From positions 192,001 to 256,000 of the forward strand of contig OZ242311.1 of NCBI GenBank assembly GCA_965207885.1: a stretch of 64,000 nt of DNA. The letters are read 5' to 3'. A model generated the notes under the pieces. That model ran no database searches, was not told the DNA's origin, and worked only from the letters and a program-made list of their open reading frames with translations. Of the stretch, positions 1 to 64,000 are shown piece by piece. Position 1 is the stretch's first letter, and each line of letters opens with the position of its first letter. The position numbers and the translations under genes were made by a program. Source of the stretch: Candidatus Latescibacterota bacterium. GTDB lineage: Bacteria > Latescibacterota > UBA2968.

Positions 1-16
1 TGCGGAGGGTGAGTCC

Positions 17-1360
17 TTGACACATTTTTCTACAACAGACGGATTTTTGACCAATACTCAAGCGGTCAGCAATGGCTGTGACCATAGTCGGTGGCCGGAA
101 TGTATAAAAAAAATTCTTGCGATTTCTTTTCGCATGCCTCCCTTGCTCTCACCACGGTCTATTCAGATCCATCGGCTTTTGACCCATTGGGCGAGACGAG
201 GTTGTGAGGTTCATGTTGTGTGTGTTAATCCCTCAACTGTGCCTCGTCTGCACTGGGATCAAGAGCTCGCAAATTTGTATCCAAACCTGATTCACTATCA
301 TTTTGTGTCTTTTCCCAATTCACCCACCAATATTTGGCAGAAGTTGCGAAATATCGGCAGCCAAATTCCCGATCCTTATCGGAGGTGGGCACATCAAGCT
401 GAGAGTGTTGCATTGGATTTGGCCAAGCAGATACAATTTGATCTGTTACTCACTTTTGCAAGTCCCATGTCGGACCATCTGACAGGTTTGGGAATAAAAA
501 AACACCTGCGGTGCCCCTGGGTTGCACATTTTAGCGACCCCTGGGTCGATAATCCATACAATGCCTATATGAATACTATTTTGTCTCGGTATGTGAGTGC
601 CAGACAAGAGCGAAGCGTCATCGCACAAGCAGATTCGGTGGTTTTTGTCTCTTCGGAAACTCAGGATCTGGTGATGAGAAAGTATCCCAGTACTTGGCGT
701 GCCAAAACTTGGGTTATCCCTCACTATTTTGACCCAGCTATTTATCCCAAAGTTGATCCTTTAGATGTTCATCCTAAAATGATTTTTCGCCATATCGGCA
801 GGTTTTATCAACATCGCACACCAGAGCCACTTTTTCAGGCTTTGTATCAGCTCAAATCGGAAAAACCAGTTGTTTTGGAAGGCGTGGTTTTTGAAATGAT
901 TGGCCCATCGCCACCGTATTTGTTGCATCGGCTACGTGCCAAATACGATTTGCAAGATTGTGTCACCATCCGCTCTTCTGTGCCTTATCTGGAAAGTCTA
1001 AAATTGATGGCTGAATCGGATGTGCTTATGGTTATGGATGCGCCTGTGACAGACCCAAACGTCTTCTTGCCTTCCAAGTTAGTTGATTATTTAGGCACTG
1101 GTCGTCCATTGATGGGGATAACACCTCTACGCGGGCCTTCAGCAGACCTGATTCGGGAATCTAAGGGTTTGGTTGCTGACCCAAGAAATTTGAGCGGCAT
1201 TGTGGATGTCATTGCGGCTTACATCGGTGAATACCGAATGGATGGGCTGGTACGGCGCAAGCCAGGTAAAGCCATCATGCAAGCATATAAGGTGGACACA
1301 GTTTCCGAGCATTTTCAGGAACTGTTCCTACAGTTGGTTGAGGAAGATGATCGTAATTAG
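17..1360 (+). CDS. Glycosyltransferase family 4 (GT-B)
   Basis: N-terminal KILAISFRMPP motif, WVAHFSDPW, C-terminal PSKLVDYLGTGRP; TTG start with GGAGGG SD; exact start uncertain. Confidence 0.85.
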   Translation: MTHFSTTDGFLTNTQAVSNGCDHSRWPECIKKILAISFRMPPLLSPRSIQIHRLLTHWARRGCEVHVVCVNPSTVPRLHWDQELANLYPNLIHYHFVSFPNSPTNIWQKLRNIGSQIPDPYRRWAHQAESVALDLAKQIQFDLLLTFASPMSDHLTGLGIKKHLRCPWVAHFSDPWVDNPYNAYMNTILSRYVSARQERSVIAQADSVVFVSSETQDLVMRKYPSTWRAKTWVIPHYFDPAIYPKVDPLDVHPKMIFRHIGRFYQHRTPEPLFQALYQLKSEKPVVLEGVVFEMIGPSPPYLLHRLRAKYDLQDCVTIRSSVPYLESLKLMAESDVLMVMDAPVTDPNVFLPSKLVDYLGTGRPLMGITPLRGPSADLIRESKGLVADPRNLSGIVDVIAAYIGEYRMDGLVRRKPGKAIMQAYKVDTVSEHFQELFLQLVEEDDRN

Positions 1361-1405
1361 AGATCGGAATGCCCTGAGTTTTGCATAAAAATCTGGGAGG
1401 ACAAC

Positions 1406-2644
1406 ATGAAAGTCTGCATCATTACAGAACAGTATCCCCCGAGTATCGGAGGACTTGGTAGCGCGACTCACCGGATTGCTAAGAATCTTGCGAACTACGG
1501 TCTTAATATCCATGTGATAGCACCTGGGTATCAATCCATTGACGTGCCCATCACATCTGTATGGGAAGATGGTGTGGTCGTTCATCGGACATTTCCCGCA
1601 TTATTCAGTTTCTACGGTGATCCTGTAGAACTCAGAGATATCGGTGCTTATGCTGTTCAATTGCACAAAGAGGTCGATTTCGACCTCTTTCATGGAATGT
1701 TTCTAATACCGTCTGGTCTGGTTGCCGCCACTACAGCTAAAGAGGTGGAGCGGCCTTTTATTGCCAGCATTCGCGGAAGTGATTTGGAGCGAATGTGTTA
1801 CAGTCCGATGGTGTCGAGCAGTATGAGATGGGTGCTAGAGCAGGCAAACTTTGTAACTTCAGTGAACCACAATCTCTTGGAAAAAGCGCAAAAACTAACA
1901 GCTATTCAAAACGGTTGTGCAATTCACAACGCATTTGATCCATCCGTCTTTAATCACTCCGATATCTTGACTATTGCAAAAGAAATGGGATGGCGGTCTC
2001 GGATGTTAGTCAAAAATTTTTTAACCGCAAAATCAAAAGGCGGGCCTGTTATAGGTACTGTCGGAAATATCAGACATGTTAAGGGTTTTTCATTCCTGCT
2101 TGAAGCATTTAAAAATATTGAGAGTATATATCCAGATGCCTATTTGATTTTGGCAGGAGATTTTTCCGATCCAGAAACAGGAAAGAAATATTTAAAGCAA
2201 ATCAAAGAATTGGGTTTGAAGCGGCGAGTGTTCATTACAGGACAAGTTCCTCATAGCCATATTTTGGCGTGGATGAAGGAGATGGATGTCTTTGTCTTAC
2301 CCTCTTTATATGAAGGGTCGCCGAATGCTCTGTTAGAAGCTATGGGGTGTGGGCGTGCAATTGTTGCGTCAGATATTGGCGGAGTCTCGGATGTTTTAGA
2401 AGATCACAAAGAGGGCTTACTCGTTCCGCCAGGACAAGCCGAAGCATTGACTTGTGCCTTAGAGGAAGTTATCCAAAATGAAGACCTTCGAAGACAATTA
2501 TGTGAAGCAGCAAAAAATAAGGCGGAGACAGTGCTGTCGCCACAACAGGAAGTTGAAACCTGGCTGGAAATTTATCGAAAAATTATCGATGGAGATGAGG
2601 AGCAAAGTGTTGAAACCAATATGGATTTGATAGCGTACTCATGA
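1406..2644 (+). CDS. Glycosyltransferase family 4 (GT-B)
   Basis: MKVCIITEQYPPSIGG N-terminus; DVFVLPSLYEGSPNALLEAMGCG (EX7E) motif; GGAGG SD. Confidence 0.92.
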   Translation: MKVCIITEQYPPSIGGLGSATHRIAKNLANYGLNIHVIAPGYQSIDVPITSVWEDGVVVHRTFPALFSFYGDPVELRDIGAYAVQLHKEVDFDLFHGMFLIPSGLVAATTAKEVERPFIASIRGSDLERMCYSPMVSSSMRWVLEQANFVTSVNHNLLEKAQKLTAIQNGCAIHNAFDPSVFNHSDILTIAKEMGWRSRMLVKNFLTAKSKGGPVIGTVGNIRHVKGFSFLLEAFKNIESIYPDAYLILAGDFSDPETGKKYLKQIKELGLKRRVFITGQVPHSHILAWMKEMDVFVLPSLYEGSPNALLEAMGCGRAIVASDIGGVSDVLEDHKEGLLVPPGQAEALTCALEEVIQNEDLRRQLCEAAKNKAETVLSPQQEVETWLEIYRKIIDGDEEQSVETNMDLIAYS

Positions 2645-3216
2645 AATGTGTCATAAAGCGTCTATTTCTAAAAGGATGTTATATGTCTGACAAGTTCAAA
2701 GTCTTTTTGTCGAGAGCTATGCTGATTTTTCTGGTCTTTTCGTCTTTTGGATGCAAAAAAAAGGATACTTTTCCAGTAGAACAAGCAAATGTTAAGGACA
2801 TTTTGATTGGGGAATCGGCTCCTGATTTTAGATTAGAAAGCTTGAACGGCGATTATGTTCACTTGGCAAATCAGCAGGGCAAGGTTGTTTTGATCAGTTT
2901 CTGGGCAACCTGGTGTTCTCCCTGCCAGAAGGAGCTTCCACACCTTCAGAATATCTACAATCAATACCGGGATAAAGGGGTAATTGTTTTGGCTATCAGC
3001 ATAGAAAGAAAAGAGACAGTGCAATATTTGGTAGAAAGCTCAGGTTATACATTTCCGGTATTATTTGCCGATAAGAACACCCAATTGGCATATAAGGTTC
3101 AAGGGATTCCAGCTATATATCTCATCGATAGAAATGGTGTCATACAATTCCATCGAACTGGTTATACCAGAGGCGATGAATCAAAAATTGAAAAAGAGGT
3201 TAATAAACAGATTTAG
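2641..3216 (+). CDS. TlpA/ResA-family thiol-disulfide oxidoreductase, lipoprotein-like
   Basis: APDFRLESLNG, FWATWCSPC active site, GIPAIYLIDRNG; probable real start ATG 2683 (AAAGGA SD). Confidence 0.92.
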   Translation: MKCVIKRLFLKGCYMSDKFKVFLSRAMLIFLVFSSFGCKKKDTFPVEQANVKDILIGESAPDFRLESLNGDYVHLANQQGKVVLISFWATWCSPCQKELPHLQNIYNQYRDKGVIVLAISIERKETVQYLVESSGYTFPVLFADKNTQLAYKVQGIPAIYLIDRNGVIQFHRTGYTRGDESKIEKEVNKQI

Positions 3217-3332
3217 AACAGCGATTTTAAACCATAATTTGGTAAACAATTTGTCCGCGCAGATTTTGATATAGTGAATTGTAGAGGATATTCCAAAGCG
3301 ACTTGGACATATCAGTCAAAATAGGTTCAAAC

Positions 3333-4298
3333 ATGAAATTTGTTCAATCACATTTTAGATTCCTGTTCAATTTTTTATTCATTTGCTTTTACTGTGGCTG
3401 TTCAAGGGAATATGCGCCCAATTTTTTCTTTGATGTATCAGAGATCTCTTTTGAAGGGATTTCCAGAGAAGAAGACCTAGAGGTAAATGATTTGGCTATC
3501 AACTCACGCGGACAAATTTTTATATGCGATAAAAAAAATAGCCTTGTCATCTGTTTTGCGTCCGATGGTTCGTATTTGAGGCAGATTGGAAGGCGGGATA
3601 AATACTCTGGTGACATTATTCATCCTGTGGCACTGGCAATGGGTGAAGATGACAAACTATACATCGCCTGCTCAAAGGAAATTCTTATCTATAATTCTAA
3701 AGGTAAAAAAATCAGGCAATTTAATCTTGATATTAGTGGTCCGAAGTCTATTGATGTTGATAAGTGGGGAAATATATATGTCACCGGATACCACAAAAAT
3801 GGCCTGATTCATAAATATGACCCTGAGGGGCGCAAGCTAAAAACATTTGGAAATTTGTTTGAGCATGATAATCAAATTGTTAAACGGAATTATTCGGGGG
3901 GTAATTTAAATATCATAAAAGATAGAATATATATGACGTCTTACATACCCTATAACGTGAATATATACGAATTGAATGGGCAATTGGTTACTCAGTATCA
4001 GAGACCTGAATTGGATTTTCGGCCTTCATTTGAAGTGGTTGGAGGCAACCATATTTTTCGTAGAAGTTCTCGGGGGTTGACAATATGCTCTGTGGATAGT
4101 CTGGTTTTTCATACGTTTTATTTAAATGGAAAGGGTATATATCTGGACATTTACGATAGTGACAACGCCCTGATTCATCGGGATATTCTTTTGAATGTCC
4201 ATATCTTGACATCCGACCAGATGGGATATGTCTATTATATGACCAGACGAGGCCCGGGTGCATCGGTTTTTAGAGGTCGTCCCAAAGGAGATTTTTAA
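3333..4298 (+). CDS. 6-bladed beta-propeller / NHL-repeat protein, putative lipoprotein
   Basis: NHL-like repeats DLAINSRGQIFICD, SIDVDKWGNIYVT; hydrophobic N-terminus ending YCGC; the ORF track starts at TTG 3303. Confidence 0.75.
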   Translation: MKFVQSHFRFLFNFLFICFYCGCSREYAPNFFFDVSEISFEGISREEDLEVNDLAINSRGQIFICDKKNSLVICFASDGSYLRQIGRRDKYSGDIIHPVALAMGEDDKLYIACSKEILIYNSKGKKIRQFNLDISGPKSIDVDKWGNIYVTGYHKNGLIHKYDPEGRKLKTFGNLFEHDNQIVKRNYSGGNLNIIKDRIYMTSYIPYNVNIYELNGQLVTQYQRPELDFRPSFEVVGGNHIFRRSSRGLTICSVDSLVFHTFYLNGKGIYLDIYDSDNALIHRDILLNVHILTSDQMGYVYYMTRRGPGASVFRGRPKGDF

Positions 4299-7138
4299 TG
4301 GTATATCGATACTTCGGAATTGGGCTTTGTATTCTTCTTATCGGATGCGGTACACCTGATCCGCCCTCTGCTTCGCTTTTTTATACCATACGCGTGGAAG
4401 ATGCAGCAAATCAGACTTTTGAGGTGGAATTGATTATTCGAGGGGCACATCAGAGAGAGATCCCTATGCGGTTGCATACATTCGATGAATTCACTGAAGT
4501 GGAAGCATTCCAGGCATCCCATTCCACTGGACAAACTCTCAATATCGATTTAGAAGAAGAAAAAAGAAGAGTGGTTTCACATGAATTGACAACAACAATA
4601 AGAACGATATCTGCTCTGGAAAAGGAAGACATCAAAATTCTTTACCGGGTTCGCGTAGGAAAAGAGATTCACGCAAACCATGGTGTACAATCTTTTCAGA
4701 CCTATGGATATATGAATGAACGCTTTGGATTGGTTTCTGGCCGAAGTTTATTCATGTTGCCCGATATGCCTATTGTATCTGCCCAAATACGCTTCAAATT
4801 ACCAGATTCTTGGCAGGTTGCCGTACCCTGGGAGAATCATCAAGGATGGTTCAAGCCAGAGATTGGGGTATCTGAACTAAAAGAGGAACTGGTCAATACC
4901 AATGTTGCACTTGGTTTACTGGAACATGAAACAAAAAAGGTGTCTGACACAGAAGTTTCAGTCTATGTGTTTCGCCCATGGGCGCGTGCTGTTAAAGATA
5001 GTCTGTATCAGAGAGCTTTTGCAACCTATGAGTCTGTTACAAATTTGTTCGGTGGTGATGGCGGTGGGAAATATGTCTTTAGCTTCGTCCCTAAGACAAA
5101 TGATGATTTATTTATTGCAAATAGCCATTGGTCGTCTTCTCAGGGTTTTGTATTGAACCATCCGAACTTTGTCAATGATGGTACTCCTCCTCCAAGTGCT
5201 CAACGCTGGTTGACATGTATCGAAAAATTGATGGATCGCTGGATAAAATATCCACCTTATCGCATGACATTCCGATCCCAGGATGATTACTGGGTAACAA
5301 CAGGCATTCAGAAATATTTCGCGGTCAAAATTGGCGGACAATTGGGATTCTTAAATGCACGGAATTATTTGGCACACATTCGAAAAAGATTTCCCAGTGT
5401 CATTGGAGAAGTGACGGTACATAGCCAGATCAGCAAACCACTCCCCCTATCTCCACCCATTCTTGATGTGCGTCAGCTTTATACAAGCCATTCTAATGTT
5501 CGGAGAGGAAAACGAGAAGCGATTGCTCCATTTGTACTGAATTTTTTAGATGATAAGATTCAGAATCACACGTTTGGCAAAAAGACATTTATTGACGTGC
5601 TGAGATATCAGTATCAAAAAAGAGAAAATCTGGATCTGTTTGCGGATATCGGGCAGGTGGTTAATGATCAATTTGCTCGAAGTCTAAAGCCAATGCTTCA
5701 AGACCTCGGCAAACTCGCCCGCGAGGCCAATATTGTTGAGGAGGAGTCGAAACTACCATCGTTTTATGTTCGGCAAACCGATGTTACACAGTTAGATACA
5801 TTGCGGTTCTTGTTTACGGGTAATACCAAAGGTTTTTTAGAGCATTGTGGATGTAAAATAAATCAAAATGGCGGCGTTGCTCGACGCGCAACAGTTATAG
5901 AAAGAGTTCGTAGTCAATTCCCTGATGTTTTGTTGTTGGATACGGGCAATTTTACTGCTTATACAAAAAGTCATTATCGCCTGACGCCACTGATGAAGGG
6001 GGAATTTAAGCTCTACCTGGATGCGATGGAAGCAATGGACTACGATCTGGCGGCTGTATCATTCTACGAATTGTTCTATGGAGAGGATTTGTTTTTAGAA
6101 CAAATATCATCTCAGAAATTTCCCGTTGTTTGTGCAAATGTACTTAAAGATGGTAAACCTATTTCCCGCCCACATGTTTCGATTAAGGCAGGGAAATATC
6201 GAATTGGTTTTCTGGGGATCTTTGAATTTCCGCTCAGTCAAGGTGACAGGAGAGAACTCACATTTGAGGAGCGTACATCAGATCTGGTATTCTTAGACCC
6301 AGTGGCGACTATTCGCAAGTACCTGCCGAAACTCCGTCAAGATAATGATTTGGTCGTTCTAATTGGTGCCATAAGCCCACAATTGATCCAAGAAGAGATT
6401 GTTAAATTCGAAGGTATAGATATGATTATATCTACCGAAAAACACTTGAACAATTTGGTGGAATCGCCGGATGGCATGAAATTGATCTTAAATGATCTTT
6501 CGGGCGTCAAAGGCGAAACATTGGTCGTTTATGACATTAACTCTCTATATGCAATTGATCTGGTTGAGGTAACGGTAGATCAAGATGGCATTGTGCAGGG
6601 ATGGGTTACCAAAAAAACGCTGGGTGAAGATGTAGAAGATCATGAAATGGTGCGTTCGTTGATCGATAATTTCTATACAGAAACAGTGGCTATGGCCGCA
6701 GATGTCAAGCCATTGATGCAATGGCATAAATATTTTCAGGAGTCGGATTTTGTAGGTGCCGATGCGTGTAAAACATGTCATCCGAGCCAGCATGAACAGT
6801 GGAAAACGACAGAACACGCGACAGCTTTTAATACACTTTTAGATGCAAAACGGCAATACCAGCCCGACTGTGTGAAATGCCATGTCACTGGTGCTGGTCA
6901 TCAAAGCGGGTATCAGTTTGGAAATGTCAGGCATCCTTTAATCAATGTGCAATGTGAAATGTGTCACGGTCCAGGCAGTCAGCATGTCACAAATCCCATT
7001 GCGGGTAAAATGATTCGCACGCCCTCAAAACAGCTTTGCACAACCTGCCACGATCAGGAACATTCCGATTTTGTCATGGAAGAATATTATCCCAAAGTCA
7101 AACACAGTATTGATCTTGCCAAAAAGACGACGCATTGA
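4298..7138 (+). CDS. Lipoprotein fusion: M61-peptidase-like domain (no HExxH) + UshA/5'-nucleotidase-like domain with CGC + tetraheme cytochrome c
   Basis: Lipobox LIGC; GFLEHCGCKINQNGGVARRAT; LLLDTGNF; four CxxCH motifs (CKTCH, CVKCH, CEMCH, CTTCH) at the C-terminus. Confidence 0.75.
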   Translation: MVYRYFGIGLCILLIGCGTPDPPSASLFYTIRVEDAANQTFEVELIIRGAHQREIPMRLHTFDEFTEVEAFQASHSTGQTLNIDLEEEKRRVVSHELTTTIRTISALEKEDIKILYRVRVGKEIHANHGVQSFQTYGYMNERFGLVSGRSLFMLPDMPIVSAQIRFKLPDSWQVAVPWENHQGWFKPEIGVSELKEELVNTNVALGLLEHETKKVSDTEVSVYVFRPWARAVKDSLYQRAFATYESVTNLFGGDGGGKYVFSFVPKTNDDLFIANSHWSSSQGFVLNHPNFVNDGTPPPSAQRWLTCIEKLMDRWIKYPPYRMTFRSQDDYWVTTGIQKYFAVKIGGQLGFLNARNYLAHIRKRFPSVIGEVTVHSQISKPLPLSPPILDVRQLYTSHSNVRRGKREAIAPFVLNFLDDKIQNHTFGKKTFIDVLRYQYQKRENLDLFADIGQVVNDQFARSLKPMLQDLGKLAREANIVEEESKLPSFYVRQTDVTQLDTLRFLFTGNTKGFLEHCGCKINQNGGVARRATVIERVRSQFPDVLLLDTGNFTAYTKSHYRLTPLMKGEFKLYLDAMEAMDYDLAAVSFYELFYGEDLFLEQISSQKFPVVCANVLKDGKPISRPHVSIKAGKYRIGFLGIFEFPLSQGDRRELTFEERTSDLVFLDPVATIRKYLPKLRQDNDLVVLIGAISPQLIQEEIVKFEGIDMIISTEKHLNNLVESPDGMKLILNDLSGVKGETLVVYDINSLYAIDLVEVTVDQDGIVQGWVTKKTLGEDVEDHEMVRSLIDNFYTETVAMAADVKPLMQWHKYFQESDFVGADACKTCHPSQHEQWKTTEHATAFNTLLDAKRQYQPDCVKCHVTGAGHQSGYQFGNVRHPLINVQCEMCHGPGSQHVTNPIAGKMIRTPSKQLCTTCHDQEHSDFVMEEYYPKVKHSIDLAKKTTH

Positions 7139-7187
7139 AATAAGTTGCGAAATAAGTTTTGGGGAGTTAAATCCAATATGAAGGGAG

Positions 7188-7493
7188 GTGAAAAACATGT
7201 TGAATTTTAAAAAAGCAAGTGCCTTTTTGGGAGCAGTTCTGTTTCTCGTAGCAGGTTCTTTCTTCTCCCAAAATACGGCGGTGAAGTCGGCAAGTCCTTA
7301 TGGTAATTTGCTCGCTTCCTCACTGTTTGTCAAAGATGCACAAGCTTCAGGCCATTGGAAGTGTGGCTATTGTAGCGGGGCTACATGCGTAAAAGATAAG
7401 CATACCTTGGGACTTCAGTGTAGGCAGTATAGCACGAATCCCGACGAGTGCCATGTCCGAGAGGTTTCAGAAGATATTTGTAGCGGCGGTTGA
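7188..7493 (+). CDS. Small secreted Cys-rich peptide (signal + pro-region ending LFVKDAQA + 48-aa core with 6 Cys)
   Basis: GTG start after GAAGGGAG SD; hydrophobic signal; core SGHWKCGYCSGATC...C...C...CSGG; followed by a stem-loop. Confidence 0.8.
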   Translation: MKNMLNFKKASAFLGAVLFLVAGSFFSQNTAVKSASPYGNLLASSLFVKDAQASGHWKCGYCSGATCVKDKHTLGLQCRQYSTNPDECHVREVSEDICSGG

Positions 7494-7522
7494 GCGGTAA
7501 AAATCTGTAAGGCACTATACCG

Positions 7523-7569
7523 TATCTGGGTGCTGGAGCATTAAATTTTTGTGTTCCTGCGCCCAGATA
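7523..7569 (+). terminator. Stem-loop after the peptide gene (mRNA-stabilising or partial terminator)
   Basis: TATCTGGGTGC ... GCGCCCAGATA inverted repeat; no clear U-tract. Confidence 0.5.
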
Positions 7570-7609
7570 ATAAGGAAGAATCGTTCGAGAACTTCAGGTT
7601 ACAGGAGGC

Positions 7610-9316
7610 ATGCACATGAAATCACTTAAGATATGGCTCGTGTTGCTTTCGATTGGATTCTTGCAGTGTGGCAAATCTTCGGATTATTCTCAGGGACCGA
7701 AAAGTTCTGGCGGTGAGGTCCGTATTCATCTGCTGAGTGTTGTGTATCAGCCAGAAAAGGGTGCTGTTCTGATTCAATGGGACCAGACAGGTGATGCTGG
7801 CAAGGGTAATTTTCACATTCAACGCAAAGAAGGCAATGGCGACTTTGCAGACATCGGTCAGAAAGCGGCTGATGGTTCGGGTTCAGAAGCGGGTGTTTTT
7901 TCTTTTTTGGACACAGAAGCACTTGCTGGAGAATTGATGTCTTATCGAGTAGTCTTGCGTTTGGAAGATAAGTGGACCTATCCAAGCAATGTGTTGTACA
8001 CCCGGATGCCCGGTGCAAGACTGATGGATGTGAGTCTCGACCCGGAGCGTGCAGGGGTTCAGATTCGCTGGACGCCAGATGTAGAACAGGGGATGGCTTA
8101 TGAAGTGGTTCGGCGTATTGGTGAGGGGACAGAAGCAGTGGTGTATCGGACGATGGATGCCGGATCGAAAGCGTTTGTGGATGGTCCGATTGTGGGAAAT
8201 GAAGTGCACACGTATTGGATTCGCACGCTGACGCAGGGGGGATCGAAGTTGAAAAGCAGGCCTCATAAAACGGGCCTCTACCTCACATCTTACGCTACTC
8301 AGTTTCCCATAGTACCCGAAACATCCATTCGCCTTGCCATAGGTTCTATTGGTTCCTATACGACGACGCACCCGCTTCTTTGTGTATTGGGATCAGGTGG
8401 TGTGACAATGCATCGCAAGGCGTACTACCCACCAGATAGGCTCAGGGTCCCCCCGGGAGGACCGCCGACGGTTGATGAAGCGTCTATCTATCTGAATCTG
8501 AATGAAGGACCTACTCTGTTATCCTCTTCTATTTCTATAGCAGGCTCTTCCTTGCCAGTGATTTGGAATCCAGTAAGTTCTCAGATAGATCTCACCCGCT
8601 ATGGATATACTTTTGTCGCTGGCATTGATCCTCATACACAAGCGGTTCATATTAAGCTTTTCGGTACCTTTAGTTCAGGATGGACTTTTCAGTTTCGTAA
8701 ACCGTATCCCTATCTATCTGAACCGCCTATCTGGCACGTTGACCCTGACGGCCGTACAGCCATAACACAAGAATTCGTAAGGCGGTATGATAAGTATAAT
8801 CATTTTCGGCTCTATGTGGTTGCAGGTGGTACACTGAAAATTTTCAACATTTTTGCATTCGGGGGCCGCTTTCCGAAAGCCGAAATCGTTGAAGTGTGGT
8901 CAGAACCCATCCAGGCGACAACCCCACCTTATGATTTGTTGTTTTGGAAAAACACGCTCTGGATGTCCTTTCCTGATGAACACCGCCTTGTAAAAGGACA
9001 GATCAACTTTAGTAGCGACGCAGAACCTCAGAATATTACCTGGCAAGATATTCCGCTGATGGACGGCATGCAGCCCAGTGCATTGACGGTCAATTTTTCA
9101 GGTCAGTTGTGTGTGCTGGATATGCACAACAGTAAAATTTGGATATTGAATCAGGAGGGTGATCCCATAACCCATATTGAAGTCAAAGGTCCGGGTTTTA
9201 TGCAGGACGGGCGTCTGAATGGCGATCTTGTCGCAGGTCTTGAAGAGTTACAGGATGTGCTCTATGTGGTCAAACCATCGGGCATTATGACGATACTTAA
9301 AACCGAGATGCCATGA
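7610..9316 (+). CDS. Putative lipoprotein with FN3-like domains and a C-terminal beta-propeller-like region; paralog of 16826-18385
   Basis: Lipobox FLQC; FN3-like IQW..., YRVVL, YEVVRR, YWIRT; shared PGA(R/I)L motif with the paralog. Confidence 0.6.
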   Translation: MHMKSLKIWLVLLSIGFLQCGKSSDYSQGPKSSGGEVRIHLLSVVYQPEKGAVLIQWDQTGDAGKGNFHIQRKEGNGDFADIGQKAADGSGSEAGVFSFLDTEALAGELMSYRVVLRLEDKWTYPSNVLYTRMPGARLMDVSLDPERAGVQIRWTPDVEQGMAYEVVRRIGEGTEAVVYRTMDAGSKAFVDGPIVGNEVHTYWIRTLTQGGSKLKSRPHKTGLYLTSYATQFPIVPETSIRLAIGSIGSYTTTHPLLCVLGSGGVTMHRKAYYPPDRLRVPPGGPPTVDEASIYLNLNEGPTLLSSSISIAGSSLPVIWNPVSSQIDLTRYGYTFVAGIDPHTQAVHIKLFGTFSSGWTFQFRKPYPYLSEPPIWHVDPDGRTAITQEFVRRYDKYNHFRLYVVAGGTLKIFNIFAFGGRFPKAEIVEVWSEPIQATTPPYDLLFWKNTLWMSFPDEHRLVKGQINFSSDAEPQNITWQDIPLMDGMQPSALTVNFSGQLCVLDMHNSKIWILNQEGDPITHIEVKGPGFMQDGRLNGDLVAGLEELQDVLYVVKPSGIMTILKTEMP

Positions 9317-9339
9317 TGGTATGGTAGAGAGATAGGGCG

Positions 9340-11241
9340 ATGAAGAGGTTTGGAAAAATGCAGGATACTACACGCGCTGAACACTACCGATTTATGGGTA
9401 TGGATCAATTTCCAGTTGGCAAGGACCTGTGGATGGGCTATTCCGGGAATAAGCGTGCGGGGAAAATAGTCTCCAGTCAAATCATCGACTTGTTATGGCG
9501 ATGCAGAACATTTGCAACATTAGATGATCATGCCCAAAATTTGCTCGGCGCAAATATGAATGGCAATCACGCGCCAGTACATTGGTGGCAAGTTTTTCAG
9601 CGATTTCTCCCAAACCACAATCGCGGACACAGACGGTTAAAGGAAATCAAACAACAATTGCAGGAACTCGCTGATAATGGACTTCTTGTTGCATACCATG
9701 ATCTCATCAAAGCCTGCTTTAAAAAGGAATTCCAGGATCTTCCACATCAGACCATCACTTCGGTCGGCATTATGACCTGCAATCGCGTGGATTACTTAAA
9801 ACGCGCACTTTCCAGTTATGTTGCCAATGCCAAACAGTTCGAGAGAAAACAGGCGTTTATCGTTGTTGATGGGTCTGAACATGTTCATACAAGAAAAAAA
9901 TATCGGCAGGTATTGAAGAGCATGCAAAAGAGTTGTGAGGGGACGATTTACTATTGTGGATTAGAGGAAAAAAAGCAATTTGCCAAAAGGCTAATTGAGC
10001 AAGGTCTGCCGCCTGATGTTGTCAATTTTTCTTTGTTTGACGTAGAACAGTGTGGCAACTCCACAGGTATGAATCGAAACGCCCTGTTGTTGAGTACAGC
10101 GGGCGATCTTCTTTTTAGCGCAGATGACGATACGGTTTGCCGCATAGCTCCTGCGCCTCATTTTAAGGAAGGGCTTGCATTTAAGTCAGGCACAGACCCG
10201 AATGAGTGGTGGTTTTATCCCAACCGACAAGCTGGCCTTCGAGCCGTCAATTTTGCAAAATGGGATATTCTATCTGTTCACGAAACGCTGCTTGGAAAAG
10301 ATGTGGGGCAGTGTATCTCTGATTTTGGTAAAAATGAAATAGATTTTAATCAATTGGATGTGACATTTTTTGAACGCCTTGCGTCACGGGGCGGGCGCGT
10401 TTTGATCACCTTTAACGGATTGATCGGTGATTCGGGGAGCCGTTTGCCCACATATCAGTTTCTGTTAAACGATCAGTCCCACGAACGCTTTGTGCATTCA
10501 CACGCGGCTTATTGTTCTGCATGTACGTGTGGCGAAGTCCTCCGGTCAGTGAATCGTGCAACGGTCAGTGATGCTGCATTTTGTATGACGGGATTTGTGG
10601 GGTTGGACAATCGCACTTTGTTACCGCCCTTTATGCCCGTAAACCGCGGACAAGATGGTACTTTTGGTCTTACCTTGTGGACGTGTTTTACCAATTCTTG
10701 TTTTGGTCATTTGCCCTGGGCTGTTTTGCACGCACCGCTCCAGTCTCGAACTTTCTCGCGAGATGATATTTGGCAGAACGCATTGCTTATGAGAATTAAC
10801 GATCTGATCCGGATGATCATCCGGGCATATAAGACCAGACCCGGTCAGCTCAATGATGCAGAAAATCTACGCAATTTGGGTGATCATCTGATTGATCTGG
10901 GGAATATGCCACTTGACGACTTTGAAGAATTTGTTCGCTTGCTTCGATGCCAATGGGCGAGTGACAGAATTGTTGCTCTGGATCATCGCCTCAATATATA
11001 TCGGGGAAAACCCAATTATTGGGCACGGGATGTTGCAAAATATATTGATGTGCTCAAGGGCGTGATTTCGGCGCGGCCCGTGCCTCATGATCTGATGGAT
11101 GGCCGAAGCACAAAAGATGCGCGTCTTATGTCGCAGCGTTTGGTGGGGCGGTTTGGGCAACTCCTGACATGGTGGCCCGATATGGTTGACGTGGCAAAAT
11201 ACTTAAAAGAAAAAGGACAGGGACTCGCAAAGCCTGTTTGA
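9340..11241 (+). CDS. GT-A fold (GT2-like) glycosyltransferase with a ~125-aa N-terminal extension, possibly RRE/wHTH-like
   Basis: SVGIMTCNRVDYLKRAL, FIVVDGS, GMNRNALLL, FSADDD (DxD), RGQDGTF. Confidence 0.6.
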   Translation: MKRFGKMQDTTRAEHYRFMGMDQFPVGKDLWMGYSGNKRAGKIVSSQIIDLLWRCRTFATLDDHAQNLLGANMNGNHAPVHWWQVFQRFLPNHNRGHRRLKEIKQQLQELADNGLLVAYHDLIKACFKKEFQDLPHQTITSVGIMTCNRVDYLKRALSSYVANAKQFERKQAFIVVDGSEHVHTRKKYRQVLKSMQKSCEGTIYYCGLEEKKQFAKRLIEQGLPPDVVNFSLFDVEQCGNSTGMNRNALLLSTAGDLLFSADDDTVCRIAPAPHFKEGLAFKSGTDPNEWWFYPNRQAGLRAVNFAKWDILSVHETLLGKDVGQCISDFGKNEIDFNQLDVTFFERLASRGGRVLITFNGLIGDSGSRLPTYQFLLNDQSHERFVHSHAAYCSACTCGEVLRSVNRATVSDAAFCMTGFVGLDNRTLLPPFMPVNRGQDGTFGLTLWTCFTNSCFGHLPWAVLHAPLQSRTFSRDDIWQNALLMRINDLIRMIIRAYKTRPGQLNDAENLRNLGDHLIDLGNMPLDDFEEFVRLLRCQWASDRIVALDHRLNIYRGKPNYWARDVAKYIDVLKGVISARPVPHDLMDGRSTKDARLMSQRLVGRFGQLLTWWPDMVDVAKYLKEKGQGLAKPV

Positions 11242-11278
11242 GTTACACCTGATTATTGGCGGCGGGTATGGAAGTGCA

Positions 11279-13672
11279 ATGCTCAAAAATTACTTCACAG
11301 TTTCGATTCGAAACGTACTGCGAAACCGCATCTATTCCCTGATCAATATTTCGGGATTGGCAATGGGCATCGCGCTTTGCATTTTGGCCTATCTGTATGT
11401 TTATCACGAGTGGACTTACGACACATTTCACAAAAATGCAGACCGCATTTACAGGGTCTATAAAATACAAGAGCAGGTACGCGGTCAAAGATCAATAAGT
11501 GCTTTTGTTCGCGCACCACTGGCACCGGCACTTGAGAATCAATTCGCGGACATTGAGCACTGCGTTAGACTGACAAAAAAAAAGGCTCAGATGAAATATG
11601 GCGATAAAGCCTTTCATGAAGATATACTCTTTGTCGATACAGGCTTTTTCGATGTATTCACTTTTCCGCTGCTTCAGGGGCAATCTGAATCTGTTTTTAT
11701 GCATAAAAATTCGATTGTTTTGAGCGAGAGGATGGCCCGTAAATATTTCGGTGATGAATATCCTCTATATGAGAAACTCTCGGTGAAATTATGGGAGGTA
11801 CACGAATTTATTGTCACGGGAATTGCGAAGAATCCCCCTGAAAATTCCAGTATTCAATTTGATTTTTTACTGCCGTATCAGAGTATGCCGCTTTTTGGAA
11901 CGGATATCGACAGTTGGAATATTTATATGCCAACTTCGCTTTATGTCCAATTGTCCGGTGCAGCACGGGCGACAGACCTTGAAGCGCGATTTCCAGACCT
12001 TGTTGAAGAGGTTATACACAAAAGCGCGAGCAGGTTCCCATTCCAGTTAAAACTGCAACCGATAACAGAAATACATCTCAATCCTGACATTTCTGGCCCT
12101 GAATCTGTGGGCAATCCGATCCATGCCTATATTTTATCGGGCATTGCACTGGGAGTTCTTCTGATTGCGTGTATCAATTTTGTGAACCTGTCCATTGCGA
12201 TTTCTTTTACACGCGCAAAAGAAATTGGCATGCGCAAGGTGGTTGGTGCTTCACGCCTGCAACTCGTTCAGCAGTTCTGGTGTGAGTCCTTTTTATTGAC
12301 ACTGATCTCCTGTATTCTTGGCGCAGTGCTGGCAGTATCTTTTTTGCCGACCTTTAATCGCTTAATGTATAAGCGTCTCTCCATTGATTATTACACCCAT
12401 GATATTACGATTGTCGTGCTTTTTGGCCTGATATTTTGCGTGAGTTTTATTGCCGGTGGTTATCCCGCAGCATTCTTGTCGGGGTTTCGTCCTGTAGAAT
12501 CATTAAAGAATACATTGAATATCGAGTGGAGAAATTATTTTCGTCAGGGCTTTGTCCTCTTTCAGTTCATATTATCTACATTTTTTATCATCAGCACGAT
12601 TCTTATGTACAGTCAAATAGGTTTTTTGAAATCCAAAAATTTGGGTTTTGATGCAGAGCAAATCGTTGTATTCCGCATCGACAATTTGGAATCTGCTGAT
12701 CGGGTGCGGATGCTGGATATTTTCAAGAATGAATTACCCAAACATCCTACCATCCTGGGGGTTTCTGGGGCTTCTTTTATTTTTAACGATCCATTTATTG
12801 GACGCGCTTTTTATTCGTTAAAGAATGGGGATAGAAAACGAATTGAGATTCATCTTTTGGGCGTTGATAGCGATTTTTTTTCTATGCTCGATATTGACTT
12901 AGATAGTGGTCGCGGTTTCAGGCAGGGAAGCGCGCCCGATGGCATTGTGATAAACAATGCGTGGAAAGAGAGTTTTCAGTGGGATGAACCGATGGAAAAT
13001 TATGTCAGATATAGATTCGAAGACTTGCGATATCCCACACTCCAAAATCCTCGGGTAATCGGCGTTGTAGAAGATTTTCATTCTTTGTCACTGCACCATG
13101 CGATTAAACCTACAATTTTCTATCAGACTTCCTCCCCCAGATATTTGTACGTTAAAATTCGTTCTGACAATATCTCCACTGCGCTGTCATTAATAAAAGA
13201 TAAGTGGAATGAATTTGATGCTGGCCTTCCTTTCGAATACATGTTTCTGGACAAACACGTTGAACGTCAGTATCGAGAAGAAGAAAGATGGGGGCAGGTT
13301 GTTGCGTATGCCTCCTGTTTTGCAATTGTTATTGCCTGCCTCGGTGCCCTTGGCTTGACAATGCTTGCAATGGCCCGGAGAACAAAAGAGATCGGCATTC
13401 GAAAAATCCTCGGCGCATCTGTTCTGCACATTATCTCGTTGGTTTCAAGAGACTTTCTGCGACTGGTGTTCATTGGCAATGTGATTGCCTGGCCTATTGC
13501 TTATTATGTCATAGACCGTTGGTTACAGGATTTTTCTTACCGAATAGATCCCAATATTGGGCATTTTCTGTTCGGCGGGGGACTCGTCGTGATTATCGTA
13601 TTTTTGACGGTGGGCTGTTTGGCTGTCAAGGTCGCCAAAAATGATCCCGTGAAAGCCATTCGGTATGAATAG
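11279..13672 (+). CDS. ABC transporter permease, MacB/FtsX family (duplicated, ~800 aa)
   Basis: MLKNYFTVSIRNVLR, IACINFVNL, RAKEIGMRKVVGA, RTKEIGIRKILGA, DPVKAIRYE. Confidence 0.95.
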   Translation: MLKNYFTVSIRNVLRNRIYSLINISGLAMGIALCILAYLYVYHEWTYDTFHKNADRIYRVYKIQEQVRGQRSISAFVRAPLAPALENQFADIEHCVRLTKKKAQMKYGDKAFHEDILFVDTGFFDVFTFPLLQGQSESVFMHKNSIVLSERMARKYFGDEYPLYEKLSVKLWEVHEFIVTGIAKNPPENSSIQFDFLLPYQSMPLFGTDIDSWNIYMPTSLYVQLSGAARATDLEARFPDLVEEVIHKSASRFPFQLKLQPITEIHLNPDISGPESVGNPIHAYILSGIALGVLLIACINFVNLSIAISFTRAKEIGMRKVVGASRLQLVQQFWCESFLLTLISCILGAVLAVSFLPTFNRLMYKRLSIDYYTHDITIVVLFGLIFCVSFIAGGYPAAFLSGFRPVESLKNTLNIEWRNYFRQGFVLFQFILSTFFIISTILMYSQIGFLKSKNLGFDAEQIVVFRIDNLESADRVRMLDIFKNELPKHPTILGVSGASFIFNDPFIGRAFYSLKNGDRKRIEIHLLGVDSDFFSMLDIDLDSGRGFRQGSAPDGIVINNAWKESFQWDEPMENYVRYRFEDLRYPTLQNPRVIGVVEDFHSLSLHHAIKPTIFYQTSSPRYLYVKIRSDNISTALSLIKDKWNEFDAGLPFEYMFLDKHVERQYREEERWGQVVAYASCFAIVIACLGALGLTMLAMARRTKEIGIRKILGASVLHIISLVSRDFLRLVFIGNVIAWPIAYYVIDRWLQDFSYRIDPNIGHFLFGGGLVVIIVFLTVGCLAVKVAKNDPVKAIRYE

Positions 13673-13716
13673 GCGCACTTTTATACTATTTACGGTAAGA
13701 CAGGAAGTTTATAGAA

Positions 13717-16700
13717 ATGAAATATTCTCTTTCAATTTTATTGCTCGTGTTTTCTGCTACGGTGCAGTGTGAGGATTTGCCGCAACGCGAAGCGGTTCCC
13801 CGTCTGGCGGTGTTTCCGTTGGTTTCGGAGAAAGATCCCGATTACGGGGTTTTTATGGCTGACCGCCTGGTGGATGAGTTGATGCGCCATCGGGATATTC
13901 CCGCGTATCAGGGGCGCTGGTTTGAACTGGTAGAGCCTGATACGATTCCACGGCGCAGGATGAAGGGGATGGTGGAGACCAAACAGGCGTTGAAAGATTA
14001 TGATTTGTTTTTGTTGAAAACAGCGGCTCGCGCAGAGCAGGCATTGATCGGATTTGTTTCTGATGCTGGGACGCGCACATTGCATGTGCGGATTGTGGAT
14101 CTGGACACTGGGGAACCGGTTTGGATGGGCAAGGCGCGGGATGATGTCAAATGGCAGTGGATCTATGCCCAGCGCGATATAGGAGAGATTGCACTGGGCA
14201 ATTTGATGGCGCAACTCGGCTTTCAGGAGGCCAATCGGCATGGGAGGATGATGCGGTCAGATGAATGGCCGTTGCAGGTGGTATTCGCGCCTTTGCACAC
14301 TTCGCAAAAAGCGCTGGTGGGAGGATATGTGCGGTTGATTAGAGAGGGTATGATAGGTGATGGGTTATTTGATAGATTGGATATGTCACAGCCAATAGGC
14401 AGGCGACTGAATACTGCGGATCGGACGTTGTTGTCGCATAAGGCAGATGCTGTTTTATGCGGTAGTTTGATGGCTACGGGCAAGGACAATGCGATCAATG
14501 CTGTGGGGGTTGCATTGCGGCTGATTGATACGTCTTCTGGGCGTGTTTTGTGGGCGGGCAGTGCCAATGGTCGGCGCGTCTGGCGCAAGGATCGGTTTGA
14601 CGATTTGTCGCAGACGATTGCCACAGATCTGGTCGCGGGATTGGCAAAGGTTAAATCGGGTACTCAGACAGATGCCTGGGCAAATCAACCGGAACCTCAA
14701 GACGGACCGAGCTGGGTGAATCGGGGGATGGTCGCGCTGGAGCGCGGGCTTTTGAGCGATGCTGAAGAGGCATTTTTAAAGGCAGAGTCTTTTGAGGGTA
14801 GTGAGGTGCTATCTTATGAGGGGTTAGGGCGGGTTTATGCGCGACGCCCAGCCCTGAGGCAGCGCGCTGTTTCGTATTTTTATCGCGCTATAGAGGCGGA
14901 TACGACGCGCGCAGATTTGTATTACCAGATGGCGTCGGTGTATTTTGATATCGGTACGGATCAGTGCGTAGATATGGCGTCTCGAGCGATTGCGATTGAT
15001 TCGACGTATAGCGCGCCCTATCAGTTGTTGGGTGACTGGTTTGCGCGCGATGATTTTTACGCTTTGCCTCAGGACAATACAACAGCCGCTGCGTATTATA
15101 CGCACTATTTGTCTCTGGAACCGGATGATGTTGATGCGGTGACAAAGCTGGGTGCTGTGTTGTTGCGCATGGAGGATCAGCAGGCGATCGCGCGACAGAT
15201 TTTGCCCTTTATGAAACGCCATCCAGAGGCGCTTGATTTGTTGCCCGTTGCAGCACAATGGGCTTATCGGGCGGGGGATTACGAGCGCGCTTCGGAGTAT
15301 TGGGATCGGTTTTTGGAGCGGATTGATGCACAGACGCTGGCGTTGCACGTTGATCCAACCCCTATTTTGTCAGATGCTCAACGCGCGACCTACAATGCGC
15401 TTTCTAAGGGGGAGAAGCAAAATTTTATCGATCGGTTCTGGATGCAAAAGGATCTGGATCCGACTACAGAAGTGAATGAGCGTTTGCAAGAACACTATCA
15501 GCGGGTGTGGATGGCGCGGCAATATTTCGCAGGGTCTGCGTATCCATGGGATCGGCGAGGTGAGGTGTATTTGCGCTATGGAGAGCCGGATTATCGTTCG
15601 CGGTCTGGTCGCGCGCCTGGAGTAATGAGTGTTGCGGTGCAGCGGGTGAAAGACGAGTTGTACGCGCAGTTGTACACGCGTCCACACGAAGGCGCACTTG
15701 TGGGCACGGTGTTTCCTGTGCGGAGTTCGCGGGCGATGTTTGCCGATTCGTTTAATCTGATGGGAAGAAATGACGCGGATTCTCACACGATGGGCGATGG
15801 TTATTTGCCCGTCACCTCAGGGGAAGATAATAGTCTCGTGCCCTGGGAATCGTGGGTGTATGTGACGGTTGGCGGGGGGATGGAGATTACATTTACGGAT
15901 GAGATGGGATCGGGGCATTTCAATTTTGCGCCGATTCCGCTGCGCCAGCCGATAGGGATGCGGTCCATTGCCAGGATTCAGGAAAATGCGCCGGAAACGT
16001 TTTATATGCAGGCTGTAGGCGAGATGCCGGAGCAATATCGACCGTGGTGGCAAACGCGGGCGTTGGAATTTTATTACGATGTGGCCGATGCGCGCGGGGG
16101 ATATTTCATGACGCGGGTGGATGTGGCCTATGGTTTACCGATAGATGTGGAGAAGACCGGAAGGGGCGATTTGACACTATCTATTGCGCTTTATGATTCG
16201 GTGACAAACCGCGCGTTTCGCACGCGCCGAACGGTTGTGCGGAAAGACACGCTATCTGATTCGAATGCTATGCTGACCGATTTGTTGACCTTGCCCGTGC
16301 CGCCCGGCACATATCATTTGACGGTGAAGGCAGAGAATGTCAGTGCCAATCGCGTCAGTTTGTTGCAGCAGGTTCTTGCGGTTGAGTCTTATGGTGATTC
16401 GGAATTGCAGATGAGCGATCCGGTATTGGCCGCGCAGATTGACGAGATGGATGTGGATGATTCTTTTCGCCGAAAGAATTTGCGGGTGTTGCCTTTGCCT
16501 ACGCGCGCATTTCTCATTGGGCAGGAGATGGGGTTGTATTTTGAGGTTTATAATCTGGTGGCAGACGAGTTTGGGCAGACGCGCTATCGCGTGACGATTC
16601 AGATTGCGGCTCTGGAGCAGGTAGAGGGTTTGCGCATGCTGTTGACTGGGCAGGAGGTCAATCCCGAAGTGTCGATGTCATTTGAACAGGTGGATACACA

Positions 16701-16836
16701 GCCGAGCGTGCAGGTTTATCAGTTTGTCGATCTGACAAAGGCGAAACAGGGGCGCAATCGGGTGAAAATTATCGTAGAAGACTTAAATGCACAGCGTCGT
16801 GTTTCAAAGGAGATTGTGTTTCGATATGGGAAATAG
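13717..16836 (+). CDS. GWxTD-domain protein with TPR repeats and N-terminal CsgG-like domains
   Basis: FWMQKDLDPTTEVNERLQEHYQR and PWDRRGEVYLRYGEPD motifs; TPR-like helices; signal peptide. Confidence 0.8.
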   Translation: MKYSLSILLLVFSATVQCEDLPQREAVPRLAVFPLVSEKDPDYGVFMADRLVDELMRHRDIPAYQGRWFELVEPDTIPRRRMKGMVETKQALKDYDLFLLKTAARAEQALIGFVSDAGTRTLHVRIVDLDTGEPVWMGKARDDVKWQWIYAQRDIGEIALGNLMAQLGFQEANRHGRMMRSDEWPLQVVFAPLHTSQKALVGGYVRLIREGMIGDGLFDRLDMSQPIGRRLNTADRTLLSHKADAVLCGSLMATGKDNAINAVGVALRLIDTSSGRVLWAGSANGRRVWRKDRFDDLSQTIATDLVAGLAKVKSGTQTDAWANQPEPQDGPSWVNRGMVALERGLLSDAEEAFLKAESFEGSEVLSYEGLGRVYARRPALRQRAVSYFYRAIEADTTRADLYYQMASVYFDIGTDQCVDMASRAIAIDSTYSAPYQLLGDWFARDDFYALPQDNTTAAAYYTHYLSLEPDDVDAVTKLGAVLLRMEDQQAIARQILPFMKRHPEALDLLPVAAQWAYRAGDYERASEYWDRFLERIDAQTLALHVDPTPILSDAQRATYNALSKGEKQNFIDRFWMQKDLDPTTEVNERLQEHYQRVWMARQYFAGSAYPWDRRGEVYLRYGEPDYRSRSGRAPGVMSVAVQRVKDELYAQLYTRPHEGALVGTVFPVRSSRAMFADSFNLMGRNDADSHTMGDGYLPVTSGEDNSLVPWESWVYVTVGGGMEITFTDEMGSGHFNFAPIPLRQPIGMRSIARIQENAPETFYMQAVGEMPEQYRPWWQTRALEFYYDVADARGGYFMTRVDVAYGLPIDVEKTGRGDLTLSIALYDSVTNRAFRTRRTVVRKDTLSDSNAMLTDLLTLPVPPGTYHLTVKAENVSANRVSLLQQVLAVESYGDSELQMSDPVLAAQIDEMDVDDSFRRKNLRVLPLPTRAFLIGQEMGLYFEVYNLVADEFGQTRYRVTIQIAALEQVEGLRMLLTGQEVNPEVSMSFEQVDTQPSVQVYQFVDLTKAKQGRNRVKIIVEDLNAQRRVSKEIVFRYGK

Positions 16837-18385
16837 TGTCACATACCTTTTATTGTGTCTTTTATTGTTCGCCGGGTGTGAATCTCGGCGCGATCTCGCT
16901 ACTGATCCGGCCAATTCGCCGGTTGTAGTCCCCTTTGATCTGAGATATGACGAGGAGCAGAATGCGGTTGTACTCGAATGGGAATATCTGGGTATTGAAC
17001 CCGTGGTGCGCTATCAATTTTGGCGCGTTGAGCGCGATGGCATTCACACGCTTCCCTGGTATAATTTCCCTGCACCTTCGCGGGAAGTGAACCGCCGTGC
17101 AGATGTATGGGATATGATGCCAATAGTAGATGCTGCCATCCATGCTGGCGAAAAATATATTTATATCCTGCGTACGGAAACAGCCGGAAAACGACTGGCA
17201 GAAGCTCCTGTAGGCGAGGTGCAGATTCCCGGGGCGATATTGGCAGACATCCAGTTTTTGCCCGAAGAGGGTACAGCGACTGTCAATTGGCATTTGGTGG
17301 CAGGTGTTCCCCGTCGCTATGAGCTGTTGCGTGCTGTAGATGATGCGGCAGAGCAGGTGATTTTTCAGTCTGAAGATCCCACCGTTGCGAGTTTTACCGA
17401 TGTGATTATAGAGGGTAACCGCAAATATACGTATCGCTTGCGGAATACGATGGATCGCGGTGTGGTGCTCGATAGTCGCGAGATGTCTCTACACCCGTAT
17501 AAACGACGATTTGAGTTCAATATTGTCGAGGCACCAAGCGTGTTTGTGGCTTTGACGCCTGCTGCGGCTTTTGCAAGTCCCGCCCTATCGTTGCTCGCGA
17601 CATCCGATGCCATTTCCATACGCGATCTCAATCAGACGGGGTATGTGGGTAATTCTCGCATGCTGCCCGTGCCCAATCGCGCGAGGTTGCGGTTGAACTC
17701 TCTTTCTGTTGCTACGATTTCTGCTGGGTCTCCTGTTGCTCCCCATGTGTTGCTCGGCGGCATTTTGTCAGAGACCAGAGAGGTGCAACTTTCTGCGTTT
17801 CGGTCAACTCAGTTGAGAATCTCTAAGATTCCCTGGCAATACGAGGACTGGCGCGTTGTGGATTCTGAGTTGCCTACCGCGATAACGATTGCGCGAGATG
17901 GCACGATTTGGGTGGGTATTGGACAGAGGTTAAAGGCATTCTCATTCGATACAAATAATATTGTTGAACGTGGGTCCTATGATACGGGCATTGAAGGTGC
18001 GATCCAAAGTCTTGCGGTTTTGGGACCTGATATCTGGATGGTGACGACATTGGGAGAGGTTTTTCGAATGGATACAAGTCACATGGGGGCACAGCCTGTT
18101 TGGGATGAAGTTGTGTTGCCCGATGGTGTTTTTCCCGTGTGGGTTAGCAGTGGTCCTGATTCTAAAACTGTATTTGTACTGGCTCGGGATCGGATTATGG
18201 TTTTTAATGCTGACGGACAGCCTGTATTGTGGTGGGGTGGTTTGGATGATCTAATTTTGGATTCTGCGGGTTTGATTGTTTCCGAGTTTGAAGATGTGTA
18301 TGTATGGGATGCACAAAATCATATTGTTCTGTTTAAGAGTGTACCTGCGTTGCTGGTGCGTTTTGCCGAAGAAAACCCGAATTGA
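16826..18385 (+). CDS. Putative lipoprotein, FN3-like + beta-propeller-like
   Basis: ATG 16826 after AAGGAG; lipobox FAGC; similar architecture to 7610-9316. Confidence 0.65.
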   Translation: MGNSVTYLLLCLLLFAGCESRRDLATDPANSPVVVPFDLRYDEEQNAVVLEWEYLGIEPVVRYQFWRVERDGIHTLPWYNFPAPSREVNRRADVWDMMPIVDAAIHAGEKYIYILRTETAGKRLAEAPVGEVQIPGAILADIQFLPEEGTATVNWHLVAGVPRRYELLRAVDDAAEQVIFQSEDPTVASFTDVIIEGNRKYTYRLRNTMDRGVVLDSREMSLHPYKRRFEFNIVEAPSVFVALTPAAAFASPALSLLATSDAISIRDLNQTGYVGNSRMLPVPNRARLRLNSLSVATISAGSPVAPHVLLGGILSETREVQLSAFRSTQLRISKIPWQYEDWRVVDSELPTAITIARDGTIWVGIGQRLKAFSFDTNNIVERGSYDTGIEGAIQSLAVLGPDIWMVTTLGEVFRMDTSHMGAQPVWDEVVLPDGVFPVWVSSGPDSKTVFVLARDRIMVFNADGQPVLWWGGLDDLILDSAGLIVSEFEDVYVWDAQNHIVLFKSVPALLVRFAEENPN

Positions 18386-18404
18386 TTGTTCGCGGCGGGG
18401 TCTT

Positions 18405-19166
18405 ATGATGAGATTTTTTATTTTTGTCGCACTTATTGGTGCCTTTGGTATTGCAGGTGCTCAGGATGTTCCGCCTTATGTTCGAGAGGCTGAAGCGCGC
18501 TATAAACAGGGGGATTATGCAGGTGCGATAGGGTATTTGTTGGCTGTGCCGGGTGTGGCGCAACTCTCACCGAAGCTGACGCCGATGAATCGAGATTCGC
18601 GTGCATGTCTGTTTTTTGATCTGGGCTGTTGTTATCTCGCGGCAGGGGATTCTCTGCGTGCCGATTGGGCATTTCGAGAGGCTTTTGCTTTGAATAATCG
18701 ATTGGATCGGGGATATTTTAAAAATGCAGATCCGGGCGCGTTCTGGTGGGCTTTGTTGCACGGTGAGGAGGCCGCACGTCGCCTGAAGACCAAACGCTTG
18801 TTTTCTGCGATGCGATCTTTGTTCGTTCCCGGATGGGGTCAGTTTTACCGGGGGTATAAGAAAAAGGGATATGTGTTTCTCGGTGCAGTGGTTGGTACGT
18901 CTGTTGCACTGAGTTTTCAGTATCAGAATTTTCAGAGTGCCCGCGATCACTACAATCAGACGAATATATTTCAACATATAAACCAGCGATATACAAATGA
19001 GGATGGGACGCGCTATACCGAGTGGGAGGCGCGTCATCGAGAGGTCAAGTCCAGTGAAAAACGGGTGAATATTCTAATCGGTGTGCTCGGTGCGATTTGG
19101 GTTCTGAATCTATTTGATAGCGTGGTTTTTGAGCCAGCACCTATGGGTTTGACAGTCGCATTTTGA
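18405..19166 (+). CDS. TPR + DUF5683-like protein
   Basis: Signal peptide from ATG 18405; RSLFVPGWGQFYRGYKKKG motif; WVLNLFDS near the C-terminus. Confidence 0.75.
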   Translation: MMRFFIFVALIGAFGIAGAQDVPPYVREAEARYKQGDYAGAIGYLLAVPGVAQLSPKLTPMNRDSRACLFFDLGCCYLAAGDSLRADWAFREAFALNNRLDRGYFKNADPGAFWWALLHGEEAARRLKTKRLFSAMRSLFVPGWGQFYRGYKKKGYVFLGAVVGTSVALSFQYQNFQSARDHYNQTNIFQHINQRYTNEDGTRYTEWEARHREVKSSEKRVNILIGVLGAIWVLNLFDSVVFEPAPMGLTVAF

Positions 19167-19386
19167 TTTTTTTAAATCTATTGTCTTAAACCGGTGTCGT
19201 AAGACTTGGGCAGAATCAGGTAGCAGGGGATGCTTGGCACAACGTTTCGGTTGCGTCCCCGTCTAAAGCAGCGAAGATTGCACCCTGCCCATCGCGTCTT
19301 GTGATTGATGGCAGATATCAGGACCAAACGATGCACAACATCACCAGACCATTTCAGAATCGTCCTATGTAACCTGTTCAGGAATC

Positions 19387-19440
19387 ACTAAAATGAAAAG
19401 AGCGAGTCCTTTTTGACTCGCTCTTATTTTATTTTAAATA
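19387..19440. repeat. Island repeat copy 1 (TAAAATG-hairpin; bidirectional-terminator-like)
   Basis: AAGAGCGAGTC-CTTTTT-GACTCGCTCTT, perfect 11-bp stem at 19398-19425. Confidence 0.9.
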
Positions 19441-19827
19441 CTTTGTTGATGACAACCAAAACCTTCTGGATCTTGGCTCAAGCATGCCCTGCGTGTTTTA
19501 AGCAGAGGGTTAAGTTCCCCCTCCTAGGCAATCAGCTTTCAGAGTCAGTCCCACCCCGCCAGTCCAACTTCCAGTAACCATTTCTTAACCTCCTATATCC
19601 ATTCACCAATCTCCAGTATCCAACCTCTGCTTCTTATTCGTCATGGTTGGTCAACGGATAGTAGAAGGTGGGCCAGGGATGTCCCAAAAGTGCGACAGGA
19701 ATGTCCTACCTGAACCCTTTTACTGCGAATCACATTTTTCAAATCCAGAAAATTTTTCAGGAATAAATTATTGTAATAAAAATACATATAAAAAAATGGG
19801 AATATATGTCACCAATGCAATTTAAAG

Positions 19828-19843
19828 TGGCACATATTTCGCT
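19828..19843 (+). promoter_or_regulatory. Candidate sigma54 (-24/-12) promoter
   Basis: TGGCACATATTTCGCT, GG-N10-GC; imperfect palindrome TGTCCC-N6-GCGACA upstream at 19680-19697 as a possible UAS. Confidence 0.55.
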
Positions 19844-20057
19844 CTTAAGTTTTGCAGGAATACAGCATTGCCAAATAAAATACAGTGAACAGGTTATTCT
19901 AACCTTAAAGAAAGGAGGTACCACAATGTCACGGAGTTTCATCGTGCTGCTATATATCCCACCTCAAAAATGAAAGGAGGCTATGAAACATTGCAGGTCG
20001 TAATTCATCGCAATTTTATTGCAGGATAACCTTACAAGCTGTTATAGGAGAATCGTC

Positions 20058-21383
20058 ATGAAAAAGCGAATCAGGACAAATCGACTGCACAGATATATCC
20101 TTGCCTCGGGGCTCATCATGGTGAGCTTTGGGATATGGATAAGCTGCTCCAAAGATGCTTCCGTCTCCAGCATAGCCCCGACCTCAGCCGACGATAGCGG
20201 CTCCGGTCAAAGATTGGTTGGAACAAAGCCTGCTGTTGGGGGTTCAAATTATGCCGACTTTCATCCACAGACTGGTGTAAACTACGATCCCTTTGCGAAT
20301 ATGACCTTAGAAGAGCGAAGGACTGCCATTGGTGGCCCGGATGCTGCTGAAAAGTATCTCCGAATAATGGCGAAACAACTTGCCAGAGTCATGGCCGATG
20401 CTAAAACCCGCACAATTCTCCACAGTGTCGTTCCCGACCTGGAACAAGGCGAGATCCATATCTCTAAAATAGCCGACGAATTTCCTCAATTCTTGGAGAA
20501 ATTCTCCGACGGCTTCAGGGATGCTGTAGCCAACGGAGCCATATCGGGCAATTTGGCAAATTTGATCAAAGACGACAAATCGGATTCCAAAACGATATAT
20601 AAAGCCTCAAAAGCCTTGTTCGAGTTAGAGATAGCGGTTTCAAATCCCCCTGGGAAAACATGGAATCCCGCACAACCCATTCCAGTATTTTTTGCCCCTA
20701 TTGATGATGAAAGTGCCACTGTCATAGAAGGGATAGACACCAATTTACAATCCATCTCCGTTCCCGCTGGAGGTGATACAGCTCCTTATACCTGCCTGGT
20801 GCTGAACCTCGATGAGGACTTACCTTTGTTCTCTAAGGATGTTAATGTATCATCCGTTCCGCAACACGAAAGTTTATGGACATGGCAGAACATCCTGAAT
20901 TCCTTCAGCCTCACCTCTCCTGCCTATGCACACTACCCACCGAGTCCATTCGACGACGACCCTGAGGATCCACATGACCCTTGTTATGGTGAAGATATTA
21001 TAGCACCTGTGGACAGAGTTGTAATGTACTACGATCATGAAGACTGGCCCATGGGAGCACCTGAGATTTTTATGGGAATTATATGGCGTCAGGTCAATGA
21101 ACCTGTTGAACCATATCGAACAACCGAGGAACAACTCGAAGATCTGGATGAGGAGAATGTATGGTATACAGACTTCGCGGACTTAAGGGCTCGGCATGGG
21201 ACATGCGGGGGCAGTGGTACTTTAGAAATTGTGTATATCGAGGAAATGGATCCTTGGGGTGCAGATGACTTAGGCAGATGGACTAATGTGACCATTCCTA
21301 CCGGGGGAGCTACTCCAAATCGGAAAGACCTGACAACCAATGATGTCCGCTTGAGGATTCGGCGAACTACTGACGACACATAG
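20058..21383 (+). CDS. Lipoprotein, DUF3103-like
   Basis: ATG after AGGAG; lipobox WISC; motifs PVFFAPIDDE..IEGID and DHEDWPMGAPEIF resemble DUF3103 by recollection. Confidence 0.55.
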   Translation: MKKRIRTNRLHRYILASGLIMVSFGIWISCSKDASVSSIAPTSADDSGSGQRLVGTKPAVGGSNYADFHPQTGVNYDPFANMTLEERRTAIGGPDAAEKYLRIMAKQLARVMADAKTRTILHSVVPDLEQGEIHISKIADEFPQFLEKFSDGFRDAVANGAISGNLANLIKDDKSDSKTIYKASKALFELEIAVSNPPGKTWNPAQPIPVFFAPIDDESATVIEGIDTNLQSISVPAGGDTAPYTCLVLNLDEDLPLFSKDVNVSSVPQHESLWTWQNILNSFSLTSPAYAHYPPSPFDDDPEDPHDPCYGEDIIAPVDRVVMYYDHEDWPMGAPEIFMGIIWRQVNEPVEPYRTTEEQLEDLDEENVWYTDFADLRARHGTCGGSGTLEIVYIEEMDPWGADDLGRWTNVTIPTGGATPNRKDLTTNDVRLRIRRTTDDT

Positions 21384-21404
21384 ATTGACAATCCTTCTAT
21401 TTTC

Positions 21405-21432
21405 GGGGCAAATTGGATATTTGCCCCTTTTT
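21405..21432 (+). terminator. Intrinsic terminator
   Basis: GGGGCAAAT-TGGAT-ATTTGCCCC followed by TTTTT. Confidence 0.75.
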
Positions 21433-21453
21433 CTGCCCAATAAGGAGTAAAAC

Positions 21454-22125
21454 ATGAAATACGCCATGAGTATCCTGGTCTTGTTGATAATGTCTTATTC
21501 TGCACCTATTTTCGGACAGCACATAGTCGCTATCCGGTGGGGTGGCAATATGACAAAAATCGGTGGTTTTGATCATCATGGTGCGCCGCGCAGAAGTATG
21601 AGGATAGGCGCCTCTGTAACCGTTCCAATACAGAACCGCTTCAGCCTTCAAGCTCATGGCGACTATGTCCCAAAAGGAGCAGGAGAGGACGATTTTTATT
21701 ATTATACCGGATTATACATTGACTACATCGAACTTTCAGGATTGGGAGCTTTTACAGTCTTCGCTCCTTCTCGGGGATCCTCTTTGTCTATGTCTATACT
21801 CGCCGGGCCTACGATAGCATTTAAGATCAAAAACCGAGGAGAAGAAATACTGGCAAAAAGATACGGGCAGGGACAAGATCGCTTTGACTTCAAATCTATA
21901 GACTTTGGTTTTGCTGGGGGGATCGGTACACAGATAGCAATTTTCAAACCATGGATAGTCACAACAGAGATTCTATACACCAGGAGCATCCAATCTATCA
22001 ACAAAACCACTTTCTATATCGTAGATTACGATTCTCACACAGCAGAAAAACGTGGCCTGATGAACCACGCCCTTTCCTTCTCTATTGGGCTCGGTTTTTC
22101 TTATGGCAGAAGAACGGGAGGTTAA
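21454..22125 (+). CDS. Outer-membrane beta-barrel (PorT/porin family)
   Basis: Signal peptide; DYVPKG, IDYIEL, ILAGP, DFGFAGGIG, C-terminal FSIGLGF. Confidence 0.8.
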   Translation: MKYAMSILVLLIMSYSAPIFGQHIVAIRWGGNMTKIGGFDHHGAPRRSMRIGASVTVPIQNRFSLQAHGDYVPKGAGEDDFYYYTGLYIDYIELSGLGAFTVFAPSRGSSLSMSILAGPTIAFKIKNRGEEILAKRYGQGQDRFDFKSIDFGFAGGIGTQIAIFKPWIVTTEILYTRSIQSINKTTFYIVDYDSHTAEKRGLMNHALSFSIGLGFSYGRRTGG

Positions 22126-22138
22126 AATAAAATCTGTC

Positions 22139-22660
22139 ATGTCAACGTTGGTGTTTCTGCCTATCGTTCTGGTCTTGTGTCGCACGGATGATGCACACGC
22201 CCAGGATCAATTCAAACGTGCCGAAGCCTCCCTCGCGATGGGCAGACATGTCGAGATCAATGCGTTAGACGATTTTGGGTTACAGGATAACAAAATGTAT
22301 CTGGCAGGACACCTGCTCTATAACTTTTCTGCCACGCAGTCCATCGGTGTGAGGTTTGGCCGCACAGCCCATCCGAGGATTGAATGGTTTGCTACATATC
22401 GGTATAATTGGCGACAAAGACAGCCCACACGTATTTACTTTGAGGTTGGATTGGGTGCCAACGAGCCTCTTGAATCCTTTTTCAACAAAGGTATGCGGTT
22501 TTCTATGGCTTTCGCAGTGGGGATAAAGCGTTTTTTGGGGGAACATTGGTCTTTGAGCCTTGAATCGAGGGGCGTGGGCTTTACGCAGAAAAAGGATCCA
22601 TTTACAGATGAAATAGTGACTGTCCATATACTCTCATTCGCATTGGGATACCTGTTCTAA
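22139..22660 (+). CDS. Outer-membrane beta-barrel protein
   Basis: Signal ending AHA; amphipathic strands; terminal LGYLF. Confidence 0.65.
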   Translation: MSTLVFLPIVLVLCRTDDAHAQDQFKRAEASLAMGRHVEINALDDFGLQDNKMYLAGHLLYNFSATQSIGVRFGRTAHPRIEWFATYRYNWRQRQPTRIYFEVGLGANEPLESFFNKGMRFSMAFAVGIKRFLGEHWSLSLESRGVGFTQKKDPFTDEIVTVHILSFALGYLF

Positions 22661-22688
22661 CACGCAATGAAAGCGATTTTATATTTCG

Positions 22689-22739
22689 CAAATGAAAAGA
22701 GCGAGTCTTTTTAGGCTCGCTCTTTTTTTATTAAAATGC
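22689..22739. repeat. Island repeat copy 2
   Basis: AAATGAAAAGAGCGAGTCTTTTTAGGCTCGCTCTTTTTTTATTAAAATGC. Confidence 0.9.
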
Positions 22740-23068
22740 CTGGTCATCATCATTACGAGTGTGCCGCAATGTTGTTTAAGGTGTGTGGAGACCCTGATGG
22801 TCACGACCTCATTCACCATCGCGTCCCTCAACTGTGTGAATTGTATAAAAAAAATTCTCGACAACGAGCAGCAAAAAATAGAAATTATTCATCAAGCCAA
22901 CTCTCTTACAGGTTGGTGATACGATCGGAGGCATACGTTTGCTTTGACGGGTGAAGTATGCCTTCTCTTTTTATTTTTTATTCCGCAAAATAAGCCATAT
23001 CATGTAATCCCGCAATTCAAGACGAAAATATAGCCATCCTGATGAGACCAGAATCTCAAGGTGGTACG

Positions 23069-24196
23069 ATGAACACGCAAAACGAGCACAGAGACCAAAC
23101 CCTCACAGCACTTGAGGAGGCGGCAAGCCATTACAAAGCGATCCTGGAAACGACTGTTGACGCGATTATCACAATTGACAGTCAGGGAATTGTACAAACA
23201 TTCAATTCCGCTGCCGAGAAGATATTCGGCTACTGCGCCGAAGAAGTCATTGGAAACAATGTCAAGATGCTGATGCCCGCGCCCTATCGCAGTGAACACG
23301 ATGGCTATATCGGTAGATATTTAGAGACGGGCGTACCTAAAATTATTGGAATAGGGCGTCAAGTGACTGGCCTGCGTAAAGATGGGACTGAATTTCCAAT
23401 GGATCTGGCTGTCAGTGAGGTCCCCTTAAAAGACAAGCGATTATTTGCTGGCATTATCCGCGACATGACAGAGCGCATACTGTTGGAGGAGCAATTGGTG
23501 CAATCAACCAAACTCGCAGCCGTGGGTAGATTGATTAGCGGGATTGCACATGAGGTGAACAATCCCGTGAGCATTATCAAACTCCATATCGCCAATGTGA
23601 TGCAAAATATCGAAAGTCAAAAATTGCCAGAAGACCTGATCGAGACACTAAGGGTCATTCAACGCCAGAACAATAAGGTCGGGCAGATCATATCGGAGCT
23701 ACAGGCTTTTTCCAGGCAGGGATATTTCAGCCCTGACTGGATCAATGTCAACCAGATCGTGCATACGGCCTTGAGACTGGTTGAAAATACGCTGCAAAAT
23801 CAGGACATTGTGTATCAAGCCGAATTGGCAGACAGTTTGCCCAAAGTGTTTTTGGATCCCATACGCATTGAGCAGGTGTTGTTGAATCTGTTTAACAATG
23901 CGATTGAAGCGATGCCCGATGGCGGTGTTTTGACCGTATCAACGACACTGGAGACAGACCAAACAGATGAAGATTGGATGGTGGTCCGGATAAGAGATAC
24001 AGGCACAGGCATTGAGGAAGAACATCTCAGCCATCTATTTGATCCGTTTTTTACAACCAAAGAAGTGGGTGAAGGAACCGGCCTGGGTCTTTCGGTCAGT
24101 TATGGTTTAATTCAAGAGCACAAAGGCCGAATTGAGGTAAGCAGTCAACCGGGCAAAGGCAGTGAGTTCCAGATTTACCTTCCCGTAACGGAGTAA
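23069..24196 (+). CDS. PAS sensor histidine kinase, FixL-like heme-PAS, soluble
   Basis: MLMPAPYRSEHDGYIGRYLETG..IIGIGR..GLRKDG; H-box AHEVNNP; DTGTGI, GTGLGL; alternative start 23042. Confidence 0.92.
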   Translation: MNTQNEHRDQTLTALEEAASHYKAILETTVDAIITIDSQGIVQTFNSAAEKIFGYCAEEVIGNNVKMLMPAPYRSEHDGYIGRYLETGVPKIIGIGRQVTGLRKDGTEFPMDLAVSEVPLKDKRLFAGIIRDMTERILLEEQLVQSTKLAAVGRLISGIAHEVNNPVSIIKLHIANVMQNIESQKLPEDLIETLRVIQRQNNKVGQIISELQAFSRQGYFSPDWINVNQIVHTALRLVENTLQNQDIVYQAELADSLPKVFLDPIRIEQVLLNLFNNAIEAMPDGGVLTVSTTLETDQTDEDWMVVRIRDTGTGIEEEHLSHLFDPFFTTKEVGEGTGLGLSVSYGLIQEHKGRIEVSSQPGKGSEFQIYLPVTE

Positions 24197-24201
24197 AAGA
24201 G

Positions 24202-25557
24202 ATGAAAAAAGAGAAAATCCTCATCATTGATGACGAGCCGGATATGTTGCGCGGTTGCCAGAAGTTTCTGGAGACAGCGGGGTACGCTGTTGTCATAGCA
24301 GAATCAGGTGAGGATGGTCTCGCGTTGTTCGAGACGGAAAATCCCGATCTAATCATTGTGGATTTGAAGATGCCCGGAATGGACGGGATGGCTGTGCTTC
24401 AAAGCATTATGGCACGCGATCAAGAGGCTGTTGTGATTGTCTTTACCGGATATGGAACCATTGAGAGTGCAGTCAAAGCGATCAGAGCAGGCGCATTCGA
24501 CTTTGTTCAGAAACCATTTGATCCAGATGCATTTTTAATTGTAATAGAACGGGCATCGAAACTGCGGCGTGTGAGGGAGGAGAACAGTGCTCTCAAGCAA
24601 ATGCTGGATACGCGATTCCGGTTCGAAAACATCATCGGGAACAGTGAGGCGATCACTCAGGTATTTGATTTGATGCGAAAAATCAGCAATACACCTGCCA
24701 ATGTCCTGATCACAGGGGAGAGCGGAACGGGCAAGGAACTGGTGGCTCAGTGTATTCACGCCAATAGCAAGCGGAGCCACAAGCCGTTTGTGCCGCTCAA
24801 CTGTGGGGGCCTGCCAGAGAATCTGGTTGAAAGTGAGATATTTGGTCATACAGAGGGGGCATTCACAGATGCGAAACAGAACCGCGTCGGGTTAATCGAA
24901 CACGCTAAGGGTGGGACATTTTTTCTCGATGAAATCGGGGAATTGCCCATGCCCCTTCAGGTGAAGTTCTTGCGCGTTTTGGAAGACCACAAAATTCGCA
25001 GGTTGGGAAGCAATGAGGAGATAGAGATCGATATCCGTCTCATATCAGCGACCAATCGAAATATCGAGGCGTTGATTGGAGAGGGCAGGTTTCGAGAAGA
25101 TTTATTTTATCGAATCAACACATTTGAGATTCACCTGCCACCTCTCAGGGAACGGCAGGGAGATATTCAACTTCTTGCCCATCACTTTTTGAACTACTTT
25201 GCCGAGACCTCTAAAAAAGCGGTTCAAGGGATTTCCACCGAGGCGATGGATGTGTTGTGCGAATATACCTATCCAGGCAATGTGCGAGAATTGATGCATG
25301 TGATGGAACGCGCCGTTGCCCTGTCAGAAGAAGGTCGTGAAATTACGCCTGAATTGTTCCCAGAGCCTATTGGGGGTAGCCTGGGGATAGAGACACAGAC
25401 TAAAGGCCACTTAAAAGCGAGGGTCGCAATGTTTGAAAAACATATAATCCAGGATGTACTCAAGAAACACGCAGGCAATATCACGCATGCGGCTAAAGAA
25501 TTGGGGTTGACCCGCGATGGTTTAATAAAAAAGATGGCGCGTCTAAAGATGCGTTAG
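24202..25557 (+). CDS. Sigma54-dependent response regulator (NtrC/AtoC family)
   Basis: REC domain DLKMPGMDG; Walker A GESGTGKE; GAFTDA; FLDEIGE; PGNVREL; Fis-type HTH. Confidence 0.95.
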   Translation: MKKEKILIIDDEPDMLRGCQKFLETAGYAVVIAESGEDGLALFETENPDLIIVDLKMPGMDGMAVLQSIMARDQEAVVIVFTGYGTIESAVKAIRAGAFDFVQKPFDPDAFLIVIERASKLRRVREENSALKQMLDTRFRFENIIGNSEAITQVFDLMRKISNTPANVLITGESGTGKELVAQCIHANSKRSHKPFVPLNCGGLPENLVESEIFGHTEGAFTDAKQNRVGLIEHAKGGTFFLDEIGELPMPLQVKFLRVLEDHKIRRLGSNEEIEIDIRLISATNRNIEALIGEGRFREDLFYRINTFEIHLPPLRERQGDIQLLAHHFLNYFAETSKKAVQGISTEAMDVLCEYTYPGNVRELMHVMERAVALSEEGREITPELFPEPIGGSLGIETQTKGHLKARVAMFEKHIIQDVLKKHAGNITHAAKELGLTRDGLIKKMARLKMR

Positions 25558-25737
25558 CAAATTGGACATGACCTTGTGAGGTGTATAATTTTTTCGTGGT
25601 TTCTTTTTTAATCGTATAAAAAATTATATACTCCGCAGAAAGCGACAACTTATAGCACCTGAAACATAAAATTTTATCTTTTTGTTTTTCAAGCACTTGA
25701 GCATTTTCAAGTGCTTTTTTTGTTTTAGATGAATTTA

Positions 25738-25753
25738 TGGCACGCATCTTGCT
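25738..25753 (+). promoter_or_regulatory. Sigma54 (-24/-12) promoter
   Basis: TGGCACGCATCTTGCT matches TGGCAC-N5-TTGCW; upstream IR AAGCACTTGA...TCAAGTGCTT (25691-25716) overlapping an IHF-like site. Confidence 0.8.
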
Positions 25754-25804
25754 TTATAGAATGTGCGAGAGAATAATAACAATCAGATTTTACTGAGGTG
25801 ACTT

Positions 25805-26008
25805 ATGGTTATCCAGGAGCCTTTAACAAAACGTCTGGCATATCGGTCTCTGATTTATGCCATGTTGGGCGACAAAACGCGATCTGAAGCATTGCGCGCA
25901 ACGATGAACCGACTGAATCATCAAAGAGCAGGTTTAGAATGTCAGTCAAGGAAAGACGATTCGGCAAAATCTTACCCCGGACCACAGGATACTATCTTTG
26001 AACGTTAA
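25805..26008 (+). CDS. Small hypothetical protein (67 aa), first gene after the sigma54 promoter
   Basis: GAGGTG SD + ATG; no recognised domain; may be a remnant. Confidence 0.45.
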   Translation: MVIQEPLTKRLAYRSLIYAMLGDKTRSEALRATMNRLNHQRAGLECQSRKDDSAKSYPGPQDTIFER

Positions 26009-26121
26009 TCGCATATCTTTGGGCGCGCTATCGCTATTAACTGACAATTTTGTTGCAGCGGCGTCGTGATCTGGAAGTGGCATCATAAGGGATCTATGTG
26101 CCTTAAACAGAGAGGTGAGAA

Positions 26122-27015
26122 ATGTATAAAATTCCAGACTTCAAAATTCCGGATCGGCTTAACCTGGACACAGACTGGAGCATTGGTGAGACAGCATTTG
26201 AGAGAATCGCAACCACGCTTCTTCAGATGTCCCCGGTAGAAAAAATTCTCGAATTTGGAGGTGGTCCGAGTTCTATCCGCCTGGCAATGGCGTTTTCTGA
26301 AACTCACATTCTGTCTGTGGAAGGCGACTGGCGAAATTTTGCAGAAACCATGAATCTGATGCAAACATTCTGGGATAAACGCAATCTATCAATCAAATAT
26401 CGTCCAATTACACTTGAATCTTATGGAGATGCGGAATTTTTGACTTATGAAGACGGGATGTTTTGGGAGGAAGAGATAGATTGCGTGATTATTGATGGTC
26501 CGCCGGTCTATACCTTGCGAGGTCGAGAAGCATGTCTCTACCAGGTTTATGACCAGATCAGGATAGGTGGTCTGGTCATTCTCGACGATTTCAGAAGGTC
26601 TTATGAGAAGCAAATTGTCGAGAACTGGCTATCCGTCTATCCCGGCAGTTTTACAGTGGAAATGATCCACGAAGACCACCATCTGGCCGTGCTGCGTAAG
26701 GTCAGATCCACGACACCGTGTTGGGATGCGCCTTATAGACTTTCGGATGTTCAGTCTGTCAGTAAAATGCTCGCCCGCATTACACAGGCATTATCGCTTG
26801 TTGATGATGTGTATTTGAGCGTGCTGGCTAAAGCGAATAACTGCTATGAGACAGATCTGATTGACCTGTTCAATACCCTTCGCAACATCTATGGGATTAC
26901 ACCTGAGCATATCCATAAGTTCGCGGATCGAAATTCTACACTCCCACCAGACGCGAAAAATAGAAAACAGAATGCCTGTTATATGACAATTTTCAATACG
27001 TTTTTTCGGAACTGA
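26122..27015 (+). CDS. Class I SAM-dependent methyltransferase (Methyltransf_24-like)
   Basis: ILEFGGGPSS, VIIDGPP, GGLVILDD. Confidence 0.8.
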   Translation: MYKIPDFKIPDRLNLDTDWSIGETAFERIATTLLQMSPVEKILEFGGGPSSIRLAMAFSETHILSVEGDWRNFAETMNLMQTFWDKRNLSIKYRPITLESYGDAEFLTYEDGMFWEEEIDCVIIDGPPVYTLRGREACLYQVYDQIRIGGLVILDDFRRSYEKQIVENWLSVYPGSFTVEMIHEDHHLAVLRKVRSTTPCWDAPYRLSDVQSVSKMLARITQALSLVDDVYLSVLAKANNCYETDLIDLFNTLRNIYGITPEHIHKFADRNSTLPPDAKNRKQNACYMTIFNTFFRN

Positions 27016-27033
27016 ATGTACAAGGAGGAAGAT

Positions 27034-27681
27034 ATGAGATACTTTATAGGTATTCTGATATTTGCGGTCCTGTCCTATCCCGCCTCGATTTTTGGGCAAC
27101 CCACACTCTCTATCAGGGAGGGCCTGAATCTGGCAACCCTGAGTGGAGAGATAATGGATAGGCGTCCAGTGAATGCACGCGCCACCCTCAAGATGGGTGT
27201 TTCCGGGACTTTTCCAGTACGGGGCAGATTTGGCTTTCAACTCAATGGTGACTATGTGCAAAAGGGTGCTCATGACTTATTATACGACTTCATCATAGAA
27301 GTTGACTATATTGAGTTTTCAGGGCTGTTCAATATCACACTTATCTCACCCTATCATGCACCTTCTTTATTTATACTCGCAGGGCCATCAGTGGCATTCA
27401 AAGTTAGGAGCGAGGGCGAACAGTTAGCGAGAAGACACTGGAGAGACCGCTTCGAGTTCAAGACCACAGACTTTGGTATCATTGTAGGACTTGGCACACA
27501 AATGACATTTTCTGAAGCGATGATACTCAAGGCAGAATTGCTATACACCGAGGGCATTCGATCTATCAACAAAACCGCTCCCTATGATCCTGATTTCAAT
27601 GTAGAAACCAGTATCAAAAACCGGGGGATTTCTTTCTGCATCGGCCTCGGTTTTCCTTATGGACGAAGAACGGGAGGTTAA
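27034..27681 (+). CDS. Outer-membrane beta-barrel (PorT/porin family), paralog of 21454-22125
   Basis: AGGAGGA SD + ATG 27034; same motifs and the same C-terminal GLGFxYGRRTGG. Confidence 0.8.
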   Translation: MRYFIGILIFAVLSYPASIFGQPTLSIREGLNLATLSGEIMDRRPVNARATLKMGVSGTFPVRGRFGFQLNGDYVQKGAHDLLYDFIIEVDYIEFSGLFNITLISPYHAPSLFILAGPSVAFKVRSEGEQLARRHWRDRFEFKTTDFGIIVGLGTQMTFSEAMILKAELLYTEGIRSINKTAPYDPDFNVETSIKNRGISFCIGLGFPYGRRTGG

Positions 27682-27720
27682 AATAGACTCTGTCATGTCA
27701 ACATATATTCGCAGGATCCT

Positions 27721-27939
27721 CGTGGTAGCACTGACTACGAATCGCCTCTGGCACGGAATGGAGATATAGATGGGGACGGAGATGTCGATTTCTCTGATTT
27801 TCTACTTTTTACTTCTGCCTTTGGCACAATTGAAGGGGGAATAGGATACAATCCCGCGGCAGATTTAGACGGGGATGGTGCGGTCGTATTCTCAGACTTT
27901 CTGATATTTGCCAGTGCCTTTGGCAAATCCGTGGGTTAG
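27721..27939 (+). pseudogene. Orphan dockerin/EF-hand-like C-terminal domain remnant
   Basis: GDIDGDGDVDFSDFLLFTSAFG...ADLDGDGAVVFSDFLIFASAFGKSVG*; no convincing in-frame start; absent from the ORF track. Confidence 0.8.
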
Positions 27940-27960
27940 GAGTATAGTATGACACACAAT

Positions 27961-27994
27961 AAACAGCCCAAGGACTGACCCCCTGAGCTGTTTT
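27961..27994 (+). terminator. Intrinsic terminator-like hairpin
   Basis: AAACAGCCCAAGG...CCTGAGCTGTTTT. Confidence 0.55.
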
Positions 27995-28002
27995 CTATTT
28001 CT

Positions 28003-28124
28003 CTAAAATGAAAAGAGCGAGTCCTTTTAGGCTCGCTCTTTTTTGCTTAAAATGCTTCGTTGTGCTGCACAGAGCATAATTCAATACGGTTCGTTGACAC
28101 CCTGTTAGATTTGGGCTATATTGC
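28003..28124. repeat. Island repeat copy 3, long form (hairpin + sigma70 promoter)
   Basis: 122 nt, 7 mismatches to copy 4 by eye; TTGACA(28094)-N17-TATATT(28117). Confidence 0.95.
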
Positions 28125-28169
28125 TTGAAATGATCAAGATCACCTGAAAATCAGTTCTGGAGTTTAATA

Positions 28170-28550
28170 ATGGCAACATATACAGTTGATGAATTGGTCA
28201 AAGCTGCTGAGCAATTGCCTCAAACAGATTTGGAAAATTTGACAGCGCAGGTACTTACACTCAAGGCAAGACGCACGGCACCAGAATTGTCGCAAAATGA
28301 AGCCGGATTGCTCCGGAATATCAACCGGGGAATGCCCGATGAATTACAGAATCGATATCGAGAACTTATTGCTATCAGACGCGCAGGAACACTGACTGAA
28401 TCCGAACATGCCGAATTGCTTCACCTGACAAATCAGGTTGAAAAACATGATACAGAACGATTGAAATATCTTACCGAACTTGCACGTATTCGAAAAATTT
28501 CTCTGACCGACCTTTTGGATGAACTCGGCATTGAACCAGCCTATACATAA
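28170..28550 (+). CDS. Small helical protein, putative antitoxin/partner of the HNH nuclease
   Basis: LLRNINRG...RYREL...LTESEHAELL...RLKYLTELARIR; a type commonly found upstream of HNH genes. Confidence 0.65.
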   Translation: MATYTVDELVKAAEQLPQTDLENLTAQVLTLKARRTAPELSQNEAGLLRNINRGMPDELQNRYRELIAIRRAGTLTESEHAELLHLTNQVEKHDTERLKYLTELARIRKISLTDLLDELGIEPAYT

Positions 28551-28553
28551 CCT

Positions 28554-28982
28554 GTGAACGCGAGACTGAAACAAGCTGTTATTCATCGTGCTCAGGAATG
28601 CTGTGAATACTGTCAAAGCCAAGCTCGTTTTGCAACCCACCCATTCTCTATTGAGCATATTCATCCACTTAGCCGAGGAGGCGAAGATACGCTCAATAAT
28701 TTGGCTTTGGCTTGCCAGGGATGTAATAACTACAAATACACCAAAGTCGAGGCACTTGATCCCGTCAATGGCCAGCCCGTTCCACTCTTTCATCCAAGAC
28801 AACAACGTTGGATAGATCATTTTAGATGGGCGGACCGCTTCACCCACATTGTCGGAATTACGCCAACAGGTCGTGCAACTGTGGAGGCTTTACAACTGAA
28901 CCGTAGAGGTCTGGTAAACTTGCGCCGAATCCTATTTGCCGCAGGTGTACACCCCCCATCGAATTCTAACCGCAGTGAATAA
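28554..28982 (+). CDS. HNH endonuclease
   Basis: CEYC...IEHIHPLSRGG...NLALACQGCN; LFHPR; TPTGRATV. Confidence 0.93.
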   Translation: MNARLKQAVIHRAQECCEYCQSQARFATHPFSIEHIHPLSRGGEDTLNNLALACQGCNNYKYTKVEALDPVNGQPVPLFHPRQQRWIDHFRWADRFTHIVGITPTGRATVEALQLNRRGLVNLRRILFAAGVHPPSNSNRSE

Positions 28983-29030
28983 ATCTCCATAACTCCAAAG
29001 ATCTGATTGGCAAACACAAAAACCCTCACA

Positions 29031-29158
29031 TTTGAACTAAAATGAAGAGAGCGAGTCCTTTTTGGCTCGCTCTTTTTTGCTTAAAATGCTTCGTTGTGCT
29101 GCACAGGGCATAATTTAATGCGGTTCGTTGACACCCTTTTGGATTTGGGCTATATTGC
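29031..29158. repeat. Island repeat copy 4, long form (hairpin + sigma70 promoter)
   Basis: TTGACA(29128)-N17-TATATT(29151). Confidence 0.95.
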
Positions 29159-29193
29159 ACAAAATATCATCCAAAAAAGAAGGATCTTATACA

Positions 29194-29565
29194 TTGACGG
29201 AGACACTTACGATGACACAGGAACAAAATGAGAAAGTCCAAACCATTGTCCGCGAGACCATTGCGGAACGTTTCTCGTCGGACGAGTTCGTGTTCGACCC
29301 CATTGTAGTGGTGCCCATGGTCGATGAATTTGGTTCTGACGCCAGCGGCGAAACGTATCTTCGCATCATTATTGTCTTCGATGGCGATCAGAAGCACCTC
29401 GACTCCAGTTGGACATCCAGTTTTATCAGACGCATTCGCCCGAAGCTGATTGAGGAAGGCATAGAAGAGTTCCCCAGCCCGTCATGGGTTGAGAAATCTG
29501 AGTGGTGGAGTCTGTATCCCAAATGGCGACAACAACACCCAGAGGTAACTATTGAAACCGCTTAA
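29194..29565 (+). CDS. Hypothetical protein, possible minimal nucleotidyltransferase-like antitoxin
   Basis: Directly upstream of, and overlapping, the HEPN gene; D..GETYLRIIIVFD..FPSPSWV; start TTG 29194 or ATG 29212 (the ORF-track start lies inside the promoter). Confidence 0.5.
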   Translation: MTETLTMTQEQNEKVQTIVRETIAERFSSDEFVFDPIVVVPMVDEFGSDASGETYLRIIIVFDGDQKHLDSSWTSSFIRRIRPKLIEEGIEEFPSPSWVEKSEWWSLYPKWRQQHPEVTIETA

Positions 29566-30028
29566 TTTTATTGCAACAGCCCGGGATTTGGTTCATGCGA
29601 ACAGCAAAGGCAGGACACGAGAGACGAACATCCGCAGGGCTGTCAGCACGACGTACTACGCGCTATTCCACTGTCTCGCAACTTCCAACGCCAATATGCT
29701 CGTTGGCGGTCCCGGCGCCAATCGCAGTCAACCGGCATGGCGTCAAGCATACCGGGCATTGCAACATGGAACAGCGAGGCAACGCTGCGAACACCAAGGT
29801 ATCATCATAAAATTCCCGGACGAAATTCAGGACTTCGCAGAACGATTTGCTGATATGCAAAAAAAACGTCACGAAGCGGATTACGACCCTGATACGACCT
29901 TTTTCAAATCTGATGTCATTCAAGACATCACGGATGCAGAAGATGTTATCCGCTGCTTCAACAGCGTTCCCGCCCGGGACCGGCGTGCCTTTGCAGTTTA
30001 CGTGTTGCTACCTCTCCGAACTGACTAA
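29552..30028 (+). CDS. HEPN-domain protein (putative toxin)
   Basis: RRAVSTTYYALFH and RHEADYD motifs. Confidence 0.75.
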   Translation: MKPLNFIATARDLVHANSKGRTRETNIRRAVSTTYYALFHCLATSNANMLVGGPGANRSQPAWRQAYRALQHGTARQRCEHQGIIIKFPDEIQDFAERFADMQKKRHEADYDPDTTFFKSDVIQDITDAEDVIRCFNSVPARDRRAFAVYVLLPLRTD

Positions 30029-30132
30029 AACCGCTCGTTACGCGGTATGTCCAGATAAATCCTAAATGAGCGTAATCTTCAATATCCAGTAACCTCAACT
30101 TCCGCAACTCAAAAGACTTTGCAATTAAAAAA

Positions 30133-31709
30133 ATGCCCAAAACTAACGAAATCGCCTTCAATGTCCGGTTGTTAGACGTACTACAAACCAAGCACCCGCG
30201 CTGGCGTGACCATGTCGGTGTGGAGCAACGGGATGTCCTCCGTGAGACCGCCCTGCAACCGGATATTGTCATTCGTCCTCCAAGCGGTGTACCAGTCATT
30301 CTCGAGACAGAGTTTATGCCAGCGCGTAGCGTCGAGGCAGACGCTACGGCTCGTTTGGGGAAATTCTTGGAGTACAACGGCGACTTGATAGAGCAGACTA
30401 TAGCTGTCCAGGTCCCACAAGAACTGAGCCGTGCGCCACAGGGAGACTTAGAGCGGCAAATCAAGGCCTCCGAGTTCCGCTATTGTACCTTTTCACTGCA
30501 AGAAAAAGATACCGTCGTGCGCTGGCCATCTGAGGGTTGGCTCACCGGCAGTATTGATGATCTTGCTGCCTGCATTGAAAATGTCTCGCTATCTGAACGT
30601 CTGCTTGCCGAAGGAACGCAAATTCTGGAGCAGAGCATAGGCGAGGCCGCTGGCAAACTGCGCGAAACAGCCAGCATACAAGTGCTGGAGAAAATGGCGC
30701 AGTCCCTCCATCAAGAGGATGGCGAGCAAACCTCGCGTATGGCCATGGCCATTGTCGCCAACGCCCTTGTCTTCCACACCGCTATTGTTGACGCACACGG
30801 TATCCCAACCATTGACGAATTGCGTATTCCAGGCCGCAATGATGTCAGCAAAAGCCGTTTGCTCGAATGTTGGCAGCATATTCTCGACAACATCAATTAC
30901 TATCCCATCTTCCGCATTGCCTCCGACCTGCTCCTGCCTATCGCTGACAGCACCGCAAACGCGGTTCTCAATCGTCTCGCTCAGGCAGCCGGTGATTTAG
31001 CTGGCTTAGGAGCTACCACCTTGCATGACCTCTCTGGACGCATGTTCCAAAGGCTTATTGCTGACCGGAAGTTTCTCGCCACGTTCTACACACTACCAAC
31101 ATCTGCTGCCCTGCTCGGTGAGTTAGCCGTATCACGCCTCGACGCGGTAACGGATTGTTCCAACCCCGATGCCCTCACCCGTCTCCAAATCGCCGACCTT
31201 GCCTGCGGAACTGGAACTCTGCTCTCGGCGGCGTACCGCGCCCTGGCCTCGCGCCATCGGCGAACTGGCGGTGCCGATCAAGTGCTACACACTCAGATGA
31301 TGGAACGCGCCCTCATCGCTGCCGACATCATGCCAGCCGCAACGCATCTAACCGCGTCCATGCTGTCAAGCACTCATCCGGGCACGATCTTTGGCAACAC
31401 TCGTGTCCACACCCTGCCCTATGGACAGCAAAGCCAGGAAAAGCGGCACGCCATGGCCCTGGGTGCTCTCGACCTCATTGAGGATGACACCGCGCCATCG
31501 CTGTTTGGGACTGGTATTCATGTAGCGCGAGGTACGGGCGCGGATGTGGAAGCAGAGGGAAGCCAGGACATGATCCTCCCCCCTGAAACGGCCGATCTTG
31601 TAATTATGAATCCCCCCTTCACACGACCTACCAACCACGAAAAGGCCGAGGTACCAGTGCCATCATTTGCCGGGTTGGGCACAAGCAAAGAAGAACAGCA
31701 GGCCATGTC
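30133..31709 (+). pseudogene. Truncated fused restriction endonuclease / N6-adenine methyltransferase (type IIG-like)
   Basis: N-terminal PD...E (LQPDIVI..VILETE); motif I DLACGTGTLL; motif IV NPPF; the ORF ends about 30 aa later in IS256-derived sequence. Confidence 0.75.
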
Positions 31710-31820
31710 CAAGATGAGTGGATCACAGGCAGACGCTATCTGGACATGACGGATTGGATATAAACGCTCTGACCCCTATTTCACGGAGCTATAATTTTAC
31801 AGAACTTTTTGGACTTGACC
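31710..31820 (+). mobile_element. IS256-family right-end remnant
   Basis: Reads QDEWITGRRYLDMTDWI* (IS256 transposase C-terminus), then IR-like TTTTACAGAACTTTTTGGACTTGACC. Confidence 0.7.
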
Positions 31821-31919
31821 TAAAAAATTTCTATTATTTTATGCCCATTGTCGAGGATTTTTTTTCACACAATTCACACATTTGAGATTACACGATGAGT
31901 TAGCATAAGGTCCCGCACT

Positions 31920-31998
31920 TTTGAACTAAAATGAAAAGAGCGAATCCTTTTGGGCTCGCTCTTTTTTTGCTAAAATGCTTCATTGTGCTGCGCGGGGC
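31920..31998. repeat. Island repeat copy 5 (medium form, truncated before the promoter)
   Basis: TTTGAACTAAAATGAAAAGAGCGAATCCTTTTGGGCTCGCTCTTTTTTTGCTAAAATGCTTCATTGTGCTGC. Confidence 0.9.
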
Positions 31999-32023
31999 GA
32001 CTATATGGATATCCTAAAAAATT

Positions 32024-32782
32024 TTGAAGAACGTCCAGATCATCTACGATACGCATACACGGGATTTCCAAGCCCGTCTGGTGGTCGAAGTGGATGTTTC
32101 TGATAAATCCGGAGAGGCCACCGTTGGTGTAGATATAGGCGAAGATTGGCTCATCGCCGCAGATTTCTGTGACGGCTCTCAGTATCTGGTCTGTGGACGG
32201 ATGCTCAAGTCCACACGCCGATATTGGCAGAAGGTCAGAGCAAAGGTCAAACCGCCCAGCCAGGACCGTCCCAAGATGTCGAGGCGCTATCGCCAGATCG
32301 CCAGAAAAGAAGCCCGACAAATCACACATGCCCTCCATATCGCCAGCAGACGGTTTGTGGTGGATGCGTATGCCGATAAGGGTGTAGGCACTATCATCCT
32401 GGGAGACCTGACCGGCATCCGATCAAGCATCGCTTATGGCAAAAGGATGAATCAACGCCTGCACGCCTGGCCATATGCCAGACTCAGCGCGATGATTGAA
32501 TACAAGGCTGCACTGCTTGGCATAAAGGTCAAAGTCGTCTCAGAGAAATATACCTCGCAGACTTGCCCACAATGTAATATAAGAAAGAAATCCAATCGCA
32601 AACATCGTGGTTGGTACTCCTGTCATTGCGGCTTTGAAGGTCAAGCGGACCTGGTAGGTGCTTTCAATATCCATCGGCAAGTATCTGGGGTTTCCAGTAG
32701 TGGGCGTTCGGCGCGCCCCGTGGTCTTGGTGTATGACCACCATACGGTCCACGAAGTTGCAAGTTCTCGGAAGGCAGCCTGA
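32024..32782 (+). pseudogene. tnpB: 5'-truncated TnpB (IS200/IS605 family)
   Basis: VGVDIGE, LGDL, YTSQTCPQC Zn ribbon, ADLVGAFNI; lacks the N-terminal HTH/WED region. Confidence 0.85.
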
Positions 32783-32801
32783 TAAAGGACAACCTCCGGA
32801 A

Positions 32802-32830
32802 TCCCTTGACTTCAGTCAAGGGAGCACGTC
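32802..32830 (+). mobile_element. IS200/IS605 right-end palindrome
   Basis: TCCCTTGACT-TC-AGTCAAGGGA then GCACGTC. Confidence 0.75.
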
Positions 32831-32932
32831 GAGAACGTGGTGCTTTTGTCTTCGACGCTAAGATCAGTGCGGATTTTGGGATTGTCTTTTGTTGCTAAAA
32901 TCACACTGGCCCTCATAGCATCCTCTTACCTA

Positions 32933-33869
32933 GGTAGTGTCTGAAAAGTCGTAAAGTATGTATTTTAGTTGCAGCATACGCCCTAAACCAAGGAGTATGA
33001 TATGCAACGGAGATATGAACTGCGCGACGAGGCTTGGCATCTGATCCAAGACCTGTTCCCACCGCCGAAGAAGATGGGTCGTCCCCGTCGGGATGATCGT
33101 ACATTATTCAACGGGATCTTCTGGATATTGTGTTCAGGTGCAGCTTGGCGCGACCTGCCAGAACGATATGGTCCTTGGCAGACAGCCTTTGACCGATTCT
33201 GCAAATGGAAACAGGATGGCACCTTTGATCGCATTGTAGAAAAGCTACATCTCAAATTGGGTGAAGATGGTCTTTTAGATTATGCGACCTGGATGATGGA
33301 TGCAACCCATATTCGAGCCACACAAGCCGCGGCAGGAGCGAAAAAAAAAGGGCAAAAAGGGTGAAGAAGAGCCCCCAGATCACGCTTTAGGACGCTCTCG
33401 TGGCGGTTTGACCACGAAAATCCATCTTCTTTGCGATGCAGTCGGGCATCCTTTAGCAGTGGATCTTCTCCCTGGTAACCAGTCAGAATCCACACAGGCT
33501 GAAAGGCTACTGTCAAAGGTATGCATACCCACCAAACGAGGGCGTCCAAGAAACCGACCCAAGTATCTGGTAGCTGATAAATCTTATGATGTCTCACGCA
33601 TCAGAGTCTATCTACGCAAACGGGGTATCAAGGCTGCTATCCCAAACAAGGCGATTCCCAAAGGCAGAAAACGGCGTAAGAGAGGACCACGGCCTAAGTG
33701 TGATAAAAGATTATATGCCAAACGCAATATCGTGGAGCGTCTCTTTGGTTGGCTTAAACACTGCCGACGGATTGTGACCCGATTTGAAAAAAAGGCGACT
33801 CATTTTCTCACTATGGTCAAGCTGGCCTGTATCAGACAACTCTTCAAAGCTTACTTTTCAGACACTACC
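32933..33869 (+). mobile_element. IS5-family element copy 1 (937 bp; two ORFs, -1 frameshift)
   Basis: 17-bp IR GGTAGTGTCTGAAAAGT/ACTTTTCAGACACTACC; TA duplication; orfA 33002-33364, orfB to 33872; A9G slippery site at 33341. Confidence 0.95.
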
Positions 33870-33872
33870 TAA
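33002..33872 (+). CDS. IS5-family transposase (programmed frameshift)
   Basis: WRDLPERYGPWQT, DATHIRA, GRSRGGLTTKIH, ADKSYD, RNIVERLFGWLK. Confidence 0.9.
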
Positions 33873-35596
33873 TATTCCCTGCACCGATTCGTAATCGGCA
33901 AGCGTCTATCGCGACCGAAAGCGCGGGGCGTGATCTTGATGCCGGGAGGCGCCTGGCGGCGTTTGTATTCGTTGATATCCACCGTGCGGATAACCCGCGT
34001 GACGAGTTCCTCATCATAGCCCAGCGCGATAATATCTTGCAGACTCGTATCGTCCTCCACATACGCTTTGAGAATGGGATCAAGCACAGAATAAGGAGGC
34101 AAACTATCCGTATCTTTCTGATTATCGCGCAACTCCGCCGTAGGCGGTCGTTCAATAATCGAAACGGGAATAACGGGATGATCCGACAGACCATTGCGAT
34201 AATGCGCCAGATCATAGACAAGCGTCTTGTAAATATCTTTAATAACCGCAAACCCACCCGCCATATCGCCGTAAAGCGTCGCATAACCCATACTCAATTC
34301 GCTCTTATTACCCGGCGCCAGCACGAGCGCGCGGAACTTATTGGCAAGCGCCATCAGCAAAGTACCCCGAATACGCGGCTGGATATTCTCCTCCGCAGTA
34401 TCAGAAGGCAAATCGCCAAACTCATCCGCAAGAAGACCGAGATACTGGTCGAACAACGTTTGAATCGGCAACGTCAGAATGCGAATATCGAGATTACCCG
34501 CCATCTGCAGAGCATCGTTAAACGTACCCTCTGACGAGAACTGAGTCGGCATCGTCACACACACCACATTCTCTCTCCCCAGCGCATCATAGGCAACAGC
34601 CGTAACAAGCGCCGAGTCAATCCCGCCAGACAACCCGATAAAAACCTTCTCAAACCCATTCTTCAAAACATAATCGCGCGTACCCAGAACAAGCGCATCG
34701 TAAATATTCTTGAGACGCTCATCTGGACGCGGAAAATCTGGCCTCTCAGACGGAGAAAGACATACAGATTTGGGTTTCAGGTCCGGCAAATCAATGGCGG
34801 TCGGAGCAGAAACATCGCGTTTCTCCTTGCGCCGACGCGAATCGTGCAGGCGATTGCGAAAAACAGCCTCAACATCAACATCCGCCACCAACAGATCTTC
34901 CTCAAACCGGGGCGCCCGCGCAACAACGCGCCCTTCCTGATCGACAATCAGGCTGCCCCCATCAAAAATCAATTCATCCTGCCCGCCGACGAGATTGCAA
35001 AAAGCCAGAACAGCACTATTATCCGTCGCGCGCGTAGCAATCATCTGCTCGCGCAACAACTCTTTGCCATCGTGAAAAGGAGAGGAAGAAATATTGATCA
35101 GCACCTCGGCATCGCCGGCAAGTGCTTGCTCCCGGGCGGGACCGCCGGGATACCAGATATCTTCGCAGATCGTAACCCCAAAAGTAATACCATTGAGACG
35201 ATACACCCCTGCGGTCTTGCCAGATTGGAAATAGCGGTCTTCGTCAAAGACGCCGTAATTGGGCAAATAGGTCTTGTGATAGACATCGATCAAGCGCCCA
35301 TCGCAAGCAATCGCTGCGGCATTGTAGATATCGTCGTGACGATCCACAAAACCGAAAATCGCAGCAACACCCTGCGTCGCCTGAACGAGCTCGTTCAACA
35401 CATCGAGGTTGGATTGGATAAACCGGGGCTTGAAAAGCAAATCTTCGGGCGGATAGCCCGGGATCGCGAGTTCGGGAAAAACGACAACATGCGCCCCCAA
35501 GTCGCGTGCCCTGTGAACATGGTCGAGAATTTTTTCACGGTTGCCCGCAAGATCACCTACGGTGACATTAATTTGCGATAGGGCAAGGCGAATCAC
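33869..35596 (-). CDS. nadE: Glutamine-dependent NAD+ synthetase
   Basis: Nitrilase domain (FPEL, YHKTYLPNYGVFDE, ICEDIW); GLSGGIDS; NEYKRRQAPPG. Confidence 0.97.
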   Translation of the reverse strand: MIRLALSQINVTVGDLAGNREKILDHVHRARDLGAHVVVFPELAIPGYPPEDLLFKPRFIQSNLDVLNELVQATQGVAAIFGFVDRHDDIYNAAAIACDGRLIDVYHKTYLPNYGVFDEDRYFQSGKTAGVYRLNGITFGVTICEDIWYPGGPAREQALAGDAEVLINISSSPFHDGKELLREQMIATRATDNSAVLAFCNLVGGQDELIFDGGSLIVDQEGRVVARAPRFEEDLLVADVDVEAVFRNRLHDSRRRKEKRDVSAPTAIDLPDLKPKSVCLSPSERPDFPRPDERLKNIYDALVLGTRDYVLKNGFEKVFIGLSGGIDSALVTAVAYDALGRENVVCVTMPTQFSSEGTFNDALQMAGNLDIRILTLPIQTLFDQYLGLLADEFGDLPSDTAEENIQPRIRGTLLMALANKFRALVLAPGNKSELSMGYATLYGDMAGGFAVIKDIYKTLVYDLAHYRNGLSDHPVIPVSIIERPPTAELRDNQKDTDSLPPYSVLDPILKAYVEDDTSLQDIIALGYDEELVTRVIRTVDINEYKRRQAPPGIKITPRAFGRDRRLPITNRCREY

Positions 35597-35608
35597 GTGT
35601 CCGGTCCT

Positions 35609-37432
35609 CTAATAATCGGAGTAGAAGAAGTGACGATAATCGACAATATCGGCACTTTCCCGCAAATCGGCAAACCAGGCAGTGAAAACCTCCTGGCGTT
35701 TTTGTGAAAGCACCTGCTGCAATAACGTCCCTTTTGCCGACCCTAAACCCGTTTCATCAACAGATTGTCTTTCCTCCACGCGCAAAATATAAGCCCCGCG
35801 GTCAGTCTTGACGACCTCGCTGGTCTGACCCGTTGACAAACGAAATGCCGCGCCCACAAAAGCGTTGCGACTGCCCACACTGGGAACAAAGCCCGTGCGC
35901 GCAAAAGACTGCGGTGTCTGAACCGTGAGATTGAAAAACTCGGCTGTCTCTTCGAGTGATTTCCCCGTCTTGATCTGCCCCATCACCTCGGCCAACCGAC
36001 CAGCCGCAACCTCGACCTTCTTTTTATTCTTCAAACTCGCCTCAATCTGCGGTTTAACCTCATCCAGAGGTCGGGGACCCGCCTCGCGGATCTCCCGCAA
36101 AGCGAAAACGTGGATACCCTGGTCATTTTCATAAACACTGGAAACATCGCCAGGAGAACCGCGCAAAAATTTGTTGACCAGCCCCGATGTGCTATTGCCC
36201 AGCAGAGGGAAAAAACTGCCAGCGGTAATAAACTCCGAGTCCTGACTTTGCAAATCCCTCTGATTGACAGCCGAGTCAAACCCGACATCCTCGGCTATTT
36301 CTGCAAACTCTTCGACAACCACGCGCAAACTATCGAGCGTATCGCGCCCGGGACGCACCTCAATGAGAATATGCCGCGCGTGAACCTCAAGGCTATCAGC
36401 CGCGCCTCTCGTCTCCTCCACCTTAATAACATGCCAGCCAAACTGCGTCTTGACAGGATCGGATATTTCCCCCGCATTGAGCGCGAAAGCCGCATCTTCA
36501 AAAGGCTTGACCATGCGACCTCGCCCAAAGAAGCCGAGATCGCCACCGCGCGGGCCACTTGGTCCATCGGAATACACCCTGGCGAGTTCGGCAAAATCAT
36601 CACCGGCTTTGGCCTCGGCGAAAACCCGATCAATCTCGGCTTTGGCTTCGGCTTCATCGCGTGCGGTTGCCGTTTTTTGCAACGAAACAAAAGCGACGCG
36701 CACGGCGGCATCTTCCTGGTATTCATCCCGATGCTCTTCGTAATAAGTTTGAATCTCAGCATCCGCGACCAGCGCGAGCGAGTCGGAAATGACGTTGGCA
36801 TCAAACCCGATATAAGATACGCGCACTTTTTCGTTCTGTTCGATATACGCCTGCTCGATCTCCGCATCGGAGACTTTGACCGAACCGACAATAAGGGTCT
36901 CGAGCTTTTGCGAAAGCAACTGGCTTCGCGCATTCTCTTCGGCAAACAGAACAAACTGCTTCATTCGGGGATCGCTGTACGTGCTGGGATCGTCGAGAAA
37001 CTGGTTATATTTAGCCAGATCAAATGTACCGTCAGTCTGGAAAAATTCTTGTTGTTGTATCCACTCAGCGGGTTGTGTGCGGTTGATGTGATCGACCTCA
37101 GCATCGGAAACCGTAATACCGTATTTGTCAATCTGTTGCCCAAACAGGGTTTGCGTAACCACGCGTTCCCACGTCTGAGAAATAATCTGACTGACATCGG
37201 GATCTTCATTACCCCGCGCTTTGGCCTGCTCGAGATCATTTCGGATTTCGGCTTCAAACTGCTTGACAGAAATATCCTGACCATTCACAGAACCGATATT
37301 GTCACCAACAGCGGCAAACCCCCGACTGCTAAAATCAGCCCCCCATTCAAACACCATAAGGCCGACAAAAGCAACCGCAACAATAATCATCATCGCCTTG
37401 ATAAAAGTAGCACTACGCATTTGAGCGAGCAT
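35609..37432 (-). CDS. ppiD: Peptidyl-prolyl cis-trans isomerase D (SurA N-terminal + parvulin)
   Basis: N-terminal TM anchor; [41 protein letters not shown]. Confidence 0.88.
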
Positions 37433-37549
37433 TGAAACTATTCCTCCGTTATAGAAGCGGTAAAACCAATATAGATAAGGTTAAATAATCTACCTGTTGG
37501 ACTTTGTACTGGCAAGGTTTTTTTATGTAAATGCAAGCAATTCAGCTTC

Positions 37550-37578
37550 TTGACGAGGGTGGGTAAAAGCCCTATACT
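37550..37578 (+). promoter_or_regulatory. Sigma70 promoter for the M23 gene
   Basis: TTGACG-N17-TATACT. Confidence 0.7.
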
Positions 37579-37590
37579 CAAGGCGACAAG

Positions 37591-37702
37591 AGCTAAAATT
37601 ACTCCCATCCTGGATGCCTGCTTAAAGCATGCAGGCGTGACGACAGGTATAGCGAGTGTCATCGCGGCAGGCTGTTAGCCGCGATCCAGAAGGTCTTTAG
37701 CT
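37591..37702. repeat. Inverted pair of REP-like palindromes (REPIN/MITE-like)
   Basis: TGGATGCCTGC..GCAGGCGTGAC and GTCATCGCGGC..GCCGCGATCCA, bracketed by AGCTAAA/TTTAGCT. Confidence 0.65.
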
Positions 37703-37731
37703 AACTACCAACCATAGCCCCGAATTTCTTC

Positions 37732-39741
37732 ATGCCTCGCCTATCTACCATAATTTGTATTCTCTTATCCCTCACCATAACTGCACACGCAGAAAATTAT
37801 CACTGGCCCATGGATGCCCCCCCGGCATTGACATCGACCTTTGGTGAATACCGGGGGGGGCGATTGCATGCGGCCATTGACCTGAAAACCTATGGCAAAG
37901 AAGGGTATCCCGTAACAGCGATTGCCGATGGGTACGTCTGGCGGGTCCGCACATCGCCCTGGGGATACGGGCGAGTGGTATATGTACAACTCGACAACGG
38001 CCTGTTCGCGCTCTGGGCGCACTTATCGGGATTTTCCAAACGCATCGAAAAATACGTCCAGCAAGAACAAGATCGCCGCGGAACATACAGCGTAAACCTG
38101 TATTTTCGCCCCGATCAAATCCCCGTCAAACGCGGAGAAGTGCTGGGCTATTCGGGCAGCACGGGCATTGGCGTACCGCATCTGCACTTCGAATTGCGCG
38201 ACGCGAAACACCGCCCCATCAATCCCCTGCTCCATGGATTTGATATCAAAGACACCATACCCCCAACCATACAGGCGATCGGCCTCGTACCCTTAAACGC
38301 AAATGCACGGGTCAAAAGCGGACACAAGCCAGTGTCACATCGCCTCGCCTATCGAACAAAAGAAAAAATCTTCACACATCCCGATACCGTAACCGTCTGG
38401 GGTCCCATCGGCATTGGCCTGAAAGCGTTTGACCGCGCAAATGACTCGCAACTAACAAATCGATTGGCCCCTTATCGCATGCGACTTCTAATAAATGGCG
38501 AAGAGATATTTCAAAAAACCTGTGGGCTATTTGGATACGACGTAACGCGCCACGGAGAACTCGCCTATGACTTTTATATGAGCCGTCGCGGCCTGGGGCG
38601 ATTTCACAGCCTGTATCGCAAACCCGGCAATCGCCTGCCTTTCTACGGCGATTACAAAGTGGGAGCAGGCGTATTATTTGCAGGGACAAAAACCAACGGT
38701 GCGGGACATGAACTCTCGCCGGGCGTACACCGCCTGCAGATCATTGCCGAAGACGTAAAGGGAAATCGCGCAAAAGCAGCCGTATTTTTGCGGGTGCAGA
38801 ACACAAATAGAAAATTTCCCTCAAAAAATTCACCACAACACACCCCAAAAATAACCAGCGAAATATCGTATTTCCCCACCTTTGCAGTTATCCGCATCTC
38901 AGCCAATCGGACACTGTCAGAAATGCCAACCGTCCGAGCACAACTTTCCAAACAATGGACGCGAACCCTCGCAGTTCAACAGACGAGTTCGCAAACATAT
39001 CAGGTTATCATTCCATTTGATGAAAAGTACGCCGACGACATAGACCTGCAAATTGAAACAAACGGACAAACCCAAAAACTGCGAATCATCCAGCAAACCG
39101 TCACACCAGATGGCGGAGAAATGCGCTCGGATGACGGATTGGTGCGGGTGCGATTTGAGAAAGAAGGCGTTTACGAAACCCTATTTGGACGCATAGAGTC
39201 CGAAAGCCAGATAAAGGACAAACGCATGGTGGGAACCGCATTCCGGATAATGCCCGGAGACGTGGCATTCAAAGGGGCAGAAATCGCGTTTATCTACCCT
39301 CCAGATCATCCCAATATAGACAAACTCGGCATCTACAAATGGAATGGAAGAAATAGCTGGACTTTTGTCGATAAGGGACGCGATTCAAAGACAGGTACTA
39401 TAACGGGAAATGTGCGAAACTTTGGTGTATTTGCATTGCTCGCCGACACTGTACCCCCCAGAATTGCCAGCATAACCCCCGCCAACGGCACAGTACTCAC
39501 ACAGCGCCAACCCAGAGTTGCAGCCTCTATATGGGATACATCTTCGGGTATCTGGCGAGATGAGGATATCGTAATGAAAATTAATGGCAAAGCCCTAATT
39601 GTGGAATACGACCCGGAAGAAAATCGCATCTTTGCCAAACCGCGAAAACCCCTGTCCTCCGGATCGCACAAACTGGAAATTATCGTGCGCGACATCTGTG
39701 GTAATGAATCGCGGCGCACCACCACATTCAGGACCAAATAG
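37732..39741 (+). CDS. M23-family metallopeptidase with a C-terminal Ig-like region
   Basis: HAAID (HxxxD) and PHLHFE (HxH); signal peptide. Confidence 0.9.
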   Translation: MPRLSTIICILLSLTITAHAENYHWPMDAPPALTSTFGEYRGGRLHAAIDLKTYGKEGYPVTAIADGYVWRVRTSPWGYGRVVYVQLDNGLFALWAHLSGFSKRIEKYVQQEQDRRGTYSVNLYFRPDQIPVKRGEVLGYSGSTGIGVPHLHFELRDAKHRPINPLLHGFDIKDTIPPTIQAIGLVPLNANARVKSGHKPVSHRLAYRTKEKIFTHPDTVTVWGPIGIGLKAFDRANDSQLTNRLAPYRMRLLINGEEIFQKTCGLFGYDVTRHGELAYDFYMSRRGLGRFHSLYRKPGNRLPFYGDYKVGAGVLFAGTKTNGAGHELSPGVHRLQIIAEDVKGNRAKAAVFLRVQNTNRKFPSKNSPQHTPKITSEISYFPTFAVIRISANRTLSEMPTVRAQLSKQWTRTLAVQQTSSQTYQVIIPFDEKYADDIDLQIETNGQTQKLRIIQQTVTPDGGEMRSDDGLVRVRFEKEGVYETLFGRIESESQIKDKRMVGTAFRIMPGDVAFKGAEIAFIYPPDHPNIDKLGIYKWNGRNSWTFVDKGRDSKTGTITGNVRNFGVFALLADTVPPRIASITPANGTVLTQRQPRVAASIWDTSSGIWRDEDIVMKINGKALIVEYDPEENRIFAKPRKPLSSGSHKLEIIVRDICGNESRRTTTFRTK

Positions 39742-39743
39742 CC

Positions 39744-40430
39744 ATGATGATTCCCCTCAAAGACGAACACCCTTCGGGAAGCGTGCCCGTATTGGTGATC
39801 GGCATATTGCTGGCCAATGTGGGCATCTTCGTGTACGCCTGGTTATTGGGCGACATCGGATTTCACGTATTTACCGCACGATATGGGGCGATCCCCTTTG
39901 AAATCATGCACGATGTTGACGCAATCTCTCCCACGCCCATCCCGCTATATCTCACGCTATTATCGTCGATGTTTATGCACGGCGGCATATTACATCTGGG
40001 CGGCAACATGCTGTATTTGTGGATATTTGGGAACAATATAGAAGCCGCGCTGGGACGTGCGCGATTCTTGTTCTTCTATTTATTTTGCGGGATAATAGCA
40101 ACACTATCACATGTGATTTCCGAACCGGAATCCACCATACCAATGGTGGGTGCCAGTGGCGCAATAGCGGGAATATTGGGAGGCTATCTGGCGGCATTTC
40201 CCGGCACGCGAATACTGGTACTCGTATTTTATTTTATCCTTCGCGTACCGGCACTAATCGTACTCGGCGGATGGTTTGTCATTCAGTTGCTCAACGCCTC
40301 AAGTGCCAGCGGCACAAGCGACGTCGCCTGGTTCGCCCACATTGCCGGATTTGTCGTAGGCTATGTGCTCATGCGACAATGGAAAAACAAAATCCCGACC
40401 AAAAGAGTATATGAGCAGTGGGAGTATTGA
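39744..40430 (+). CDS. Rhomboid intramembrane serine protease
   Basis: FMHGGILHLGGNMLYLWIFG, VGASGAI, AWFAHIAGF. Confidence 0.95.
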   Translation: MMIPLKDEHPSGSVPVLVIGILLANVGIFVYAWLLGDIGFHVFTARYGAIPFEIMHDVDAISPTPIPLYLTLLSSMFMHGGILHLGGNMLYLWIFGNNIEAALGRARFLFFYLFCGIIATLSHVISEPESTIPMVGASGAIAGILGGYLAAFPGTRILVLVFYFILRVPALIVLGGWFVIQLLNASSASGTSDVAWFAHIAGFVVGYVLMRQWKNKIPTKRVYEQWEY

Positions 40431-40436
40431 AAGCGA

Positions 40437-42806
40437 TCAAGGCATCGTAGATCCCACACTATCTACATCCCTCGGCGTCGTCCCCAATTTCCATTGGTCT
40501 ATGAGCCTGCGTATATCTTCGGGATTTTCAAGCGGTGGACCCAGGCGGAGCAGGTTTTCAAGCGAAGAAACAGCACGGGTAATGTCACCCGACTCGTAAA
40601 AATGGATAGCCAGCGCGTGATAGTGTGCGCCAACGAGTTGCCAGGTCTCCGGGAAATCGAGCGCGTATGGAGGCACGCGTTTTTCGACTTCCAGGAGAAC
40701 ATCATAAGCCTCTGTGTGCATACCCAGCCGAATGTACGCGCGGACAAGCCCATCAAAGAGAATCAAATAATTGCTGAGCAAACGGCGAGCAACCGGGTCT
40801 TTGTGAACCGTACTATCCGCAACGCCGGTGTACCGATAGACCTCGAGCAAATTGCGCCTGATCTTTTCCTCCTCAAACTGCTCATATCCCCGGGTCCTGA
40901 CCAATTTATACGCCATCCCCTCCATAGACAAATAGGACTTCAAACCCGCCATATTGATATCGGGTACGGTCACGGCAAAATAAATGGGCCGCTTTTCCCA
41001 GTTGTGTTTCACAATGCGCCATATCATCAAAGTATGGGGTTCCAGGACCGGCACCGTCTCTCTGCCTCTGCCCGTGGGATACCCGACTATGGGAAGATCC
41101 CCCCCCTCGAGTTTAAGACCTGCTACTTCTACGCTTCTGTCGTAATCCCAGGGAAGAGCCCCAAGCCATTCTTCAATCTCATCATCCTCCAGGTCAAATT
41201 CAATACCGTGCCTCTTCAGCTGTTTAATGTACCACGAAGTCTTGATAAGACTGAGATTGACAATTTGAATATCGTTTCGCACACCCTCAACGCCCTGCAA
41301 AAACCACAGAGGATACGTATCGTTATCCCCATTCGTAAACAAAATGGCATTCTCCTCGCAGGTAGCCATAATATTATAGGCATAATCATAGGACACAAAA
41401 TCGCCCGTGCGATCGTGTACGTGATAATTTTTCACCAGAATACCCGATGGCACCAGAAGCATGAGAGCCGCCGCGCCCCACGCCAGTGATGGCGTCTTCA
41501 TCCAGGCGATAAGCCCCGCAGCACCAATACCCATCCATACACCGAAAAATGTATAAGCCCCCACAAAGATATATTCGCGCTCGCGGGGTTCCGGGTCGGG
41601 CATATTGAGATAAAGCACAAGCCCCACGCCCATCAGGGCAAACATAGCAAAAAGGGAAGCAAAGCGTTTCCAATCCATACGCAGGTGATACACAGCACCG
41701 CCAATGCCGAGCGCGAGTGTAATCAGAGAATATTGAATGATCTCATATCGACTCATATAAACATCTACGGCACGGCGAAAAGCTGCGGAAATACCATCAA
41801 AAAACGGAAACTGCTGGAGAAAATATTTGATGTGAATATTAAACTGATAAGCCCAGGGTTCGGCGCGGCGTGGAAAAACGAGGTGGATCCCGTATTGCTG
41901 GCGCCCCATAAATGCTTTGAAATTCTCCCAGGTCTCGGGATCGTTCATATCAATCATAGGATTGAGACCCGAACGGATAAAAAGGGCGAAATACGTGGAA
42001 AAACCCAGCGCACCGATAATAATTCCCAAAAGCCAGAATTGGGGATTGCGCCACTCAGGTCTCAAAATGAGCAACCCGATAACAACGGCACCCGTCAGAA
42101 GTGCGGCGACACCAATGGGAAAAACAATAGATAAGAAAGGATAGAGGGTAAGCCCCACGACCACGAGCACCTGATGCTTAAGTGGTCGATCTTCCATCAA
42201 ATCGGTAAAAAGCAGAATGAGAATACCGGGAATGGTGAGCAAACACTGGAGATGTACACCTGCGCCGAGTCCAAAAAGATAGGCAATAAAGAGCAAGAGG
42301 CGATCGCTATTGTGGTCTTTGTGCGCGTCATCCCAGCGCAGAGCCACCCACACCGCCAACATGGTAATACACATCGACAGGCCATAAACTTCGGCTTCGA
42401 TGGCGTTATTCCAAAAAGAAAAAGAGAAAGCCGTGCTGAGGGAGGCAACCACACCCCCAACAAGGATAGCGACTTGTTGGATAGTATCTTCGCGATCCAA
42501 CCAGGTGGAGAGCAAACGGACAGTACACAAATAGATGAGAACAACTGTGGCAATACCAGCAGCAGCCGACAGGAGATTCACGCGAAAAGCGATTTCTCCA
42601 AAAGGCAACATGGAAAAGATACGCCCCAGCAAAGTATAGAACGGCGCGCCGGGGGGATGGGGAATGCCCAGAGTATAAGCAGTGGTGATAAACTCGCCAC
42701 AGTCCCAAAATGCAACAGTAGGTGCCAGTGTCGAGAGATAGATAACAGCCGTGACAAAAAATACCAGACCAGCGACGATCTTATTGCGCTGTCCAAATCC
42801 GTTCAT
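40437..42806 (-). CDS. DUF2723 / TMEM260-like membrane glycosyltransferase (GT-C)
   Basis: TLAPTVAFWDCGEF, HPPGAP, EAEVY, PREREY, LFTNGDNDTYPLW. Confidence 0.9.
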   Translation of the reverse strand: MNGFGQRNKIVAGLVFFVTAVIYLSTLAPTVAFWDCGEFITTAYTLGIPHPPGAPFYTLLGRIFSMLPFGEIAFRVNLLSAAAGIATVVLIYLCTVRLLSTWLDREDTIQQVAILVGGVVASLSTAFSFSFWNNAIEAEVYGLSMCITMLAVWVALRWDDAHKDHNSDRLLLFIAYLFGLGAGVHLQCLLTIPGILILLFTDLMEDRPLKHQVLVVVGLTLYPFLSIVFPIGVAALLTGAVVIGLLILRPEWRNPQFWLLGIIIGALGFSTYFALFIRSGLNPMIDMNDPETWENFKAFMGRQQYGIHLVFPRRAEPWAYQFNIHIKYFLQQFPFFDGISAAFRRAVDVYMSRYEIIQYSLITLALGIGGAVYHLRMDWKRFASLFAMFALMGVGLVLYLNMPDPEPREREYIFVGAYTFFGVWMGIGAAGLIAWMKTPSLAWGAAALMLLVPSGILVKNYHVHDRTGDFVSYDYAYNIMATCEENAILFTNGDNDTYPLWFLQGVEGVRNDIQIVNLSLIKTSWYIKQLKRHGIEFDLEDDEIEEWLGALPWDYDRSVEVAGLKLEGGDLPIVGYPTGRGRETVPVLEPHTLMIWRIVKHNWEKRPIYFAVTVPDINMAGLKSYLSMEGMAYKLVRTRGYEQFEEEKIRRNLLEVYRYTGVADSTVHKDPVARRLLSNYLILFDGLVRAYIRLGMHTEAYDVLLEVEKRVPPYALDFPETWQLVGAHYHALAIHFYESGDITRAVSSLENLLRLGPPLENPEDIRRLIDQWKLGTTPRDVDSVGSTMP

Positions 42807-42833
42807 AAAGTTTCTACTCGCATGTATGGGTTC

Positions 42834-43502
42834 TTACTCCGGAAGGTCTTCGGGTCGCTCAATTTCAATATCGACAAATGTGCCATCAACTCTGGCTATA
42901 ACATAAAAAACCTCATTGCCCCGCAAAACCCATACTGAGCTACCTGTACCGTGCATGAGAACGGGTTCTGAGGGACCATAGGTATTGGGAGGCAAGTCTT
43001 CGGGGCCATAAACCTGCACACTCCCATACGTGGGATCCCATTTGAGAAAAAAGAGACTATCGCCCTTCAAAACCCAGGCTCTGGACCCACCACCAGCCAT
43101 CATAACCGGTTCCGACCCATCTGAATCCGGAAGCTCTTCAGGACGCTCTGATTCCAGTCTCACAAACGTACCTTCGCGTTTTGCAGCGACAAAATAGACA
43201 TCGTCACCCCGCAGTATCCACGCAAAATCGCCCGTACTCTGCAAAAGCAGAACTTCTTTGATATCCTCACCACCGATTTCCTGGGGACCGTAAATCTGCG
43301 CCTGTTCAAATTCCCTATCCCATTTGAGATAGTAAAGTTTATTCCCCTTCAAAATCCAGGATGTCACCCCGCTACCGCCTATCATAGCGGGTTCTGGCAC
43401 TTCTTCATCCAGGGCAAAAACAGACGCCGGTTTAGACAGCGGTAAGCTTGTGCAAGCAGTAGAAAGTAAAAACAGAGCATATATGAAACGCCGATTAGAC
43501 AT
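42834..43502 (-). CDS. Hypothetical lipoprotein with an internal tandem duplication (propeller-blade-like)
   Basis: Lipobox STAC; two ~95-aa repeats EP.M.G.G...W.LKG..L..LKWD.....YGP. Confidence 0.7.
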   Translation of the reverse strand: MSNRRFIYALFLLSTACTSLPLSKPASVFALDEEVPEPAMIGGSGVTSWILKGNKLYYLKWDREFEQAQIYGPQEIGGEDIKEVLLLQSTGDFAWILRGDDVYFVAAKREGTFVRLESERPEELPDSDGSEPVMMAGGGSRAWVLKGDSLFFLKWDPTYGSVQVYGPEDLPPNTYGPSEPVLMHGTGSSVWVLRGNEVFYVIARVDGTFVDIEIERPEDLPE

Positions 43503-43579
43503 TTTTGATTCTCCGGTTGAAATAAAAAAATTTTTAGACGGACAAATGTATAGGTTATGGAAGAATCAGTCAAGAGGCG

Positions 43580-43647
43580 GTGAGACGTAAGAAGTGAGAG
43601 GAGGAGCCTTTAACGTCTTACGTTTTACGTCTTACCTTTCACCTTTA
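43580..43647. repeat. Inverted clusters of degenerate 7-mers
   Basis: GTGAGAC GTAAGAA GTGAGAG ... AACGTCT TACGTTT TACGTCT TACCTTT CACCTTT. Confidence 0.55.
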
Positions 43648-43689
43648 AACTATACACCCCAGCAAAATAAAAGTTCTACCCAAAAAAAT

Positions 43690-43726
43690 AATAGGCCACA
43701 TCGGGCGAACCCGTTTGTGGCCTATT
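43690..43726 (-). terminator. Intrinsic terminator of the sigma factor gene
   Basis: AATAGGCCACA...TGTGGCCTATT with a T-tract on the minus strand. Confidence 0.8.
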
Positions 43727-43742
43727 GGAATAGCGGACCGTG

Positions 43743-44600
43743 TTAATGCAAATAAGATTTCAGCGGACGGCTACGCGAGGTATGGCGCAATCGCCGAAGG
43801 GCTTTCTCTTTAATCTGACGCACGCGCTCTCGAGTCAATCCAAAACGTTCGCCAATTTCCTCGAGGGTAAGTGGCTGTTCGCGATTGATACCAAAATAAA
43901 GTGTAATAACTTCGGCTTCACGAGGGGTGAGGGTAGCGAGGGCTTTTTCTATTTCTCGTCTGAGTGCGTCATCGAGAAGTGGATCGTCGGGAGGGGGTTG
44001 CATGCCGTCTTCAAGTACATCGAGCAGATTATTGTCTTCGCCATCTTTAAATGGCGCATCCAGTGAAAGATGCCGGCTCGAAATTTTGAGTGTATCGCGC
44101 ACTTCAAAATCATTCATGCCGAGTTCATCGGCAATTTCACCCGGACTGGGTTCGCGACCATACTCCTGTTCGAGACCACTCGATGCCTTGCCAATTTTAT
44201 GGAGCGCGCCAACCCGATTCAGCGGCAGCCGAACAATGCGAGATTGCTCGGCCAGAGCCTGTAAAATCGCCTGACGGATCCACCACACGGCATAAGAAAT
44301 AAATTTAAAACCCTTAGTTTCATCAAAACGTTTGGCAGCTTTGATAAGCCCAAGATTTCCTTCATTTATCAGGTCGCCCATCGAAAGGCCCTGATTCTGG
44401 TATTGTTTGGCGACACTTACCACAAATCTCAGGTTGGCTGTGGTCAATTCTTCCAGGGCACCTTGATCGCCCTTTTTTATTCGTTTGGCCAGCACGACTT
44501 CCTGGTCTGCTGTAAGCAACGCGACTTCGCCAATTTCTTGTAAATACTGATCCAGTGATTCGTCTTCACGAGCATAAGGTCTTTTAGATAGTCTTGGCAC
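43743..44600 (-). CDS. rpoD: RNA polymerase sigma70 factor, RpoD/SigA family (short FCB type)
   Basis: [48 protein letters not shown]; GTG start at 44600 with a GGAGAGG SD. Confidence 0.92.
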
Positions 44601-44805
44601 TTCGTCAACCTCTCCTTCTTTGCACAGGGGATTTGCGCAGGTAGATAACACCTGCAAGGATAAAGGACAAAGGTCTGTGAAACGACAAAGGGAGAATCTT
44701 ACATGAATACCTCCTATCTTTACCCGATTGCCAGTGCTAAATCCCTTCCCTTTCTCGACACGGCAACGGGCTTCTAACTTCTGGTGGGGCCAGAAGAAGT
44801 TTCTA

Positions 44806-45742
44806 GGTAGTGTCTGAAAAGTCGTAAAGTATGTATTTTAGTTGCAGCATACGCCCTAAACCAAGGAGTATGATATGCAACGGAGATATGAACTGCGCGA
44901 CGAGGCTTGGCATCTGATCCAAGACCTGTTCCCACCGCCGAAGAAGATGGGTCGTCCCCGTCGGGATGATCGTACATTATTCAACGGGATCTTCTGGATA
45001 TTGTGTTCAGGTGCAGCTTGGCGCGACCTGCCAGAACGATATGGTCCTTGGCAGACAGCCTTTGACCGATTCTGCAAATGGAAACAGGATGGCACCTTTG
45101 ATCGCATTGTAGAAAAGCTACATCTCAAATTGGGTGAAGATGGTCTTTTAGATTATGCGACCTGGATGATGGATGCAACCCATATTCGAGCCACACAAGC
45201 CGCGGCAGGAGCGAAAAAAAAAGGGCAAAAAGGGTGAAGAAGAGCCCCCAGATCACGCTTTAGGACGCTCTCGTGGCGGTTTGACCACGAAAATCCATCT
45301 TCTTTGCGATGCAGTCGGGCATCCTTTAGCAGTGGATCTTCTCCCTGGTAACCAGTCAGAATCCACACAGGCTGAAAGGCTACTGTCAAAGGTATGCATA
45401 CCCACCAAACGAGGGCGTCCAAGAAACCGACCCAAGTATCTGGTAGCTGATAAATCTTATGATGTCTCACGCATCAGAGTCTATCTACGCAAACGGGGTA
45501 TCAAGGCTGCTATCCCAAACAAGGCGATTCCCAAAGGCAGAAAACGGCGTAAGAGAGGACCACGGCCTAAGTGTGATAAAAGATTATATGCCAAACGCAA
45601 TATCGTGGAGCGTCTCTTTGGTTGGCTTAAACACTGCCGACGGATTGTGACCCGATTTGAAAAAAAGGCGACTCATTTTCTCACTATGGTCAAGCTGGCC
45701 TGTATCAGACAACTCTTCAAAGCTTACTTTTCAGACACTACC
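44806..45742 (+). mobile_element. IS5-family element copy 2 (937 bp, apparently identical to copy 1)
   Basis: Same IRs, TA duplication and identical ORF translations (44875-45237, 45173-45745). Confidence 0.95.
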
Positions 45743-46059
45743 TAATCTTCTCTATCTGATTCTTGTAATGTTTTGAATTGCGCTTCCTGGTTTTGCAATT
45801 GCTCTTCGAGCTTGCTAATCGTCGCGATTTGACCTTGAACCGCTTCAGTTTGTGCCTCAATGGCGGCCTCATGGTCTTTGAGTTCTTCGTATATTTGTCC
45901 GCCAAGTTCAGTAAATGCATCGTGAATAGCGTGGCGGGTGCGTGCAATATCGAGGCGTGCGCGGCCGAGTCTGCCCAGATATTCGGCTTTTTCCGCTGCT
46001 GTAGCCGCGCCATCGCGAAGACCTTGCTTAATTTTTTCCCAAAGAGTTTCGGAATTCAT
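45742..46059 (-). CDS. Hypothetical coiled-coil protein
   Basis: Downstream of the BMC gene, GGAG SD, heptad pattern. Confidence 0.7.
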   Translation of the reverse strand: MNSETLWEKIKQGLRDGAATAAEKAEYLGRLGRARLDIARTRHAIHDAFTELGGQIYEELKDHEAAIEAQTEAVQGQIATISKLEEQLQNQEAQFKTLQESDRED

Positions 46060-46075
46060 TGTGTTTGCTCCAGCA

Positions 46076-46531
46076 TTAAGCGTCAGTTTGATTTCTTTTT
46101 ACACTGCGAAGTTCGGACAGCAATTGCGCTCGATTTGCGCGTGAAATCTCCCGCCCCTGAATATTAATACCCGGGGTTTCACGAGCAATCTGGCGCAGGC
46201 GATGTACCGGCAGATTTTCGAGATCCTCTTCGTTCGCTTCGTCTATTTCATCCTCTTTTTCCACCAACCCAAAAACATCGACGAGATCTTCGTGTGGATT
46301 GGGAATCACGTGATGTGCCACCAGAGTGCCCACCTGTTGCGCAGCCTGTACACCAGCTTCAACCGCAGCCTGCACTGCGCCAACATCGCCTAAAACGCGA
46401 ATCGAAATAATACCACCTTCTATTTGTTCAACAGCAGACAACTCAACAGCCGCTGCTTTGGTTGCTGCATCGGCAGCTTCTGCAACGCCGACAAAACCCA
46501 GCGTTTCAATAAGTCCGAGGGCAGGTTTCAT
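46076..46531 (-). CDS. Bacterial microcompartment hexameric shell protein (BMC-H) with a C-terminal extension
   Basis: ALGLIETLG..AADAATKAA.V..GDVGAVQAAVEAG..HVIPNPH. Confidence 0.92.
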   Translation of the reverse strand: MKPALGLIETLGFVGVAEAADAATKAAAVELSAVEQIEGGIISIRVLGDVGAVQAAVEAGVQAAQQVGTLVAHHVIPNPHEDLVDVFGLVEKEDEIDEANEEDLENLPVHRLRQIARETPGINIQGREISRANRAQLLSELRSVKRNQTDA

Positions 46532-46547
46532 AAATGCTTATTTCCAA

Positions 46548-46597
46548 ACAAAGAAAAGCGGCTACTCAAAACGCCAGGTGCGTATGAACAGCCGCCG
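46548..46597 (-). terminator. Terminator-like hairpin just upstream of the BMC-H start
   Basis: Minus strand GCGGCTGTTCA...TGAGTAGCCGC TTTTCTTT. Confidence 0.55.
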
Positions 46598-46831
46598 AAT
46601 AAATCCATTCAACGGTGTGTATTTTTGGCAGAGAAAATGAAAATAGTTGTGTAATCCAACGGAAGGTTCATTAGACTTGCCAATCTACGAATGTGTTGAT
46701 TTATATGGATACCGCGAGAGTCAAAAGTAACAAATTTGAGGTCAGATGTCACGCATTTTTTTACATGTGAAAGCTATCCTAATGTAGTGTATTGTAATAT
46801 AGTTATATAGCTTATAAAGGGAACTCATGAG

Positions 46832-48274
46832 TCACCATTGAAAACGACTCAGCCCCTCAGCAGTACCAAACCAGACATATCCGCCATCGCGAAGAACAAC
46901 CTGTACCCGCGTGTGTGCAAGCCCATCGTACATCGTGTAATGTGTCCAGAGGTGGCGCGGCACATCTAAAAGAAAAGCTCCTGCGCTCGTGGCAACCCAC
47001 ACCTCATCGCTATTGGCCTCAATTGAGACGCGGTCTCTCCCACCTATCTCGGCGAGGGGATACTCGCGCCAGGTATTATCTCCCGGGCGGTATCGCACGG
47101 CTGCTGATGGGACATTTGTAGCAAGCCACAGATCATTGTTGTGCATAGCCAGCGCGCGTACCTTTCGTTTGGCAATATCATCGGCCACAGGCCGCCAGGT
47201 GCGATCTCCTCGGGCACATTGAAAAAGACCGCTCTCAGTACCTGCCCATATATAATCGGGACCCGCAACCATAGCATTGATAATCGCGTATTCGCTACCC
47301 TGCACATAGTCGAGCGAATCGGCTTTAATATCCAGCATAGCCAAACCGCGTTCCGAACCAATCCAGAGAATGTCGTTATCGCGTGCCAGTGCCTGCACCC
47401 GCCCCCAAAGGCGGGTTTCGCGATAAGTAAACCATTGTCCAGTGCGTCTGTAATACCGCATCAGACCATTGTGGGTGCCAAACCACACATTTTCACCGCC
47501 GGGTAATATCGTGACAATCTGGGGATCGTCGAGACCGATGATGCGGTTGGATTCAAAATACTCCCACGTATTTGTACCAGAGCGATATCGGGTAATACCG
47601 CGCGCAGGTGCGCGATAAGTGTCCGCACCCCCAATCCACAACACATCGCCATCGCGTGCAATAGCAGTGACGTTTTCTTCCAGCGGACCATAAGTGAGAA
47701 ATGAAAGCTGACCATCGAGGAGTTCGGCCTGCCCAACGCCCAGACCCCATGTGGCGATCCAGAGATGACGCCAGGAGTCAATCAACACATCTGTAATCGC
47801 ATAGTTGCGCCGGGGACCTATAACCTGGTGATCATCGACATAATAACCAAAAGGCGGAAAAACCGGTGGAATTTGGGGAACCGACCGCGGATTGTGCAGA
47901 TGTGCAGGAGGCCTACCCCCCTGCATAACGCTCTGCACGCCAGTGAGCCACCGGCCTACACCCGAGGGCGTTTCAAACCACAGGTCACCTGTATCGCTAT
48001 CATAAGCAATCCGCTGTACCCTGTTATCGGGCAAGCCATCGCGAGTTGTCAGCGGAGCCAGCCAGGACTTGGCAAACCGGTCATAGCGGCGAATGCCCCC
48101 GGTCGTCGCCACAAAAATGACCGTCGGGCTTTCCGCTATAGACGTGACGTAATTCATGCTGGTAAAATTTTCCCAGCGATCGCGGTCATACGCGGATGAG
48201 GGCGCAGAGAGCAGAACGGTCAGAAGCGCGATAGAAAATTGCACTGCACGTCGGTGAATAACAAGCTTAAACAT
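46832..48274 (-). CDS. Secreted beta-propeller protein (two-component regulator propeller-like repeats)
   Basis: Repeats DGLPDNRV, LWIATWG.GV, VWFGT..GL; signal peptide from ATG 48274. Confidence 0.8.
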   Translation of the reverse strand: MFKLVIHRRAVQFSIALLTVLLSAPSSAYDRDRWENFTSMNYVTSIAESPTVIFVATTGGIRRYDRFAKSWLAPLTTRDGLPDNRVQRIAYDSDTGDLWFETPSGVGRWLTGVQSVMQGGRPPAHLHNPRSVPQIPPVFPPFGYYVDDHQVIGPRRNYAITDVLIDSWRHLWIATWGLGVGQAELLDGQLSFLTYGPLEENVTAIARDGDVLWIGGADTYRAPARGITRYRSGTNTWEYFESNRIIGLDDPQIVTILPGGENVWFGTHNGLMRYYRRTGQWFTYRETRLWGRVQALARDNDILWIGSERGLAMLDIKADSLDYVQGSEYAIINAMVAGPDYIWAGTESGLFQCARGDRTWRPVADDIAKRKVRALAMHNNDLWLATNVPSAAVRYRPGDNTWREYPLAEIGGRDRVSIEANSDEVWVATSAGAFLLDVPRHLWTHYTMYDGLAHTRVQVVLRDGGYVWFGTAEGLSRFQW

Positions 48275-49421
48275 TACGTGGGACCTCAAACATATTCCTC
48301 GCCGCCTCAAATTCGGGTATCGACGTCTTGCCATTGAGGCTGAGTTCAGACAAAATCCGCCCCGTGAGCGGCCCGAACTTAAAACCGTGCCCTGAAAACC
48401 CCGCCCCGATAACCACATTGGGATTATCCGGATGGACATCCAGAATAAAGTCCTCAGTACCCGTATTGGTATAAAGACACGTCTCCCAATCGAGAAACCG
48501 CTCAACCGGCGGAACAAATTGCGCTTTAATAAATACGCGAAGATCCTCAATCGCGTCCTCCGGCATCTGCGTGGGCACATCGTCGGGATCGTCGTCAACC
48601 CCACTGACAATATGTTTGGCCAGCTTGATCCCCTCGCGCCCAAATTGCGGAAGACCGTAATAACTTATATCGCCTTTTCGCAGGAGATAACCCCAAACCG
48701 GAAAAGCCCCGGGTTGAAATTCCTCCCGCGCCCCCTCAAGCTGGAAAAACCCAACCGTCTGGCGCGCCACTGCAACCTGCGAATTGAGAACCGGAAGCAA
48801 GCGAGACACCCAGGGACCAGCCGTCACAATCAGGCGTTCCGTTTCAAAATCCCCCGCAGAAGTCTCCACGCGAATGGGATCCCGGGTAATATCAACGCGC
48901 TGGACAGTCGTATTTTCCCGGATCTCCCCATCCCAACTGCGAATCAGGCGAATAAGAGACTGAACAGCCTGAGCGGCAGCCACAAGCCCGGCCGTGCGGT
49001 CGTACAGAACACCAGCGGCATCTTCAAAGCGAAAGACCGGAAAGCGTTTCCGCCCCTCTTCCGGAGTGAGAGGTTCCACATCCACACCGACCTCTGTCAC
49101 AGCCCTGGCATAGCTCGTGTATTTCCCACCAGGAGGACCAAAAAAACAGCCCGGCGTGGGATAGATGAGTTGAACCTCTGCATCGCGCTCGAGCTGGGGC
49201 CACGACTCACCGTGTGCAATTTGCATAAGACGCACATAATCTGCATTCACATAAGCACTGCGGGTAATACGCGAATCCCCGTGTGAACTGCCCCGGCCAT
49301 GAGCGAGCGCAAACTGTTCAATCAGCCCAACATCGCGAATGCCCTGCCGCAAGAGATGATAGCATGTACACAGGCCATTGATGCCCGCGCCAATGATGAG
49401 TGTATGGTATGTAGAAGACAT
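48267..49421 (-). CDS. solA: N-methyl-L-tryptophan / monomeric sarcosine oxidase
   Basis: GAGING, GSSHGDSRITR, CLYT, GFSGHGFKF. Confidence 0.88.
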   Translation of the reverse strand: MSSTYHTLIIGAGINGLCTCYHLLRQGIRDVGLIEQFALAHGRGSSHGDSRITRSAYVNADYVRLMQIAHGESWPQLERDAEVQLIYPTPGCFFGPPGGKYTSYARAVTEVGVDVEPLTPEEGRKRFPVFRFEDAAGVLYDRTAGLVAAAQAVQSLIRLIRSWDGEIRENTTVQRVDITRDPIRVETSAGDFETERLIVTAGPWVSRLLPVLNSQVAVARQTVGFFQLEGAREEFQPGAFPVWGYLLRKGDISYYGLPQFGREGIKLAKHIVSGVDDDPDDVPTQMPEDAIEDLRVFIKAQFVPPVERFLDWETCLYTNTGTEDFILDVHPDNPNVVIGAGFSGHGFKFGPLTGRILSELSLNGKTSIPEFEAARNMFEVPRNV

Positions 49422-49471
49422 AGTTGTATGATAAAGGGATTGCTGTAACGCGCCTCAAATGTTGTGATTCA

Positions 49472-51049
49472 TCACATGCCCCAGATATCGATCTCAATTC
49501 CACTGCGCGACGTCTGGCGACGGTGGAATACCTTGTCCGCCCAGCGCCTGCCTTCACGACGGTCAAAGACTACCAGATGCCCCGCTTCTGCAGCGCACCG
49601 ATCCATATATTCCGAGGTCTGTTCCAGGCCATCGGCAATGGTTTGTTCCAGGCCCTTATGGAGAATTTTGCACTCGATCACGATTTTGTGCGTCTGACTG
49701 CCCTGCGGCCAGACGAGCAGCAGATCCGTGCGCATCCGGCCAAGGCCATATTCTCGTTCAATGCGTCCACCGCTGTTGACAATGCGTTGGAGAAAGGCTT
49801 GCAACAGCAACTGTGGACCGGCTTCCCGATACTCGAATCGCGTTACCCAATGCTCTGAGTGCTCGCGGAAGAAGGTCTGGAACGCGGTCATCAGTTTGAC
49901 CACATTCAGGCCACCATCGGCATTGACGTACCAGGTGGTATCCTGGACAAGACCCGCTTGTGCAGCGTAGGTCAGTTCGCGCGGCACGACTTCTGCGTAT
50001 ATGGGGTTGGCGATGCGCAATGGATCGTCTTCGGCGATCAAGCCCAGATCGCGGACGTATTCGAGGTCTCGGGCAGAGAACGCACTCTTTTCTGCCCCGC
50101 TCAAAAGCGGTTCGACAACGCGGCGCACGCGGTCTTCTTGTAATTTGTCCGCCAATTGATCCAGATGCGTCTCTCGGCGCAGGATGAGTTGCTCTTGCGC
50201 TTCGCGGATGTCGTCTGCGGTGATCATACAGAGTCGGTCTGCGGTATCACCGTCCTGGAAGCAGGTCTCGTCAGCCAGTGCATTGACCAGCCACGGCTGT
50301 CCTTGTGTCTGCGTCCAGATCAGTTCCAACGCGTCGGAGGTGAACACCTGTCCCGTATCTTCGGTGTGCTGACCGAGTAATGCATGTACCTGATCCCTTG
50401 AGAAGTCGCCCAGGCGCAATGACTGCGCCTTGATGTTGAACGCACTGCCACCGGCGATGAGCGCGTTCTCTGCTGTTGACTGGATGCGGTAATCGCGCAC
50501 ATCGCGCACGCCGCACAATATCACGCTTTGCGGAAAACTCGCCGGACGCAGATCGTAGCCTGCTCGCAATTGACGCAACACGGACAGGAGCGCGTCGCCA
50601 ATCAGGGCATCGATCTCGTCAATGAGTAGCACCAATGGCTTCGGGTCGGCCATCGCCCAGTGCATCAATGCCTCCTGTAAAGCAGCACCTGGCCCAACCT
50701 CGGCAAGAAGACCAGGCCAGATCCCGGTCAAAAATTCGTCGCCGAGTGTCAAGCGTGCCCGAGACGCCAATCCGGCCAAAATGGTGCGCGTCACCTGTTC
50801 CACATCTTCGCGCCCGGCTTGCCCACCTTCGACATTGACGTACACACAGCGATAGTCGTCCCCCGCATTGAGCAAATCGCGCAGAGCCAGCAGGGCAGAT
50901 GTCTTGCCCGTCTGCCTGGGCGCGTGCAGGACGAAATAGCGTTTGTCTCGGATGAACCTGAGAACCTCGGTGAGGTTGAGCCGTTCTAAGGGCGGGATGC
51001 AATAGTGGTCCGCAGCTACCACTGGTCCACTCGTGTTGAAGAAGCGCAT
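49472..51049 (-). CDS. AAA ATPase with a C-terminal PD-(D/E)xK-like domain
   Basis: MRFFNTSGP, HAPRQTGKTS, LLIDEID, TQGQPWLVN, RTDLLL..IVIECK. Confidence 0.85.
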   Translation of the reverse strand: MRFFNTSGPVVAADHYCIPPLERLNLTEVLRFIRDKRYFVLHAPRQTGKTSALLALRDLLNAGDDYRCVYVNVEGGQAGREDVEQVTRTILAGLASRARLTLGDEFLTGIWPGLLAEVGPGAALQEALMHWAMADPKPLVLLIDEIDALIGDALLSVLRQLRAGYDLRPASFPQSVILCGVRDVRDYRIQSTAENALIAGGSAFNIKAQSLRLGDFSRDQVHALLGQHTEDTGQVFTSDALELIWTQTQGQPWLVNALADETCFQDGDTADRLCMITADDIREAQEQLILRRETHLDQLADKLQEDRVRRVVEPLLSGAEKSAFSARDLEYVRDLGLIAEDDPLRIANPIYAEVVPRELTYAAQAGLVQDTTWYVNADGGLNVVKLMTAFQTFFREHSEHWVTRFEYREAGPQLLLQAFLQRIVNSGGRIEREYGLGRMRTDLLLVWPQGSQTHKIVIECKILHKGLEQTIADGLEQTSEYMDRCAAEAGHLVVFDRREGRRWADKVFHRRQTSRSGIEIDIWGM

Positions 51050-51283
51050 CGCTGTGTCTCCCTGTCTGATGCATTAGCTGCCCTGAATATATACAACATT
51101 GAGAGAGAAAGAGAAAAAATTTGGTTCCGCCGCCAATCGGTGAGACGTGAGGGAAATACCACAGAAACATATCGAGGAATAGACACAAGGTCAGGAGGAT
51201 TTCTTGATGCGATCTGAACCACCCTCCAATTTGGACGATGCCAAGCGTTCTCTTGGACGAGAAGTGAGAATGCTTGAGGGATT

Positions 51284-51418
51284 TGTCGGCGTTGGTATTG
51301 GGCACTTGCCGAGAAACTCATAGATCCGGGCAAAGCTTGTGAGTTGTTACAAAAGCCATTGGCAGACATCGAAAAAGGACTGAAAGGACCTGCCAGTGGC
51401 GATGCGGATAGTAGTTAG
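51284..51418 (+). pseudogene. C-terminal remnant of an ImmA/IrrE-type Xre protein
   Basis: Reads YWALAEKLIDPGKACELLQKPLADIEKGLKGP..*, overlapping the start of a PIN remnant. Confidence 0.5.
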
Positions 51419-51459
51419 CGATACGAGTTGCATGATCAATCTGAGGAAGGGCGGTCTGA
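51402..51459 (+). pseudogene. N-terminal remnant of a PIN-domain (DUF3368-like) toxin
   Basis: MRIVVSDTSCMINLRKGGL. Confidence 0.55.
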
Positions 51460-51582
51460 TAGGGCCGTATTACATTGGTCATCCGACAGCATTGTGCGAA
51501 ATACCAGAGGTCATCCAGCGCGGCTTCTCGAATGCAGTCTCGAAGGGCTTCAATAGCCACATCCAAGCCGATTCTGTTCCGG
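51460..51582 (-). pseudogene. C-terminal remnant of an AbiEi-family antitoxin
   Basis: RNRIGLDVAIEALRDC...DDLWYFAQCCRMTNVIRPY. Confidence 0.65.
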
Positions 51583-51610
51583 ATAAGTCTTTTCTAATGG
51601 GGATAGTCCA

Positions 51611-51750
51611 TTGACAAAACACACTGAATTGGATATGATATTTTTGTCACCAAACGTATAAAATATCTTGAAGATTTTTGTGACTATTAAAAGCCCCGGC
51701 GGACAAATTTTCTTCAAGAGAGTTTGGTGAAATCCGTTGGGGCTTTTTTT
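51611..51750 (+). ncRNA. Candidate small structured RNA or leader (promoter to terminator, ~105 nt)
   Basis: TTGACA-N17-TATGAT at 51611-51639; terminator AAAAGCCCCGGCGGA...TCCGTTGGGGCTTTTTTT; internal alternative pairings. Confidence 0.45.
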
Positions 51751-51815
51751 GTTTATACAGGGATGGCTGGCAATTGCAGTACCATCCCACAAAAACGACA
51801 GGAGACGCAACAGAA

Positions 51816-53618
51816 ATGAATAGTGAAATAGTCTGTATTCATGAAGGATTTGTATTGGATGACGCGGGAAACCTGATAACGACGATGTACATTGATCTGC
51901 GGGAAGAAGGCAGCAGAACTCCCATCCCGGCACTGGTCAAGGGATGCAAGCGGGAACATGCGCTCGAGGATGGGGAAACCATACTTATCTCTAAGCCAGC
52001 AAGGTTTCGAGAGTACGGCGAGAAATTGATCCGGGACGTACAAGAAGGGTTGGCGAAAGAAGAGTCCGTGACGGTGATAGCGGAGACAGCAGCCCAAGCA
52101 ACGAGACAACGCGCGATCACGGATTTGAATGAAGCCCGCGAGATCTTGAACGCGCGGATGCGCGGGGTACACAAGGAGACCCACAGCAGCAGGAATACTA
52201 AAAACAAGAGCCTCGAATATGCCAAAGAGTGGTGGATCTTTTGTACGTCAATAGTACCGAAAGATAAAGAATGGGAGGCTTGGAAAGCCACGCTGGACGA
52301 GGAATACGATCATGTATCGGAAATCGGGCAACCAGCGAAGTTCGCGCAGGCGTTGGGGCGCATGGTAACGGAACAGATCGGTCCGCAAGGAAAAGACGAG
52401 TGGAAAAAGAGCACGATCAACGGCGTAGAGAATGCGCGGACGAAACACAGGACCCAATTGGTTATGCATGGACCGGTCATCTACACAGACCGGTTATACG
52501 ACGAACTCACACGCGACTGCGATGAATGGACGAGATTGGTTGCTTCTATCTTCACTAAGAGTACGGAATACGCGGCGCAACGAGAATATCGGTTCGTGGT
52601 TCTAAACAAAGGAGCTGATGAGGAAACCATCAGTCTGCGAATTTCGGGTATGATGAGAGACGCATTGAGACGGATGGAAGGGGGCCTGGTGCGTCCTGCA
52701 CCCTCGTCGGCGGAAATAGTCGGAGAAGACCAGAGTAAGCCATCGCCACGGATTAATGAGACCAGAGTGCCGATTTCTAAGCGGACCACGGTGACAGAAC
52801 GGCTCACAGAACGGAAGGAGAGACGCTGGGAGACAAGAACTCCAGACGGGCAGGTGGTGTCTTCAGACATCGAAGAGTGGGAACAAGCCAAGGAAAGGAC
52901 CGTTACGCAGGACCACGAGCCAGCAGATGGGGATTCACAGAAGAAGCTTCGCACGAATCGAGATGATGATGGAATAGAAGAAAAGTCGGCGGCGAAGTTT
53001 GTACAGAATTCTCGAGAACAGGATCCGGAACACCGCGACGAAGAAGCCGTGCAAGAGCTTGCTAAGGAAGAACGTGGATGGAATGGCGGACGCCAAGAAG
53101 ACAACGATAGATCCATTGTAATACTCAGCGGGGCAGGCCGTTCCTACAAGCCGTTTGAAGAAATGCTTAACGATCCGGCCTTTCCCATAGGCCCAGCGGA
53201 GACGACTTGGCAGGAATCAACGTGTAGCTCGGAGGAGATCGTAAGAGCCTATGGATCAGTTGAAATCTTGTCGATGAAAATTACCCAGGTGAGGATGGAA
53301 AATCGGCAGGATGCGACAAGCGCGTGCTGGCATGCAATGCAGTGTATCCGCAACATCTACACACGGCTGGGTGATATCGTGGAGAGCGTGTGGATAGAGC
53401 GAGAAAAATTCGTCGTCATTCGCATCAAGAATTCGGAAGAATTGAAGGCCACAGGACGGATCGTTATCGCGCCAAGCGGGGCATACGCCTACTGTCTTCA
53501 ACTCCCGCACAAGGAAAACTCAGGTTATGGGGGGATGGAGTGGGGGACGAAATTTTTCCCAATGGGCGATGAAGTCAAAAACTTCGAGACGTTCGGATGG
53601 CCTGGCAAGACAAGCTGA
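51816..53618 (+). CDS. Hypothetical protein; N-terminal DUF2971/ART-like motifs, charged linker, C-terminal globular domain
   Basis: AGGAG SD; WIFCTS and FTK..Y..QREYRF motifs. Confidence 0.55.
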   Translation: MNSEIVCIHEGFVLDDAGNLITTMYIDLREEGSRTPIPALVKGCKREHALEDGETILISKPARFREYGEKLIRDVQEGLAKEESVTVIAETAAQATRQRAITDLNEAREILNARMRGVHKETHSSRNTKNKSLEYAKEWWIFCTSIVPKDKEWEAWKATLDEEYDHVSEIGQPAKFAQALGRMVTEQIGPQGKDEWKKSTINGVENARTKHRTQLVMHGPVIYTDRLYDELTRDCDEWTRLVASIFTKSTEYAAQREYRFVVLNKGADEETISLRISGMMRDALRRMEGGLVRPAPSSAEIVGEDQSKPSPRINETRVPISKRTTVTERLTERKERRWETRTPDGQVVSSDIEEWEQAKERTVTQDHEPADGDSQKKLRTNRDDDGIEEKSAAKFVQNSREQDPEHRDEEAVQELAKEERGWNGGRQEDNDRSIVILSGAGRSYKPFEEMLNDPAFPIGPAETTWQESTCSSEEIVRAYGSVEILSMKITQVRMENRQDATSACWHAMQCIRNIYTRLGDIVESVWIEREKFVVIRIKNSEELKATGRIVIAPSGAYAYCLQLPHKENSGYGGMEWGTKFFPMGDEVKNFETFGWPGKTS

Positions 53619-53747
53619 CACAGTGTTTTCCATCGACGACAACCAATGCGCGGTCTGTAGTGGTCTGAGGATTTTGGCCGTCAAGAGGATAGGTATTGTG
53701 GAAGTGACCAGTGATTGAGGTCGAAAGACTGAAAGGAGCCAAAAGAC

Positions 53748-54591
53748 ATGACTGAGAATAAAAGAGAGGGCGTTTCCGAGTCTCCCATCGAGTTTGAAAA
53801 AACAAGAAGAAGCAGTGTTGCTGGGCGTTACAAGGATAAGAGAGAGAATCCATGAGGCAATGTGTGATCTCAAACTCGCGATAGACGGAATCGGGATACA
53901 GTTATCGCAGTCAGAGAATCCAGATCAGTTTCAGCAGACAAGTGCTGCTTTTGCTCGTGCTTGTTCCATTTTTCTCAGAAAAATGGTCCTTGGAGATAGG
54001 GATGATCCAAAAACGCGATTACTCGATGATGAGATTGCTCAATCTTTAAATCTGAGGTTTGAGAGGCTCAGAAGAATTTCTCCAAACAGAATTCCTCTGG
54101 AAATTATATGGAAATTGGATGGCGGTGATGCTCAATTTACGAAGTTGGATGACAATACTTTGCAGCCGGAGGCGGTTTACAGTACGCGTATCGCACCGTC
54201 TGAACTCAAGATTTCCATTGAATGGCCGTTGCCCGGAGTCGCTGATTGGACTGAAAATCCGACCTGGGATAAGTTATGGCAAGTAAAAGCAGAAGAATTA
54301 TTTGACACACATTCAAATGATACATTGAGTTGCAATGAGTGGTTAGGACAGCAGTTGGTTATGTTCGACAACAGGGGTATATCCTTGAAAGATGTCATTA
54401 GAACGGTTGTAACGTATGAAGGTGCTCATTCTACCAATGTGTCGCGTCTCTTGCTGACAGAAAATGAGCAGGATCGCACGCCAGCAAATAATCCGGAGCT
54501 GCATATTTTGAACAATATTAAAATCTGTGGAATAAAATATTGTCATATAATCGTCATAGAAACAGCTCTTTATTTGTATAAAAAATTACAT
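53748..54591 (+). pseudogene. Hypothetical gene, frameshifted near the 5' end and truncated by IS4
   Basis: AAAGGAG SD + ATG 53748 is out of frame with the long ORF at 53794; the ORF runs into the IS4 IR. Confidence 0.55.
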
Positions 54592-55782
54592 AGTACACGA
54601 CAAAACCTAAATCGGGTTAAAATCTGGCGGATTAATCAGTAAACGAATGCATTTGAGGAACTGCTGGGCTTGTTGGTGTATATTGAGCAGGACATACTGC
54701 AAATAGTCCAACCCATATCGGAAGAGACTTTTTTCCATCCGTCCGTGGTTTTTGACCTTCAAAGGTTTTGTAAGGGCGATCCATTCGCCGATGATATGGG
54801 CCCAGGTGCAGGCAATAGCCAAAAGCGCGATGAGTTTTTCAATGCGATCTTGATGTATAAGGTGGGTCTCTTCCAGATTAAATCCTCGACTTTTCAAATT
54901 TGCAAAAAGGACTTCAATGCCCCAACGTTTTTTATACACCTCCAATGCGACTTGACGTTGTTGGTTGCTTGCAAGAATGAGGTATTGATCCTTCAATCTT
55001 AGCGCAGACATATACACAGGTAGGTCATAAACGCGGCGAGGTCTTTGTAGGCTGACCTGCTGATGGATGTGCAAATTTTCAAAGAGTTTTTTTATGGGTA
55101 TCTCTCTATCTGCCCTTGAGACAAGGGCATTTTCCTTGATGCGGATGACAAAAGGGATGTTTTGTGTGTCTAACCACGCAAACCATTCTCTTCCAATGAA
55201 TTCTCTATCTGCCAATACAACGCGGATATGAGACTTGGGAATGCGCGTAAGCACCTGTTTCATCAAATTGATACGCTCATCACTATTGGAATTGCCTCGT
55301 TTTTTTAACAAGTGCCAACACATAGGAAAGGCGACCCCTTCATAGATAATGCCTGCGGTTAGGATGTTGATATTGAATTTGCCTAACTTCCAATTAGTGC
55401 GATCTATTGAGACTGCAAAATCGGTCTTTATAGGTAATAAGTGCAAGATCAGTCGCGTCACGGCTTCATAAGGAATGTCAAACTCAGCGAAAAAACGCTG
55501 TATCCTGCGGTAATTTGATTGCGGTTTGACCTGTCCATTTAGCGCATTAGCCAATTTGGCGAAGTTGACCCTGCTCAGCTTGACCAAAGACAAGATGAAG
55601 GCCGCTGTGAAAGTGATGCGTGCTTTATGCCACCCAAAATGGCCTTGCAATACATGGTGAAGTTGTATAACTTGACGAGACATAGACCTGTGCCTTGTTG
55701 AGATGAGAAGGTTCGTTTTCACACATTCAAACCTAACTCTTTTTCACGTTTTGCACAGGTCTTTTATTTTTTGTCGTGTACT
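54592..55782 (-). mobile_element. IS4-family insertion sequence
   Basis: 14-bp perfect IR AGTACACGACAAAA/TTTTGTCGTGTACT; no matching target duplication. Confidence 0.9.
54607..55683 (-). CDS. IS4-family DDE transposase
   Basis: IDRTNW, LADREFIG, YKKRWGIEVLFANLKSRGFNLE. Confidence 0.93.
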   Translation of the reverse strand: MSRQVIQLHHVLQGHFGWHKARITFTAAFILSLVKLSRVNFAKLANALNGQVKPQSNYRRIQRFFAEFDIPYEAVTRLILHLLPIKTDFAVSIDRTNWKLGKFNINILTAGIIYEGVAFPMCWHLLKKRGNSNSDERINLMKQVLTRIPKSHIRVVLADREFIGREWFAWLDTQNIPFVIRIKENALVSRADREIPIKKLFENLHIHQQVSLQRPRRVYDLPVYMSALRLKDQYLILASNQQRQVALEVYKKRWGIEVLFANLKSRGFNLEETHLIHQDRIEKLIALLAIACTWAHIIGEWIALTKPLKVKNHGRMEKSLFRYGLDYLQYVLLNIHQQAQQFLKCIRLLINPPDFNPI

Positions 55783-57948
55783 TTAATAAAACATATAAAA
55801 GGACGAAACGAGCGCGTTCACGGTGTAACACCCGGCCCTCTCGGACCCGCAATAGCAGAAGCATTCCCAGACATGCAAACGGTTCGTTTCACATCTCGCA
55901 CAGGGAAAATTGGAACAGAAAATCGCGTTTTTCAAGCAAAATTGGGTTTTGTTGATCCCAACTTCCTCGACATTTTTTCTTTTCCAATCCTTCGGGGCGA
56001 TCTATCCCATACCCTTCAAGACAAATACTCCGCACTCATAACAGAAAAAACCGCGCAGAAATATTTCAACAAAGCCAACCCCATCGGAGCAGTACTTCCC
56101 ATTGAATACAAAAATGAAATCCAGGATTACACCATCGCGGGCATTGTGAAAAACGCACCTAAAAACTCCACAATTCAATTTGACGTACTACTACCCTTTG
56201 AACAAAGCAAGGTCGAAGACAGATGGAATTCCTACAGCATATTTACTTTCATGATGCTCCCTCCAAATATATCCCCAAATATCCTTGAACAACAATTTCC
56301 CAAATGGACCAAAAACTGGTGGGATGAAAAGCGCGAAAACTTGATCAAACTTCAACCACTCACCGAAATGCACTTCGATCAAACCATGCACGTAAGCCGT
56401 CGTAGTAATCCAGTTTATTCATACATATTATCGGGCATTGCACTCCTCGTCCTGTTTATCGCATGTGTCAACTTCATCACCTTAACCCTCGGACGGCAGG
56501 CAACGCGGGCGCGAGAAGTCGGCTTGCGAAAAGTCGTCGGCGCAAAACGCTCACAAATTGCAAACCAGTTTATCGGCGAATCCCTCTTACTCATCACCAT
56601 CGCGCTCATCGCTGGCATTGCCATCGCAGAACTCGCCTTGCCAACATTCAACGACCTGGCCGGGAAATCCCTATCCTTGACCGACGGTCTCAACCCCACA
56701 ACACTTGCCTTTCTCATTCTGCTGGTCAGCCTCGTCGGCATCACAGCAGGAGGCTATCCCGCCCTTATCCTATCCCGATTGCAGCCGACCCAGATCATAA
56801 CGAGCAGATTGCAAATTAGAACGGGCAATCGTTTTGGCAACGTACTGATCGTCTTTCAGTTTGCCCTATCCATATTCTTCATCATCACCACCCTGATGGT
56901 AGGCAAACAACTCACCTTTTTGAGAACCCAACCCCTGGGATATCAAACCGAACACGTTATCGCCATTTGGACCAGCGATCTAAAAAAAGAAAACAAAACC
57001 ACAGAAACTGTTTTTCGAGATGCCCTGCTGTCTCATCCCTCAGTGATCAGCACGACATGGCTCAACCACCGTCTAAACAACGACATGAGTATGTCAACCT
57101 ACGTAACATATCGTGGAAGCCCGGAGCAACCCGTTGAAGGTATTGGTATCGACTACGATCTGTTCAAAACACTCGACATAAAACTCGCTGCAGGTCGAGA
57201 ATACAACAGAGACTTTCCAACAGATCAAAAGGAAGCGGTCATTGTCAACGAAGCACTCGTCCAAAAATTCGGGATAGAAGACCCAGTTGGCAAAACAATC
57301 ACATACGGCGGCTTATCAAAAGAAAGAACCATCATCGGCGTTGTTCAAAATTTCCATTTTCGCTCCCTGCATCACAAAATCAGACCCGCTGTCCTGCCAC
57401 TCAGCACATACACCGGACGCTTGTTGGTCCGCATTCACCCCGAAAACGTGCCCGGCACCATCGCATTTATAAAAGAACAGTGGGAAGAAATCGCACCCAA
57501 CCAGACATTCAACCTTTCATTCATTGATGAAAACTTGGACAAACAATACAGAAAAGAAGAACGCTGGAATCTCATGATCCAATACGCCACGGGATTCGCC
57601 ATCTTCATCGCTGCACTCGGCGCTTTCGGACTGGCTGCACTCGCCACAACAAGACGCACCAAAGAAATCGGCATTCGCAAAGTCTTAGGCGCATCCCAAG
57701 CTCAAATCCTATCCCTGCTCTCACGAGAATTTATCCTCTACATCGCCCTATCAAGCCTCATCGCATTTCCAATCGCCTATTACGCGACCAATCAATGGTT
57801 ACAAACCTTCGCCTACCGCACCGAATTGGGTATTGTCACCTTCTTACTCGGCAGCCTTGCCATGTTCCTCGTCGTACTCACAACCGTCACCACTCAAGTC
57901 CTCAAAGCCGCACGCGCAAACCCGGCGGATGCATTGAGAGATGAATAG
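55783..57948 (+). pseudogene. MacB/FtsX-family ABC permease, 5'-truncated by IS4
   Basis: Lacks the MxKNY...RN start and first TM seen in its paralogs; the rest is intact to NPADALRDE. Confidence 0.85.
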
Positions 57949-57970
57949 TGAATAATGAGAGGAAATTCTC

Positions 57971-60400
57971 ATGATCAAAAATTATCTGACCGTTGCGATC
58001 CGCAATTTGATGCGGCACAAATTGTACACCTCCATCAATGTATTGGGACTTGCCATTGGGTTGGCGTGTGGCATTCTGATCCTGTTGTATATCCAACAGG
58101 AATTTGCAGCAGATCGTTTTCACACCCTGGGCGACCGCATTTACAAAGTGATTCGAGAACAACGCGGCAGCACGCGAACAACTTATGGCATCGGTACATC
58201 AGGTACACTCGGTCCTGTGCTGAAAGAAACATTTCCCGAAGTAGAAACAACCGTGCGTATCTGGTGGGGGGGCGTATCTGCACAATACGGCGAGCGCAAG
58301 GGTCGATACTCCTTTGCACTGACAGATGACAACTTTTTGGACGTATTTGATTTTCCCCTCATAAAAGGCGACTTAGAAACCGCGTTTCGGCTGCCCTACT
58401 CTGTGGTCATTACCGACGACATGGCGCAACACTTGTTTGGCGATACAGACCCAATGGGCAAAACATTTTCAATCGACGACAACAGTTTCCCTGGCGAGTA
58501 CACAGTTACCGGCATTGTAAAGGAGCCTCATCTCTCGCCAGAACTTTATTTTCAAATACTCTCAACTACAATACCCCCCGTAGAAGAGACGCAACGGGCG
58601 TGGATGATGTGGCGGCCTTTGCTATCGTGGCGTCCAGTAAACACATACGTACTATTAAAAGCAGGACAAAACGCAGAAACCCTCCAGGCGAAAATGCAGT
58701 CGTTGATCAAACAGTATATGGGGGATGAAGTTGCAGCAAAAAACGCCTACCATCTACAGCCTCTGCACCGCGTGTACCTGTATGGCAAATCCGATTTTGA
58801 CCCGGCTGCCGACAGCCCCATACAACAAATTTACATGTTGGCGGCTATTGGAATGATCGTAGTGGTCATTGCGTGCGTGAACTTTACAAATCTGGCAACT
58901 GCACGCGCTGTCACCCGCAATCGCGAAGTCGGCGTGCGAAAAGTGGTTGGCGCGCATCGCCCACAATTAATGGTCCAGTTTTTGAGCGAATCTCTACTCT
59001 TAACCTCCGCCGCCCTGCTGATTGCCCTTGTACTGGTTGAGTTATTCCTACCCTTATTCAATCAATTTGTGTACAGCGATTTGCACCTCAATGCAGCTAC
59101 AATAATGACCTGTACGCCAGCGGTACTGGCATTCACATTGTTGGTCGGATTACTGGCGGGATGGTATCCAGCATTTTTCCTCTCCTCTTTTCGCCCGGTC
59201 ACAGCGTTAAAAAGTAGCGCGTCTTCCTCCTCGGGTTCTGCATGGTTGAAGAAAGGACTCGTGATTTTTCAATTCGGCATGTCCATTTTGCTGGTAATCT
59301 GCACCCTCGTGGTTTATCAGCAACTGCTGTTTATAGACACCAAAGACATGGGCTTTGCACGTGACCACATTGTGAGTTTACCCATCTTTGCTCACGACCG
59401 TGAGCATGAACTCGACCCACAAAAACGCCTTTCGGCACGCCACCAGATGGTCAAACAGGCATTTCTCGAACACCCCAATATCCTCAGCGCGTCGGCACTG
59501 CGATACGACATCTCGGGATACGGCGGACGACCGCGACTAATCTGGCCCGATAGAGACCGCACAAAAGAACGGACAATTCGCATGAACGAAGTCGATGATT
59601 CGTTCTTTGAAACATTTGACATTCCCGTGCTTCGCGGTCGCGCCTTTTCAGCCAATGTTGCCAGCGATACCTCTCAGGCAATCATTTTGAACGAAACAGC
59701 CGTGCGCCTGCTCGGCTGGGAAGATGACCCGATTGGCAAACAGATCGAGTGGCAGGCATTGATAAATCCAACTCTGACCGTAATTGGCGTTGTGAAAGAC
59801 TACCACAGTTTGACGCTGCGGGAAGAAATCGCACCCATGGGATTCGTGGCTCGCTGGAAGCTATTTTCCTCGCTGGCCCTGCGCATCCGCCCGGAAAACA
59901 CCGCGCAAACCCTGTCCTTTCTCGAAACGCAGTGGAAACGCTTTGTGCCAGATGCGCCTTTTGAATATCACTTTTTGGATGAAATCATACGGTGGTACTA
60001 TTTTGACGAGCAACTCACCGGCAAAATGCTCGGGGTATTTTCACTGCTGGCAATTTTCGTAGCCTGTTTGGGGCTATTCGGACTGGCGGCATTTATGGTT
60101 CAATCTCGCACCAAAGAAATCGGCGTGCGAAAGGTACTGGGCGCATCCACACCGCATCTGGTCATGCTGCTCGCGCGTGAATTTCTATTTCTCGTTCTTC
60201 TCGCCAACGGTATCGCCTGGCCAATCGCCTACCATCTGATGCGCGACTGGCTCTCCGGATTTGCCTATCAGACAGATCTGAATATCTTGCCTTTTATCGC
60301 AAGCGCGATAATGGCATTGATCATCGCCTTTGGAACCGTGAGCATGCAAGCCATTCGCGCAGCGCGTTCCAATCCCATTGATGCGTTGCGATATGAGTGA
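57971..60400 (+). CDS. MacB/FtsX-family ABC permease
   Basis: MIKNYLTVAIRNL, REVGVRKVVGA, RTKEIGVRKVLGA, NPIDALRYE. Confidence 0.95.
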   Translation: MIKNYLTVAIRNLMRHKLYTSINVLGLAIGLACGILILLYIQQEFAADRFHTLGDRIYKVIREQRGSTRTTYGIGTSGTLGPVLKETFPEVETTVRIWWGGVSAQYGERKGRYSFALTDDNFLDVFDFPLIKGDLETAFRLPYSVVITDDMAQHLFGDTDPMGKTFSIDDNSFPGEYTVTGIVKEPHLSPELYFQILSTTIPPVEETQRAWMMWRPLLSWRPVNTYVLLKAGQNAETLQAKMQSLIKQYMGDEVAAKNAYHLQPLHRVYLYGKSDFDPAADSPIQQIYMLAAIGMIVVVIACVNFTNLATARAVTRNREVGVRKVVGAHRPQLMVQFLSESLLLTSAALLIALVLVELFLPLFNQFVYSDLHLNAATIMTCTPAVLAFTLLVGLLAGWYPAFFLSSFRPVTALKSSASSSSGSAWLKKGLVIFQFGMSILLVICTLVVYQQLLFIDTKDMGFARDHIVSLPIFAHDREHELDPQKRLSARHQMVKQAFLEHPNILSASALRYDISGYGGRPRLIWPDRDRTKERTIRMNEVDDSFFETFDIPVLRGRAFSANVASDTSQAIILNETAVRLLGWEDDPIGKQIEWQALINPTLTVIGVVKDYHSLTLREEIAPMGFVARWKLFSSLALRIRPENTAQTLSFLETQWKRFVPDAPFEYHFLDEIIRWYYFDEQLTGKMLGVFSLLAIFVACLGLFGLAAFMVQSRTKEIGVRKVLGASTPHLVMLLAREFLFLVLLANGIAWPIAYHLMRDWLSGFAYQTDLNILPFIASAIMALIIAFGTVSMQAIRAARSNPIDALRYE

Positions 60401-60409
60401 CCCATTTCT

Positions 60410-61727
60410 ATGAATACCCCCAATACCCACCCTTCCGCCCAGCCCAAGCCCATTCCAGTATTCAGGGCAGATCGCCTCGGATCCTTCAAACAATTTCTGA
60501 ATCTGATCTGGTTATTGCGCCTCGTCCTGAAAGTGGCACCAGCTCCGGCTCTCTTATGGGCGTTTACGTCCCTCATTCGCAGCCTCGTACTGCCCATCAA
60601 CCTGTGGATTACCAAGTATCTGATCGATGCTGTGGTCGATGTGGTTCGATCCAGCGGATCTCTGAACCCGGTATTTACCTATCTAACCTTCCTCCTCGCG
60701 GGACTTTTTATTCAGCGATTGGTAGGATGGATAGATCCCTGGTTGAGCGGTAAATTCCAACAAGCCGCAGGCAGAGAACTGACCCGCCTCGTCATCGTCA
60801 AAGCCCCTCGCCTCTCATTAGAACAATTCGAGCACACGGGCTATTACGACGAACTCACGCGCGCCATGTCACAAACCGAACAAAAAGGACCTGATATTTT
60901 AGACCAGGTCATGAGCGTCGTCCGCAACCTCTCCAGCCTGATCGGATATGGTGCTGTTCTCTGGGTCATCCACCCATTTATCCTGATGGGCGTAGTGGGA
61001 CTTACAGGGGTGTCTATCTGGATAGCCATGAAAGGTGGCCAAGATGTCTGGTCTGTCTTGAGCCGCCAAACATTTAAGCGGCGTTTGGCAGATTATTACG
61101 GCGCCATAATAGTTGACCGCAATACAGCCAAAGAAGCGCGTCTCTATGATTTGAAACAGTATTTGATCGACAGGTGGACAAAGCTCTATTGGGACTCCAG
61201 AAATGAGTTGCGCCGTGAGGCCATCCGGGTAGATCTCAAACAATTTGGCACGTATGGCATCGCCGTTCTGGCAAGTATCGGTGCCTTATACTATATTGCC
61301 GTCAGTCCGTCTGTAGATGCATCTCCCGGTCTCTATACGATCTTTTTTGAAGCGGTTTCGGGAATACTCGATCCCATGTATTTGATCGTTTTGGCACTTC
61401 GCCAACTGGGAGAATCATCGGGTTATGCGTCAGACCTTCGCCATTTTCTCGACCTGCCCGAATACAGTGCCCCATCTGCTGACCCTACAAAAAATACCAG
61501 ACCATTTCCAAAACCCTTGCGCCAGGGCATCGTCGTAAAAAATGTGACCTATACCTACCCCGGAAGCGAAACCCCTGCGCTCCACAATCTGAACCTCGAA
61601 ATCAAAGCTGGCGAAAAAGTCGCCATTGTCGGCGAAAATGGATCGGGCAAGACAACACTGGTGAAATTACTCATCGGATTATACACTCCCGACGCAGGCG
61701 AAATTTACATGGTAGATGGAGATATGG
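60410..61727 (+). pseudogene. ABC exporter (TM + ATPase), 5' part; interrupted by a TnpB element
   Basis: TM region, AKEARLY, Walker A GENGSGKT; rejoins in frame with 63100-63641. Confidence 0.9.
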
Positions 61728-61768
61728 GTGACTACTCCCAACGGTAGAGCAGTTGGGCTTCTTGGCGG

Positions 61769-62893
61769 TCAATCCGCCTGACGTTGTAGCCCCAACGTCA
61801 ATATGTTTATCGCAGCATTGTGGTCTCTGTCCGTCTTATAGCCACACGCCTTGCAATGATGCACACGATCAGAAAGTGTTTTCTTCTCTCTATGTCCGCA
61901 TGCAGAGCAATCTTGTGACGTATAGTCAGGATCAACGGCCTTGAATCCAATACCAGCTTCTTCCGCTTTGTATTTGAGACAGTGCCGAAACAGGGACCAT
62001 GCTACGTCTGCTATTGATTTAGCCAATCGTCTGTTCTTTTGCATCTCTTGAACGTCCAATTTCTCGACGGCTATGAAACTGTGACGATTGACCATTTTTC
62101 TTGATTCTTGATGAGCAAAGTTATGTCGTTTATTACGGATACGCTCATGCACTCTACCAATGACTTTACGACGCTTTTCTCTTGTGGCGTCTGTCTTAGG
62201 TCTTTTTTTCACCGTATCCCATTTACGCTGTGCTTTGGCAAGAGACTTTTCCTCTTTGCGAAAGAACCTCTGATTCTCTATTTTCTGTCCGTCACTTGTG
62301 ACCGCAAAGGAATTAAGACCCACGTCAATGCCAACAGCAGAGTTAGTGTTTGGTTTCTTATCTTTTTCGCCAATATCGCAAGAGATAGACACAAACCATT
62401 TGCCTGTTGCTGTGCGTGTGATTGTGCAAGACTTAGGGATACCCTCAAGTGGCCTGTGCTGAACAATGCGAATGCAACCAATACTGCCCAATCGCAAGCC
62501 CTTATCGTCCAATCGACATCCATTGGCAAACTGAGGATAGGTGATAGAATCATAGCGATTCTCATTCTTGTATCTGGGAAAGCCAGCTTTCTCGCCAGTC
62601 TTTGACTTCCCTTTGAGACGCCGAAAGAATCCTTTGAATGCCAAATCCACTCTCTGTGATACTTGTTGCAACACCTGACTATACACTTGCTTGAAAGCGG
62701 CGTGTTGTTGTTTTAACAATGGTATTGTTTTGGTCTGGTCATATTGAGAGAGAGACTTATTCTCATTTTTCCATGCTTGTATTCTGGCACAGAGTAGTTG
62801 ATTATAGAGAATACGGCATTCGTCAATATGCGCCAGCAAGATTTGTTCTTGCTTTTTGGTCGGACGCAATCTGTATTTTAATGACTTAACCAT
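61769..62893 (-). CDS. tnpB: RNA-guided endonuclease TnpB, intact
   Basis: HTH KYRLRPT; RuvC GIDVG, AVEKL, DRDHNAAINI; Zn finger CSACG..CKACG. Confidence 0.95.
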   Translation of the reverse strand: MVKSLKYRLRPTKKQEQILLAHIDECRILYNQLLCARIQAWKNENKSLSQYDQTKTIPLLKQQHAAFKQVYSQVLQQVSQRVDLAFKGFFRRLKGKSKTGEKAGFPRYKNENRYDSITYPQFANGCRLDDKGLRLGSIGCIRIVQHRPLEGIPKSCTITRTATGKWFVSISCDIGEKDKKPNTNSAVGIDVGLNSFAVTSDGQKIENQRFFRKEEKSLAKAQRKWDTVKKRPKTDATREKRRKVIGRVHERIRNKRHNFAHQESRKMVNRHSFIAVEKLDVQEMQKNRRLAKSIADVAWSLFRHCLKYKAEEAGIGFKAVDPDYTSQDCSACGHREKKTLSDRVHHCKACGYKTDRDHNAAINILTLGLQRQAD

Positions 62894-62899
62894 AATAAA

Positions 62900-62928
62900 A
62901 ATATATATTTATGTGTCGTTTATGTCAA
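62900..62928 (-). promoter_or_regulatory. Sigma70 promoter giving a probably leaderless tnpB mRNA
   Basis: TTGACA-N17-TATATT; the ATG begins 7 nt after the -10 box; no SD. Confidence 0.7.
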
Positions 62929-63099
62929 GTTGAAAATAGAATAAATCTTGTTGATGAAGTGCTGGCGCACTTGTACACCGCTCCACAGCCGCCGATAGTC
63001 CCTTGAGGACTATCCCATAGGCTAAAGCCGCCCCATAAATTCTAAGCCCTTCGCCATGCGACCCAAGCCTGAAGGACTTGGGTTTTACGGGCTTTTCAG

Positions 63100-63641
63100 A
63101 TAAACGTCTCCCTGAAGAAGTGCAAAGTCGCGTCGCAGCGGTTTTTCAGGACTATGCAAAATTCGATCTGAAACTCAGAGAAAATATCGGATTCGGACAA
63201 TTGGACGCCATGTTTGACGACACCAGACTCTACGCTGCTGCACATCGAGCGGACATCCTCGATATTCACGCAGACCTGAGCGATGGATGGGATGGATATC
63301 TCGGAAGAAAATTTGGAGACCGCGACCTATCTGGCGGACAGTGGCAAAAAGTAGCACTGGGAAGAGCCTATCTCAAAGATGCGGATCTGGTCGTACTCGA
63401 TGAACCGACATCGGCATTAGACCCCAAAGCAGAACTCGCCCTGTTTGAGCGATTTGTAGATCTGACAGAGAACCGCACAGCACTCATGATATCTCACCGC
63501 CTGGGTGCTGCCCGATTGGCCGACTGCGTCATAGTGATGAAGGATGGCCAAATCATCGAATCCGGCTCTCATGAAGAATTGCTGAAACTCAACGGCGAAT
63601 ATGCCAGACTATTTTCTGCCCAGGCACAATGGTATCAATAA
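63100..63641 (+). pseudogene. ABC exporter, 3' part of the ATPase domain
   Basis: VFQDY, LSGGQWQKVALGRA, VLDEPTSALDP, ISHRL. Confidence 0.9.
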
Positions 63642-63659
63642 ATTTTAAGAGAGTTACTC

Positions 63660-64000
63660 ATGATAAAAAATTATCTAACCGTTGCGGTCCGCAACATCGC
63701 CAGAAATAAGACATTCTCCGCAATCAACATCATCGGGCTTGCAATTGGAATGGCGTGCTGTGTGCTGATTTTTTCGATGATACATCAACAATGGTCTTTT
63801 GATCGGTTTCACAAAAACAGAGATGTGATCTTTCGGGTATTAACGCGGGAAATCACCAAAGAAGGCGAAGTCGCATTTATAGTATTACAGCCGAAGGATC
63901 TCGCAGGCGCATTGAAGGACGCTTTTCCAGAAATCGTTCATACAACGCGACTTGCCAATTCGTTTGTGATTGTCGGGCGTGAGGACAAGCTGTTTCAAGA
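63660..64000 (+). CDS. MacB/FtsX-family ABC permease (partial, runs off the window)
   Basis: MIKNYLTVAVRNIARNKTFSAINIIGLAIGMACC. Confidence 0.9.
   Translation, partial: MIKNYLTVAVRNIARNKTFSAINIIGLAIGMACCVLIFSMIHQQWSFDRFHKNRDVIFRVLTREITKEGEVAFIVLQPKDLAGALKDAFPEIVHTTRLANSFVIVGREDKLFQ

Follow-up and report, generated by a model that had tools for sequence, protein, structure and literature searches.

A variable row of small TA and restriction cassettes beside nadE appears to be remodelled by recombination between copies of a terminator-promoter repeat

Beside the nadE gene of an uncultured bacterium lies a row of small TA and restriction cassettes that varies among this bacterium and its relatives. 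What is the repeat that separates these cassettes, and by what process does the row change? The locus was analyzed in a 64-kb stretch of the 6.2-Mb genome (the window; all coordinates are window positions unless stated) and compared across 21 genus genomes, labelled G000, G002, G004 and so on. An earlier note on the window had described five co-oriented copies of a hairpin repeat lying between unrelated gene modules, and had interpreted the island as integron-like, with modules added or exchanged at the repeat. That interpretation is partly supported by the results below.

A composite terminator-promoter unit confined to one locus

A repeat search of the window returned a single family of five copies (45 nt, 82-100% identity to the family reference), and no further copies were found in the window. 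The five copies are all co-oriented, and their non-random character is evident from the half-site matches in the window: 10 were observed against 1.56 expected, and 10 or more occurred in 0 of 100 shuffles. What had been called a hairpin (+promoter) repeat proved to be part of a larger composite, the TP unit of about 135 nt, consisting of a predicted intrinsic terminator hairpin (T), a middle part of about 50 nt and a predicted sigma-70 promoter (P). The hairpin is present in all five copies, but the unit is complete only in copies 3 and 4 (Table 1), between which the shared repeat reaches 129 nt at 92% identity. The direct heptamer TAAAATG that had been reported on both sides of the hairpin is indeed exact in copies 3-5; in copy 1 the hairpin is preceded by TAAAATG and followed by TTTAAAT, and in copy 2 it is preceded by CAAATG and followed by TAAAATG. 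The copies have different left edges, the promoter tapers off on the cassette side with no sharp end, and the spacer or loop varies in sequence and in length (4-6 nt). Copy 1 is preceded by a left extension of about 45-60 nt, termed class A, which also precedes the unit in eight other copies from relatives. Ahead of the two-component genes, where copy 2 lies, G010 likewise has a hairpin, as does G008 in flipped orientation.

Table 1. Features of the nadE locus in the window
Feature	Position	Strand	Remarks
Copy 1, terminator part only	19341..19448	+	unit positions 3-65 at 19385-19448; hairpin 19396-19427, -22.8 kcal/mol
Module 1	20019..22660	+	backbone-type; 454-aa protein and two OMP beta-barrel-like genes (21454-22125, 22085-22660)
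Copy 2, terminator part only	22686..22744	+	hairpin 22695-22726
Module 2	within 23042..27681	+	PAS histidine kinase 23042-24196; sigma-54 response regulator 24202-25557
Module 2, continued		+	methyltransferase-like, 297 aa (weak), 26122-27015; OMP-like 27016-27681
F4 3' remnant, dockerin-like	27739..27998	+	dockerin-like repeats; 447-499 aa in relatives
Copy 3, complete TP unit	27999..28132	+	hairpin 28011-28042 and T-run; predicted -35 28094-28099, -10 28117-28122
HNH cassette	28170..28982	+	126-aa partner 28170-28550; PtuB-like HNH endonuclease 28554-28982
Copy 4, complete TP unit	29035..29168	+	hairpin 29045-29076; predicted -35 29128-29133, -10 29151-29156
Copy 4 cassette	29212..31749	+	117-aa protein, HEPN-like protein, methyltransferase-like gene
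HEPN-like protein, 158 aa	29552-30028	+	label a structural lead only
N6-adenine methyltransferase-like gene, truncated	30133-31749	+	538 aa, against 966 aa in G019
Copy 5, terminator and middle part	31924..31998	+	hairpin 31934-31965; cut at unit position 78, promoter lost
5'-truncated TnpB element	31999..32832	+	ORF 32024-32782, 252 aa; OrfB_IS605 and TNB domains
F16, two short remnants	32833..32925	-	gene mostly deleted in window
IS5-family insertion, 939 bp	32928..33866	+	DUF4096 and DDE ORFs 33002-33364, 33300-33872
nadE, glutamine-dependent NAD synthetase	33869..35596	-	conserved right anchor

The T hairpin has a 13-bp stem and a 4-6-nt loop, with an A-tract before it and T6-7 after it. 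Its folding energies range from -19.5 to -22.8 kcal/mol, a stability reached by 0 of 200 shuffles. When the substitutions in 23 copies are read as RNA of the + strand they give 25 G.U pairs and 13 mismatches, against 10 and 28, respectively, for the - strand. Such a GC-rich stem-loop with a U-tract stands at the 3' ends of transcription units (F4, HNH, R-M and others), as an intrinsic terminator should, and the natural 3' end of F4 leads into the terminator of copy 3. The hairpin is, on its predicted structure, a canonical intrinsic terminator, and it probably ends transcription in vivo. A single-copy terminator between F4 and F16-nadE is the basal state in G004, G012 and G015. With its A-tract, GC-rich stem and T-tract in this position the hairpin resembles the bidirectional intrinsic terminators of convergent genes, but it has been multiplied together with a promoter, serves as a cassette boundary, and has a U.G pair favoring the + strand. 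The same 28-nt hairpin is found singly in unrelated phyla (58 of 80 loci among the matches listed), as expected of a generic terminator sequence. A search of Rfam, one of the checks proposed in the earlier note, gave no family above the gathering score for the repeat.

The P part reads TTGACA-17-TATATT, and over 18 kb the sites in copies 3 and 4 rank as the two most promoter-like, each with 11/12 consensus matches. Wherever P is followed by a + strand gene, both hexamers and their 17-nt spacing are kept (19/19), with a variable spacer sequence; where P faces the 3' end of the convergent F16-nadE genes, the -10 element has been lost (7/7). This conservation where the element is used is characteristic of a sigma-70 promoter, and P presumably initiates transcription in vivo. 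An RNA-library contig spans 28138-29025, in the HNH cassette; its ends are uninformative, since they fall at repeats, where DNA contigs end too. The whole genome has two promoter-only pieces outside the locus; away from the locus, P without T stands before pairs of TA-like genes at two sites. A paralog of the 126-aa partner of the HNH endonuclease, at genome position 4356176, likewise follows another P copy.

In the whole 6.2-Mb genome, composite units occur at this locus only. Seven hairpins were found in total, five of them at the locus and two at 6.08 Mb; the latter lack the flanking heptamer and lie at the 3' ends of two F4-like paralogs. Among the 21 genus genomes, all 18 near-full-length matches (at least 100 nt) fall within 16 kb of nadE, and each relative has 1-5 hairpins. 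Dispersal of the repeat through the genome, which the earlier note regarded as fatal to its interpretation and which would mark a REP- or MITE-type element, is rejected by these counts and by the confinement of the composite unit.

Backbone, cassettes and debris

The right anchor of the locus, nadE, is kept in 21/21 genus genomes. On the left, the relatives share an anchor consisting of the atp operon, an OMP gene and the dockerin-like gene F4, such that the island occupies a convergent gap, F4 on the + strand facing nadE-F16 on the - strand. In relatives F16 is a minus-strand ORF of 170-178 codons immediately downstream of nadE. Of the two convergent genes previously taken as borders, nadE is thus a true anchor, but the DUF5683-like gene at the left is a second paralog that arrived by rearrangement.

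The description of the copies as separating unrelated modules applies to modules 3 and 4, which are cassettes. Modules 1 and 2, unlike these, consist of backbone genes present in most relatives, and module 5 is debris (a truncated tnpB, lost-gene remnants and an IS5-like insertion) rather than a cassette. The 454-aa protein of module 1 gave no family hit; the module 1 genes are also present in G019, behind the same class A and T sequence. The genes of module 2 are common to G008, G002, G020, G010 and G012. The IS5-family insertion is missing from other populations, as seen in the contigs of runs X5 and X7 (joint 32927->33867).

The HNH gene and its partner also form a cassette in G020 and G005. 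In the copy 4 cassette, no support was found for the label MNT-like formerly given to 29128-29565; the 117-aa protein encoded there (29212-29565) matched no known family, and the HEPN label of its neighbor survives as a structural lead. Across relatives the cassettes include HaeII R-M, HNH with partner, PIN, DUF433/DUF5615 and the HEPN-like gene, and the predicted products are those of typical TA and defence genes. A defence/TA gene cluster at a fixed site between core genes, variable among relatives, has the hallmarks of a defence island or HGT hotspot.

Turnover of cassettes among relatives

The relatives have 0-4 full units each and share cassettes in different subsets, so that identical module content and order, which would have spoken against the earlier interpretation, was not what we saw. 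In several cases the unit marks the exact limits of a difference. Where G017 has the arrangement TP-RM-TP, G015 has a single TP, and both G017 copies align with one 117-nt stretch; in the comparison of G000 with G020, the latter carries two additional cassettes (2.4 kb), placed exactly between the sequences to either side of window copy 4. Clusters of alignment ends fall at units in 70 of 424 cases, against 2.4% expected, a ratio to be read with the kinship of the compared genomes in mind, since it makes the ends non-independent. Breakpoints at the repeat, as the earlier note had predicted, are therefore seen, as are species differences at one and the same place. Given the largely collinear cassette order, most of these differences could come from losses in an older array, and the addition of modules is putative.

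In our judgement the island is probably a TA/defence hotspot of tandem expression cassettes, remodelled by homologous recombination between TP repeats. The hairpin and U-tract would end transcription of the gene or cassette to the left, and the promoter about 50 nt further on would drive the cassette to the right. With one and the same unit to the left and right of every cassette, the repeat would serve as portable homology. Homologous recombination between two units would delete the cassettes between them, and unequal exchange or the re-entry of an excised circle could duplicate, re-insert or swap cassettes; the outcome would be the pattern described as insertion with long target duplication, arising serially at one site. 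Cassettes appear to be lost and swapped in this way, by recombination between unit copies without a dedicated recombinase. The process is likely to be of the RecA type rather than site-specific, and cassettes may have been gained as well as lost. The proposal concerns the remodelling of existing cassettes; the first placement of a gene between P and T is outside its reach. Copies 3 and 4 are identical at 115/122 positions, and each matches its positional counterpart in G020 at 105-111/122; that the two are more alike than either is to its counterpart fits gene conversion. Overall, TP units within one genome are 81-94% identical, which limits homologous recombination and indicates that the duplications are old. 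Nor did every rearrangement go through the unit: the R-M pair of G005 sits elsewhere, without a TP unit, in G019 the counterpart of 29212-29565 directly follows a PIN gene, and some losses occurred via microhomologies of 7-10 nt and left scars.

The strongest competing explanation is that an ancestor had at least four TP-separated cassettes and that all differences are lineage-specific deletions, through TP x TP recombination or microhomology; the locus would then be a decaying array and not a site of module addition. The shared cassettes largely keep the order HNH, 79-86-aa gene group, R-M, 29212-type group, and the first to branch within a clade of 14 in the nadE tree are G019 and G006, each of which has a multi-cassette array, although this tree represents one 1.7-kb gene and 9/15 of its forks are unresolved. 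Early-branching arrays and collinear order together mean that differential loss alone could explain most of the differences. The divergence of TP copies within a genome is similar to that of orthologous genes between species, and many cassettes are visibly eroding (the HaeII of G020 and G019 is down to 106 or 216 aa, and the methylase is shortened in the window). Nevertheless, we consider loss alone unlikely. G017 and G008, sisters in the nadE tree, differ in the R-M cassette and in the neighboring F4 allele, which suggests exchange between lineages; the R-M cassette occurs twice in G019, together with duplicated backbone; and window copy 4 joins the promoter and 5'UTR of one cassette type to the gene tail of another type (G019).

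Comparison with integrons and other known systems

In integrons an IntI gene is adjacent to the array, and the cassettes are mostly promoterless and expressed from a common Pc. The attC site is an imperfect hairpin with R''/L''-L'/R' boxes and extrahelical bases, and a conserved GTT marks the crossover point at the edge of the cassette. The locus resembles chromosomal integrons and CALINs in its co-oriented, short, TA- and defence-rich cassettes, the related structured repeat between them, and content that varies among relatives. An integron-like process would use the unit, or its 11-6-11 palindrome, as the site of a recombinase encoded elsewhere, with circles excised and inserted at another unit. 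The locus specificity of the repeat agrees with this, as does the palindrome, with arms of 11-13 bp around a 6-nt spacer, a geometry common to tyrosine-recombinase core sites. Still, we regard such a process as improbable. A whole-genome search for the integron integrase (TIGR02249) gave none over the cut-off; the best hits were two Xer-like tyrosine recombinase genes far away, at 0.66 and 1.70 Mb. Neither the 64-kb window nor the cassette genes of relatives yielded a tyrosine or serine recombinase domain, so the former statement that the window has no recombinase holds for site-specific enzymes, but transposase genes are present. On inspection the TP hairpin has a near-perfect 13-bp stem flanked by A and T tracts, its boundaries show no GTTRRRY, and it would seem closer to a terminator than to an attC site. 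Every cassette comes with a promoter, the cassettes follow a collinear and not a shuffled order, and the edges and spacers of the repeat are not fixed. Moreover, some cassette boundaries in relatives have another terminator hairpin, or none. Contigs of four runs show the window cassette arrangement throughout, with no cassette-skipping joint and no polymorphism or recombination intermediate, a result that weighs against the reading by TP recombination too. The analogy to integron mechanics, and with it the role of the hairpin as a dedicated recombination site, is not supported.

Sites of the Xer/dif type (pdif) are 28-bp XerC-spacer-XerD sequences whose arms resemble dif and whose orientation alternates around modules. 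This candidate was rejected: the sites here are co-oriented, the spacer varies, and the hairpin is absent at some boundaries.

Repeated insertion of a small MITE- or REP-like hairpin with a 7-bp target duplication (TAAAATG), all else being coincidence, would account for the heptamers of copies 3-5, the flipped hairpin of G008 and the IS200/IS605-type debris adjoining copy 5, but it is very improbable given the scarcity of hairpins, the absence of the heptamer from both of those outside the locus, the lack of an Rfam family, and the approximately 135 nt common to locus copies, far beyond the hairpin, so that the heptamers descend from a single ancestral sequence instead of marking separate target duplications.

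The closest published pattern is the insertion of R-M genes with long target duplication (Furuta, Abe & Kobayashi, NAR 2010, PMC2853133). By the criteria set out there, the insert is <20 kb long and includes R and M genes, the direct repeats around it are >30 bp and have a single counterpart in the genome used for comparison, and other mobile elements are absent; in the cycle proposed by the authors, the genes insert, are amplified by way of the repeats and are then released. The G017 insert (C5 methylase and HaeII, 2.1 kb, repeats of about 117 nt), compared with G015, has all of these properties. The window HNH cassette between copies 3 and 4 has the same geometry, with cargo other than an R-M pair. 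The likeness lies in a small unit without mobility genes between such repeats. The cases published there, as far as that account describes them, are single insertions with site-specific repeats; at the nadE locus, in contrast, one TP sequence is reused serially at one site for unrelated cassettes (TA pairs, HNH, R-M), and the array persists as a locus throughout the genus. Since the repeat is itself a predicted functional terminator-promoter unit, every insert would be framed for expression.

A variable, integrase-free defence block flanked by core genes (nadE and the side of the atp operon) also recalls the core defence hotspots and MGE-free HGT hotspots of Johnson et al. 2023 (PMC10250203) and Oliveira et al. 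2017 (PMC5635113), for which exchange by homologous recombination, using homology in flanking core genes, has been proposed. At the level of listings and the openings of abstracts, the literature searched describes no such internal repeat. The TP locus differs from these hotspots in adding internal homology between every pair of cassettes, which would make loss and exchange possible cassette by cassette.

The terminator-promoter repeat and its distribution

The half-site AAAAGAGCGAGTC, with up to 2 mismatches, has 10 matches in the window, which are the two arms of five hairpins; shuffled sequence gave a mean of 1.56 matches, and 10 were reached in 0 of 100 shuffles. A repeat search of the window returned one family of five copies, with copies 3 and 4 alike over 129 nt at 92%, and alignment of the five gave about 55 nt common to all and extra downstream sequence shared by copies 3-5. 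The earlier note had described an integron-like island at 19387..31998 cut by five hairpin repeats; it placed and oriented the repeats correctly.

Unit borders were defined by aligning every copy in the window together with those at the corresponding site in relatives. The TP unit thus delimited is a repeat of about 135 nt, made up of CTAAAATG; the hairpin AAAAGAGCGAGTC-loop-GGCTCGCTC with T6-7 behind it; a middle part of about 50 nt; and the promoter sequence TTGACA, 17 nt, TATATT. Cassette-specific sequence begins past TATATTGC, and a weak common 5'UTR motif persists. A profile from 17 full units was used to scan the whole 6.2-Mb genome, with the results listed in the table.

Positions of TP units, their parts and associated features (G, genomes of the genus, G000 being that of the window; L, loci from them or from metagenome contigs; F16, the minus-strand ORF directly downstream of nadE)
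Feature	Position	Remarks
Hairpin starts, five copies	window 19396, 22695, 28011, 29045, 31934	co-oriented; half-site search of window
Full units	window 27999-28132, 29035-29168	profile search, n = 2 in genome
Terminator-only pieces	window 19385-19448, 22686-22744	profile search, n = 2
Unit cut at position 78	window 31924-31998	profile search, n = 1
Promoter-only pieces outside locus	genome 1018770, 4356028	profile search, n = 2
Bare hairpins outside locus	genome 6077926, 6080275	n = 2
Second terminator-like hairpin	L032 (G020) ~17655-17690; L036 (G019) ~17590-17625; L034 (G006) ~17655-17690	
F16 in relatives	L027-L036, ~500 nt between last unit and nadE	nadE strand
F16 remnants in G000	window 32833-32925	

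The TP repeat is not a REP or MITE. In the whole genomes of the genus, the 18 matches that span 100 or more of the unit's 134 nt all lie within 16 kb of nadE, the right anchor of the locus, and the exact hairpin was not found in 20 searched genomes of other genera in the family and order. No Rfam family scored above its gathering threshold across the 64-kb window; below threshold, terminator-containing sRNA models matched copies 2 and 5. Viral contigs gave one hairpin-only match and no match to the promoter pattern, and nothing suggests that the unit is carried by phages.

The two halves of the unit

The hairpin shows every mark of an intrinsic terminator, the role predicted from its sequence. 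Its folding energy is -19.5 to -22.8 kcal/mol with a U-tract behind it, and no shuffled sequence folds equally well. When read on the + strand, substitutions in 23 hairpin copies produce 25 G.U pairs and 13 mismatches, versus 10 and 28, respectively, on the - strand. The two bare hairpins elsewhere in the genome lie at the ends of two paralogs of F4, the dockerin-like + strand gene of the locus. The identical 28-nt hairpin also occurs singly in many unrelated phyla (58 loci outside its own phylum among 80 listed of 86), and is therefore a commonplace terminator solution. In G020, G019 and G006 the array ends in a second type of terminator, at the last cassette next to F16.

Several further observations concern these hairpins. 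The two F4 paralogs (G000:C1:6076319-6080327, L008) are in tandem, 524 and 738 aa long, each ending at a copy of the hairpin, and have dockerin-like N-terminal motifs and leucine-rich-repeat-like sequence; similar hairpin pairs, 1.8-2.75 kb apart, are found in G004, G015 and G019. The second terminator-like hairpin is conserved, with a C/G-rich stem between A and T runs. In the place ahead of the two-component genes where window copy 2 (22695-22726) lies, G008 (L028, oriented position 12183) has the hairpin flipped, with arms swapped and loop complemented; its downstream flank is unchanged. This flip could have arisen by inversion of the palindrome or by conversion from an inverted copy.

The best σ70-like sites in 18 kb are those of two window copies of the unit, with 11 of 12 matches. 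Considering all loci, both hexamers and the 17-nt spacing are intact in 19 of 19 promoter copies that lie ahead of a + strand gene, with varying spacer sequence, whereas the -10 hexamer is lost in 7 of 7 copies directed at the nadE operon, which converges on them with its 3' end (deleted in three, TATATG in two, ATATGG in one and TATTCG in one). This contrast amounts to a natural experiment on promoter selection. Each of the two promoter-only copies outside the locus stands in front of a TA-like pair. One precedes a paralog of the 126-aa partner of the HNH gene; the other is followed by DUF433-like and nucleotidyltransferase-like genes, labels read by eye from N-terminal sequences. The conserved 126-aa partner gene behind a promoter-only copy was seen at G000:C1:4356028-4357231 and in L134-L138; it is kept between species while the gene or genes behind it are swapped.

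The nadE locus in the genus and in the window

nadE is present in all 21 genomes of the genus, with protein identity of 87-98%. The 20 kb next to it were compared in 17 relatives, in 11 of which the hairpin was found near nadE. Gene maps and family searches gave a backbone order of the atp operon, an epimerase gene, sometimes a two-component system, an OMP-like gene, F4, and TP units with cassettes, and then, on the opposite strand, F16 and nadE. With 170-178 codons and no known family, F16 is open in 11 of 11 relatives; G000 has lost it. Since it is open in all of these on the nadE strand, the basal state is a terminator between convergent genes.

There is one full unit in each of G004, G012, G015, G002, G010 and G006, two in G017 and G005, two with partial pieces in G019, two with three partial ones in the window, and four in G020; G009, G014 and the four genomes most distant from the rest have none. 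The cassettes carry a C5 methylase with HaeII endonuclease (the R-M pair), a PtuB-like HNH gene with its 126-aa partner, a 79-86-aa gene with PIN, DUF433 with DUF5615, a nucleotidyltransferase, a 117-aa gene paired with one that is putatively HEPN-like on a structural lead, or a large N6-methyltransferase-like gene. Cassette GC content, 0.44-0.54, does not set them apart from the genome (0.51). The locus is a defence/TA hotspot.

In the window, modules 3 and 4 (the HNH cassette, and that of the 117-aa, HEPN-like and methylase genes) are true cassettes; modules 1 and 2, with OMP and two-component genes, belong to the backbone and lie behind terminator-only copies. Left of the island, the DUF5683-like gene (18276-19166) is a second paralog, its protein 86% identical to that of G000:C1:3955510-3956376 (3.96 Mb), 3.7 Mb away. 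Its ortholog is never near nadE in the relatives, and the segment 13717-19200 was thus moved or copied to its present site. The stretch past copy 5 holds a truncated TnpB element, two F16 remnants and a 939-bp IS5-like insertion.

The mobile genes of the 64-kb window comprise two IS5-like copies, one IS4-like gene and two tnpB genes, of which one is full and the other truncated. The IS5-family element, about 0.94 kb, is found at 32928-33866 and 44875-45745 with identical ORF products, its ORFs (DUF4096 and DDE) being apparently frameshifted; the copy on the nadE side is missing from contigs of sequencing runs X5 and X7 (joint 32927->33867), and is therefore a recent insertion. The truncated tnpB has no DNA similarity to the full one (61769-62893), so that the original left end of its element is not reconstructable. 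The full tnpB (minus strand, 374 aa, within window 60410-63641) is flanked by two ORFs, one with the N-terminal and the other with the C-terminal half of an ABC-transporter ATPase domain, and probably interrupts the gene they formed; the genome has about 10 copies related to it.

The contigs of four runs have the same cassette arrangement as the window, with no cassette-skipping joints. Contigs break off at the repeats whether the library is DNA or RNA, and RNA-library contig 28138-29025 therefore has ends that are not readable as transcript ends. RNA-library cover is missing over 30020-31221 and 31823-32423, which is not evidence of silence.

Rearrangement of cassettes and its probable basis

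Two differences are cleanly bounded by the unit. In the first, G015 has F4-TP-F16 and G017 has F4-TP-(methylase + HaeII)-TP-F16, and each of the two G017 units aligns to one 117-nt stretch of G015. In the second, window 27739-29162, comprising an F4 remnant and the HNH cassette and running into copy 4, aligns to G020 12608-14030, and window 29036-29558, from copy 4 onward, aligns to G020 16454-16974. As both alignments meet at copy 4, two extra G020 cassettes (2.4 kb) lie exactly between. Of the clusters of alignment ends in all-against-all comparison, 70 of 424 fell at units versus 2.4% expected, an excess that the binomial p-value overstates because the genomes are kin.

Changes away from the unit were also seen. 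An R-M pair elsewhere in G005 is inverted and without a unit, the G019 match of the gene at 29212-29565 lies directly behind a PIN gene with no unit used, and losses have left microhomology scars: ACACCCTTTT (G004 type), TGTGCTG (G008) and TATA/TGGATATC (G005, G012, G015).

Units themselves vary. Another terminator hairpin stands ahead of the promoter at boundaries in G005 (16615) and G006 (15188), and the promoter stands alone in G006 (17568), G008 and G019 (15914). The left edge of the repeat has at least three forms, one being an extension of about 60 nt common to nine copies, and the hairpin loop differs among copies in sequence and length. In the window, copies 3 and 4 have variants in common and match at 115 of 122 positions, which makes them closer to each other than to their positional counterparts in G020. 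Sorting TP variants by neighbouring cassette type gave no consistent linkage from which a crossover point could be placed.

No integron integrase scored over the cut-off in the whole genome, no tyrosine or serine recombinase was found in the 64-kb window, and family searches found no recombinase among the cassette genes of relatives. Together with the unfixed unit edges, variable loop, replaceable hairpin and likeness of copies 3 and 4, this fits general homologous recombination. Cassettes would be rearranged by homologous recombination and gene conversion between repeats of about 120-135 nt, plus occasional illegitimate events, and the unit would supply both an expression frame (terminator and promoter) and homology for cassette loss, possibly also for exchange.

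An old array reduced only by differential loss would explain much of the pattern, since cassette order is largely collinear among genomes and the multi-cassette G019 and G006 branch first in the clade of 14 (nadE tree, 9 of 15 forks unresolved). Pure loss is argued against by G017 and G008, near-identical sisters with differences in both R-M cassette and F4 allele, and by the duplications of G019. A site-specific system agrees less well with the data than homologous recombination. We consider it quite improbable that the unit is a true docking site, with cassettes leaving as one-unit circles and re-entering at any unit through a recombinase encoded elsewhere or a nuclease-stimulated pathway of the cargo (HNH, restriction enzyme, TnpB); if it were, an uncultured phylum would have a functional analogue of the integron that lacks an integrase, and each captured gene would automatically get a promoter and a terminator. 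That the hairpin is an IS200/IS605 end, as the adjacent tnpB had suggested, is rejected, the tnpB element lying beyond the unit, inside the former F16 flank.

The array resembles an integron in its outcome, a co-oriented, variable series of cassettes, but there is no integrase, the cassettes are not promoterless, and by eye the hairpin appears unlike attC. It has the features listed as criteria for "insertion with long target duplication", a pattern described for R-M genes in PMC2853133, and it widens that concept, so far one of isolated R-M insertions, to a serial array of mixed cargo across a genus. The pattern also agrees with the idea of integrase-free hotspots, as put forward in PMC5635113 and PMC10250203; the discussion in the latter states the assembly and turnover of such defence/TA hotspots as an open question, for which this locus offers a readable natural example. 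Among literature titles and abstract openings, no description was found of cassettes arrayed in series with a single terminator-promoter unit as their frame.

The mechanism lends itself to testing, both by TP-cassette-TP constructs and by raw long reads of the communities in which the organism lives, and the unit may serve as a search handle for more small defence/TA genes in this uncultured phylum. Two short metagenome contigs carry the unit and the cassette of the 79-aa gene beside a repeat of about 1.1 kb, an architecture that is nothing new. This neighbouring sequence in the two contigs (L131, L132) has two copies in G000 (404186, 6062184) and is possibly another insertion sequence.
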